DNA of 64,000 nt, taken from Ramazzottius varieornatus (lineage: Eukaryota > Animalia > Tardigrada). The notes under the pieces were generated by a model that was given only the letters and a program-made list of their open reading frames with translations, was not told the DNA's origin and ran no database searches. Positions 1 to 64,000 of the stretch are shown in pieces. The first letter of the stretch is position 1, and each line of letters opens with the position of its first letter. The DNA lies in NCBI GenBank assembly GCA_001949185.1, contig BDGG01000001.1:3737324-3801323 (forward strand), given 5' to 3'. The translations under genes were made by a program, and so were the position numbers.

Positions 1-257
1 CTTTGGTTTCATGCTCCACTCCATATGACGTAATCTGGCCACGCCTTACTGATCTACTCTGCCCACTGCTCATTTTATGAACGTGCCCCGGCTCGAACCA
101 TCCCGTCATGACTCGTGACCCTCAAGTGGAAAAGCACTTGTTGCGGATTATAATTACGGATCTCGGATTTTCGGAACGACACTCTGGCAGACTTTTGTGT
201 CTGATCATGGACAATTTGCTGCTTCCCGTGCTTCATAGATCATCTCCTGGTTCGCGC

Positions 258-1470
258 ATGCCTATGGAGCTTCCTATGGAAGACATCTCCCCACAAAGCC
301 ATACGATGGAGGAGACGAAGGAGATCGATCAAAAGTTGGCAGAGGCTTCCGCCGGCACAACTATCCGCGACATCCCGGATCATCTTCTCATGGACGTCTT
401 CGAGTATTTTGACGCTGTTACTCGTCTTCGCAAGCGAATGTAAGTTATCGCCGAGTTTATGGAAACCGTGGAAGCTAATACCAGACGGTTTTGCCAGGGT
501 GTCCAAGGAATGGAAGGCCATGCTGAGCTCGCGCCAGCTAACAAGAAAACGCATCTTCCTGGACTTCGACATGTACTTCAAAGAGTCGGACCTTCCAGGC
601 CGATTGAAGACTATAATGAAAGCCACGCCGACTACGGAGACGCTGAACCATTTTGAGAACAAGTTCAACCAAGTGCAAAGCCTCATGAGCAATTGCCTCT
701 TTCGCCGTTTCGATGAAGCTGACACGCTGTATGTTCGCATCAACGAGCCTCTTCGCACTGTGGAAGCCTTGATCAAAGAGAAGAACTCTGACACGGCTGA
801 AAAATTACGTGACATAGTTGAGAACGAGTTCATATCTCCTCTTCTGGCGTTCTCGCAGGCTCGGCGTCTCGTCTTTTGCGACAGTATGATGGAAGAGGAA
901 TGCTTGGCTGTCGAGATTGTCGACGACTTCGATGCAGCTGGCGAGGACGAATGGGTGGACGTCCAATCACATCAAATCGGATTCAACCGCCCGCCATGGG
1001 CGAATTCTTACGTGGAAGAGATATGTATGCGAAACTGTGTGGTCGTTTTCGAGCCTATTGCGGAAAAATCCATGGAGCATCAGAAAGGATTTGTGGCTAA
1101 CTTGACATTCCAACTGGAAACTCGACCTCGTTACTCCGACATCATCTGTGCCGCCCTCGATGCTTCTACCTATCGGCCAACTCTTGAAACGTCATCCCAC
1201 ATCATCGCTAACATACTCACTTTTCACGAAGCGGAAATCGAGGATTTTCCCGGATTTTTGGAAGAAACACTGTGGGTAGCCTAATTTCATCCGCAGGAAT
1301 ACCGAAGACCATTACAGTATATATACTTTCACTCACCTGGTTTTGCGTTCTTTAGAAATGATGAAGTTGCGAATATCCCGGAAGAAATCAGCCGGAAGGC
1401 CCTCTCACAGATCGACTTTCCTAGTCTGAAGCATTCCTCCTTGTATCTTCTCCATAGAATTTACGGCTGA
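258..1470 (+). CDS. F-box protein, 3 exons (approx. 258-439, 498-1272, 1356-1470)
   Basis: Splicing gtaagt(440)..ttgccag(497) gives the F-box motif TIRDIPDHLLMDVFEYFDAVTRLRKRMVSKEWKAML. A second GT-AG intron leads in frame to NDEVANIPEE...LHRIYG*. Confidence 0.8.
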
Positions 1471-1608
1471 ATGACGAACGCCGTCCGCTGAACATCCAGA
1501 GTCTCCGTCCAACTTTGCTCAGTCTTGTAAGAGGCCCGATTTTACTTTCTACGTCCGTCCGACTATCGTTCTTTCCGGTTTCTAAGCTTCTCGATTTTAT
1601 TTTAGAGC

Positions 1609-3152
1609 ATGGTTAGTTCAGTCTGAAGATACAAAAATGTAGTTACAAATCTGGTTATATCTTGTGGCGAATAAACTGAAAAAGTGGCCGCTAGTTCGTC
1701 CATCCTTGGCAGATTATTGGATCATTATTCGCGAGTTAACCATCACTAGCTTCCGGTTGGCCTTTATGGTATTGAGTTTCAGGTGCTTTTTCCAATGTCT
1801 CGGACTTCCCAGCAGCGGCAGGTTATCTCCAAATTTGTACAGCCTGTTGGTAAACCTTACGACGTGAGTCACGTTGCAAAAACCAGTTTTCGATACATTT
1901 ATTGAAGGAGACCGTGTAGTACTCGGAAGGTAACTTGCGTACTTACTTTTTGAACCAGCTATTATTATGAATAAATTTGCTGCCTCGGTACTTCGTAGTT
2001 ATTGATCGCACCAGTAATGGTTGGCGTGGCAAAACTTACGAGCGTTAGAATTTATGTTGCAGTTTGATACCAACCTTCTTTGCATACCGAAATTGGGTGC
2101 GTCCAAGATGTCTAGCAGACAAGGAAGAACTTCTTCGCCACTGATGTCCGACTTCCCTCGCTTCAAAGCGCTGTGGTTCTTCAAGAGCGTCCTCGGTGTG
2201 TCTCTATTTTCTAACCGATAGTAATACTAGTACTAATTACTTAGTCCGCTGATCGGTATGTCTTTATCGACTTCAGATGCGGATGGGAATGGTTATACCA
2301 ACGAGGAGGACTTTGTCCGCATAGCTCTGGTATGTCCGCATATGTCTGTCCGCTCTAGCTAGCGGACGTTAATTCCAGCACTGCGCTAACACAATTTCGC
2401 CGCTTTATTCTCTCATGCAGGTTCATGCAGTTATGTTCTGCAAAGGCGCATATTTCAAAGACATCTACGATATGTACATAAGGAACTACCAGGAAATGTG
2501 GAGCGAACTGGCCAGAGCTGCTGATACCAATCAAGTAAGGCAACGGGAAATAATCACTCAGGCACTGCATAACACCGTGTTTACATTGGTTTTCAAGTTC
2601 GCTATTCTGTTTTCCGTTCAGGATGGCGTGATCACATTCCAAGAATGGCACAGCTACGTCACCACCCTACGTTCCAGAGTTAGATCTTTCGAAGACCTGC
2701 CAGAGTTCCTCAAGAAAATGATCGAGAACCACTTCAGCAACTACGACGAGAACCGTATGAGACCGACTGATAATTTCAAGCCCATCAATGGATGACTTAA
2801 TGTAGTAAACCGCGTCGCTCTTCGCTTTAGATGATGGTCAAATAGACATCAACGAGTACCGGTTATACCTGTGCGGGAAGAATATGGACTTGAAGCTGGC
2901 CACTGACTGCTTCCAGACTTTGCTCACGGTAAGCATGCTTAGTCAAGTTATCGTATGATATGCCCAATGGATTTTCTTTTACAGGGAAAGGACCAAGCAA
3001 GGGGAACTATCAACAAGAAAGAATTCTGCGCGCTAATGTTCGACTTCCTTTTCTCAACGCAGCCCAACAGTGGTGGGACCTACATCTGCGGACCGCTTCA
3101 GTCTGTCAAAAGCACCGTGATTGACGTTTACACCCATCTGGCCGGAGTTTGA
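1609..3152 (+). CDS. Sarcoplasmic calcium-binding protein / calexcitin-like EF-hand protein, multi-exon
   Basis: Spliced exons give EF-hand loops DADGNGYTNEED, DTNQDGVITFQE and DENHDGQIDINE, plus an SCP-type C-terminus (EFCALMFDFLFS...YICGPL). Upstream exons (ATG 1609; 1782-1862; 2063 onward) join in frame, but the ATG at 2108 is an alternative start. Confidence 0.85.
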
Positions 3153-3238
3153 AGACTATGGAGGTACTTAATCAGCACACGGTTTCTCGCTGTTGGATTC
3201 TTCCCTCAGACTTTATTTATAACAAGATAAATACAAAA

Positions 3239-3598
3239 TCAAGCAGTTGCTGAGTCTTCGACACCGTCGGGCTCGTCGTTTCTGTGTCTCCATCTGTTCT
3301 CAGCAATAGTGCCCATGGTGCCACCTGCGACTCCACCCGAAGGGCCAGCCAAGATCCCGCCCGCGGTAGCGCCAAAAGCCGCTGCCTTGAACGCTCCTCT
3401 TTTATCACGAACGCTTAATGGCGTCAATACCAGGAAACAACCTACATTCACCAAAAAATATCATCAAAACTTTGTCCGTGCTCGTCAATAATAATGATGA
3501 ACATCGTTTGGAGTCAGTAATGGGACGAGAGCGCTGAACTAACTTGCATCCAGCACAAAGATAGCTGCTATGAGGAAGCATATCCACTGGAATCTCAT
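3239..3598 (-). CDS. Secreted 85-aa glycine-zipper prepropeptide, 2 exons (3598-3544, 3441-3239)
   Basis: MRFQWICFLIAAIFVLDASCFLVLTPLSVRDKR|GAFKAAAFGATAGGILAGPSGGVAGGTMGTIAENRWRHRNDEPDGVEDSATA*. The 102-nt gttagt..tgtag intron preserves the frame, and AATAAA lies about 20 nt after the stop. Confidence 0.8.
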
Positions 3599-4002
3599 TG
3601 TGAAGTCGGATGGGAAGAACTCAGGGTATGGTAGCGAATATATCCGAGGTTGCCAGTAGGGAGAGCGTTGAGTATCACGAGGAAGTTTCAAACGACTTCA
3701 ATTCGTCGAACGTCGCTGTCGATGAAGAAGAGTCTGCTTGTCCAGTAAGGTTTCTTCCTTGGGTCTTTGACCGGTGGCTAGTCGTTATGGAGATCCAGCA
3801 TATAAGCTGACCTTACGTGAGCTTCAAGGACGTAGTAACCGGCACTCTAATCGTACATATCGATCGTCCAGGACATGTTACGCTTTGGCCAGGATGCACT
3901 TTGTCCCAAATTCATATTGCTGAAATCAGATTATGCTCGCATTCCGATGTAGTCGTATTGTGGCATCCCTTTTTCACAGAGCCATATTCCTCCTTCTTGC
4001 AG

Positions 4003-7000
4003 ACTTATTGGCCGGTCATAAGTGGTTTATTGTTAATAATTTCACCAGCCTTATCGACGTTGTCTTTGGTACTGATTACGACTTTTCCCATTATCATGAT
4101 CTCCGCTTCACCCTCACCGGACTCGGTACGTTCATTGTGGAAGATTTCAGCTCAATCGCGAAGTGAGACGTGAGCGAATAAGTTGACCCAGATCGTTATT
4201 TCATGTGGAACATGTTTCCATCACCATTGGCTGGAAGTGTGCGCCACTTGGGAGAACGATCTGGCTCAATTTGTTTGCCCACTTCCCAAATTTCACGGGT
4301 GAATACTAAATTGCAGTCGGGAACTTCATTCTGTCGAATTTTCAGGGTTTATTTTCTGTTGGTGGATGGTCCACTATCTCTCAACGAGAGAAATGTGGTT
4401 CAACGGCATGGCCATGGAGCTCTTCCTTCTCGTGCAAGTTCTCGGCTATCTCAGCAATTACGCCTTTACCACAACGAACCTATATCAGCCGCTCATCATT
4501 GCCCTCATCGTTTTCGTCTCTTTCCGTTACTATCGGCACTACCTCAACCATATTAGAACGCTCGATCCAGAAAGGTCCCTTTACCGTGTCGCCCAGCTTC
4601 AGCGGCCGTTTGTGCCGAAAAGAGCTCTTCAGCTTATACAGATGACACCCCTCTGTTACTCATTCCTTCTAAAGATCCATCAATACATGGACGAAGGAAC
4701 CTACGTGAGAGTGAAGTACTCGCTCGGCATGGCGGATGCACTAGTGTATGTCGGTATCAACATGGATCTCGGTTTGGTGGTCCTCAGTAGGATCGTGGGG
4801 ACATTGAGGACGGCTTATAAGGAACTGTCGTTGGGAAACATCGCGTGGATGGTTCGCGTAGGTCAATATTGCAATCTATATGACTCGTATTCCATGGATT
4901 CCATGCAGTCTATGACCCAAATGATCCCGCTTGTATAGTATCAATAAAAATAATCCCCAGATCACTCGCATATCGGCATTTATTCCAAATAAGGTTTGAA
5001 CATACTTCCGACCATCGCGCGACCAGTACAATAACTAACTTTATATTAACTAGTGACGTAGCTGACTGATTTAAATATCGTATCTTCATATTTTCGATGG
5101 ATGCAAATGCCGATTTGTTGTTGCGAGATTGAGGCCAAACGATATTCCAATATAGTACCATCCTATTCCGATACAGTACCATCCTTATATATCATCATGA
5201 CATCATCGTGATGATGAACGTAAAACAACGCACAAATGATGTCAGGCAAATTCCTTCCCGCTATTTTCCGTCAAAAACGAGAAAAAATCAATATGAGCGA
5301 GCAAAAACCACAAGCAAGAACTGATACGCTAAATACGGACGAAACAATCAGATCAGACTTCGTGTTGGTTATTGGTCTTCGAGGCATGCCACATGTAAGA
5401 ACTGAAAAGAATTTATGACGGCAGAAACAGATTCGTTAACGTACTTGAGCTTTACAGGTTAACGTGACCGGTGCGTATACGGTGATGATCAGGGACTTCG
5501 GCTGGAAATCCATCCCGTCGGACCAGCTTCACATTTCGTGGTTCCTGTACTGGGTGATCAAGGTTATCCTGATAACCGTGATGTGGGGACAGACTGACCC
5601 GGCTGTTCGGGACTTCTACCCACAGTACGTGGCGCAAGAGTTGGCCGGAAGCTTTGTGGCAGCGACAGCGACAGTTTACTTTTTGTGCCTGTCGACGGGA
5701 ATGTTCATGACCTTCCTGGCTACAGCCTGTACGATGAGCGGTGATGTTATTCCGCAAAGTAATGTCTTGCACAGCTGTTTCGACACTGTTCAGCATATTC
5801 GATGGAACTGCTTTCCGTGGAAGGTACCGCCCTATAAACAAGTAACACTGACAATGCACGCGATCCTTTTTGGGCATATTCCGCTATGTGGGAAGATGAT
5901 CCAGAATGTGGGACAAACGGCTCGCCGAACATGTCCGTAAGTCCGCCACAGTGTCTTTAGAGCTTAGCTCGATTTTAGTGAACAAATATTTTTGCGGAAA
6001 GGTCAAGCTGTGATTCGATATTTTAGCTCAAATGTAAAACTGGGAATCAAGATAAGCTCATAGACAGGCTCGGCCAAGCGTGGAAAATTTGATGTCGGTA
6101 CAAGAGCTCTGAAATGGGATAAAATAATCTGATGTCTCATTGTCGTCTTTGTTTCAAGTCTCATTGAAGTCATAGTGACATCAAGTGGCATGCGCGGGCA
6201 GTAAAGCTTAACTAGAATTGGCTCAGCATCGACACCAGGTCTCTAATTTGATCGTCGTTGATTATATTTATGACCGATAGATTAACCGCTGGCCTCTGGC
6301 TTGCTACATATGTTAAACGCCGAAAGCATCTATTTTGGTAGGTTTATTGGTTGACAAGTGGTTTTAATTGCCCTTGCAGGTGCCTCAGTCAACAGTGGCT
6401 GCGCGCGTTTGGAGGGATTGGCGCAATTATCACATATTTGATATACTCTTATGCGGTGACACATTTCATCCTTATTGCGGCACCTACTGTCTCGCAGTGT
6501 TTCGCCCACAGTATCGATTACACATCGGCAGTCTGGATGGGATACAACCTGCTGATCGCTATCATGGAGATCGTTACCATCTGCGTCTTCCAGGGACTCG
6601 ATTCGCCCACATCCCGAAGTAACCTCGAACGAGGAACCGGGCTCTTTCGGACCACGATGACCGGTGTTCTAGCTGTTTCCCTGACCGTTGTGAACCTGAT
6701 TGTCCTCCACGAGACAATCTATGTCTCACCGGGAATGTGCTTCTACAAAGATATCGTCCACAACTGTCTACAGATCAGCGCACGTGCCATATTCCTCTTT
6801 ATTGCCATACGAAATTCACAGGAGTGTGGCATTTTCAAACGACTGAGGACGGTTGATTCTCTAACGTTCCGGAAAAGTGGCACCAATGTGGGGTCTGGTA
6901 GACGGTTTGATGAATTATGCGGTCTATGTTATGGTAAACAGTCTGACAGACCACTGAGAAAACTTCCGGTCTGCGGTCATACGTTTCACGACGAGTGTTT

Positions 7001-7109
7001 CGACCCGTGGCCAGATCTCGGGCACCGGTGCCCAGTCTGCCGGACTGTTTTTACTCGATCCTCTGTGCAAACGATCCCTTTTCGTCCTCAAAATTCCGAA
7101 ACTGAGTAG
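4003..7109 (+). CDS. RNF145: RNF145/RNF139(TRC8)-like multipass membrane RING-H2 E3 ubiquitin ligase; 5' end uncertain (possible first exon 3628-3744)
   Basis: Exons approx. 4003-4162, 4345-~4855, 5458-5936, 6381-7109, with many TM helices. Segments MTPL..DALVYVGIN..RTAYKEL and QQWLRAF resemble the TRC8_N domain as I recall it. C-terminal RING-H2: CGLC..CGHTFHDEC..W..CPVC. Confidence 0.75.
4190..4262. repeat. Palindromic AAGTGGCGCAC-family element (intronic copy)
   Basis: cagatcgttatttcatgtgg..gtgcgccacttgggagaacgatctg hairpin. Confidence 0.7.
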
Positions 7110-7619
7110 TCCTTGAATTTTTCCTGGCTGTCTTCTTTGACTATTTAACCGTGTCATCTGAAACCTACATTTTGTTTAATTATTGATCATTGGCCCTAAA
7201 CGGACCAAAGTGTCAAGTTCCTCGTTCCACTCGTCTCTTGTCTCTGATCTCTTGTTAATAAATTTTACGCTGGCTCTGCACATCGACTCTTCTTAACGAT
7301 CCTGTGAATGTTTCCTCTTGTCGGTAAGATTGAAATATGCAGCAAATCGGTTACTCTGGCAGCATTGGTGGTATCTGGTCGAAACTGAGCGACAATAAAT
7401 CATTTTCTAGCCACAACATCCAGACGTCCCATGTCTAGGCGGGCCAATATAAAAAGTCAGAACAGTAATAAGCGCGAAGTCGGTCGATATTCTTCACTTT
7501 CAGCAGCGTCGTACTTTAGACTCTTACCAGAATGTTAGGAAAAGGGAAAACAACAAGTGTGGTGTTTTGCCTTGCAAAATCGAAGGCGCGACGGAAGTAC
7601 GAGGTTGAGGCGCCGGTCA

Positions 7620-8656
7620 TTATTGGGATCTATTGACGACGATCTCCTTAGTGTGCCAGCCGTACTTCTCATTGATATGGGCGATCACACGGTCATAAAC
7701 CACAACGGAATACGGCTCCGGATCTTCAGCGTGACCGCCGAGCAGGTATACGTCGGTGGTTTGCGTTGGCGGTCCCCGGATGAAGATGCGCCGGTTCTTC
7801 TGATAATCTTCCATGTAGAGCCGAGCTCGGTTACACCTCCGCAATTGTCTTTCGAGCGAACGTCTAGAAAAATAACAATCCAAAAATTAAACAGTTCCGA
7901 AAGTCGTACATCGCATACGGTGCGGTTGTGAACTTCGGGTCGCACTGGAGAACCACTCTCGAGCAGAAGGCGCAAGCAGTCCTGCGACGACCATGATGCT
8001 TCTCGTCTACATGACAGTAGCAGTGGTCCTTACTGAAAAAAGCAACGCACACACGTTCACTATAAAAACGTTTAAATTTATGCAGTACGAATATCTTCGA
8101 ATCCCAGCCGGAAGTAAAAGACCCAGTCGCCCAGGGGAAGCTTCTACAGTTCGCAATTCGCACTCATCTGTTGAACGTTGAACCGCATGTCGAGCAATGG
8201 GATCGGATGTAGATCGCTACCTGGCCGCCATCCTGCAGCAGGAAACCACGTCAGTCAATGCAAGAAATTGTTCGATTACCTGAGGAATATCCAGACACAA
8301 CCCAGTGACAGCCACTATTGTAGTGAAATCCCACCCTGATATTCCGGAGCAGAATATGATGGATTCCTGGAGTCAATAATAATCCCTCGTCAGTCGTCCG
8401 TTCCAGAAAGCAGGTCCTTGTATCATTTATCATCCCATTTATCATTTATCTAGTCATTTATCATTTATCATCCCATTCTATCCCACTCACTTGAAGTGAG
8501 TGGCGGAGTTCCAGGCTTTCGCGCCGCATTATGCACCTGCGTACAGGGACTGTCCACGAAGATAACGCGCCGACTCCCGCACAACAGGGCTGAGTTCGAT
8601 TCTGCAAAGTTTGCTTTTTGGTTTTCCAACAAGCCATGATTGTCACTTCGTATTGC
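7620..8656 (-). CDS. F-box-family paralog lacking a recognisable 5' end (possible pseudogene)
   Basis: Six spliced exons, including a 12-nt microexon at 8232-8221, keep one frame. ALLCGSRRVIFVDS..TPPLTSRIHHILLRNIRVGF aligns by eye with LLAFSQARRLVFCDS..RPPWANSYVEEICMRNCVVVF of the gene at 258-1470. Confidence 0.55.
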
Positions 8657-10009
8657 CTTTTAACCCAAAATGCACGTTCATCAAAGGTACACTCATCTAG
8701 CGTAATTAATATATGAAAAAATATTTGGCTACAGGCCGAAAGCGGCAACGCTTCGATTGATCGTCAGTTAAGCCAAGAGATACCGCCTTCGGCCGGTGGT
8801 CAGAAATTTTTGCGCCGCCATTAATTAGGCCAGGCGTGTGTACGATGCTTGCCTGCAGACACACAAAACGATGTCGTTAAAATAGGAACGAAGTACGGAT
8901 GGAAGCATAAAGAAGGACCGTCGTGACACATCTTGATAGCCCAACCCTGTCCTCTTTGTTTGTCTGACCACCGGGCAACTTTTTGTACGTGCTTGAGGCA
9001 GTCGGTTTTGCTGGACTTATCATATCACATACAGCCTAGGAGTACAAAGAAGACGGTCCCGACGAAGGCAATTACTCCTCTAGGTCCAGTATCAGTAAAC
9101 CATGTATTCAAAATCGACCGCATAATTTCAAGATGAGTTCACGCTTCTCATGGGTTTGAGGATAGCAGGGCCTTATAACTCGAAATACACGATGATCTTC
9201 TATTTCTCAATAATTTACGTTTCTACGTGTGCTAACGCGCTAGTACCATATCCACTTTCGATCAGTTAATTAAACGTTAGGAGAGACGATGATTCTGGGT
9301 TTCTTCCGGAGCGCGTTGTCGATTATGTGATGTACTTCACTTCCGCTGACTATAACTACACAGATCTTAATTACGCACTATACGTCGCGGATTTCGTGGC
9401 CGGCGAGAGAAAAATACCTGTAGCCGCAGCGATAGATATTTCGAAAAATTCGAAATACAGCATTTTCCGGCATCCAGAAGCACTTTCCACATCGATAAAC
9501 AAGGAATACCATGAAGGTTTGTTAATAGCTGTTTACTCATCGTGCCAACGTGGTATTTTGATTTGAACACAGCTTTTTTTAGACTCCTTCTATGGATGCT
9601 GTCCAACGCCCGATGGATTAAATCGATACGAACAGATGTACAGCTCTTCAAAAATCTGTTCCGCAAGGGTTAGGAGTGCCCATACGCCGGAAAAGCGAAA
9701 GTGTTTTGTAATAGAAGAACGGATGCCGGAAGAAATGAGCTCGAAAAATCGGCAGAAACGACAAAAGAACAGGAAACTAAAGTGATACCATCGACACCCG
9801 GGTGTTCCGCTAGCGTGAGTCATTTTGAATGAGATGCGTTATCAAAGTGCAACTCCGTATTGTTAATTTCAAGATTTCAGGTTCAAATTTCACACGAAAA
9901 ATCAGTCTCCTATTCATTTTTCTTAATCAGTCTCCTATTCATTTTAAACATGGCCTCTATTTTAACAGGCAGGAATGATCTCGGTATCGACGATCTAGGC
10001 AGAATTGTG

Positions 10010-13000
10010 TTTAAAAATTTCAGCTGGGCAGCAGCCAGACACGGGCATCTCTACCTTGGTCGGTATGGCTGAGCAGTGTTTCGGCGGTGAGGAGTCCCTT
10101 TATCTTCCGTCTCGCCATCAGGATCTCTTCGCCTTCTTTATAAAGGAGAAAGAAAGATCGGAATGCAAAAGTCTTTCGGCATGAGAAAACACCCACACAC
10201 ACCATGTGCACCGAGAGAGATAAAGTGATGACAGAAACATAGTTCACGGATTTCTGGGTGGCTAACGAAACTATGAGATTGGAGCTAAGCAAGAAATATG
10301 CTTCCACTGTAGAAGTGTTCGATCTAGTCTACACTGAAGCCTCTTCCTACGTATCTTATTGATCTCATGCGGAATTCATGAACGCAGTTAAAAGATACGG
10401 CGTCGATATGGGAAACTCACACATGTGGCGGTGGGCAGCTCGAAAAATCACGACTCACATCAGCATGAAAATGCGCTGTATGCTGGTGGCATGGCTGACG
10501 AAGACACAGCTATATTTCGATGTGATGATCGACGAGTCCACTGACAGTGATGGCTCGCAGAACCTCATCATATACATCCGCGTCGAGATCGATGGAGACC
10601 CAGTGTCGTTCTTTTGGGGACTAGTCAAGTTGAGAAAGACCACGAGCGCTGCAGACATCACCGACGCACTACTCGATGATTTAATCGCGTCAAACTGGTT
10701 GGGTCTTAAGCGAGACCACATGGTCATGAAGTGGGTTGGGTTCGCAACTGGCGGTGCGTCGGCACTAACCGGACCTAACAGACTCGCGGAACAATTCCCA
10801 CTCATAATGTCCACTCACTGCGTTGCCCATCGTCTACAGCTCATTGTTGACGACACGGTAAAAAAGCGAGCTATTTCCATCAAGTTCGAGGATGCAGTCC
10901 GTGATATTTACTCGTACTACTCCAGGTAAGAAAAGTGGTGGAACAAACTTTCTGACTGCTTTCATGTAGAAGATTGGTGAACACTGTTTACCGAACTGGC
11001 TCACCAACTTACAAATACGCACAAAAAGCACGGCCATGCCTTTGTTTTTTGAAATATGGTCCGACATGAGCCGCTGAGACCTGACCGTGTCAGACCCGTG
11101 CTTACTTCACATACAAGACATGAAAGGACAGAAGCTACTCGACCAACCGCTGTCGATAGCGTCATTTCCTTTCGGTGATTCACAAGTCGCTTGACCCTTA
11201 TACAGGGTACGCTGCCTGCTACGGTTGAGTTCCCTAGTTCCCGAATTTACAACTCACTAAGGAGAGGCGCACAGTTCTAGTATAGTTGGTGACTTATCTG
11301 CACACGCAATGGTGTGGGAACCGATTACGCATACGACTCCTTCGCGCACTATGGAATTGCCCACCGCATAGTAGTTGACCGTAAATTTAGAGTTAGAGGA
11401 GTGAAATCCGAGCGGGCATCCCTGTGTGTTTGGCGTCCATCGATAACGATGGCCGCGCCGCACTGCGCATAACACAGCACAGGCTTTTGGTTTATTCAAT
11501 GATGGAGGAATAGTCAAAGACCGCCGTATTGTATCCCCATTTGGCTGTGAAGACTAACTACATACGGTGGCAGTAATCTACACTATCGTTTAATGCCGAT
11601 TCTATCTATTAGGGAACGTCCACACATCCAGAGAAATCGGGAATGGGCTGCTGAAGCTATTTAAAGGTGGGGGGCTTAACAGGGAATGTTGAGGAAGAGC
11701 AACGATAATATGGTTTCGATAGTAGTCTCTGTCGTGTAAGTGCCAATTCTACATAATCACATAGGAAACACAATACGTATATTACTGTGGGTCTTTCTGG
11801 CATTCAGTCGCTGCCCATTTGTCCACGTTCTGTAATCACATGAATGCATAGTTCAAGTTCTACCGAGGGCTCCCCAGTCGTGCGTTATGGGTATCACCCT
11901 GAAACATTACTCTCATCAAACGTGCTCAGTTTCCGTAACGAATCGGGAATACCTTCAGGTGCATTTGGAACAATCTTCCAACAATCGATAACAATCGATA
12001 AGTGTGTGCCGTAGTATTTAAGGTTTAGCGCGACCATGATCTTCGCCCACATGCACCGCATAATTATTAAACGTGTCTGCACTATAAGGAAAAATGACAC
12101 TTCGATGACACCATTGACGGTCAATGGAGCTCACAATGTGGGATATGCCTGCTGATAATATTCAACGTTTCGTTCGTGATTGTGAATCTGATGAGCTACT
12201 GTTCTGTAGGTACCCAGAAGCCACAAGAAGACTTCAAAGCGTAATGGATCTTCTGGACCAAGACTTCCTGCAGCCCAAAACGCTTCTTGAGATCCGGTGG
12301 GTAGCGTCAAAGCAGGTCGCGATACGAGCGATTATTCGCGACTACAACGGACTTATCTTTGAAATTGGTGAGGCCGTGACCTTGGCGGCTGAAGGTGGTC
12401 CCCTGAAAGCTCGGTTGACCAACCTCTACAACTTTATCGCATCAACTCAGTTCCTCCTAACTCTTCACTTTCTTCAAGATCTCCGCGCTGAGCTATCCAA
12501 ATTATCGAGAAAAGATTACCGGGTTTTCGGCTTACATGACACCGTCAAGAGTTCGTCAAAGTTCTGAACAGTTGAGAGTATAACGCGTCACCGTCTATCA
12601 CGGCGCTGAGGACAAAAGCAAGTTCCAACATCGCCTAGTGTTCTTTCAGGAGCGTCCAGAAACATTCGGTACACCAGTTAACGGTAAGAAACAATTAATC
12701 GTGCCGATCATCAAATATAGTCAAAGCTTTTCCTCCTCTTTTTTCACTGCAGACTATAACGGCAACTCTTTTACGGCTTTCCGCAAGGAGTCCGTGGACC
12801 TGCTGCAAAATGTTCTCATATTCTTCAACTTGCGTTTCCCCGAAACGGAAGCGACGAGACACTTCCGGGTGTTCCAGTTGAACAAAATTCCTCGCGAGAA
12901 CGGACGCTATGGCGATACACACATACAAGTGCTGGCCCGATACCTTCGATTCCACCCGCCTAACGTCCTAGCACAGTGGACCAAGTTCAAAGCAGAGTTT

Positions 13001-15153
13001 ACAACAAAATTCGAGCCAGTCTACTGGACAAACGAAAATGCTATTTTTATGCTCAACATTCTGCGTGAAAGACACATCGTGTTCGAAGACGAAGACTCGC
13101 AGCTGGGACAGCTTTTTCTTGTCGCTTCTGTACTTCCGGTCAGTACGGCAATTTGCGAAACGAGGTTTCTCCATCCAGAATGTAATCGAAACTATACGTC
13201 GAACTCGACTGAACGAACGAAGCTTGGACGCGCTCATGCGGATAGCCATAAACGGGCCGCCGCCAGGAGATATGGACTTCCTGAATATCACCATGTCATG
13301 GGTACGGTCTCGTAATTTTTCTTCTGAGTGGAAACCACCCCAAGCAAGCGCCGCTGATAGTGAGGACCTCGAAGGAATAGACCGGCAGCAGATATTGAGG
13401 CGATCTCCAGACAGCGTGCACAAGTTCAACATTATACGCGGGAAATGGCCGGAGACGAGGTAAGACTTTTTTGGCCGTATTTGTTCATCTAAAGACAACT
13501 GACAGTCTGTGAGACATTGTGCCTTTCCTTGTAGAGAGAAGCAGGATCGGAGCGTCATCCGAATCCAGCGAGGACCACTACGATGTAAAGAACACATCAC
13601 TGTACAGTCTTCCCCTGGAATATTTCCTGTACTTTCCACTTAGAATCCTTAGGCCTTCCTCAACGGGATCTCTTCAGCTGATGGCCGACACAGCCACTGC
13701 GAATAAAGGGGAAGCTAGCGAAGATGGTGTGGTGATGCAGTATTGATATTGACGGAGTCGAGCCTTGCATTGTGGGCTTTATCCGGAGAAGTTTCCTATG
13801 CCATGCATGTAAGTATGCATCATTCTGTTCTGTACGGACTGACGGTTTGATTGAAAATAGAATGTTTTCTAGGTTTCTGTTGTGGCTGCGGATACTTGTC
13901 TGATGCGCAGTCTCCCGGACGTTGTTTAGGCATAATCCCTTTTGGGGCGAACCCAAAGAAGTTCGAGTTTCGCCAGTCCGAAGCCACCGTCAAACATGCG
14001 GACTCGCCGCTGATCTTCGACTTCTGTATTCCTGTCACGAAACCAGCGTCAGCAAGGAATGCCCTCAAAGACGCCAAGGAAGCTCCACTGTCTCTGCAGC
14101 GTTTTTTTGACCGAACCTCGACTTGAGACTTCTTCGAGAACTCTTATACTGTTGGAACGACAGGACTACGGTAAGTCAAAGTCTGGGTATCGGTGGCCCA
14201 CTTTGTGTATGAACGGTAGCGAGTCAAATTGTTCAGGTTGAACTTCAAACTCGTTTGGTGGTCCCAGTGGTCAGGCGCCTACGTCAGAAAAATTTAAAGG
14301 GGATCGAAATTTCGAGTGAAAATGTTTGGAGGTTATAATGACGTCGTATATGACGAAACCCCATGTGGGGGCGTCTCAGCTGGTGATCAGCTCCAGAATT
14401 TTCGGGAAAGTCCTCCCAGAAGGGCAGAACAGTTTTCTGAGACTTCTGTCCGTGCTGAAGCGTGGCGGCTCTACCACGTGATACCCTCGAGTATTTTGAG
14501 AAACATTATGTCAAAAAAGTGTACAGTACTTTGGAAGCAAAAAGTTGGTACGCAGATTGGGTCGCCGAAGCCCATCCAGAGGCATGGCCGGCTTGGGCAT
14601 GAGTACTGTCGGCGGGTAAGTCCTGATGGTATTCCTGTTTTGATACCATGATAGGAAAATGTATTTGTTTAGGGAACGAGTGATTTCGACCGTACCCCGT
14701 TAGGCGCAGAGTTCTGAGTCTTAACCTGGTCGGTGGCACCCAGGTTTCCTTTCTGCGAGTGCCTCATAGTGAGAGCTCCAGCATAAGAAGTCAATGTGTG
14801 TTTTGATATAGTTAGTGAGTTATTTCTGTGTTATTAATCTCTAGTTTGTCTTTAGGTAAACTTGTGTGGCAAAGCGTATCCTGGACCCGGCACGGAAGTT
14901 CGGAGGTGAGGTGACGGAAGTGCAGACTCGACTTCGCAAGGTACGTTGTATCTGAAGTTCTGATAATACAGGGGGCTTTTTTCTGCAGTGAGGGTCTTAT
15001 CAGTATTTCTATTTGTTTCAGTTCATTTAGCAGGCGTTCGTGAAATCCTTATCCCGTCGACTGTTATGCTGTCCAGCCGTATCATCGGAGTTCACTTCGG
15101 CAAGTCTTCTCGTTCATCAGGCAAAAGATCTCGTCAAGAATGGCAAAGCCTAA
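10010..15153 (+). pseudogene. Decayed hAT transposase (ZNF862/KIAA1586-like) with introns and extra 3' exons
   Basis: hAT motifs DESTD, FATGGAS (catalytic D replaced by G), HCVAHRLQL, EIRWVAS, and dimerisation region PVSTAICE/RGFS..RTRL. A 1284-nt intron lies at 10926-12209. Multiple stops and frameshifts. Further GT-AG-bounded exons run to a TAA at 15153. Element ends were not found. Confidence 0.85.
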
Positions 15154-15805
15154 AAATACAGGGGACGGTCTAAATTCGGCCAGAACGAGCTCTTCTGGAC
15201 CTCGATATGTGGAGGATATTACTGTCACGTTTTTTGCATAGATATTATTGCTCAAGGTTCCACTTCCCCACTACAGTTGCTGGAAATTGTCAGATTTTGG
15301 CGAATTTAGCGAATGAAGGAGCGCATGCCGAGCGCGGTACTAAACTACGACATACACCTACCTACTGCAGCCCGACGCGCACCAGCACACATAAGTTACG
15401 TTATGCGGAGGAAGAAACTGTAACCCTCTTTTCTACGCTGACAAGAAACAATCGTGACAAAACAGAACGATACACATTAACATAACTTCACGAACTAGCT
15501 GACTGCAGTTCCGCATTGTTACTTGCGCCGTCAGAAAATCACGAAATATATAATTATTATAGTTTTACACAAGTAACCGTGTGGAACTGAAGTCTGATAA
15601 TCGAAAGACAACTTGATGGCAATTTCTTATTTACTGAGCATGATCAATTTTTTATATAACTAGGCAGCACTGTACAATTCCATATGTTGAAGAGAAACGT
15701 GTCAAAGTCTTTCAAGCGTCTCATATTGAAAGCAAAACTCATCAGAACTGCTATATTATTTTTCTTCCCGTTAAGTACGTACAGCCAGCTGGCTACGAGT
15801 GCAGG

Positions 15806-17226
15806 CTATGTCGTAGCTGCGGCCAATCGCTCGGTTATGCTCCGCCCACACTAGTCAAGTGAAAATTTCCAGCAACTCTATTCCCCACTAAAAAATTACA
15901 GTACCTTCATGTAGGAAGCTAAAACAGGCAGTCTTTTACCTTTCAAGTTGAAGAAGTCTCTTCTGAATGCGGAGTTCTTCAGCAAGATGTCCAGCGCCAA
16001 CTGACACTTCCAAAGTGACGTGGATGCCGGATCTGCACGCAGCTGTTCGACCGGCCAAGAAGGTAAGTCTTTGTCAGCGCAGTGCAAATAGGAACTGAGG
16101 AAGCCTACTATGAATTCTGCGAGTGAGGGATGGCTCAAAACGTACGTAGCCTCGTTACCAGATAGCTGGAAGATAATGTCGACAACCTACAAAAAGATGA
16201 ATGAGAAAGCGTGCAGTAGTATTGTCACTGTATAATATAGAGGGTCATATTGTGCGCACAAAACTGTTGAGTGGGTTCTCTGATAGCTGCCGTTTCTCGG
16301 ACAGTGTTTCAAGTTTGCTATTTCTCCATCCACGAAGAATGCTGGTGAGGACGTCGCAATGTACCAGCAGATCTAGGATTGGCGTGGAAGCGTGCAGGTA
16401 CGTGAGGTTGCGCAAGAGTCTGACTACACCTTGAAGTTTCTCGTTTTCCTTCCGCGCAGATGGTTCTTTGCCGCGGTTCTGGAAAGAGCAGGTACTCTTT
16501 CAGGTCGTTTCCAGCAAAAGCACGAAGTGCAAGACTGGCTCATATGCTTCATCGGCTGATTGAGGGGTCCACAAAATTTGATAACTATTTAAATTTTTCA
16601 CGCAAATTTCTACCTGCACCAATATATGTACAACCCTTGGAAGGAGATGATTGAGGCGATCCGTGAGCTTAGCTGCACTTTCTGCCGCATGTCGCGAACG
16701 TTGCTGGTTAGGCTGAAGATGTAGTACGAGTTGAGAAAGAATTTGAACCACTTTCAAAAATGATTCATCTAATGCATCGGAGCTTCGGTCTTCCTCCAAC
16801 AAATCCACTAGTCCTTCAAAATTGCTCGCCTATAGCAAAAAACCTTAATGTACCCTTCCGCATAATGGATTTTATTCATACGGCCTTTTTAACCAAGGAG
16901 TGTGGGGTTACCTTTTCAAAGTCAATCACACATCGACGCTGAGATGCATTTTCTATCAGGCGTTGGAAGGCTTCGCGTTTGGCATAGATTTCGGAAGATT
17001 GCTGACACGTGGATATCAAAGTGGCGACATCTGGCGCATGCGTAGACAAGATTCCGTTCCGCGATGCCGGATGAGGTCTCGTTGGTGCTCTAAGGTTCCG
17101 AGATACTGGTACAGGAATGGCTTTACTTTGAAGGGTAATATGCTCTGGCCTCTGACACCATCGAAGTTGGCGAACCCACTCCTTGACACTCTCGGAAGTA
17201 ATATAGGCGTGAACATTGTCTTCCAT
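15806..17226 (-). CDS. Hypothetical alpha-helical (ARM-like) protein, 5 exons
   Basis: In-frame splicing: MEDNVHAY..DFEK|ASNFEGLVDLL..ILVQ|NRGKE..VVRLLRNLT..NSF|VVDIIFQLSG..SYMK|CGRSITERLAAATT*. LLRNLT is ARM-like. Confidence 0.7.
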
Positions 17227-17583
17227 GGATTCGGAGCGTATCAGATCAGGAAGGGAGAACGGAGACTCTGCGTGAGATGGGATTGTGCTGATAGATTTGG
17301 ACACGGTTCGTCAGGTTTAGGGGAGGGGTCGTTGAATGGAACGCGGTGATGATTGCAGTGAACACCACACTCAAGATTGCTCACTTGGCTATAAAGCTCG
17401 AGATGGAGTTGAGCAACAACTCCACCTTCAAACTAAACTTAGATTTTGAGCTAGAACGTGGGATGGTTTGATGGTGGTTGAAACTCTGACTATTTGCTAT
17501 TGCCGGTGATGTTGAGCGAGCTTATTTACTAATCGAGAAGGTCGAACTGGCCGATTGTTATTGTATTAGACGTATAACGTCTC

Positions 17584-18079
17584 TCAATTTAGAGATTTGA
17601 TTTGGTGATTCGGGACCTTCCAGCATACATGCGATAGTGGAGTGCTTGACGCCTTGCCACAAGTGCTACTGCAGGCGGTGTAGGCGGCCACGGTCCAGCG
17701 GAAGCGCTCTGGTGGTCGTTGGGTGGTAGTGAGCAGTGCCTCTACCCGCAACGGCGTTCCCAGAGAGTCCTCGGCGATGTATGGGATATCGCCCTGGTGG
17801 GATATCGTCCGGTGGACTTCGGCTGCCGCCGTAGGTACGTCAATGTTGTCAGCGCGGCGGCGTCGACTGGGGATGTTGCTGCGGTCGCTGGAGATTTTGC
17901 CCTCCAGCGTCACACCAACGTTCCGCTTCTTGGTTACCAACTGGAGAAAGATTAATTTGAACCAAGTTTCGGGCGGAAGTTATGACGTGTGAGAGTGATA
18001 CAATGGCCGGGCTGCTACGTAGTTGCCCTACTTTCGGGTATCTTCGTTCAAACTGTGCTGCTGGTTGTATGCGCGTCAC
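17584..18079 (-). CDS. 3' exons of a gene with a single truncated ADAMTS-type TSP1 motif; upstream exons (to ~19270) unresolved
   Basis: VTRIQPAAQFERRYPK|LVTKKRNV.. joined by a GT-AG intron. Contains FRWTVAAYTACSSTCGK (W-x6-CSxTCG). Confidence 0.4.
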
Positions 18080-19366
18080 CTACAATAATATCAATATATA
18101 TTGTATGCCCGATGTCATCGGTCCCTCTGACTTCCGAAGCAAGTTTCATTGCCAATCTTTATTTTTGCGTGATAGCTCGAACTCTCTTCCTCGGGAAAAT
18201 CCAGAGCGATCGAGATGCGACTACCGTACTCAAAGTTACCACGAGGAAACTTTACGCCTGAAACGCGAAAGTGGCGCACGAACTGAATTTTCCGGGTACT
18301 TTCCAGAAATTGATTCATTTTTCTCGAGCTCGTTTTAGCTTTTCCGATAGAAGCGCTCACGTAGAACGATAGGGCATCCAAACTAACACCAAGAGCGAAC
18401 TTTCGTTCGGGATTGACCGCCGCAAAAATTTAAACTCGTCGAAAAAGTTGCATTCTGCTCGGATCACTAGCAGCCCTTAATTGAAACGTCCTTTGTCTAC
18501 AAGTCATATAGAAGAACCTCTTCTTTGATTTCGTAGATAACAAAGGGGGGTTACCACTCGTAGATAAGAGTAAGAAAATAAAACGTAGCACTGATTTTTC
18601 AAACAGTTTTCAAAAACTAAGTGTACAAAGTTGGTGTGGCCGCACTGTGGTTTATCGACTGACATTGATAAAACGACCTTGGGCATTTGATAATAACCGT
18701 CAGCTACACGTGCGTAATCTAAACAGTGCGTTGGGATGAGGATAATCTTCCTTGTCCTGGATATGATAGGTGCGCGCAGGATGATTAACAGGCAGTTACC
18801 AAACCCCGTACTTCGATTTAGGATTCACAGGGCTGCCCAGAGGACAGGCGGAAGCATCTGCGAACTCAGCTATGTTGGACAGCGGCCAGTTGGGACGAAA
18901 TCGTTGCGGACTATGCGTCGCTGTCAGTAAACGGATGCTTTCAGTTTGCAAGAGGTCGGGTAGTCGAGCACCATTCTTGGGCACCCGGAAGAGAGAACAC
19001 TTGCTTTGATTATGTGATTACGCATGGTGGCTATCAAGGGACGGCCGGCTCTCGTCGATGGACCACTAAGACAGGGAGACAGCTTTTGGGCAAATGGCTG
19101 ACCCATAGAGTTTCATTAACCAAAATTTGGTGATCGATTTCGATTAGGTCTTGCGTTTGTTCGGTTACTAATGTGCCCAAGATGACTGCAGTAGATACCA
19201 AAAACGTAGAAAACCGCAGTTTTGTCTTCGAGAACTCCAGAGTAGCCTTCAAAGTTCGGCATTGCCACATTTCAAACCTTGAATAGTGTGCCAACGTCAG
19301 GCACCAACAGCCGTACAACGGCACGACGGTATGAGATGTGGGTTTTGCCTGAAAAACATGTTTTGC

Positions 19367-20456
19367 TTATGTTTGTTTTTTGCTTTTGGATTTCTTGGGG
19401 TTCTTGGAATGGCTCTTCGATTTGCAGATAGGACAGATGGGAGCATTTCGGTGGATGTCTTGCCCACAATTTGGACATCGCTGCAAAGACCATAATTCAT
19501 CATGCAGTCACACAGAGAAGCTGGACTACTTGTCGTATATCCGAGATGAAGCTAAATGAAGCTGCAACAAGCATACCTTCATAGGCGGAGCGCGCTGGCT
19601 GATCTTCAGTGAGGAATCGCCGATGCTGAGAGGGTTAGTTCCCATCATGTTGCTCAAGATGGACCCTTGGTCCGGATGATGCTGTGAGCCAAAGGCGGGC
19701 ATGCAGGGATGGAAGGCGCCGAAAGATTCCTGTTGGCCAGGTGGCACCACCATGTGGGGAAAGTGCACCGTTGGATGTTCCATTCTGTAACAGCAGTTCG
19801 GTTTCAAAGCCGGAAGTATCCAGAACTTGATGCTAAATATAGATCTCCGCAGCGTACCGTCTCATCAGGTTGACAGGTATGTGGATACCTTCCTCCGACA
19901 AGTCCGGCACACTTTCGAGTTCGAAAGATCGACGCATCCGGTCGACATCATCCTTGACTTCGATGTACTCTTCGAAGCACTGGTCCTGCTTCTTGGACAG
20001 GTACTGCCGGCATTCCTGGCTTTTCTTCAGAATACCGTTCATCTATTGGAGGAAACAACGTCACGTTAGACTAATCTGCGCTCAACTGTCGGCCTTTAAA
20101 CTCGTGGTCTTGTTTCTGCCATTCAAACAAATATATTATTACCGGCTATGAGAATACAGAGCTTTGATCACTAAAACATCATCTCTAGGATCAACCCGAG
20201 CCGACCAGCTCGCATCAAAATTTTGGAGGCTTACGTCTTCAATGTCTTTATTGATGAGTCGTAGGATTTCCACATGACTTTGTTTCTCCTGTTCCAGAAG
20301 CTCCAGTTCTGCCCGAAAGTCCTCCAGCAGTTTCTCCTCGGAAGCCATCTGCTTGTGGTTCTCCTTCAGCTGAGATGCGACTTCTTCCAGGCGTTCGTGG
20401 CGAGTCTTGAGAAACTTCAGCGACTGCAACTTGGCCATCCAATCTTCGTCCTCCAT
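19367..20456 (-). CDS. ZC4H2: Zinc finger C4H2 domain-containing protein
   Basis: N-terminal coiled coil ([18 protein letters not shown]) and spliced C-terminal PPMK|[30 protein letters not shown], the ZC4H2 signature. Confidence 0.95.
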
Positions 20457-21273
20457 CCCTCCAACAGGGTTCCGGATTTCCGAGAACGAGGAAGAAAAGA
20501 GTAAGATAGTGGGATTGTATCTTGTAACAGGTTGGAGATTTCCTGAGTGAAGCTAGCAATAGAGACTGACTATTTACGGCAATGTCATCCAACGTCGGCA
20601 AAGGAGCAAAGACGAATCAAAGCTATAAAAGTATTGACGAAAGGGAAGGGAGGAAGAGGAGAAGAGAGAGACAATAATGAGATGTCCACATTCCGTCAGG
20701 CCCTCTTGAAGATCGATTCTATTGATGGGATTAAAGATGCGTGAAAAGGCACAGACTGATTAGGCATTAGCCAGCTACTCGTCTCGATCAATGTTCCCAA
20801 CTTTCATCTGACTGCACCGTTGTCCTATTGCACCGCGAAACAGGCCCTACAACGATGGACCTTCAGGAACTAAGTAGGAGACAAAATACGCTGCAGAATG
20901 TTTGATTCGGATCATAAAGCGTTCAGCTCCGTCAAGGGTGGATGCTCCCTTGACAGATCACGGAAGGAAAAGCACTGCGATCGAGAAGCAAACAAAGCAA
21001 AGCAAGGCTGCGGGCGGCTATTAATCGTCGCTGTTGTAGTTGTCACCTGATTGCTATTCTTTTCACGCATCTCGATTGCTGTTAAGTTAGGTACCTGACT
21101 GCAGGTGCCGAAGCGCACTATGTGAATTCTCTGTCTTCACCTGCCACGAAAAGAAGTGACAAATCCAGAGAATGCCGACAGTCTTCTCCTTAACTGCAGA
21201 TGGATGTCGATGAGTATTTACTTCATCTCTAAAGCGTACCGAGCTAACGAGCTAAGCAGGGTAGATGTGACAA

Positions 21274-21597
21274 TACTGTATGCTCTCCCGAAATTCACGT
21301 ACAGTGTAGGCAAATAAGGTACTCTAAAAGGGGGAGGGCCAAAATCGAGTTTTCGACAAGTGACGTAGAAACTCCGGCTCGAAGTAATCAGCAGATCAAG
21401 CGGCAGTTCACGTCTCTGGATTGCAGCTTGATCAGCTGTTTGCTTTCTGCGTCACGTCGATTTTGGCCTTGCCCCCTTTTAGAGTACCTTATTTGCCTAC
21501 ACTGTACGTCACTGACTCTCAAATCATGGGGGTCTTACCGTCTAGTTTTACACTCTGAATGGAGTGACGTACGTGAATTTCGGGAGAGTATACAGTA
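21274..21597. mobile_element. MITE (outer element; Stowaway/Tc1-mariner-like TIR ctctcccgaaattcacgtacgtcact)
   Basis: Terminal inverted repeats tactgtatgctctcccgaaattcacgta / tacgtgaatttcgggagagtatacagta. The left TIR is split by the inner MITE. Confidence 0.85.
21302..21504. mobile_element. Tc1/mariner-type MITE, 203 bp, TA target duplication
   Basis: TIR cagtgtaggcaaataaggtactctaaaagggg, with its exact reverse complement ending at 21504. TA on both sides. Confidence 0.92.
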
Positions 21598-21613
21598 TAC
21601 TGTACGTAGCAAG

Positions 21614-21756
21614 CCTATTAATTATCGCCGGGACAAGATCACCGGCCACCGGCCAAAAAACGGCAGCTTCCAGCTGAGTTGAACAATCAAACTAATCAGT
21701 CGTCTGCTGCCGCTCTCGTCCGGTGGCTTGTAATTTTGTCCCGGCCGACAATTAGG
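21614..21756. mobile_element. Short degenerate inverted-repeat element (MITE-like)
   Basis: taattatcgccgggacaagatcaccggccaccgg pairs imperfectly with ccggtggcttgtaattttgtcccggccgacaatta. Confidence 0.7.
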
Positions 21757-22196
21757 CGACCTGCGCGTCCGTCAAGAGTCGACTAGCCTACAGCCAAAGT
21801 CCATCAGCTATGCTTAATAATGCACTGTGCTACAGCCGTTCTTTATTGCGAATTGTGTGACGCAGTAAGCAATGGCTACAATAAGGAAGCGCACGCGAAT
21901 GAAAATATGGAATAGAGGGATAAAGTGTCTTGAAGTTGTCTGGCGCATGGAAAGCTCACCAATGATTTACGCCAGTCATGAGAACCGTACGGCAGAAAGA
22001 TGAAGGAGACTCCGATCTATAGGCCGAGATAACCTGAATCGGCAAAACTAATTCCTGGACGTCCTTGCAAAGTTCGGGAACAGGGCAGCAACTGTCCCGA
22101 TGACGTAATCGGAGCTCTCTGAGGTAATCAACTTTGATTTGGTTTTTGATTGATCGCAAGGCGGTCAGCTGATCGGCACGATGCCAGTAACGGAAG

Positions 22197-22632
22197 TAGA
22201 GCACGGAATCTGGCCGCATGCGCTGCACTGCACTGCAGCTGTGCTGTGCTGCAGCACAGCTGCAGCGCGTGGACTGACGAAATTTTTGCGGCACAGCACA
22301 GCATACAGCAGAAAGCCATAGACTACCGCGCAGATGCACCTACCGAAACCTAACAACCATCACAGTTTTTGGGCATTCGAACGTCAGCCGTCTCAGCTTT
22401 GCCGTACTTTAGGGCAACTTTCTCCAGGTTGACTACCGATTTCGCTGACTGAATTATAAACCACGTCAATACATCGGCGTTCCGCGCAGTTGCACCAGGT
22501 CAACGTGCATCTGCAGCACAGCTGCTTAGCCATTGGACATGAAAGTTGTGCAGCGCAGCGCAGCGTACAGCGCCCTGGTAATGTGCGCAGCACAGTTACA
22601 GCGTACTTTTGGACCTGCGGCCCAGTGCTCTA
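22197..22632. mobile_element. Non-autonomous hAT-like element with ctgcagcacagctgc subterminal repeats
   Basis: Termini tagagcac..ggccgca / tgcggcccagtgctcta. Flanks aacggaag and accggacg match 6/8, consistent with a decayed 8-bp TSD. Confidence 0.7.
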
Positions 22633-22692
22633 ACCGGACGCCGCGCAATTTGCACTCACGCAGCTTCCAGCACTGTGTTGAGCTGTTCGGAC

Positions 22693-23197
22693 GCCGATCT
22701 TCGTTTTGGTGCTTTACCTGATAGGTATGTCTCATAGATTACTATAAAGAGCAGGAAGAGATGCTGTGAAGCCCCTCCCTGAAGCTGGAGAAAATCCTGA
22801 AAGAGTGGAGCCATTGTCTACCCCGTATAGCACCACTGAGTTCTTGGGGTGTTTACTGGTCCTTGTATCGTGGGTCGCATGGAGTCACCGGTAGCAAAAA
22901 CGAAGTAAGTGTACTCCTGAACACGTTTACTGCTTCAGGTAAGTCAAAGAAAGTTTTCGGTTTTCATCGACATTTTCCTCAGAGACCACCACGGGAAGTA
23001 ACAACGGTGGAAATCGAAAATTCTTTTTGCCGTGCCTGAAACCGTAGAAGTGTTCAGGAGTACATTTGCTTCGTTTTTGCTGCCGNNNNNNNNNNNNNNN
23101 NNNNNNNNNNNNNNNNNNNNNNNNNNNNNNNNNNNTGCTCTTTATAGTAATCTGTGAGACATACCTATCAGGTAAAAGCATCAAAACGAAGATCGGC
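22693..23197. mobile_element. Foldback / long palindromic element spanning an assembly gap
   Basis: 22693-22752 is inverted against 23136-23197, and 22890-22970 against 23005-23085. Centre near 22990. Confidence 0.8.
23086..23135. other. Assembly gap (50 N)
   Basis: Run of N. Confidence 1.
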
Positions 23198-23269
23198 CTC
23201 TGGTCGTCCTGACCGTTTCCTCGTCAGGTTTAAGCAGTTGAAACTGAAACTTTTTGCTTCCATTACTCA

Positions 23270-25593
23270 CGAGGGGACTATGCTTGTCCTCCGCCTTTCT
23301 GAATATTCTGACATGATAGAATGATGGAGAAGATTCTGCTATATCGTCTGAAACAGGCGTAGCGTGCGCAATGAAATCCTGGAAGATACTACAGGAACCG
23401 GAAGTGACGTCAAAATCTGGGCGGTACATGGTTTATTCAATCAAGCAGTTTGATTTCGGTCTTGTTGATTCGTTGTTGATGGACAAAGTTGCGCTATGTT
23501 TTAGAATACAAGCGAATCACTTGTGCTGAGAAGTTTCTTTCCTCTCTTTTGCTCCTCCCGATAGCGCCCTTGAATCCGTTAATCCCCTCAACATCTGAAA
23601 CCTACTGCTGTTGGACTACGAGCAACATTTCCAACTGAGCGACTCTCCGAGCGAATCTGACAGGATGTTGGAGACACTCATCAAAGGTACGGGTACTGTA
23701 AACTTCTACAATTATGTCGATTTCCTAGAGCATACCTCAGGTTTGGTCTTGTGCTTACAGATTTCTTGGACGTCCAGATCGACCAAGCTGGAAGTCCGAT
23801 ATCGGCCACTGAAGAAGATCTTCAGTATGAACTCCCGATTGGCGTATCGACTTTCGATCAGCTGGAAATGTGTATCGCTGAAACCAACCTGTTCCATGGA
23901 CATTGCGAAGCAGACTTCGAATCCACTCCGAATGATCGCCTTATCGAACCTGCTTCAAGTGGAACAGAACCTTCTTCCCATGAGCTGCTTGTACCCCGAA
24001 CACCGAAAGTGGCACCAAACCAGGCTGCTGATTTTGCTTACAAAAAACGTGCAGATGGTTACTGGACCAATGTCTCTTCCAAGAAGCGTCGTAGCCTGGC
24101 CTGTGTGCAGGACAAGTTTAAGAAAGTTACCAGCGAGAATAGAGAAATCACGTTGGAGAAGAAGGCTCGCGGATCGATAAGCTGGAACCGATACGACTGG
24201 AGACAGGAGAGAAGTTCTTCCTTGCCAAGCAAGAGCCTAACGTAGTGAAAGATTTTATAGCCAACCGTGAGATTGGGCTTTCTGGTTCACAGCTTCTCCT
24301 CATTGGGTTGGAAAGTTCAAAAAGTAAGGATAATGTCAGACATGATCATTTACTCAATAAAGTTGAAGTTTTCGACGTTTGTCGTCTTATCGATCGTTGG
24401 TAGATACCATAACATCTGCGACAGAAATATCACGAAGTTTGTCACCGAAAAGTACCTGAAAGAAGTTCCAGACAGGAAGAAGAGTGCCGAAGAGTGCGTT
24501 GCTGTGGTTAGAGAAAGAATCCAGGCGTACGGGAAAGACTGTCTGTGGAATGCTGATCAGAATGGATTCGAGTACGAGATGAGACCAGGTCGAACTCTGG
24601 ATTTCGTCGGTGCAAAGCACGTTTTTAGCACTCACACAGTCTCAGAACTCGATGACTCACAGCTACACTGTTATGATGTGCGTTTCACCAGGTGTCCGCA
24701 AGTTTTTGCCCGTTCTCTTCATCACGCTGCAAGAACCAAAAAGAATCTTCGGACCACTTGTGAAAAAGTCCATGTTTAAAGCTAGTAACCTGTATGTCAC
24801 TGCTTCCACGTCTAGCAAGGTGACCAAGGAGCTCTACATCGAATGGTGCGAGAAGGTTTTCTTTCCGCACATGAATCAGCACTGTATATTCCTTGCTGAT
24901 TCTTGGACGACGTTTTCTGACCAAGAAGCCGTACATGAAATCAAACCGGAAGAACTGAAATATGCAATGATCACTATACCACATGAAGTCACTGGTCAGA
25001 TTCAACCACTGGACGTTCTTTGCTTCCGGATGTACAAGGGGTTATTTCAGGAAGGTTTCGAACTGGATATTCTTGAACAATCAGCCGGTTCAAGTCCACC
25101 ATCGGGACGTCATATCGAAAATGCATTCCCTGATTTACCAGCTGTTTACTTCTCCTAGATTTTCTAACCTCATTTCTCAAGCTTGGCATTTGTCAGGTTA
25201 TGTCGACAGGTCCGTAGAATATGTTAACCCCACAGAATTCTTTTTTGCAAGGACTGGCTGGTCGTTGTGACCATGATAAGTGGGAGCGTTCCTTGCTTCT
25301 GAAATGTGAATTATGTGAAGCTCCTCTGTTTCCACCACATTTACGAAAAACATCATTTCTGTAAGATTTACCTTCCTTGACAATCTGAAGTTGAGTTTCG
25401 CATAGTACGTGAGGTCGATAAAATCAATAGGTTTGTACCGCCCAGATTTTGACGTCACTTCCGGTTCCTGTAGTGTCTTCCAGGATTTCATTGCGCAAGC
25501 TACGCCTGTTTCAGACGACACAGCAGACTCTTCTCCATCATTCTATCCTGTCAGAATATTTCAGAAAGGCGGAGGACAAGCATAGTTCCCTCG
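23270..25593 (+). mobile_element. Tc4/Tc5-type DNA transposon, 2324 bp, with frameshifted DDE_1 transposase
   Basis: About 160-bp TIRs (cgaggggactatgcttgtcc.. / ..ggacaagcatagttccctcg). TCA is duplicated within a C-TCA-G target. Transposase motifs WNADQNGF, SMTHSYT, LADSW and IQPLDV are spread over several frames (24330-25270). Confidence 0.93.
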
Positions 25594-25996
25594 TCAGCTA
25601 GATAACTATCCGCCACGGTCACTAACTCTGGCTAAAGCTGTTACAACGGCTGAAAAGATGTTAGCCATCATGACTCAACTGGCTGAGCAAGACAAACCAG
25701 ATACAATCAACATGACCAGCGAGGAAAGCAGCAATAATAGTTTATTAGATAGCAAGCAACATGGTAAAGTTTTGTATATTTAGATCTTAAAATTTTGTTT
25801 TAGTTTAATTTTGTCGACAACTGCGGTGCTTTAGTATTTAATGTATTGTTACGTCATTCCTCGTCTTATTATTACATGATTGACGATCTGAGTGACTGAC
25901 CGCGCTAAGTTATCAATCTTGTTCATTCCTGCTGATTCTCTTTTGTACAAAGTTGGATTTCCGTTCCGTTCTTTACTCCTCTTAGCCACACTGGAT

Positions 25997-27258
25997 CAGT
26001 GTTATTCTACTAATGGAAATAGATAACTGAAAATAGCCGAAAACTGGGACTTTTGAATTTTACTATAATAATTAAAATTATGAAATCGAGACGACGAATT
26101 TTACCATATAGTAAAATTACAGTAACATTAGACCCACAAGTCAATAGTAAAATAGATAATTAAAATCCGTACTTGCAACAGTTAAAATAATTAAAATTTG
26201 GAAGAGCTGGGCTTCGAATTTTAATTATGGCAAGATGCCTAGCAAATCCACAGTGAATTGTACCACGAAAATCTCTTAGTAAATATTATCCCGGACGAGA
26301 GCTGGTTAATCGGTACAAGAGATGGATACGGAGCGCTGATCCTAAATTTCAGCTTCAGTTAAATTGACGTACTCGATTACGCAATCTCATACCGTGAATT
26401 TGGTGCATTGATTATTCGACTTGATTTAAATATAGTGATATCTGTTAGACTCGCAGTTTGCTCTTCTTTTCCTACCGTTCGTACTTCAATTGGTATTCTT
26501 GGTTCTCGGCCATATAGTTTCAGCATCAGCCATGACCAATCCCACGAAAAATGGTCAGAAGCGAAAAAGTCAGACAGGGCCAAGCTCCACCAAGACGAAG
26601 AAGCAGGCTATAAAGGAGAGGAGGACTCAGCCTGGGACGACGGTGGACTTGACCGGACCGGCGGAAAATTCTCCCCCTTCGCCTTCTCCAACTACCGCGA
26701 GCGACACGAGTGTTGGAGATCCAACTGTTGGAGCTCCAACTGTCAAGAAGAAGTCAAGAGCAGGAAGGCCGGAAGATTCACCGATATGGACCTTTTTCAG
26801 ACATGATGAGTTGGAGGATAAGTCGGTCTGTCTCGTGGAAGGATGCTCGACCGAGCTCAAAGGAATGAATACAGGAATAATTCCGTAATAATCAAAGGAA
26901 AGCCCTCGCAAACACAAGAGATAGCAGGAAGAAAAGCTGAAGAGTGGTGAGAGAACGGCGTGGACGACACGAGAAAATACAGACAGAAAATTTTGATGGA
27001 CATGTGGAATGACATGCTATCTGAACAAGATGACATAACAACGGATACATATCCCTGCTGATTACTCGGTTAATGCAAACTTACAGACGGACCATAATTA
27101 AAATAATTTTAATTAGAGATCCAGATGTAATTAAGATTAATAGATAATAGAGAATTCAGCCAATCCAAACCTGCAACAATTAAAATTACGGTTTGAGGAA
27201 AAATTTTACTAATTGTAATAGACATTAAAATTTCAAAACCATTAGTAGAATAACACTG
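25997..27258 (+). mobile_element. hAT internal-deletion derivative retaining the BED zinc-finger N-terminus
   Basis: Perfect 20-bp TIR cagtgttattctactaatgg and AT-rich aattaaaatt subterminal repeats. ORF MTNPTK..SPIWTFF..SVCLVEGCSTELK breaks off mid-BED finger. No clear TSD. Confidence 0.85.
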
Positions 27259-27606
27259 GACCTTAGTGTTATATCTGCTGAACAGCCTTCACTGCCCTAT
27301 ACGTGCAGTAAGCATGTGGTTTATGGTGACAATTGACCAGAGTGCATATGGTGCTTTGGATAGAAGCAAATAGCATCAAATCAGGTAGCATATAGATGTT
27401 AGACTAGAACGGAAAGAAAACAACGAGAGATAAAAAAAAGATGGTAAAAGTCCGCGAGAGCTCCGCTTCGCTGTACAGAATGACCAGCACCAGCCAGCCG
27501 TTGGGTGATATAAGTACAGGCTTTGTCCGTAAGTAGCGCTATGGAAGTAACGAAATGCTATAATAAACGTCGGCAAATAAAATTGCCATGCGTAAAAAAA
27601 GGGACA

Positions 27607-27782
27607 TCACAATAGAGCGGACACATCAACGAAAGTCACAGTGGCGCCGGCGCATGTGGTCTTTGGACAGTCTGTAGGAGCGTATGCCGTAATGGCTTTG
27701 GGGTGCGAAATATCCTTCTTGTTCTTGCCGGGAATACTCATTCCGGAAACGGAATATCCTTGGCCAGTTTTCTTGCACGTAT
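27607..27782 (-). CDS. Putative alternative cytoplasmic-tail exon of the Beat-like gene
   Basis: Acceptor ttattacacag|at is phase 1, compatible with a weak donor aaag|gtcgct after the TM helix. Encodes DTCKKTGQGYSV..FVDVSALL*. Confidence 0.4.
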
Positions 27783-28296
27783 CTGTGTAATAAAATAGTT
27801 GTCGGAACATTAACAGACACGAAGAGATCGTATTAGCAATCACAGCTGTCATAGCCGAGGATGTCTAAGCTATCCAAGCGCCCTCTGCAGAAGAGAAAAG
27901 TGACTACAGGTGGCACCAGTAGCGCATAAAAACTTGAACAACAGAACTGCACCGAAAGAAGGGTCGAATAAGACAGATGAAAGTTAGCGTGTACAGGAAG
28001 TGAGATGAGCAGAAATTAGTTCAGCAATAGTTCGAAAAGAGAAAGAAGGAAAACCCTGAGAAAACCAGAAACCGAGAACCCAGCCAGAAACCCATCTCCG
28101 AAAAGAAACTGTACGTGGTCGAGAAGGACTACGTCGTCCGATGAATCTCGCCATTAGAAGTGGTCACTGTAAAGACAAAGAGGAGTAGAAAGAAGAGAAG
28201 AAAATGGAGCCGTAGAAAGAAGTGCGCAGTGCGGTGAGGAGCAAGAAAGTGTGAGAAGTGGGGTGAGGGGAAGTAGAAGGTGCCATGCAAGAGTGC

Positions 28297-31200
28297 TCAA
28301 GTTGGTGTTTGGGCAGGTGAAGGATCAATTTTAGAGCGACCTTTGTTGGTGTGCCGGATGGCCATGTAGGCAACTGCTGCAATTAGAGCCACTCCCACGA
28401 TGCATCCAATAACTATCCCAGTTATTTGACCTCCCGTTAATGAGGCGGTGGCAATGGAACCTGCGAAGAGGAGACGGTGAGTATTAGAGGTAATTTTGTA
28501 GGTCATGCGGGATTCTTCGAAACATTATGAGGAAAAGTCAGGGAAATGGGACAACAGACAGATCGCGAGGTAATTACGACTAAAATTAATTATAATCTTC
28601 TGAGTGCTTTCTTCCCTGTTTGCCCAAGAGTAACATTAGGAACCGATAAGCGATGGAAACCGACTCGTCATTATCCCACCATGAGGTGTATGGGACGTGG
28701 GCGAATCGATTGAACAGGATTGTTATCTCAAGTGGCGCACGCTCTCGTAGTCAAAGACGGGAAATGAGCGGCGCCTGGAAAAACGATCCTGTTCAAGTCA
28801 TTTGCCGACGTCCCCTATACTTTTGATGTCTGTAAAATGGTATCCTTGTCTAATCATATTCTAATTCTTATTAATTATTGGTTATATTGATTGACCCAAA
28901 TAGCGAGCCGTGCCTAAATGACCGCACATTCGAGCTCGAGCGAGTTTATCGTCGAAGTGCGGAAAAATTGATTGTAGGGTTGTGTAGCGCGGATGACAGA
29001 CTGACGTGGCGAGTAAATAATTTGGTCGTCCATCCATTCGTCAGATCTCCCACAAGGAAAACACAAACAGTGTTAAACTATGCAATAACCACTTAGGAGA
29101 GAAATGACGCCCTCGCAGTGTTGTGTACTGTGTTGTAGTAGGTCCGCACGACACCAACAAATTAAACAAACTAGACCTGACAGACGGCCCCGTCGCGAGA
29201 TATGTCAAACCGTATGCTCTGTCTGTTCTTTCTGAAAACCCCCACGACGAGTTTCGGTCGTAAAGTGTGCTAAGACTAATGGTCGCGGTTCGAGAATTCT
29301 AAATGACCAGTTCGAACTGCCATACGCATTACCAGCAGACATGTTGGCTTGTCCCAGTGGAACACTTTAGTCGGAGCGAGATATGGATATTAATCAAATC
29401 TGCCACGTTCAATTACCCCACAATCGTCAATACCGACTTACTGGAATATTGCCCGCCTTTTCGTTGTCGAGTGAAAATTTCAAATGACTCAAACCTACAA
29501 CTGAAATTCCCGAAGAGCTGAACTAGTCGGTTCCTCAAGTGGCGCACGTTCTTGTTGATTTTGGCTGGAAGTGTGCGCCACTTGTGAAAGCAGTCCTGTT
29601 CAGGCCATTTGCCAACGTCCCAAATTCTTCCGCTCATTTCCCGTCTTTGACTACGAGAGCGTGCGCCACTTGAGATAACAATCTTTTGTGTGTGCGGTCT
29701 GGTCCTACCAGGCCGGCATTATGCTTTTGAAATCTGGTTTTTAATCGAGATATCTTAGGAGTTTTTATGGCACCGACGTATTGTTCGATTGGGACTTCCA
29801 CGACGTTAGCTCAGTGTTAGCCATGTAAACATGCCAATTCTAGAGAGTTTCTGGAAAATATGTGATCCGTCTCAGAAGCATGCGCCGACAGTTTGGTGCG
29901 ACTTTTATGAGGCTGTGAGATAATCATTATTAAACGGAAGCTTCTATGAAAAGAAATATGTGACAGCTGCGATGCGTCAAATTTGACCTTGTGTCCGCGG
30001 TAATGTGAAACGCTGGTGTCAAGCGGCCACACTAATTTCCTTTCAACCACAAAGGCGTCCACTGGTCGCACAGTGAAACAACACCGCTTATTATTTTCAC
30101 CGAGACAATGTTGCCGCTTTGTGTATGGTATTCAGACTTTTTTGTTCTTAGTTTCGCATCTGTCTGAGGCTTGACAAGTCATCATGTCGTTCTGAACAAT
30201 GACAATATTTATCTACCTAATATAGGACTGATTGTGTGAGAATTGGTTGACCTGTTTTTTCTTTCTGTTTTGATGTTTCATAGGCGGATAACAACACGTT
30301 TTTTATGGCCTTCGTGACGCGTAAGGCACGAGTAGTAACGCTGGTAGCACTTAATTCACCTAACCGAAAGAATTTTCAAAAACTTACAGGCTACTGCTCG
30401 ACCTTCCCTTCCTCACCATCTCCTTCCGCTTCTCGAATCGTAGTCCAGAACGTCTTGAATTGGGAGGGCGGCAAACAATCTCGGGATAGTCGTTATCTCA
30501 AGAGGCGCAGTTGCCCTATCATTGGCCGGGAGAGTACGCCGCTTGAGATGACCATCGTCCTGAGATGGGTCGCCGGCCTCGTAGTTAAAAAGATGCTCCT
30601 TTTTCTCTTTGTGTGAAGATAAGCTCAAGTTGATGAAAAATTTCTCAGCTATTTTAGCTGTCACTAAAGGGGAATTTGTTTATACGTCGGAAGTGTCATA
30701 CGAAAAATGCCCGCGCACGGGTATAGGTTTGGGTTTTGAGTTGTGTCCAGTGGTGAATATGAGCGCGTACGATGGATATGTAAGTGTCAGTTGGAGGCGG
30801 TTTGAATTTCTGGACATGGTAGTCCTTGTGTTGAGGTTGGAGTGTCAGCATCCATTACAAGTAGTGAATGGACTTTGGCGCTTAGCAGTCCATTTTAGAG
30901 CGGAATTTATCAACTCGCCGCGTTTCTGCCCCTGTGATGTGGAGGCATAATGGAATAAGGCACTTATCACCGGGAGCAGACGCCATACTTAAACTTTAAG
31001 CATGCGGGACTGCCGAACATGCATCTGTCCTGCCTGCCATACAGATCCATCTATTGAATGCAAATGACCAACAGTGTCGGACATTAATGAGTCAACAAAT
31101 GTTGCGTGGCTTGTTGACCTTGCAAACTAACCAGGTTGTTCCAGCTTGCGTCCACTGTATGTTCTTCCTTGTTCGAAGGACTCTTGGTTATGTATCACTC

Positions 31201-34200
31201 GCGCCATATGTTGCAAACATGGCTTTTGAATTCGAGCTGATCCAAATTACGTCATATCGTTTCTGGATATTCTTTTGAAGCCTCCAATAAGTCGATCTGA
31301 ATACAATAGCAGACCGGCGTAATGTTATTATGCTTAGAGTACGAGTGAACGAGTTTGAATGCGAGGGCGTTAGGATAACAATCGGGTGATGAAGAGGTGA
31401 TCTTTCTCGTAATTGTTTTAATGACATTTTCACGCTGTATTTCCGGTGGAAAATAATGAGGACAACAGACCTGCCTGGCAGATATGGGAGGTATCGGATA
31501 GCGTAAAGGGAATATTCTTGTTTTCGCTATCGGACGAACGTTTGGCGTTGTCACTCAAAATTCTACCATTGATCGAACAGATTGTTCAGTGTTGAGATTA
31601 TGCGTGACGTAATAAGTGGGCGATTTTTGTTGTTGATGTTATGGGATGGATTAAAAGGGACTCTGTTGAGAATCCCGTTGACCTCGACTGTGAACGTTTG
31701 TGGACCTCGTTCTTCGCAGTCATCAAAGGGGGCCGGCCCAGTGTGAAAAAATTCAGAAAATGCTACTTAGTACTTACACAGGCTTGTTTCTTTGTACGTA
31801 ATAGCCACAATCACGAGCATTAGCGAAGATTATCACAATTTCCTTTTGCCGTTTAAGCTCGTAGACACACATATGGAAGAAATCACAGGCCTTGATCGAT
31901 TATTCAAATTTAAAAAGGGAAGGGTTCTCCGGCTTAAGAAGCCGAAATGGCTCTTGGCATTGCGAGTGCCGAAGAATTACTTCAACTCGTTCGTTATTCT
32001 GGTTCCCTTCCATTTTTCTCTCCACGCTCCTAATGCGTTACGTTCGCAGGCTCACTTTTGGGACAAAGAAAACACTTATAGCAATCACGCCATACACTTC
32101 CGTCACTTACCGTCTTGGTTCATCGAAGCTCCACCGTTCCTGAGTGATTCTGCAAAGACGAAAAGAAGTATGGTCAAGGTGACGTGTTACATGAATGATT
32201 AAAAAAGATAGCTTTACACAAAGAGGTGATTCATGCAGGACCAGGTCATAGGTCACGACAAGGATGGTGCCATGAGACGCCACTATAGTGGGAAAGGCGA
32301 AAAAAGGGAGGAAAGAAATAACGATGTAGGGTGAAGCACGCACCGGAAGTAACACAGAGCCAGAAAAGGTGAAAATGTGTGAGGTCCCTAGCTTAACACA
32401 GTGTGAAGCTCTTTGGCAATTCCTTTCTAAAGTGGTATCGACCTTCCCAGTTCTTCGCCTGAAGAACCTTCAAAATGAAATCTGAGAAAAGCTCAGGTAT
32501 GCGCGATAAGCGTGTTTGGGTTGTTCTTTTGAAATTGATTTCTGGATTCGTTTTCTGGCTTGCGTTCAGAAGAACGTGAGGTACTCGACAAGATAGGCAT
32601 TTATGTTAGAGGAGGAAGACTTGCGAGGACCGAATGCGTGACATGTTACTCGCGAGTGCAAGCAAAGGGACGAGGTGACAGTGGGACAAATATTAATGGG
32701 CACTTGAAAAAAACGTCTGGACGAGTATGGCACGCAACGTTAACCTGTAAGGTCCACCGTCGACCGCAGACCAGCACCAGTAGAAGTAGAAAGATAGAGT
32801 GAAGTAGTGGTAGAAGAAGAAGTAGAGGAAGTGGTAGTAGTAAAGGCGCGAGTGGCTATATGATAATTTAGGTAAAACTAGAGAGTAGACCTCTGATCAC
32901 CGCAATGAGAAAAAAGGTCCGATAGACTTGACCACTTCTCTGGCTCACACCCTTACTTGTCTGAGGCACCACAACCTGTATGGCGATCGAGTTGGTGTTG
33001 GCGCATGTGCCATTAGCGACGGAGGAGCGGCAGTCGATAGTCAAGGGTCCTCGCAGCTGGCTCTCCGTTCCATCCAGTGTGAAGAGGGCGTCTAGAGTTC
33101 GGCGTGTATAGCCACGATCGGCGGCGGACTCTGACAGGTTCTGCCATTGGGGCTCGATACCCAGACCGGGAATGGTCAGCGAAAGACTGGCTTCGGGGTA
33201 GGAGACCGTCGTACAGCGAACCTGAATCTGGCTTCCTCGCATGAAGGAAGGTGTGGCGGAGGAAAGGGAGGTGATGGTTGCGGGAGTGAATGTGTTGTTG
33301 TCGACCACCCGATTACCATCTGACGTACTGTTGATTATGCTCAATTCGACCGTCTCCGGGCAGGCTGAAATAACACCATGATATACTTGACCACACATTA
33401 ATCATCTGATTAGACGACGGTTGTGCGTGCTGTTAGACTGACTTTCGTAAGCAGCTGGCGACGAATTTTACCGCTGCTATAGTTTGAAGTATCACTTCTC
33501 AATCCCTCACGAAAATGACTTCTCAGAATCTAAACTTTGACTTTCATACAGAATTTTCTAATTTTCATTTGCTAGTTCGCCATTTTTGAAGGTGGATGAC
33601 GTACCGACAACTTGTAGCCTTGTCTGAGAGATCACAGGGACATTCCGCGAGGCCGGTGTGAGATCGCAAATGTATGTGGCATCGTCGCGGAACGTGACAT
33701 TTGGTAGACGGATCTGAGGTTGATCCAGGATTGAGAAGGTGACGTTGCGGTCCTTCCACTCGTTCTGTGGCATAGTAATGCGGTGAGGTGGCAGGTCGAG
33801 ATAAGTGAAGAGAATGTAGTCAGTGGACCGTTGGTTCTTAAACCAGCGCAGAGAGTAAACGTCAGATACATTTCCGGTGGAATTTAGCTTGACTTTGTCG
33901 TAGCCGGAACAAGTAATGGTGGCTGCATTTCCCAATATGGCATATATGCTATCCGCACCTGTAACAATAGAGACTGAAGGAAGTGAGCTCCGAGCCGTTA
34001 GAAACGCTGCGATGTTCTGCGCTGCATTTTCAGGGTTCGCGTAAGGAGAGCTGTTAGAAAAGCGTGTGTTCTGGGCGAACCCTGCAACGGGAAACCTTTC
34101 TCAGGTTCTTCTTTTGCCGAACACTTTCACAGGGACTACTTCAGTCGGACCCACTTCTACTCTGTCGTTTAGTGATCGTTTAATGTTTTCGAATTTTAAG

Positions 34201-36368
34201 TGGGCGAGTTTTCCGATTGACTAAGTGTGACATTGAGGGTGATTTTTATTTAATTGAACTAAAATTGGTCTGCCGCTGAAAAAGGTACGCCTGAGCCAAC
34301 CGTGAACTTTGAGCGCATTTTTTGTCTGTGTAATAATGAGTCAAGTGAAGAAAAACAGCAGGTGCTTGACAAAGAGCTCTTTGTGGCACATGAGAAAATA
34401 CGTGAAAAGGAGGAAAAGAGCCTAGTGACAAACATTGCACGCAAGCTGCCTGTAGTTAACGCCCAACTCTTACTTTGCTTGAATGGAGAAAATGAGTGGT
34501 GGACATTGATGGCCACGAATGAATGGCTGGGCCGCGGCGATCCCTCACTGCACTACAAAGTGGCCACAATCCGGCGTTCTGGATGACTAGACTTTATAGC
34601 CAGCACTGGACGTAAACCCAAAAGAGGAAAGTGTTTCAATTACCAGCACCAAGTAGGCAACTTAATGATACTTGGACACGCGACAGTGCCCATCATTGTT
34701 CCCCCTAAACGGCCTGCTAGCCTCCCAGTTGATCTAATCTGTTAGCACGTAACAAGGAACACTATCCAGATATGTAACTAAAATATCTAAAAGGGGAGAC
34801 ATTGCCCTGATAGTTTGGGGATGGGAATTAGGCTCCTAACCAGGCTAAGAGGGACGGAAACTCGCCAGCACTCCATCATGGAACGAACAGAGCAGCTTTG
34901 AATAGTGACCAGCGTCGACCGACACTAATCTCCCCTCGTAGCCGATAATCCCTTCAGTAGCTACCACCACCGTATATTTCATAATCAATAATTAGGATTA
35001 TCGTTACTTATGACTCCATAAGTAAAGACACTCTCCGTTGAAGTCTCCCCGTGTTTTCCTTCAGCGTGCCAATCTTTCGATTATTCGGTGTGGTCGTGGT
35101 CGTGCGCATCGTTCGGATTTGTTCGATATCACTAGTAATAGTGGTAGTCTAGTATCCTCCTCCACGTTTTGAATGGTGTTAATCGAGAGAGATAACGTCT
35201 CTGTTCTGAGCGAATTAAAGCGCGCTCTTTGAAGCTTTTCTCAAGTGGCTCCAGCATGATCGCTTCCCACGCGTTTTACAAGCTAGCCAACTAGGAGCCA
35301 TTTCGCCGCTTTTTTTTGCTACTGTACCCGCCATAACCAAGATCATAATGACCAATATTGCGCGCGGACGTCCCTGCTTGACACCGATTGCGTTGTGATA
35401 CACTTCACGCAATAATTTACGTTGAGAGGGTATTTTGATATCAAATTACAGGCGAAAGTCACAGACGAGCTCGTTTGGGTATTCCCCCCTTATCAACTTT
35501 TTTAAAAATATGTATTACAAATATTGATCGAGTATTTGTTTTCTAACGATTAATATGTGGAAACATAAGTGTTTTCGCAAGTCGAAAAAGCGGGTTCCAG
35601 ATTTTGCCAGCAAGTTGGAACAATATTCACATTTTACACTGAGGAGGAATTTCTGTTCCCATTGTATGCGAATGGGCAGGGTTGTTGTGAGAATTCCACT
35701 GTAAGCTCGAAGGATTATTCGCTGTCCGCCGCTGCGGCGGAATCCAATTAGCTAACGATGGGTAGCCAGCCATAGGATTGAATTCGCCGGTATAATTTTT
35801 TCCGGATCGAATTCATCACAGAATCGAGACGCGGAGAGTTCCATCTCATTCCGGTTTAGCTCCGCGCACGTTGCTTACGGGGTCTCGGTTCATTTGCACA
35901 AAGGCGAACTTTGAATAGGTGAGGCTCATGCAAAAACATTGGCCAGGCGTTCTCTATGTCCTTATAACAAGCAGCGATTCTACACATGGAAAGGTACCAC
36001 CATAGTCTCTGATCTACCTGCTTAAACCCTAGCGCCTGACCCAATTTTTTCCATAACATGGCAGTGGAAAAAGATCGATAATAGTCAGAGCGAAGGATTC
36101 CGCTTTGCATAGGTAGGCTTGCTACAGTATCTGACTATTCTACCTCCACACGCAATCTGTCAGTCAACACCTATGTGTGCCCAGGTATTTTCGGCTTAAG
36201 AGTCTAGGACAATTAAATCCAGCTTTGGCAAAGGCAAAGGGGTCAGTCGCTACAGATCTGTCATGTCACGAATCACGCAATGTGCTTACCTTCAGCCAAC
36301 ATTGAAGTCGAGGAAAACAACATCCATATTAGCGACGTTAGGGATAATGAACGGTAAAGAGCGCCCAT
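28297..36368 (-). CDS. Beaten path (Beat)-like two-Ig cell-surface protein; exons 36368-36290, 34021-33605, 33364-32957, 28460-28297
   Basis: Signal peptide MGALYRSLSLTSLIWMLFSSTSMLAE. V-type Ig with VYSLRWFKN..ILFTY..IRLPNVTFRDDATYICDL (Beat-like LYSVKWYK pattern). Second Ig CTTVSYPEASLSL..IDC. TM helix ITGIVIGCIVGVALIAAVAYMAI. All junctions phase 1. The Ig call is firm; the Beat family call is moderate. Confidence 0.8.
28691..28814. repeat. Palindromic AAGTGGCGCAC-family element (intronic copy)
   Basis: gggacgtgggcgaat..gaacaggattgttatctcaagtggcgcac..aacgatcctgttc..atttgccgacgtccc. Confidence 0.8.
29536..29683. repeat. AAGTGGCGCAC-family hairpin plus a 54-bp inverted copy of 28718-28771
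   Basis: caagtggcgcac..gtgcgccacttg hairpin. 29630-29683 is the exact reverse complement of 28718-28771. Confidence 0.85.
30490..30556. repeat. Palindromic AAGTGGCGCAC-family element (degenerate)
   Basis: cgttatctcaagaggcgca..acgccgcttgagatgacc. Confidence 0.65.
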
Positions 36369-39300
36369 GTTGAATATCCCGTCAGTCCGCCGGCCACACC
36401 AGAAGCCAAAAGTTTCGTCAGAGAAGATCATGGTGGACAGTGATGGGATCACAAGTTGCGCTACTGTATCCTCGCTCACATCTCTCGCTACGGATAGGGA
36501 CACTTGTACTGCCACTCATCCGCTAAATTGAAAGTCATTCGATAAATCACCCCAAAAGTCCACTAGATAATATACAGAATATATACACTTCTGTTGCCCG
36601 ATCACACTCGCCTCCACAGCTCGTACTGCAAACTAGACCGAGGTATTCCAGTACGTTCGCCGCATGAAACGTAAGGCCGACAACACAACGGAAGAGAAAT
36701 AATCGACAAAGATTCGATACACACACATACACACACACCGCGCCTTGACGCGCGCAGGCATTTGCATGGTAGGATACTCAGTATTACCGGCATAAAGAGG
36801 CGGGGCTTCATTGGTATTGGTTGGTTCAACGCGCGCTTTTCTGTGTTCGATATCAAACTGGGGGTATTGTACGATCATGTCAAAGTCTGACAGATCTGCT
36901 TTGGATCGGATAGAGCAGCTTGCTGTGCTAAATTGTTAATGCTGTTCATGTTGATAATAACGTTACCGGGCCGAGCGGCGCTCGTTTCTGGACAGGCCAT
37001 ACAATTTCGCGTGGCAATCTCCCGGAAAGCTATCGTACCGCGGGGTATATTCAGGGTTGGGAGTGAATATGTCTGAACGACCGAGAGAAACAACAGATGT
37101 GATCCAGATTTCAAGCTACTTGAAAACAGGGATAGGGGTTTCATGGAGGCTCAAGTGCGCCGCCAGAATGTGGTTACCTAGGATGAAATGGCCGGTTGAG
37201 TACACACTCCCAAGTGCTTCTGTGTTCTAGTTGGGATGCGTCCGACTTTTCGATGAACTTCAGATGAGACGCGCATGCGAACGATACCTCGCACAAAGGT
37301 TCATCAGATGAAAAACACTTGACTGCAGCTTGCAAGAGTAGAGTTGGAACCGTGCGGTTTTTTGTCTCGTAAGAAGGTGTCATTGGCGCAAGAGTTTCTT
37401 CGCCAAATGCGCACAATTACGGTCAGATTCAGTTAGCTAGAGAGAAAGCCAACCATAATCTTCGAGCTCGACTTATACTCGCATGCGTCGGCCATACAGA
37501 AAATCGAACAACCAGGAACTTTTAAAGTTCTGGGCTAATATTCGTGTGAGGCCCGTGACCACTTCGCAGAAAAGCGTTGGTTAGGTCACCAACTGCCTTT
37601 TCGAGTAGAGTTTTCTTGGCTCGATCTATATTTTAATATTAGTAATGGATTCGGATGACGCAGATGTGAAAGCTGAAAAACGGGAACCTTCCAATAATTA
37701 TCTCAAAGTCAGGCAATCGAGAAGCCCGAGTGTTGTTCGCTTGCACTGTAGCGCCCTCTTGTGGCGAGACAACTGGGCGAAGTGGTGGGAAAGCGAAGTC
37801 TGGACTCTGGACTACGACAAAGTCGACGCACCATAATGACACCGGCAGACGGAGAAAATTATCGTTATGGAGTGACACTTGGCTGTGGAAATGGTCAGCA
37901 GATTGACAATGGCCACTACGTCCAGGCACCAACAGAAGCCACTTTGGCGTATTTTGATGTATGAGAAATATTGTTACTATTTCATGAGTCTGGACGTGCA
38001 GGACTGTTACCTTTCGTGACCACACGACAGCTGGTACAACACATTAGCTCCAAGGACTATAATGTCCCAACGGGAACAACCGTCCATCCCCTGCCACCAT
38101 AATCTTACTCCCACAGGACTTCAATATGGGTTGACTGATGATCGAGTAACTCTATAACGCTCACATTAGAAGTTAGTACTATTGTGATGGCGAAAAATAC
38201 ATGGGCTTCACTGTATGCAGGAAAGAGTCGGCTTTACGAGGCCTTCGCTTGTCATGTCCCTTAATCCATAGGACTAAATTCGTAAATTATTTTTCGATTG
38301 AAGTCATCGACCTTCATGTCTTCTGCCTGGAACGCAGTCAGAAAAGGACGGTGGAAAAATTATTCCCTGAAGAATACGGTTTTCATTCCCCAATGGGAAA
38401 ATAACGCGGAGAAACAAGGTGGGAAACAGGTCGAGAGACCTGGCGAAAAAATGTCATTCCCTGAAGATTAATTTACTGGCGCTGTTCGATGTCCCCGTGA
38501 ACCCCAACCTGCGCACTGTGCAGTCAATTTACGCAGACTGTCGACCATATTGTTTCATCTCTCGATCCCGAGGGTGAATCAATATTGCTTTAGGAGGATC
38601 TTGTCATATTCCCGTCCGCAAATGAGGTCTGTGCTCGTAGGCACTTCACACCACCTGTGATATGTCTCATCCAAGGTTGAAAACCAAAGAACAGAATACA
38701 CAGCGAGGTACTAGAGGCGTAACAGGATATATTTGGGGCGATTTGAGGCCGGATACTCCCCTTCTCAAAAGCTAGGTGGCATTTCCAATGTGCTAAATGA
38801 CTTTCTAGCGCCCTTTTCCCTCATACAGTTACGCAATGAAAGCCAAGAAATCTGCATGTGAATAGTTCATGATGTCGCGCGAGCTTTCGGACATTTTATC
38901 CTTTTTTCCCATGACATTTCTGCTTTCAAGAAGAAAACGACATGCAATCGAGAAATGTCCATAAAGGCATCGAGAAGGCTTTTTCCATAGATGTAATGGA
39001 TTAATCTGGGAAGCTCGCATTGCGAGATGCATTGCTCCAGTCACTCCCATTCTTGCCAGCATTAACCCGTCGACAATGATGCCATTTGGCCAACTCCACC
39101 CATTTTGAGTATGTCGACCAGTGTAGGTCTAATGTTGAACTAATGACTGCAGCGCCGTCTGTGGTGAATGTTAGGTGATCGTTAAAGGATCTTCTTGCAC
39201 TCTTGATGATCGTCAGCTCGTAAGCCTACCAGCTACCTTACGCAGATCCGGTAGTGAAACGTTTGTACGGAAGCTTCATTTTCACTACTGTGTGAAAATT

Positions 39301-42300
39301 CGTTGCTGAGTAGGCCAATCCGATAACCCCATCATCAGACGCGGCACGGTGTTGTCTGTATTTTCTCTTTACTGCCAAACACCAGTTCGATCGTAACCGC
39401 TACACCTGTCTGAGTTTTTTCCACCAGGAAGGCTGCAATCGCGTTCTGCTTCCCGAAGAACCCGTGCCTCTTCCAGCCACAGCTTGCTTATCCATTGGCT
39501 GCTTTTGGGCGTTTCCCGAAGTTTACGTGTTCCTTCGTCCTGGGTTTCTGTTTTACATACTGAGTTTGTCACGGGTTCGGAAATATGTGAAAAATCACAT
39601 CGGAGTTTTCCCTTTCGAGTGTTTGTTGCCGCAGATTCCGTTTTTCCTTGCTGCGCCACAACCATGTTACGCCCACATCCATCGAGGAATTTTAAGTCTC
39701 TTCTGCTCCCTTTCATCGGTAAGCAAAAGCTTGTCCAATGTAGAAGTGAGAATAAGCGTGTAATCCATTGATACTTGAAAGTCATCTTATGAACGAACAC
39801 TAAAGGCACTGGAATTCGTGGGAAAGTGTTTTCGCTTTTCTTGGCCTTTCCCTTGAGGTGTCGTGCAGGGTTGGCCATTTGCATGTCTGTGTTCAAAATC
39901 TGAGAGTATTTTCTTTGCACGTAATTGGGTTGTTCGAATCGTATCCAAAAGAGGGAATATTTTTACGACAATAGATTCCGTGCCTGTCTGCCCAGGGAAG
40001 CAGCTTGGCCTAGTTACAGGTGGGGACTGGGATGTTGGGAATAGCGCAAAGTCAGCATAAATATCGATTCTGTAAAGCGGTTTTGTGTCGATTGCATCGC
40101 CAAAGAAAGCATCACGTAAGGCAACCATACTAATCCCATGCAGATCAGTTCGTTCAGAACACTGGGAAACCAAAGCTAAGCTGGGATGTCCAGGACCAAA
40201 TCTAATTAGTGGTGGCACGCTCTGTGTTGCAGCCAATAACTGCCAACTTGCCCGGAGAAAAATGCCCCATTTGAAGAGCTGGACAGGATGAATAATTGAC
40301 TTGTCTGCGATTCGTTAAACTTTGTCAGATTAAGGCCAATTTCCACACTTTTGCTTTCTGACTCAATCACCCTGTTAGCTTTTTCCTGGCTGAATGGGAA
40401 ACACTTCACCGAACGATCTGAATATTTTGCGACAATTTTTCCTCAAATACGTTGGTGTGAAGAAAGTTTTCGTTGTTGATTTGGTTCGCTTTGCTCGATA
40501 CGTTTGGCTTGACGGAAGATGAGTGATGTGGCGGTATACCGTATAGCAAGTGATGCAAAGACGGTCAGTTACGCTAGAAAGAGGTAATTATTGACTGTGT
40601 CAACAGCTGAAAAGGAGAGGCACATGAAGATCAGGGTTAATACGCACATTACTCAAAAGCCCATGTTTGTTTTTTACGCAATATGGACAATGGACGCAGT
40701 GTTTTTCTCAGCGCTTAATGTAGCAATCGATTTCCTCCATTGCATACGCTGAATGATTTAACGAAACTTGAAACTGCGGGGGAAGATCATCACGCAAATT
40801 GCCGATCTCCGGAATAATAACGAGGAACCGGTAAACAGCGTTCGCTTGCTTTGCACGCACCTGCGTACATGGATACCATGGTAGTGGGGCGACATGGTGT
40901 ATGCAGGTGGGCGGGATATTTCCTATATACGCCTCTTAGGCACTGTATATGGGCCATGAAGATTAGAGTAACGATGGGATGCTTACTGCATACCAAAAAT
41001 TGTGAGCTGAGGAAGGCTTTGTAGCAAGCCAATTTTAAACTGAGCTTATCTCTTGATTACCTGTTGTAATGAATGTGTGAGCATGTACTGGTCAAGACGT
41101 CGGGTCATGTCTGTGTTGGTTCTCGCGCCTAATGCGACAATCAATCCATCTTTTAACAAGACGTCGGACAATAGGATTATCACCCTTTCACCCACTCATA
41201 ACCGCATCTTTCATCACTCTGCCTCAATAGCCACGATAGACTGCCGTTATCTCCATTCCCATTCAAAACGTCAGCCACTTCTTGATATGATTGCTAACTT
41301 GTAAATTAGCGCTTGACTAAGCTAGACCAGCTGGCTCGCTTGACCGCATCGGTCAGTTACTAGTGCTAGTCTCCTTTGTTCGTCAAGACTTGTCAGGAAG
41401 CACATGGAGCTCTTCAACTTCCGTAACTTCTGCACTCGAGTCGAGAAACCTATAATTTATGCATATCGTAAATGTGCTAAAAACTTTTCTGGAAATCGTT
41501 CGCTGGGCGAGAAGTTCGGTCGACTGACAAACTTCTGGGCGGAAAGAAGGCTGCATGTCAAAGAACGAAAAATTGAGTTGTTAATTGAATGCCGTGGCTG
41601 GCTTAATGATTATGTTGGTTAATTGGGCATTGCACCGAGAATTGGGAGGTTTGATTTTCGAAGACTAGTTTCCCAGCTAGATGACGCAAGACTGAGTCGT
41701 AAATCAATCGCGAAAAGCTGGTTTTTATGATTGATAAGATGGCCAACTTAATCGCTCCAATAAACATATACTCTTTAATCGGCAAAGTGGGTGTTTTGGA
41801 CAGTCATGCAGTCCTTCGAACTCAGCTCCTGCAAAATTGTAAATGTCTGGGAAAATAGGCCAAGAAACGGTAGACAAGGAGGAAAATTGCAGTTGGGAGG
41901 GCGCATTATGATGGAATAATGGGCGGCTGGCAGCGCTTTGTGTCTGTCAGATATGTTGACATTCATTATTTGCGTAATTTGTGTTCGTGGATGCGTGCGT
42001 CCGGTGGAGCCATGGACAATTATGGTTCATTGTAGCGTAGAACGTTGAGAAGAGCTTCTTTGGTCGGCAAAGAAAGCCAGAAGACCATCTTCTCCTCCCC
42101 TGCATCTCGAGCTCACTTCAATATCACTCTTTTCAAGTGTCCGCTCTGACTGATGGGCCAACGTGTGAAAACGAACATCTTCTCTTTCTCCGTTGAGTCC
42201 GAAATATGGCCGTGAACCGTGACGATCAGATGTGCGAGTCAAGAGTCGCCATCGACCGACCTGCATGCAGACCATACCTCTGAACTTCTCTGGTGCCTGT

Positions 42301-44805
42301 TTAAACTCTCTTTACAGAATCGGAAGTGATATGGGAAAAAAAATCCATTTTTACAAGCTAGTTCAACATTCATTGTCTGCGTGATGACAATCATCACTAG
42401 CGAGGACAGTACAAGAGCGAGACAATCAGTCGATCGGAAGCAGCGATCACGATTCTTTTACAGTTATTTGAGCCGTAACTCTTCTCGATCTTTGTCGTCG
42501 CAATCATTCATTCATGGCCTTTCTTACCAAGCCGCGATGAGGCACGTTCGACATTTCAACTGAGAGCATGATGGATGGGCACGATGAAATTTTTGCTTGT
42601 TTTCCGTGGGTGGTGCCGTGTGGTCCGATCGGCAGACACGCCACTGTGAACACTGTCGGGGAAGTTTGTTTGTAATGAAAACCTATTCCCGCTTAATCCA
42701 CGCCCCGACACTTTGCTCCTCTTGGTCCATCTGATACGCACAACATGCGTCTTAGTGGCGGTTCACTGGTGTTATAAGAGCTCCATAAAGAACGTCGTAT
42801 ATTTTTACTGCCCCTGCTCCGTCGTGGTTATGAAGTTGCACCACTTACCGCGAAACGCACATTTAACTTCGTTCAACACCGTTTTCGCCGCTGATCTTAG
42901 TGCTTACCCTCTTTGTCAAAGTTTTATTGTAAATAGCGAACTTGACTGCATAAGTGAAGAGCTCGTATGGCGGCAAGAAGTTAGCCGAGCATCTCAATAG
43001 AAAACGCGGTAACGAATTCCGCCGAAGAAGGAGATAATAAAATTTTCTCCAAGTATTGAATAAAGTCAAGTCAAAACCTATTGTGTAAAAGAAGATCTGA
43101 TATGGCTGAATTCGCAAAACAATACTGAGTGAACAGAGTACAATATCGTATGGAAGGAAATGAAACAAAAACCAACGAGCGGAATATGTTTGTGTCGAAA
43201 GGGTCTTGATGGCTCATTTCCGGTCTTTCAAGTTGCGGACAGTGCGTTGATCGACAAAAAAGGTTTGCCATAAGCTCGGCAAACAACCTTTATTCTTCCG
43301 TTTATTTGAGAAGAAAAAAGAACTGATGGGGCCGGGAATCTGGAAGTTTGAAACTAGTTACGCCATATTACACGAGTCTTTGAGCTGCTCTACTTGGCAA
43401 TTCCCATGCGGGTCTATTTGGCTTTGAAATGGAAAATCGCCCTGCGCAACTAATATTCTTTAGTCCACTATGTTACTGTGTCGAAGTGTTTATGTTTGTG
43501 ACGCTTCTGGCCACACACGCGGGCTATGCAAATACCTCCAAAATTCAATAACATCAAAGACAAATATGGGGTTTTTTGTCCTGTTCACTGAAAAGAACTT
43601 TGTGCACGTGTCCGAACCGGCATTGCACTTCTAAACATCAACATTTGACCGTAGGAATGATTAATTGCCGGCAGTCGACCCACCTTAGTACTTATCCGCT
43701 TGTAAATTCTGGTTTCCGAAAACATGTCATATTCGATTAGGGATTTTATCCATTGAGATTGGCGACACACTGTCTGCTTTCAGGATCATTTCGTTCGATA
43801 ATTTACAGTTGAAGCTATCTTTTCTTCGATCGGACATGAGGAGACAAAGTCAACATCTTTGAGTGGGGTAAATTTGAAGAAGGGCGTGGTCATCGTGAGA
43901 AAAAACTTCACGGTTTCCTGCAGCGCGCAAAACAAAGTTTAGGAAGTATGCGAGTTTCTTTACGCTTTATTGGCCACATGTAGTAGCGTTCGATGGGGTT
44001 ATTCACTCAACAAGAACGAATAAAGCAATATTGTTTCTGGTTTTTTTTCGAGTAGCAGAACTGGCTTGGTGTAAACCGGACATTCCGTGTGGGCGCCACT
44101 TAAGCGTTTGTTTATACTTGTTTATAATTCTTGCAAGTCCGTCTTGATACTTTCATGAGGTGCTGGGAAGACATGTGATCACGTGACGTCGGAAGTGACC
44201 AATCGGAAGTTCGGTCCGAGTGTGCGAAAGTAGTGCAAAGGCGCGGTTCGTGTCGGTGCACTGCCGCTCTGCTCGATCAAGCGGCGCATGTTGATGTACT
44301 GTACAGAATATGCGCGACTCTATGTGGGTAGTGACTGTGCTCTTACAGTGTTGTCGTTGGCCTTGGGAAGGACATGCTTGTATGATGCCGGGGTTGGCCA
44401 GACAAGCGTGCACTATGTATTCGGCGCGATGAGGTTGCCGCCAACTTATAATTTGCCTTGTGTTATCATGAGATTTGTTCCCCTTGATTACGTTCTGGTC
44501 AGACATACTGACGACGGCTAGCATACCATACCATTCCATGCCGACCACTACATTCTATTTTTGTGTTAATTTCGGGAAAGCGAGACCTTTCTCAGCTTCC
44601 TACGCGTTTCTCGGTGAGACGCTGCTGCTGTTGTTGTTGTAATGGGCTGCGCGTGTTGACCAAATCAATGAATTACAATTCTCTTGTTGGACCATTGTGG
44701 AAAATTAGCATATCAAGTGGCTGTGGCCACTTTTGAAGGATGTTTGTTTCATATTTGCGCCATTCGATCTATCGGTAGTGAGCCTGGGCAGTGTTGAAAT
44801 CGGAC

Positions 44806-47800
44806 ATGGCGTTGCATCTGTTATCTGGTGTCTTTGTAGCTGTCATCCTCTTCTGGTCCACCTGCGCACATGCGGCCACTTCTCTCAACAGTCTGGCACT
44901 AGTTCTCAACGGACCGGACGTGGCCAACTATGGATCGACCGTTGTCTTTAAGTGTTCCTGGCAGGCTGACGATCTCGTCTTCCGGATATTATGGCGAATA
45001 CAGCTGGCAGGCTCCTCTGTCCCGCTGGAATACACCCTCAAGAATGCAGCACAAAGTGAGCCTGTGTCATTAAGTAACGCCGGCAGCGATGGTCCGCTAC
45101 AGGGCGAGGCTAGTGTGGACACCAGGAATAACTTCTCAACACTGACACTCCGGAACGTCTCCTTTGTCGATGGACTCTACACGTGTGTCGTCTCGTCAGT
45201 AACGGCGGAGAAGCTGACCAACAAGTCTCTCAGAGTTGTCGGTAAGCAAAACTCTCTTGTCAGAATATTTCGCTAGTTTTCAAAATATTCTTAGAGTACT
45301 TCGAAATTCTTCGAAACGAGAATATTTGAACAAGGAAGTAAATCGAGTTAGGAATAGACTGGACGAGTGGACAATAAATCAATAGGAGAGTTGTGGAAGA
45401 GCGCCCGGAGCTGTGGGTTGGATTTCGTTTCAGCTGGGCGCTTGAATCTGTTATCGCTTTAATACGATGAAGATTTGCGTCGAGCTGATTAACATCAGAA
45501 GCTGCCGAAGATTTTACGAGGCCGGCCGGCGTTATGGCCGCAGCTGCTCCGGAGCAATCTCGTAAAATTTTCTCCATTCGGCCTTCTCCAAAGGAATATG
45601 GCTGTTTGGTTGGGAAGTTGTAACCATAAAAGCATCCAGAAAGTGCACTGTTAACGGGCGGAGATCGCAGCTCGTTACAGTCAGATCAGTGGACTAATCG
45701 GAAAGATCTTTGGCGGAGCAATGGCGGAATGTGCTTATTAACTGCCCAATGCTCGGAGGAAATAAACAGAAACAGATAGAGAAGAGATAGCCAAGCGCCT
45801 TTTGGGGCGAACTCAATCAATCGATGATGATTCGGGCAATTTGTGGGGAAATTGTCTTAATCTGTTACACTACTTTGTGGATTAAATTGAGCAAAGTTCC
45901 GCATCAGTGACCACTAAGCAAACATATATCTTCCAGTCCGCAGCTCATCTATCAAGTTTTGGCGTATTCGGCCACTGTCCTTCCGCCATGCTCTGTAATA
46001 TGCATGTTGTTTGTTTGCAGCTCCACCTGATCAAATCATCTCCCGAGTGAACCTCACGCACAATAACAGTAGTTTCCTGACCAATGGCTCAACCATCGGA
46101 CCGTATCTGGAAGGGACCGGTTTCGAGATCAACTGCTTTGTCGCTTGGTCCAGACCACCGGCCAAGATTATCTGGTACAGGAAAGACCTCCAAGGTAATT
46201 AAAAATTCAATATGCCACGCCCATCATGGTCAAACAAAAATGGAAAAGAAAGCTGGCAATTACATTCGGCACCACTTTCATAAACCTGCATACACGCTGA
46301 TCATTCTGAATCGATGGCCCAGTGTACGCAGGTTGTTTGCCCGGAAATTTTGCCCGGCTTTTGGCAGATCTTCCGGGAAGTATTGAGATGAATACTGTTC
46401 GATCAAATAATCCATAATTCTACCGGTTTAAGCTTCTGACGACAAGTTTATAGTTTTTCCGATTAATTAAAATTCTTTATGGAGAAGTGTGGAGTGATTG
46501 CCGCTGGTGGAGAGCGTGATTAGGAACTAATGAGACATCCGACATGGCGCTTCGGACCAAAATTCGCATGTCAGATACTTGTTGTAGTGTGACGGAGTGA
46601 AGAGTGAAGACGATCAATCTGGTGGTTCTCGGGGAATAATGACAGGTTCTTGCACCGCAATTTTAGGTCAGTTATACCCTATGGAAAGCCAGAGTGGACC
46701 ACAGAAGCAGCAGATGGAAGCAAGTGGTGGCTGGCGGGTCAGTCGTTCCATGTACTTCCGGCTGGATTCACGACGTTTAATGGGAAACGTATTGATTTGT
46801 CAAGCGGAAAACGAGGCCACAAGTCAGCCCGTCCAGACCGCTTATCGCTTGGATATGTTAGGTAAGATGAGGATGACTGATGGGATTTTAACTCGGCTCG
46901 TGCCGGATGTGATATCAGGTCGCTCATCAATCTGTCGTTGCTTTTTTCTCCCTCTAAACAGTTCCGCCAACCAATATTAGCCTGTCCAGTCTCAATGGCG
47001 TCCAGCTACGCGAAGGACTATTGTACCAAGTCAACTGCACAGTCTGGAACGCCAAACCCTTCGCCACCATTACTTGGACGCTCGACAGGGAACCCATTAG
47101 CCGCTTCATCGTCAATGATACGCTGCCGGGAGAAACCGAGGGAACTTTCTCCACTCGCAGTGTCTTCACTTACAGCGCGAACCCTGATGACAATGGCAAA
47201 GCACTTAGCTGCATTGCCACACAGGAGGTCCTCACGGTCCAAAGGCGAGGAATGTCCAACAGTACCATCCTCAACGTTGTCTGTAAGTCAGAACAAAAAG
47301 CATTGGTAGAAATCCACCCCAACCCAATAACGAAAACATCGTAGATAAGTGGGGAAAAACTACAAGTAATTCGAAGAGACATTGTATTTCAAATCGCTGT
47401 ACGAAAATATGGGATGCCAAAGTAAAAACCAAAATATTTCATTCGTTTGAAACACACCGGCCTTTTTCAAAAGTGTTTAACGGCATAACAGATTGTCCGA
47501 GTAGTACGAAAGCTGGGTCTGTGTAATGTGACAGTTTGTCGTATCCATTTTGCGTGCTGAATTTTATTTTGATATGTTTCCGAATGTTATAAACAGATGT
47601 AAGGGTTGTCAATAAGTGCAAAGAATATCAACAAGTCGTGGTAGATTATTGCCGTTACTTCTGCAGATTCACCGAGGAATGTCATGACATCCAAGTCTCA
47701 CTTGTCACTAGTGGAGTGGCGTCTGCCCGAAACGGACACGCTCGGCGGCATCAATTGCACGGCAGATGCAAATCCTCCAGCTCAATATGTTTGGATGTTC

Positions 47801-50446
47801 AAAGAATCTGTGATTGCCACTGGTCCAACACTGGTCTTTGGCCGGAATGTCACCTTAGACGATGCCGGAGACTACTTCTGCATCGCGTCCAACGAAGTTG
47901 GCCAAACCAACATCAGCATGCAAGTTGATGTCCAATGTAAGTTTTTCCAATTTCCGGCTAAGCAAAATTGAATATAGAACCACTAAATGGGAGCTGGGCT
48001 AACAGAACGTGCAAGATCGTTGTCTCGAGCGGCGCACTCTTCCAGTTGATAACAATGGGATCGTGCGCCACTTATGGCGGCGATCTTGTACGTTTTTTCC
48101 CCACCTCATAAATGATTTGATTGAACTGAAAACACGAGACTTTTTCTTTGAAAGTTTTTTTTGTTAGTTTTGCGTAACCTGTTGCGTCATCGGATAGTGC
48201 CGATATGGTCAGTGAAATCTTTCAGGCGGTCAAATATAAATCAGCGTCGGTAAAGTGGCGTTGAAGTGCGCGTTAGAAGAGTCAAGCGCTGTATGATAAG
48301 CAATGGCGGAGATTGTTGATAAAGCTATCTTTAATAACATCTTCCCCTCTTTGACTGTTGGTAGATCGGCCCTACTGCTCCCGCTGTGCAAACGCCAGTG
48401 ATCCATGTTTGATCGGTGCGGCAATGGAGCAATCTCAGAGCGTCACTTGTGACATGGATGCCAGTCCCGCCGCGGACCTTGTCTACATGTGGAATGTCCC
48501 TCTCAACGAGACAACAACCGACAACGCTTTGGCCATACCAACCAACCTCGACACATCCTCATCATCATCAGCGTCGATTAATTACACGGTAAGATCCTCC
48601 GATGACTACCACGCGCTAGCCTGCTGGGCGCGCAACAGCATCGGCCTGTCCGAGCAGCCCTGCTATTTCCGTGTGGTGCCTGCGGGCCCGCCACACCCAC
48701 CGGAAAATTGCTCCATCATCACTGTGATGAGTTCAGGCTTCAGCCTGAAGTGCCGGCCAGGCTTTGACGGTGGACATCCGCAAAAGTTTGTCATGTCCAT
48801 TTGGGCCACCGGACAAGACGCCGATAACAGTGCCTTGTCATACAAGATATCGCCCTCCACCTCCAACAAGGCCCTCAGAAGTCAAGACGCGGTGGTCATG
48901 CCCGATGTTCGCGAGAATGTCTTCCCGGAATGGCTGGAGAAGGGACTGCAAGGCGGGAAAGACTACAGGGTGAAGATTGTCTCGAGAAACGAGGCGGGGA
49001 ACTCGCAACCGGTCTTCTTGGCTCTTCGCACTCTCAAGCCGGATGACTCGACCATAGGCTTGTCGACGACCGTCGTGGCGGCCATCGCGGGAAGCCTGGG
49101 TGGTTTCGCCTTCCTCATCCTCTTAGCCAGCGTTGCTTTCCTCTGTGTCAGAAGGAGAAAGAAGGGCGAATGTAAGTCCAGAAGGGAAAATACCTACTCG
49201 TAGTTGTTGTTGACGATGCGCCTGTTGATCTCGGTTCATGTATCTTATCATGCATATTTCACTACGGGAAAATTGTACGATACAAGTATTTTACTGATAT
49301 TTTCATGGAAGTCATGGTCTGACGAGGCAATAAAATTTCGCTCTTGGTAAATGGTGATGGGTCTCTTCTTCGGTGTGTTCTGTAAGTGTGTGGTTGAAGT
49401 ACGGTACTCTAACATAACGGTGTCTATCTACTGTAGTGAAAATTACTCAACCGGAAAGTCTTCGCTTGGGTAAGTCAGACTGGGAGTGGACAGTGCTGTA
49501 TGGTCCTAATGACTGCTTGTGGTACCCCGAACTATCGTAGTTCTCGCATGCTTGCTATTGCCTATCGCTACCAGTAGTTTTTCTTACCCTGTAATCAACA
49601 CCTACAACGACCCACAATTTCCGCATGTCATTTTCTATGTATGTTCTCTTCCGCGTCCCGCCTTCTCATCTCTCGGTTGCTTGCTTGCTCCATATATGCG
49701 TAGCTGAATCTGATGGTCAACTTTCGATACCCTGTTTTTTTGTTGTACTTTTGACCGAATGTCGGTTGTCGAGTATGTCCCGGGTCGCGGGGTCTCCCAC
49801 GGTTTAGTCTCCGAGCGATACTCGGACTGGCTACCTCTAATACTTTGTCGTTGTAGCGGTTGGTTCCGGGTCGGAAACCCACTCGAATAACAGCAGCAAC
49901 GATGGCAGCAAATCGGAACTGGTCAAAGGACCCAATAGTAACGGTGTCGTGAACGTTACCGCCAGAAGGCCGGATACGCTAACTTCAAAGAGCGCTGACT
50001 CGAATGGCAATGCGTCGGGCAATGGCTCAAACGGTCATCTCTACCACCAGACCGTTATCCAATCCAAGAAGGACCATCCAGTCACGGAAGTGACGTATAC
50101 TCGGGCATGTGACCTGCAAAGCAAGAAGCTTTCTGTCAAGGTATGGTAGGCTCGCCAATTCGGCAAATCGCTAAGTATTTCTGGAGCTAATTTGTGTTCA
50201 CTTTTGTAGCCGGTTCTTGGACCAAAACCTCCCTTAGTGAGCGGGAATGGAGTCGTGGTGGCAAGACCCGTCGACCGTACCCAGTACGCTGTTATTGACG
50301 TCTCGAAAAGCGGGAAGAGAGCAGCGCCGAGACCCAGTGAGGATATGGTAGCTCATGATGGCTCGCCCTTGCCCAACAGAACCAACGATGATATGCTGCA
50401 GCAGGAACCCAAGAATGGCATCTTGAAAACGGTCGCCGTAGTATAG
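44806..50446 (+). CDS. Sidestep (Side)-like protein: signal peptide, 5 Ig, FN3, TM, cytoplasmic tail; 9 exons
   Basis: Exons approx. 44806-45241, 46021-46194, 46667-46861, 46962-47282, 47667-47937, 48365-49171, 49437-49469, 49857-50140, 50210-50446 splice in frame. Side-family Ig5-FN3 signature LACWARNSIG..PCYFRVVPAGPP..NC..CRPGFDGGHPQKF. Confidence 0.88.
48011..48091. repeat. Palindromic AAGTGGCGCAC-family element (intronic copy)
   Basis: caagatcgttgtctcgagcggcgcac..gtgcgccacttatggcggcgatcttg. Confidence 0.7.
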
Positions 50447-50966
50447 GTTCCGAACTGATGCAAGCATGTGCGTTTAGACGATGTGGAGCTGTTTTATGGC
50501 TTCTTGACTCGTGAGGCGGCCCACAATGTGACAGTCTGCTGCTCCGGAGTAATCAATGTGACACCGTACTTTGCAATTTTTCTGGAACGTTAACATGAGA
50601 TGTTATGGTGTAGTACAGCTAGATTACTGTCGCTAGATTGTATATTGTATTGCAATATCTTGTACTTATCCCAGATAATAAAACCTCGGCGATAAAAGTT
50701 GTCTGTACCAAACGACAACTGCAATCTTTTTGAACGTGGTGATAGCGAACTGACTTTCGCTATCACGACGCTCCTGGTGTTGGATATTCCTGCCGTTGGA
50801 CATCAATAGGAAGTAATCGAATTATTGGAGATAAGTCCATCGGGCAAATGACATGTGAAGCAGTCATGAGGAAGCTAATTGTTAAATCAGTATTGCACAC
50901 TAGCGTTCACATTCAAGTCATCCGGCGTTTCATAAGCAAATTTTCCGTACAGAGGTAAATTTAAAA

Positions 50967-51982
50967 ATGATCGGGCACACTCTGACCGTCTTGGTGGTGG
51001 TCGCAGCAGTTTCGGGTACGTACGGTTGGTCATACAAAAATCAGTCTTGTAACACTGGCGGAAAACTGTCTTCGCAGATGCCAGTGTGAAAACCGAGGGG
51101 AAGTGTGCCGGTGTGACCAGTGGCGACGTCTTGGGACCTTACTACAAGCCTAACGCCCCGTTGAGACCATCAGGTCCCAACGTTCCCCATCTATGCGAGA
51201 ACTTGCCTAACAACTTCCGAATTTTCCTCAACGGCACGGTTCGTATGGCCGACGCCTCGGGAAGTTGCGGGTCCGGTCGGCCAGTCAAAGCCTTATTGGA
51301 CATCTGGCAGGCCGACAACAATGGCGAATATGGAAACATCTCGCCCAGTTCCCCCGATTACGTAAGAATCAGAAGGATATAGAAACTGTCCCTAACCTCA
51401 CCCAAGGTAGGCGGATATTGCCTGGCTCACCGTTACTGCCTTTATTCACAGAGCTGCCGCGCCCGAATGTACACCGACAACAAAGGTATTCGCGAACTAC
51501 TGTACATAGTTACCCACTAGAGATCGCCTTATCGTTGTGCTTTTTCATTCCCAGGGTTCTACAGCTTTTCCACCATCTATCCTGGGAGGTACGATGACGG
51601 TGGTTACAGGCCATCCCATATCCATTATAAAATCACCCCAGTGAATGCAAACAATAAGCCTATTGGGGAGAGTTTGGTCACCCAAGTCTACTTTACTGGT
51701 GGTAAGTCCCGGAATAACTCAGACATTAATTGCCGAAATATTATCAAATTATGTACGAGTTTGCGGTGGCGAGCTTATGCTGAAGAGTGTATCATTTGTT
51801 TTACAGATTACTACCTCAGCCCTAGAGATTCGTGCGGACGATGCGGTTCCGGCCAGCCCTCCCAAATTGTCCATGTCGAAAACATTTACGATATTCAGAC
51901 CTTCGTTGGAAGCTGGGACATTCTCCTGAAACAGCGATCCAACAAGAATGCCGGTCTGGGTGATATCACCGTCTATAACTGA
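50967..51982 (+). CDS. Secreted intradiol ring-cleavage dioxygenase-like protein, 5 exons
   Basis: Signal peptide MIGHTLTVLVVVAAVS. Motifs GPYY, LDIWQADNNGEY, TIYPGRY, RPSHIHY and LVTQVYF; all four Fe ligands (Tyr, Tyr, His, His) are present. Confidence 0.92.
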
Positions 51983-52062
51983 GTGCTATCTTTTCGAGAA
52001 CCCTACACGCCAAACTTCCGCTTGCAAACCAAAACCTTCAAAGCTAGATTTTAGTAAGCTGG

Positions 52063-54647
52063 TCACATGACCGTTTCTTGACTGACATCTCTGATCGGTA
52101 CTTCGTCTTTGCTAGTTGAATTACAGCATCTGCACAAGTGAAAAACATTGATCTGATGTAATAAGTTATCATAAGGTTCGAGGCTGCGCATCCAAGCTGG
52201 GAGGAAATTCCAGTCTCGCAGGAAGGCTGGTAATGCTTTAGGATACCGACTCTGTAGCATGTTGATAATCATCAGGGTGGCAAGTAAGATGAGGACCGTT
52301 ATTCCCACACCCATGAAGACGTCAGGTCCAGCAAGTGTCAGGCCCACGATGGCTGCTGGAATCAGGAGGAATACGAGCACGATGTACACAAAGGCGAACC
52401 ATCGGTATCGCGCCGTGATGTCTCCAAGAGACTTTGCGAGCGAGATGGGAACTTGTCGCATGAACGGTATCGGGTACCAGATGAGTATACCGGTTATATT
52501 AAAGAAGAGATGGCTGAGCGCCACCTGTACTGCCTGAAAGCGAACCCCATATTAGAAACTAGTAGCAAATATAGACCGTCGGAACGGACAGTTCAAGTGG
52601 CGCACGTAATCGTTGTTACTGTCTGCGAGCGTGCGTCACTTGGGAAAACAGTCCCGGCGAATTCATCTACCGCCGTCCCAATCAAACGTTCAGTTTACAG
52701 AACAAAACCTCCAGCTTCAATTTTATGAGTATAAGTGTACGGAACTGGGAAATGAAATACTTTTTTCGTCAAACAGGCTGTACGAGTTTTGTTTCTTACT
52801 GGCTTCAGCGATTGCGGGCTAGAAGCCATGGCGGCCAGCAGGCCAGTTCCGGTAGTACCGATATTGGATCCCAGCGTCAGTGGGTAGACACGTTCGAGCG
52901 AGACAACGCCCAGCCCGATGAGTGGTGTCAGAGCCGACGTGAAAACCGAGCTGGACTGTATCAGGAAGGTAACGGCAGCCCCGACAGCCATCGCTGCATA
53001 ACCGGTCAAAAATGACATCCGGCCAGGAAAGTTCATGTTCAGACTTCGCCTCAGTGCACCAGCCATCGCACCTTTCATGATGGAATTCAGGATCTTGACG
53101 ATCCCGACCAGCGAAAGGCAAAGGACAAGAAGGGAAAGGAAGAGTAAAGCCACCCCGGTATTGGTCTCTGTCATTCCCGTATCATGGAACAAATACTGGC
53201 CTAAACAAAAATACCAAAAAGATAGAGAAATAGTCCGTGAAGTACTCGAAGGTATTTTGAGAAAATTTCCAGTCCGAAATTACAGTATTACATGTTCTGT
53301 TTGGGTCGGTCTTGGTACTACAGTTCTCTCTTATCAAGCTACGGTTTGCCACAGTCGGGTCTCCTTTGGCGATATCCTCAATGACTTTAGAGTTGAGCTG
53401 TAAAGACAATGCGATTATATTTCAAGTGGTCTAATATCATTTCTTTGAAGGCATCAATGATACGTACTTGAATGACAATTCGTGTGAGTGGTTTGGTGAT
53501 GGCCGTCAACAACTCAATGTTACCGGCTTCGTTGCGCACAGGGTCCCAGCCGCTCAAGATGGCCCTTGTTAACGCCGTCAGATAGCCTGCATGCAAAAAA
53601 GAGGCATCTTATGAAACAAGGAAACGCGCCACCTCACACGATGGATCTTCTCTCTTCTGACCTGTCATGACCTCTAATGGCAACAGTATGATGACGGTGA
53701 GCCAGTTGAACATATCGTGGATCGTAGCTCCCGCAAAAGCCCGACGAAACTGATTGCGGTTCCCTGACTGGGTCAACGAGACCAAGGTGTTTGTGATGGT
53801 TGTTCCCACGTTGGCCCCTGTAAGAAAAAGCACCAAGGACCATGTCAAGTGAGAAAGATGGGTCATGGAATAAAATTACCCATGATTATAAAGACGGCAC
53901 GTGCAACATCGAGCATGCCGGAAGAGACCATGGCGATTACGATGGAGCTACTGGTTGAAGAACTTTGCACAATCACAGTGACCAATACTCCGATCATCAG
54001 ACCGACCACTGGGTTCGAAAGGAGCTCGCTTTCCTGGAAGGTTCGACCAGCTGCTCTTCCTACGTGAAAACATACCGCATCACGAACTTGTGACGGGACG
54101 AAACATGAAGGGAAGGCATCAAGGAAGTAAGTGTCCTGTATCAATACTTACCTCCAATCAAACGAAAGGCCGAGCTTAGCAGGTCCAGGGATATCACAAA
54201 AAGGTACAGCAGGACTAATACTCCAATGAGTTTGGCCAGCCCTTGTACCACTCGGACAAATTTTCCGGTTGCAGATAGACCTGCAGGTGAAACGAAATTG
54301 GAGTTACTTCTGGACTGAGAAAAAACTAATGATTAATAAAGATAAAGACTGACACAAAAGGTTGTACCTGACCAAGAAGGACCGGTTTCCGTAAACTCGG
54401 GAGCCGTCCAAGGGTCTTCGTCTAAGATGCCCTCTTCCTTGATACAGACAGAGCTGGAACTTACAATCACATTCGGCCTCATGTTCTGATTCCGGTTGAG
54501 CGAAAGGTTCTGAAGCTCGATATCCATATCCTTGTACGATCCAGGCGGAATTTGTGGGGAAAGAGCGGCCACAGCCGTGTGTCTTTCCACATTCTTGGGT
54601 AACTCATTTCCTTCATCGCTTGTAAAAACGGGGTTATCCGGCATCAT
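52063..54647 (-). CDS. SLC34A: Sodium-dependent phosphate cotransporter, SLC34 (NaPi-II) family, multi-exon
   Basis: Two QSSS repeats ([19 protein letters not shown]), [46 protein letters not shown]. Confidence 0.95.
52593..52650. repeat. Palindromic AAGTGGCGCAC-family element (intronic copy)
   Basis: tcaagtggcgcacg..cgtgcgtcacttgg. Confidence 0.7.
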
Positions 54648-54980
54648 AAGCAACGATCAGTCACTGAAGTATGTTCAATTAGCGTTCAAGCTGAGAACAA
54701 TAAAGGCAGCGCATGGCAAGTTAGGACATGCCGCATTTCTAAGCTTCATCTCACATCCACAGCGTACGCACCATCATCACTTATTGTACAAAGTCGAACC
54801 GATGGTCTGGTTAGCGACAGCTTCTGCCTACCACACCGCCCACCAGCGTGGGAGATACTTTAAGCGGCAAGTCCCTCAGTGAATCCTACGTACGCGGTAG
54901 AAAAAATGCATCTTTAGTCTTTCATTTTAACTTGCGAAATTGTTTCACAGAAGCAAAGGAATAAAAAAAATCGGGCAGTT

Positions 54981-57900
54981 TCAAGAAACTTTGCGGTATT
55001 TTTTGGGAGGAGACGACAAGGCAGTGTGTTCCTTCCAGTACACCAAATAGACCGAGACGATCATATTACCCGGATTGGCCGTCGGGTTCGGGTCCGTGTT
55101 GTTATAGTGTCCGTAATAGCGAATACGGTTCTCCTGGCCGAACAGTACCTGATCGGTAATGTCCAGCGTCCACGGCGCCACATTCTCCCCCGGGCACCAA
55201 CCGTTTCGTCCATACAGCCACGTACCGTGCTGGTTGGGTTCCACCCCGAACTTGACGCGATGGGCACAGCCTTGAGGTGTGCCGGCGTTAGTGAAGATGC
55301 GCGAGTTGAGGTTGGCTTCGTTGAGGAGGAAGTTGTGTGAAGTGACGCAGAACTCGGCGCAGTTGTTGTTATCAGAGCCGTGTCCGGTAATCAGGGCGTA
55401 CGTGGTAACTCGGCGAACATCGGTGGGGACATGGAAGTGGTACGGCGGCCATTTGGTGTTGTAGCTGATATCGAAGGTCTCGGACCCAATGAAGATGGGT
55501 TCGATGTGATCGGGATACAAACCTCCGTCACCTGAAAACGGTTTGTTCGATTTAAACTCTTTGATATCGTTACTGAATAGATATCTGGCCACATACCGCG
55601 CTGAGCCTTCAGCCAATCTAATGGTTCGGCAAACCGTAGATTCAATATGGGGTACCAGGGATCGGTCCATGGGGGATGTTTCATCGTAAAGTTGCAGCGC
55701 TTATGGGATAGCAGTGGAATCAGGTGGGAAGCATCGGTTAGCCATCGTCCGACATGTCTAAAAGGAAGCCAAGAATTCCATACACGATGCCATGCGAATT
55801 CTGAAAGAAGAAAGTCCGCACTCCCGGTCGAAACGCTTGTGCACGGTACCTTCGATATGGCGAAATCCACCGACCAAGTTCCATACCGCACATGGGCGAG
55901 TCGTCACAGCACACAAACAAGTGCACTGTGTGATCCCATTCTGCGCAAGTGCGATCGGTAGCTCCCGGACATTGGAGTTGAAGGTCCAGTGTCATCTTCG
56001 CGAATGACATTCGATCTGCAAAGCATCAGATTGAATTCTGTTCCCAACTCTATCCGCGTTACTTCCGGTCTGATTTACTTCCGTCCCAGGGGATTTTGAT
56101 GTTAGAAGCCACTGCTCCAGCATCCCCTTGCATCTTGGTCCGGTTGAAAACGTTGATGACGAGGTCGGCTTGGGTGGCGACTTGGTCTTGGAGGTCCGAA
56201 ATGAAGTCCATACCGTGCACTTGCCAGGAGAAGAAGTGAAAGCTGGGGAACAGCAACCAACCCATCTCTTGTAACAGTCCCTTCCGATCGATCCCCACGT
56301 AGAAATTATCAGATTGCGTCGTCTGGAACTTCACGTTGATGAAGGTTCCTTGACGGGCGAATGTCATGATGCGTTCGTCATAAGGCACCATGGTGGCTGG
56401 GATACTGAGGACAGTGCTACACTCGGAACCTTGACAGTTTATATCATGAATGGCTTCACCGATGTTGGCGACCACGATCACACCGAGGGCGCCACTGCCT
56501 TGCATACTGAAAACCTACGTTACGAAGTAAGTCAGCGCGATACTGTGGAAGACAAGCGCAACCCAAAAGGCTCAGACGATCATACCTTCTTGAAATAGCT
56601 GCAGGCGCCATCTGTCAAGAGGGCTATCTTATTGCGCACCAGTGGATGCTTCTCACAGCCAGCTCCAGCGAAGACTACAGGTACGGACCGCGAGCCGAAG
56701 CCGACGAACATGTTGGGCAACCAGTCATAACGCGCATCTTGTCGCTTTAGGACTACAGGCTGCGTTTCCCCATTCACTAAAGAAAAGAGAAACATGACTT
56801 GCTTGTTCAAATATTCAATCTTATTTGGATCAACCTTTAATTTATTTCCAAATGAATTTGATTTGCGGCTTTGTTCAGGCCAGAAATTAGTTTGGAAAAT
56901 TGCGGGTTAATCTGAGCACTAAGGTTATTCAGAAAACGCGTTGGCGTACTTCGAGCAGCGCAGTTGGGATCGTTCATCAAGCAATCGAAGGTGCTCAAGC
57001 TGAGTGGGACGGTGGAGCTCTCGGCTTGGAACGAGGCCTGATAGTATCCGCAGTTGTGGTCTTCGCAGCGCCATTCTTTTAGTATATCAGGGATCCAGTT
57101 TCCCAGTTCATAGGCCGGCGTGGTCGCAAAGTGCATTCGTTCCAGTAGGACATTCATTTCTGGCTCGGGTACTCGCAACTGGATCATGCGACCCACTACT
57201 TGCTTCTTCATCCAGTGCGCATCAGCGTACGCCGACAACGATGTCGACAGGAAAATGTAATGCACCAGCGGATGCCCGCGGATGATGCCGTCGAAAGACT
57301 GCGGAGTATTCCATAATGCCTGTAAATATGGGGGAAAATAGCTCGTACAAACCACCCCGCATTCTACGATACTTATGCGCAAGCACACTGCATCATGAAT
57401 TTGGATTTCAAAATTCTGTTTGGCTCATTGCCTCGCTCGTATTTCGGAAATTCTCTACAGTGCTTGTATGTATGTAACTGATCCACCACGGCGAGTTACT
57501 CTAAATTAAAATTAATCGAACACCGGTTTCAGCAAAAGTGTTTTCAACTTGTCTTCGCCAGTTTCGGTAGGTTCGACGGTGGACTCACTTCCAAGAATCC
57601 AGAGCGCTTGTCGTAGGTATGTATGATGATGGGGACATTGGTCAAGACTCCTTGTGGATACCTCAGCGTTCCCTCGGTCGTGATGATGGTGAAGGGCGGG
57701 GCCGAATCACCTGGCTTCAGGTCCCGCGTAGAGGTTCCTCGTTTCCTTCTGCTGGACGCTGAGCTACTTGGATCTGCCATGTGCTTGGGAACGGAGAAGA
57801 TATTCTTGAGCGCCACTTGGTTTTTCCAGCCGATAGTCTGAACATCCGGCCGTTGTCCGTAGGGCACCACGTGTCTGAAGAAGCTGCGACTGGGTGGCTC

Positions 57901-58029
57901 ATGCCGGTCTTGAGCCGGCTGCTGCACTTGCTCTTCGGGTATCAATAAGCTCGTCACAGTTCGCGGAAATTTGATGTTGGCATCCAGAAAGCATAAAAGG
58001 AAGAAAAACTTTATTCCCCAATAATCCAT
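54981..58029 (-). CDS. Secreted PA-domain peptide-N-glycosidase F-like protein, multi-exon
   Basis: Signal peptide, RRKR site and LKPGDSAPPF. PA domain (GACSYFKK..GALGVIV). PNGase F-type motifs CAEWD, ELGRWISPY, ITGHG..CAEFC and GTWLYGRNGWCPG. Confidence 0.9.
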
Positions 58030-58955
58030 CTTCCGTGGAGAAAAAAAACTGGGGAAGTTCTTCCAAAGCCCGGCAGCTACATTCTGGTATGTGAAACGAA
58101 CCCTAAAAATATCAAGTAGGGATCTGTTTAAACATCTAGGCTACCTTTATGGCCGACTAAGCCGCCCCGTATTGTAGTTGCTGTTGTCCGATGTGTTGAC
58201 GGGTCGGTAATTAGATCGCGCCCGAGTTCGTACAGGCGATAAGGCCAGCTATCTTTCATTTGTGAACGTCTTTTTATGAACGTTTACCGGACTGATAACA
58301 TCGGAGACCTACTATACAACGAGGGACCTACTGTGCGCTACTTCGAAAGTCCCACCCAAGCGCCCCATCGTCATAGTAGGTCATGAGTAATGGTGAGACC
58401 GCGGACTAAAGTTTCCTTGGTCAGTCCAAAGCTAGCTTTCCATTTTCAGGAACCCTACTCCCATGTAGCGAGGTCCACAATGTTCTGCGGTTATCGTGAG
58501 GCACGCGGACTTCGTGCAACCCTAGCTGCTACAAGAACAAAACATGGTATATTTTGGCAGTGGAAATTAATACTTCAGCGTATCACACGACCGCTAGCTT
58601 TACAGCTTTTGTTCTGTTGACTGCGTAATCTCATTGTGGCTGATCAGCATACAAAAGCAGTCAGCATCACCAACAAACTCCCTGCGGGAAAACAAAACTT
58701 TGCACAGCTAGTGTTAACTTCCACACGCTTTCGCTTTTGTACTCCATCTTGTTAGACGAAGCGGCACCAAACTTCTTGAATCATGCACGCAATCTACCTG
58801 CAGGCTGCGGTTGAACTCGTACGTTTCCTAAAAACATTTTCACTTACTGTCGCAAAGTGAAACAAGCATCGGGTATCATCACAGCAATCGCTGCCATTAG
58901 CCTCACCGAAACCTTTTGCAACACACACTGGGACTTCCTGTTGTCCTTTTTTACC

Positions 58956-61656
58956 ATGCATGGCTCCGGAAGTTCCTTACTGCATCTCATTTTTGCCTTA
59001 TATATTATCGCAGTCTCACCTGGAAAAGCTACCCTGAGTGACGAGCATCGTTCACATCGCGAACCAAAGTTCCTGGCCGACGACAGCGATAGAAGCATGA
59101 ACAAGCTCTACAAATTCGAGACCATCCCCTGCATTTTCCGTTTCTACTGCCCGGAAGGGTCTTCGAACGAAAGCTTTGCTATACCGTCGGAGGAAGCATC
59201 TATCCGTTCCAGCCCATCAGCAGGCAAAAAAGCTTTTTGGAAAAAGAAGTTCGCCATCACCCATTCTACTAGGCCTTCCAAAGAATTTACCACCACTCGA
59301 TGGACGGTCGAAGGAAGGTCCGATGAAGTTTCAACATCGCCCAGTACTCGTACTGTAACAACATCCTCAACCCTGACGTCAACAGAAGCATTCAACTTTT
59401 CAAGCCAAGGGGAACTCCGAAATGACCACTTGGCATCAACCACTAGTCCGCCTTCCACCCCGTCTTCTTCCACCATCGTGATTACCAAACTTTCAGCGGT
59501 GTCTAAGGGTCAGCTATCGCCGAAGCCAATGCTCATCTATAACGGAGACATTTTTTCTCAACATCAACACCTAACTGACTCTTCTGACGTCTCAACAGTC
59601 CACTCTTGCTCAACAAAGGTAGTCGGGTACTACACTTCGTGGAAAACCCAAAACGTCACCAAGAAAATGCTCTCTTACCTGACGCATGTCTTGTACGCTT
59701 TTCCCGATGTAAGTTCCGCAGGGTCCATCACGCTGAGCGTAGAGTCCTCGAATCGTCTTCGGCATCTGGTTGCACTCCGGGGCGATGACGGCTTCCCGAA
59801 GATCAGCTTGTCCATTGGAGGCTCGTATGCCGGTGAAATTTTCTCACAGCTCGTCTACAACACAACTGTATTTCAGAAACTCAGTAATGATTTATTTTAT
59901 TTAATACAAGAATACCGGCTGGACGGCGTGGATATCGATTGGGAGTATCCGAACGCCACGGAGAAACCACTTTTCGTGAAGTTAATGAGAGAACTCAGAG
60001 CGATGCTGGAAGAATGGAAAGAAGTGCTGCAACGAAAAGAACGATTACTGCTCAGCTTTGCAGGTAATGTCCCTGACCAATCAAGGTGTCAGTAATAATG
60101 ATTAACAGATGGCGCTATATACTTGAACTCTATTTTGATTCCATCCTGATAGTCAGCTACTCAAACACGACAACGATCGAGGATAGAAAACTGACGAAGA
60201 AAAACTTTTCAAGAAAACTAGCGGGCGTAAATATTGAAGTTGTGCTGTTACGGGACAATCTCGCCTTTCAGGGCCAGCCGGAAGTGAAGCTCTTTATGCT
60301 GGATTCGACATCGGCTCCTTACTGGAAGGTGATACCGTCGACTTCGTAAACGTCATGACATACGACTTCTTCGGACCATGGCCCAGCCCGTCCGGCAAAA
60401 ATACCGGACCACTCGCTCCGCTGTACTTCGCCGCACCTGCAAATTACTCCCGGAAGTTGAACGCACATTGGACGATTGAGCAATACATCTGTATGTCCAA
60501 AGCTCCTCACAAAATAGTCTTAGGGGTACCTTTCTACGGTCGATATTGGAACGATGTTGGTCAGTCCGTTGATGGGAACCCAATGTGGAGAGTGGTGAAC
60601 AGCGATCAAGCCCAAGGAGGGCATTCCAGTTACCGCGAGATAGCTTCTAAGTACTCCTGGGACAAGAACTACGCTTTCTATTATAACGATACCGCTAAAG
60701 CAGCGTTTGCCTGGAATAACCAAGAAAAGACTTACTTGGGATACGAGTCGCCGAAATGCGCCGATATAAAAGCCCAGTACGTCATTCAGAATAAACTCGG
60801 TGGGGTTATGATATGGGCGATCGACTTTGACGATGACAACCTCACCCTAACCAAAGCACTCACCAACGGGAATATGTGTAAGACCAGACCAATTTCGCTC
60901 AAGAAAACACAGTTTAATTGCTACGAAAAGCGATGGTGGACTTACAGTGACAGCCCTGCAAGGTCCGGCATGTGCGGCAAGTTGGCTCCTCTCTACAACG
61001 GTACGTACTATGCAGTGTGCGACCCGGAAGATCTTACCTATTCCTGCTGTGGGCGTTGGGGATACTGCGGCTCTGGACCGGACTTCTGCTCGTGTCCGGG
61101 CTGTATCAACTTCGGAGCGAAGCCTGAAAGGATAAAAAGTTACGCTGTTAGACCGACGACGAGAGACGTATTATGGCATACACTGGAGGCTACACCTGGG
61201 TCGTTGGGACGATGTGGACCTTCGGCACCGCGACTTAACAATACCTTCGATAACCGTCCTTCGAGCAATATTACGGTTGCTATCTGTAATCCAGACGACT
61301 TGTTTGGCTTCTGTTGTTCCGTCGCGGGATATTGTGGTGTGGGTGAAGACTTCTGCAAATGCACAGGATGTGTCGATTTCAGTAAGGACCCAGATTACAG
61401 GTACCCGGAAGTACCTTTGCCAGTATTGATACCGACCGAGAAGCGATGGTGGACGTGGGAGGATGGCGAAGACAGGTCGGGGAAGTGTGGACCTGATGCA
61501 CCAAAGATCAATGGAACGGTTGAAGCCATTTGTGATCCGATCTCGCTGACTGCGTCGTGCTGTAGTGCCTATGGGTTTTGTGGAGCTAGTCCTGACCACT
61601 GTAATTGTCCGACCTGCAAAAATTATGCGCTCATAGCGAGCAATAAAACAATATGA
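58956..61656 (+). CDS. GH18 chitinase with Ser/Thr-rich N-terminus and three hevein-like Cys-rich modules; one intron (60064-60271)
   Basis: Signal peptide. Intact DGVDIDWEYP, SIGG, MTYDF and GGVMIWAID. Three CC-x3-GY/FCG-x5-C repeats. Confidence 0.95.
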
Positions 61657-61974
61657 ATGAAGCGGTTCGCCCAACTTTCCCAAGTAGGAATACGTACGTA
61701 CAGCTAGTCGAATTCCATTTCGTTCGACTTTGATAGGTCATGTTATAGACTTCCACGAAGTACTTTAAATATGGAAAGGGATGAACACGTAGCGATAAGA
61801 GCCTTTACAGATCGTCTATGTAATGACTAGTGAGTGACAATCACCGCCCTGCATCTGAACAGAATGTCTATATTTCTGTATGTCTATAGTTACGAAGAAT
61901 AACTATTAGAACTGATATGCTTTAGCAAACGTCGATATCAGAACTGCAATATGAAAGGGGAGAAGAACGTTCTA

Positions 61975-63103
61975 TCAAGATTTCGAGGCAGCTTTTTTCA
62001 AAGAAAGGCCAGCACCAGAAAATGCAGAAAAAGAAGAGGCAAACTCGCTTTCGCTAACAGTGGGCTTACGAAGGTTTCGCCGAAAGTGGAGCTTGCCTGG
62101 TTTCCAGTCGTAGTTGGGAACACCTCTCTGTCCGAGCGTCGTAACATCCACCTTTTTCTTCATCGTTTCCACAAGTGAGTTAACAATGTCCTTCTGCCCA
62201 GTCTTCTTCTTGTGTCCACCCAGTCTCTGTCCAGAACCCTCGAAAGGATTGAACTTGGAAGCTGAAGGCAGCGCGTCCGCATCGACCATCATCGGTTCGT
62301 CCTCCTCGATTTCTTGCTTCCTCGGTAGTCGTTCCGGTTCCTTGTACCCAACTGGAGCATCGAAGTCCACCTGCAAAGAAAAATTAGTATGCTTATCAAC
62401 GTGACGGGAAAAGACAGCAGGTAGACGCAGACACCACTGTGGCACGCCATACGGCGATACCGCCCACGCCACACCACCCATTAAACGAGTGATATGCAAA
62501 CACCGAATGGCGCACAAAAAAAAACCATACCTGCATATCGGTTTCGATGATTGACACAGCTTCCGCTGGCTTCGTTTCCTGGACCAAGAGCTCGAAGATT
62601 TTGGAGTTGTACTCGATGGCAATGATATCACCAACGGTAAGGCAAGCGACACCTCGAAGAGTACTTTCTAGCACGGCACGAGGATCCGTAATGTCCAAGA
62701 AGTCGACTGACTGAGGCTGAAACTTTGAATATGTTGCCACAGGTAGAGAGACGCTCTGGACCTGAACAATCTCTCCCTCGTCAACGAACAGGTTTCTCAT
62801 CATCCACGAAGGCATGTACATAAATCCCTCATCCGCGATGAACTCCAGAACGCCACCGTGAGTAGTCCTTCCGCTGTGAGCGAGGTTCCGTAACTTGAAC
62901 AGCATAGGAAACTGCACGTTCATCTGGCTCAAGACGTGCAGCGCGGACGGTGGTAGAATAATCTTTCCTCCTTTCTCCACATCGGGACGAGTTCCGTTGG
63001 GAAGCATGGCCGTGGAGTAACAGCGATACTCCCGTGTGAATCCTCTACCAGGGAACATATGCCCCATTCCCATCTGATTCATCACATCCTCGAACGCAAA
63101 CAT
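61975..63103 (-). CDS. UFD1: Ubiquitin fusion degradation protein 1; intron 62371-62530
   Basis: [60 protein letters not shown] boxes FEGSGQRL and FSGAGLSL. Confidence 0.97.
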
Positions 63104-63258
63104 GGTTGCTGGAGATGGAGTCACAGCTTTGAGTACGGCAAAGACGGCTGTACAGAACTTTCACAGGTTGACGAAGGACGATGAAGGAACAATCGCAGGT
63201 CTCGCAGTCCAAAACGAACACAATTTCGAATAGTCAACGTGAGGAGTCGAAGGGCGAA

Positions 63259-64000
63259 CTATTGTACGTGCTCGTTATCGTGAATGACAGTGCAAATTGT
63301 GTCAAAGCGAAAACTGCGATAATCTGTAATATTGATAGCTGGCTGGGTGCTTGATTGAATGAGATTGGTTGCACCTTCGTGACAGTATCGAACTTGGGAG
63401 CAGGATTCACGAAGAGGAACCCCGAAGTCGGAATCCGGAAGACGTCCGGGTCTTGCCAATTCAACCGTCAAAGGGTGGCCGTTTCGCTTCTCTGAATTCT
63501 TAGGGCTCGCTTTGTTACAATTAACACACACGCCTACAGCCATCATGTTGCTTGCAATATAGTACGCTTATAAATCTCTTTCAGGAGAATGGTCTGGGAC
63601 CGGGACACCGAACGGTCCCCGACGCCAGTAATAAGACCATGGTTAGACCGCTCCCTAGCCCTCGCCAGGTGTGATGTCGGTCTGTCGGGCTCTTTCCTCA
63701 GATTGTGCTGCTGCGGTGTACAAGACAATTGGACTAATCACCGAAAACTTGGAGGCTGGAGCATGCCATAGTGTTATTTCAGTCCGGAATTCTGATTTTG
63801 CGGCGTTCTGGGGACGTCGTCAGGGCACGTCGTCAGGGCACGTCGTCAGGGTAAATGGCCAGGGTAGGTACGTGTTTATAGATATCGTCTCCGTAAACCA
63901 AATAAACCGCTGCGGATTGCAGGATTTTTTGCACTGGACGAGCTTCTTGATGCATTTCCGGACATTGCGTAGCCGGAAATGATAGATGAACGGGTCAAGC
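63259..64000 (-). CDS. 3' end of a rhodopsin-class GPCR (partial, runs off window; final exons uncertain)
   Basis: The minus strand at the window edge reads LDPFIYHFRLRNVRKCIKKLVQC: DPxxY TM7 motif, helix 8 and a Cys. Confidence 0.7.
63814..63850. repeat. 13-bp tandem repeat, about 3 copies (acgtcgtcagggc)
   Basis: Directly visible. Confidence 0.9.

What the first reader, a model, noticed from the sequence alone, without database searches (positions are those of the whole stretch)
28297..50446. Head-to-head Beat-like / Sidestep-like gene pair: a linked receptor-ligand module
Seen: a 2-Ig gene on the minus strand (ATG 36368) and a 5-Ig+FN3+TM gene on the plus strand (ATG 44806) diverge from an 8.4-kb region with no convincing gene, the longest gene-free stretch in the window. 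Known: Beaten path and Sidestep families are heterophilic partners in Drosophila axon guidance and synaptic matching. Inference: a cognate pair kept in physical linkage, possibly an ancestral arrangement from before the insect expansions, sharing regulatory DNA or co-inherited as a recognition haplotype. I know of no description of such linkage, but I cannot search the literature.
Basis: partly seen in the sequence, partly recalled or inferred. Interest (0 to 1): 0.85.

Follow-up and report, generated by a model that had tools for sequence, protein, structure and literature searches.

The report
Linked tardigrade Ig receptor gene pair
Two neighbouring, oppositely oriented tardigrade genes encode cell-surface immunoglobulin-type proteins built like the insect nerve-wiring pair Beat and Sidestep and predicted to bind each other, but no sequence search links them to those families and the larger one lacks Sidestep's key binding residues.

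Summary
In Ramazzottius varieornatus, RvY_01298 (minus strand) encodes a V-set Ig, a second Ig, a membrane helix and a conserved tail. It lies head-to-head, 8.4 kb away, with a plus-strand gene of 8 exons and 907 codons: five Ig, one FN3, a membrane helix and a roughly 180-residue low-complexity tail.

A structure-prediction test of the two first Ig domains supports binding (ipSAE 0.72, best of 3 controls 0.00). It uses the CC'C''FG faces, as in Beat-Side and nectins.

Family membership is not shown:
- Searches of billions of proteins with the small gene found tardigrade relatives only.
- The large gene has T-C-V-V-S where Side has its binding-critical R-C-R-V-D.
- The small gene keeps only conservative versions of Beat's key residues (R/F for K61/Y63, Asp for the invariant Glu).
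- Fold searches return only generic V-C2 receptors.

The pair sits in an Ig-gene-rich stretch of the contig, so adjacency alone is near chance.

Verdict: a probable cognate heterophilic Ig pair of a tardigrade-restricted or very divergent lineage. Beat/Side orthology and "ancestral linkage" remain open. The scan had not noted this on other DNA.

The parts
27607..36431 (-). RvY_01298: type-I membrane protein with signal peptide, V-set Ig1, C2-like Ig2, TM helix and short tail; three annotated isoforms (412, 368, 366 aa)
   Evidence: Protein ids P0016, P0008 and P0015 named by NCBI/UniRef; tblastn mapping
36288..36431 (-). Exon 1: annotated start at 36431, in-frame ATG at 36368, signal peptide
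   Evidence: hydrophobic core LSLTSLIWMLFSSTS, helix 23-40 in the model
33605..33958 (-). Ig1 exon (V-set), phase 1 at both ends; predicted binding domain
   Evidence: Pfam V-set E 7e-07; splice sites read; interface residues listed
32957..33364 (-). Ig2 exon (C2-like, with an extra conserved Cys pair: ACPETV and NGTC)
   Evidence: No Pfam hit, but beta-sandwich at residues 170-297 with pLDDT 80-90, aligned to V-C2 ectodomains at Z 11-12; conserved in 3 species
32109..32150 (-). Small stalk exon
   Evidence: tblastn of P0008
28297..28461 (-). TM exon; read through to the stop at 28297-28299 in isoform -2, spliced near 28333 in isoform -1
27607..27780 (-). Last exon of isoform -1, encoding the conserved tail ending ...VTFVDVSALL
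   Evidence: Matches the C-termini of the Hypsibius and Paramacrobiotus orthologues
36432..44805 (.). 8.4-kb spacer between the two divergent starts; no recognisable gene
   Evidence: transcription not tested
44806..45241 (+). Plus gene exon 1: signal peptide and V-set Ig1 (predicted binding domain)
46021..46194 (+). Exon 2: first half of Ig2 (C2-set)
46667..46861 (+). Exon 3: second half of Ig2
   Evidence: phase-1 junctions...LICQAENEA F strand
46962..47282 (+). Exon 4: Ig3 (CD80-like C2-set)
   Evidence: Pfam C2-set_2 E 9.7e-09; best PDB hits SYG-2 at 4.3e-07 and Kirrel1 at 0.007
47667..47936 (+). Exon 5: Ig4
   Evidence: Pfam Ig_2 E 3.8e-10; generic I-set/C2 PDB hits
48365..49171 (+). Exon 6: Ig5, FN3 and the TM helix with juxtamembrane RRRKKGE
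   Evidence: Weak fn3 hit (E 0.022); Atlas neighbours are all Ig+fn3 adhesion molecules; FN3 and TM nearly invariant in orthologue fragments
49857..50140 (+). Exon 7: S/N/G-rich cytoplasmic region
   Evidence: no Pfam family
50210..50446 (+). Exon 8: end of the cytoplasmic tail, C-terminus ...KTVAVV, stop at 50444-50446
   Evidence: no Pfam family

Best explanation
The locus holds two single-copy immunoglobulin-superfamily genes of a tardigrade-restricted, or very divergent, lineage, transcribed away from each other.

Shown:
- One encodes a small type-I membrane protein: V-set Ig1, C2-like Ig2, TM helix and a conserved tail.
- The other encodes a large one: V-set Ig1, four more Ig, one FN3, TM helix and a tail of about 180 residues of low complexity.

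Inferred:
- They are cell-surface recognition or adhesion molecules that bind each other heterophilically.
- Binding is through the CC'C''FG faces of their first Ig domains, with a mainly hydrophobic core (F59, L62, V132 of the large protein against Y82, L101, L103, I108 of the small one).
- A peripheral Glu135-Arg85 contact is also predicted.

This is the design used by Beat-Side, nectins and Dpr-DIP. Whether the pair is orthologous to Beat and Side is not established.
For: Gene models and domains.

Copy number: both Ig1 exons have no paralogue at E <= 0.01 in the genome.

Complex prediction:
- ipSAE 0.72, 0.71 and 0.72; best of 3 controls 0.00.
- The runs agree in at least 88% of their contacts, and the partner's pLDDT is at least 83.
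- The mark was reached by 51 of 78 solved complexes and 2 of 108 mismatched pairs.
- On eukaryotes it was reached by 39 of 65 solved pairs with no like complex among older structures, and by 2 of 126 unrelated pairs.

Interface:
- The contacts lie on the C, C', C'' and F-G elements of both domains. This is the face used in the Beat-Vc/Side-VI crystal structure (PMC12258940).
- In the large protein the predicted interface is better conserved than the rest of Ig1: 15/19 against 48/102 identical in the most distant orthologue.
- All N-glycosylation sequons of both Ig1 domains lie outside the predicted interface (read).

Conservation: orthologues of both genes exist in other tardigrades.
Against: - The three controls were unrelated, apparently non-Ig proteins. 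V-set domains commonly pair through this face, so the high score may reflect likeness to solved V-V dimers rather than specific binding.
- Homodimer and other-IgV controls could not be run.
- The interface of the small protein is not more conserved than the rest of its Ig1.
- AlphaFold2 alone folds the large protein's Ig1 poorly (pLDDT 54.5).
- There are no expression, synteny or binding data.
- Adjacency of two Ig genes is roughly what chance allows in this Ig-gene-rich region.
Confidence: 0.5

Rival explanations
1. The pair are the true, highly diverged, single-copy tardigrade orthologues of Beat and Side, still linked as in a panarthropod ancestor.
For: - The architectures match the invariant family layouts: 2 Ig + TM, and 5 Ig + FN3 + TM + long unstructured tail (PMC12258940; PMC5578738).
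- The small protein has VYSLRWFK where Beat-Ia has LYSVKWYK, so the binding-critical K61 and Y63 are replaced conservatively by R85 and F87.
- It has an acidic residue (Asp) after the F-strand Cys, where Beats have Glu.
- R85 lies in the predicted interface.
- Tardigrades are close relatives of arthropods, and ticks have Beat- and Side-like genes.
- The E <= 0.001 cut-off of the 1.84-billion-protein search needs about 41 bits, so a 30-40-bit Ig match would not have been listed.
Against: - phmmer of Ig1 against 1.84 billion representatives gave 6 hits, none recognisably an arthropod Beat.
- The full-length orthologue against 5.8 billion proteins gave tardigrades only.
- Atlas neighbours are fasciclin-3, nectin, MUC18, butyrophilin and A33, not Beat.
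- The large protein has Y-T-C-V-V-S-S (V, L or S after the Cys in orthologues) where Side has Y-R-C-R-V-D-F. The Arg is invariant in Sides, and R190A/R192A/D194A abolishes binding.
- The Beat Glu-Side Arg core salt bridge therefore cannot form.
- The predicted core is hydrophobic, whereas the Beat-Side core is polar.
- No Beat or Side entry appeared in PDB sequence or fold searches, though their presence in the copy is unknown.
- In Drosophila the side genes are not clustered.
Confidence: 0.2
2. They are two functionally unrelated Ig adhesion genes that merely happen to be neighbours in an Ig-gene-rich region. On this reading the predicted complex is a generic V-set front-face pairing, and each protein has other partners or binds itself.
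For: - At least 150 Ig exons in several dozen loci genome-wide, with about eight Ig loci between 3.07 and 3.79 Mb of contig C1.
- With some 50-100 Ig genes among roughly 14,000-20,000 genes (gene count from my own knowledge), about half an adjacent pair is expected by chance.
- The two Ig1 domains show no special relatedness.
- An 8.4-kb spacer is too long for a classical bidirectional promoter.
- The controls were not Ig domains.
- 7 of 44 blindly drawn neighbouring gene pairs also pass that test.
Against: - The score of 0.72 is well above the 0.34-0.59 range of the mismatches that passed the calibration, and distant cousins of true partners did not pass (0 of 84).
- The interface segments of the large protein (DDLVFRILWRI, EYTLKN, SSVTAEK) are invariant across tardigrade orthologues at 51% overall identity.
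Confidence: 0.3

Closest known systems
Beaten path (Beat) / Sidestep (Side) receptor-cue families of arthropods
   Same: - Same domain layouts: 2 Ig + TM, and 5 Ig + FN3 + TM + long unstructured tail with a hydrophobic C-terminus.
- Ig1-Ig1 contact through the CC'C''FG faces (predicted here, crystallographic there).
- The Beat-like C-strand motif and the acidic residue after the F-strand Cys are kept conservatively in the small protein.
   Different: - No detectable sequence homology.
- Side's R-C-R-V-D binding motif is absent.
- Asp instead of the invariant Beat Glu.
- A hydrophobic rather than polar predicted core.
- Single copy of each gene rather than 14 and 8.
- The genes are adjacent here, whereas Drosophila side genes are not clustered.
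Nectin / SynCAM (CADM), B7/butyrophilin, CD166, RAGE and SYG-1 type V-C2 ectodomains
   Same: The model of the small protein aligns to these over both domains (VIA Z 10.8-12.2; Foldseek E about 1e-10). Several of them form Ig1-Ig1 front-face dimers.
   Different: Sequence identity is only 10-19%. All rows are tied, so no single family stands out. Nectins have three Ig domains.
Nephrin / Kirre (SYG-2 / SYG-1, IRM) heterophilic pair
   Same: Ig3 of the large protein is a CD80-like C2-set domain whose best solved relatives are SYG-2 (E 4.3e-07) and Kirrel1. Nephrins also carry one membrane-proximal FN3.
   Different: Kirre proteins have 5 Ig and no FN3. Nephrins have 8-9 Ig. The genome has separate Kirre-like and nephrin-like loci.
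Genomically linked receptor-ligand pairs, such as Dictyostelium tgrB1-tgrC1 (PMC12142906) and, from my own knowledge, human CD2-CD58 and the SLAM cluster
   Same: Two neighbouring genes encode membrane proteins that bind, or are predicted to bind, each other.
   Different: tgr genes are highly polymorphic allorecognition genes. Here both Ig1 domains are conserved between species and nothing suggests polymorphism. CD2/CD58 arose by duplication, whereas these two Ig1 domains show no special relatedness.

Membership tests
Beat (Beaten path) | Two N-terminal Ig domains followed by a TM helix or GPI anchor | tested here: met
   V-set Ig1, second beta-sandwich and TM helix in the model, two-domain alignment to V-C2 structures
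Beat (Beaten path) | Residue after the F-strand Cys is always Glu (PMC12258940) | tested here: not met
   Y-I-C-D in Ramazzottius, Hypsibius and Paramacrobiotus. Asp is a conservative change but not the invariant residue.
Beat (Beaten path) | C-strand residues K61 and Y63 of Beat-Ia, needed for Side binding (motif LYSVKWYK) | tested here: inconclusive
   VYSLRWFK, with R85 and F87 at those positions. The change is conservative, but W[YF]K is common in Ig C strands.
Beat (Beaten path) | Detectable sequence homology to arthropod Beats | tested here: not met
   Searches found tardigrade proteins plus one generic 1528-aa multi-Ig protein. Atlas neighbours are not Beat. A match below about 41 bits would not have been shown.
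Side (Sidestep) | Invariant ectodomain of five Ig and one FN3, then a TM helix | tested here: met
   Exon reading, Pfam, Atlas. Ig5 and FN3 are not confirmed by a structure model.
Side (Sidestep) | Arg always follows the F-strand Cys; R190, R192 and D194 (Y-R-C-R-V-D-F) are required for Beat binding | tested here: not met
   Y-T-C-V-V-S-S; V, L or S after the Cys in orthologues. No G.Y.CRVD Ig motif anywhere in the genome.
Side (Sidestep) | 200-400-residue unstructured intracellular region ending in a PDZ peptide | tested here: inconclusive
   About 180 low-complexity residues with no Pfam family. The C-terminus is -T-V-A-V-V, against -N-A-E-V in Side read from the published primer. PDZ binding was not tested.
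Side (Sidestep) | Detectable sequence homology to arthropod Sides | tested here: inconclusive
   Exon-wise searches found tardigrade fragments only. The tool sees only proteins of 0.55-1.75 times the exon's length, so full-length Sides were never candidates.
Nephrin / Kirre (IRM) | CD80-like C2-set domains in a 5-Ig (Kirre) or 8-9-Ig + FN3 (nephrin) ectodomain | tested here: inconclusive
   Ig3 hits SYG-2 at 4.3e-07 and C2-set_2, but the domain count fits neither. Other loci carry stronger C2-set_2 hits.

The most novel reading that the evidence does not exclude
This is the undivided, single-copy ancestral Beat-Side module of Panarthropoda. On this reading receptor and cue began as head-to-head neighbours, and the insect families of 14 Beats and 8 Sides arose after the linkage was broken. 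The charged Glu-Arg core of the insect interface would then be a later innovation on an originally hydrophobic Ig1-Ig1 contact.
Probability: 0.15. Interest if true: 0.8.

Novelty: new variant of a known kind. Interest (0 to 1): 0.5.

Why it matters
Reviews state that no Beat or Side orthologue has been reported outside arthropods and that the origin of these wiring families is unclear (PMC10084454). My searches found no paper on tardigrade Beat or Side.

A tardigrade pair with exactly these two architectures, predicted to bind Ig1 to Ig1 and encoded side by side, would be one of two things:
- the first outgroup view of how the Beat-Side system began; or
- an independent, convergent invention of the same design.

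Either would be useful for understanding how heterophilic Ig recognition pairs arise. The case is also experimentally tractable: one gene of each kind, in a small nervous system.

As it stands the finding is two uncharacterised Ig genes plus one in-silico binding prediction, so the claim is modest.

Tried and rejected
Sequence and fold searches that gave nothing specific:
- PDB sequence searches with both Ig1 exons, the full small protein and both family profiles gave nothing significant and no Beat or Side entry. I could not tell whether the Beat/Side structures are in that copy.
- Foldseek and VIA on the small protein's model gave only tied generic V-C2 hits.
- The AlphaFold2 model of the large protein's Ig1 was too poor (pLDDT 54.5) for a meaningful fold search, which returned only TCR and antibody V domains.
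- ESM Atlas gave generic IgSF neighbours for both proteins.

Paralogy between the two genes:
- Rejected. BLASTP E was 1.5 and the hhalign probability was 6%.

Motif scans of the genome:
- YRCRVDF, Y[ST]VKWYK and G.Y.CRVD gave no Ig hit. The two hits were a chitin-binding-type Cys motif and non-coding sequence.

Spacer:
- The 175-197-aa ORFs at 39.3-40.3 kb have no Pfam family and no other copies in the genome. ORFs over 120 aa also turn up across the window, often overlapping on both strands, so I treat them as non-coding.

Synteny and expression:
- Two metagenome scans found no tardigrade contigs.

Step left out:
The joined protein was never built or searched, so no full-length search of that gene was possible.


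Full report
**Source and setting.** The window is G000:C1:3737324-3801323 of a 55.8-Mb, 200-contig assembly. Proteins it encodes are named Ramazzottius varieornatus RvY_01298 by NCBI and UniRef. Earlier notes of this scan also call the genome R. varieornatus.

**The minus-strand gene.**
- Stop-to-stop translation shows a signal-peptide exon, a V-set Ig exon, a second Ig-like exon and a TM exon on the minus strand.
- Pfam gives V-set for 33561-34100 (29.9 bits, cut-off 26) and nothing for the second exon.
- A phmmer search of the Ig1 exon against 1.84 billion representative proteins returned six hits.
- Those hits led to full-length orthologues: Paramacrobiotus metropolitanus LOC129588523 (396 aa), Hypsibius exemplaris BV898_08359 (414 and 434 aa), and the window's own RvY_01298 in three isoforms of 412, 368 and 366 aa.
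- tblastn places the exons at 36431-36288, about 33958-33605, 33364-32957, 32150-32109 and 28461-28300, plus a last exon at about 27780-27610.
- The last exon encodes a tail (…ISHPKAITAY…VTFVDVSALL) conserved in all three species.
- The AlphaFold2 model (mean pLDDT 69.6) shows two beta-sandwiches (residues about 50-165 and 170-297, the second at pLDDT 80-90) and a TM helix.

**The plus-strand gene.**
- The ATG at 44806 opens a signal peptide and a V-set domain that ends at a phase-1 donor at 45241.
- Reading the splice sites gives exons 46021-46194, 46667-46861, 46962-47282, 47667-47936, 48365-49171, 49857-50140 and 50210-50446.
- Together with exon 1 these sum to 2724 nt, that is 907 codons plus stop, in one frame.
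- Ig2 is split by an intron.
- Ig3 is a CD80-like C2-set domain (E 9.7e-09) and Ig4 an Ig_2/I-set domain (E 3.8e-10).
- Exon 6 carries Ig5, an FN3 (weak Pfam hit, E 0.022; motif PPHPPENC…GFDGGHPQKF…DYRVKIVSRNEAGNS) and the TM helix.
- The ESM-Atlas neighbours of exon 6 are all Ig+fn3 adhesion molecules.
- Its FN3, TM and juxtamembrane parts are almost invariant in orthologue fragments.
- The tail is about 180 residues, S/N/G-rich, without a Pfam family, and ends -TVAVV.
The joined protein was neither built nor searched.

**The spacer.** The stretch 36432-44805 has:
- no Pfam family in its ten longest ORFs;
- no internal repeats;
- no Rfam family or tRNA;
- only one copy in the genome.

**Is the adjacency more than chance?** Hardly.
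- Ig_3 alone matches at least 150 exons in several dozen loci, and contig C1 between 3.07 and 3.79 Mb holds about eight Ig loci.
- One of these is a gene of at least 7 Ig + FN3 + TM, 30 kb before the window.
- About half an adjacent Ig-gene pair is expected by chance genome-wide.
- The two Ig1 domains are not recent paralogues.

**Do they bind?**
- The verdict was that the model supports binding; it does not show it.
- ipSAE was 0.72, 0.71 and 0.72, and the best of 3 controls was 0.00.
- The runs agree in at least 88% of their contacts, and the partner's pLDDT is at least 83.
- The mark was reached by 51 of 78 solved complexes and 2 of 108 mismatched pairs. On eukaryotes it was reached by 39 of 65 solved pairs with no like complex among older structures, and by 2 of 126 unrelated pairs.
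- Contacts fall on the C, C', C'' and F-G elements of both domains. This is the face used by Beat-Vc/Side-VI, nectins and Dpr-DIP (PMC12258940).
- The predicted core is hydrophobic (F59, L62, V132 against Y82, L101, L103, I108), with E135 next to R85.
- In the large protein the interface residues are more conserved than the rest of Ig1: 15/19 against 48/102 in the most distant orthologue. In the small one they are not.
- All sequons of both domains lie off the interface.
- Caveat: the controls were unrelated proteins, not other V-set domains, and front-face V-V dimers are common in solved structures. The pass may show likeness rather than specificity.

**Are they Beat and Side?**

Points in favour:
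- The architectures fit.
- Beat-Ia's C strand reads LYSVKWYK, deduced from the published mutagenic primers. RvY_01298 has VYSLRWFK.
- The residue after the F-strand Cys is acidic.

Points against:
[quoted passage not shown] Here it is Asp in the small protein and Val, Leu or Ser in the large one.
- Side's Y-R190-C-R192-V-D194-F, whose triple mutation abolishes binding, is Y-T-C-V-V-S-S here.
- No such motif exists anywhere in the genome.
- Sequence searches found tardigrade relatives only. For the large gene these were length-limited exon searches.
- PDB sequence and fold searches gave generic V-C2 receptors and no Beat or Side entry.
- Ig3's best solved relative is SYG-2/nephrin.

The review literature says no Beat or Side orthologue is known outside arthropods. 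I found no paper linking tardigrades to these families.

**Verdict.**
- The 'cognate pair' idea gains real but purely in-silico support.
- The family assignment is unproven, and for Side it fails a defining residue test.
- 'Ancestral linkage' and 'recognition haplotype' are untested, and the conservation of both Ig1 domains argues against a polymorphic locus.

Noticed in passing
window 27607-28461 (-): RvY_01298 has three annotated C-terminal variants. One splices to a conserved tail ending …VTFVDVSALL. Two stop soon after the TM helix, at 28297 by reading through the intron, or after a short alternative end. The tail (ISHPKAITAY…FVDxSALL) is conserved in three tardigrade genera and may be a docking or PDZ-type motif.
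   Followed up: partly
window 32957-33364 (-): Ig2 of the small protein carries an extra conserved Cys pair (VVACPETV at its start, ANGTC near its end) besides the canonical pair. This is reminiscent of the extra disulfide of CTX/JAM-type C2 domains (from my own knowledge).
   Followed up: no
window 49060-49171 (+): The TM helix and juxtamembrane segment of the large protein (TVVAAIAGSLGGFAFL…CVRRRKKGE, with small-residue AxxxG and GG motifs) are nearly invariant in a fragment that is only 63% identical overall. This suggests a constrained intramembrane contact.
   Followed up: no
G000:C1:3704000-3708470 (-), about 30 kb before the window (L003/L006): A gene of at least 7 Ig + FN3 + TM (nephrin-like?) with a V-set Ig1 (…GDYYCEISLP) and a C2-set_2 domain. 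Its FN3 shares the GFDGG.PQKF motif with the plus gene (tblastn E 1e-05).
   Followed up: partly
G000 whole genome: CD80-like C2-set domains (PF08205) match at only four loci: C1:7241559, C5:96046-97129, C1:3707359 and the plus gene. Contig C1 between 3.07 and 3.79 Mb is unusually rich in Ig genes.
   Followed up: partly
protein P0004 (Paramacrobiotus metropolitanus LOC129590703): A 157-aa protein with a signal peptide and a single Ig1 of this family (40% identity), on another contig. It has Cys, not Asp, after the F-strand Cys. Paramacrobiotus therefore has a second, possibly secreted, family member.
   Followed up: no
window 39314-40314, both strands: A cluster of unusually long ORFs (197, 175, 149 and 124 aa) in the spacer, with no Pfam family and no other copies in the genome. 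They are probably compositional, but transcription was not tested.
   Followed up: partly
window 23086-23135: A run of 50 N (assembly gap).
   Followed up: no
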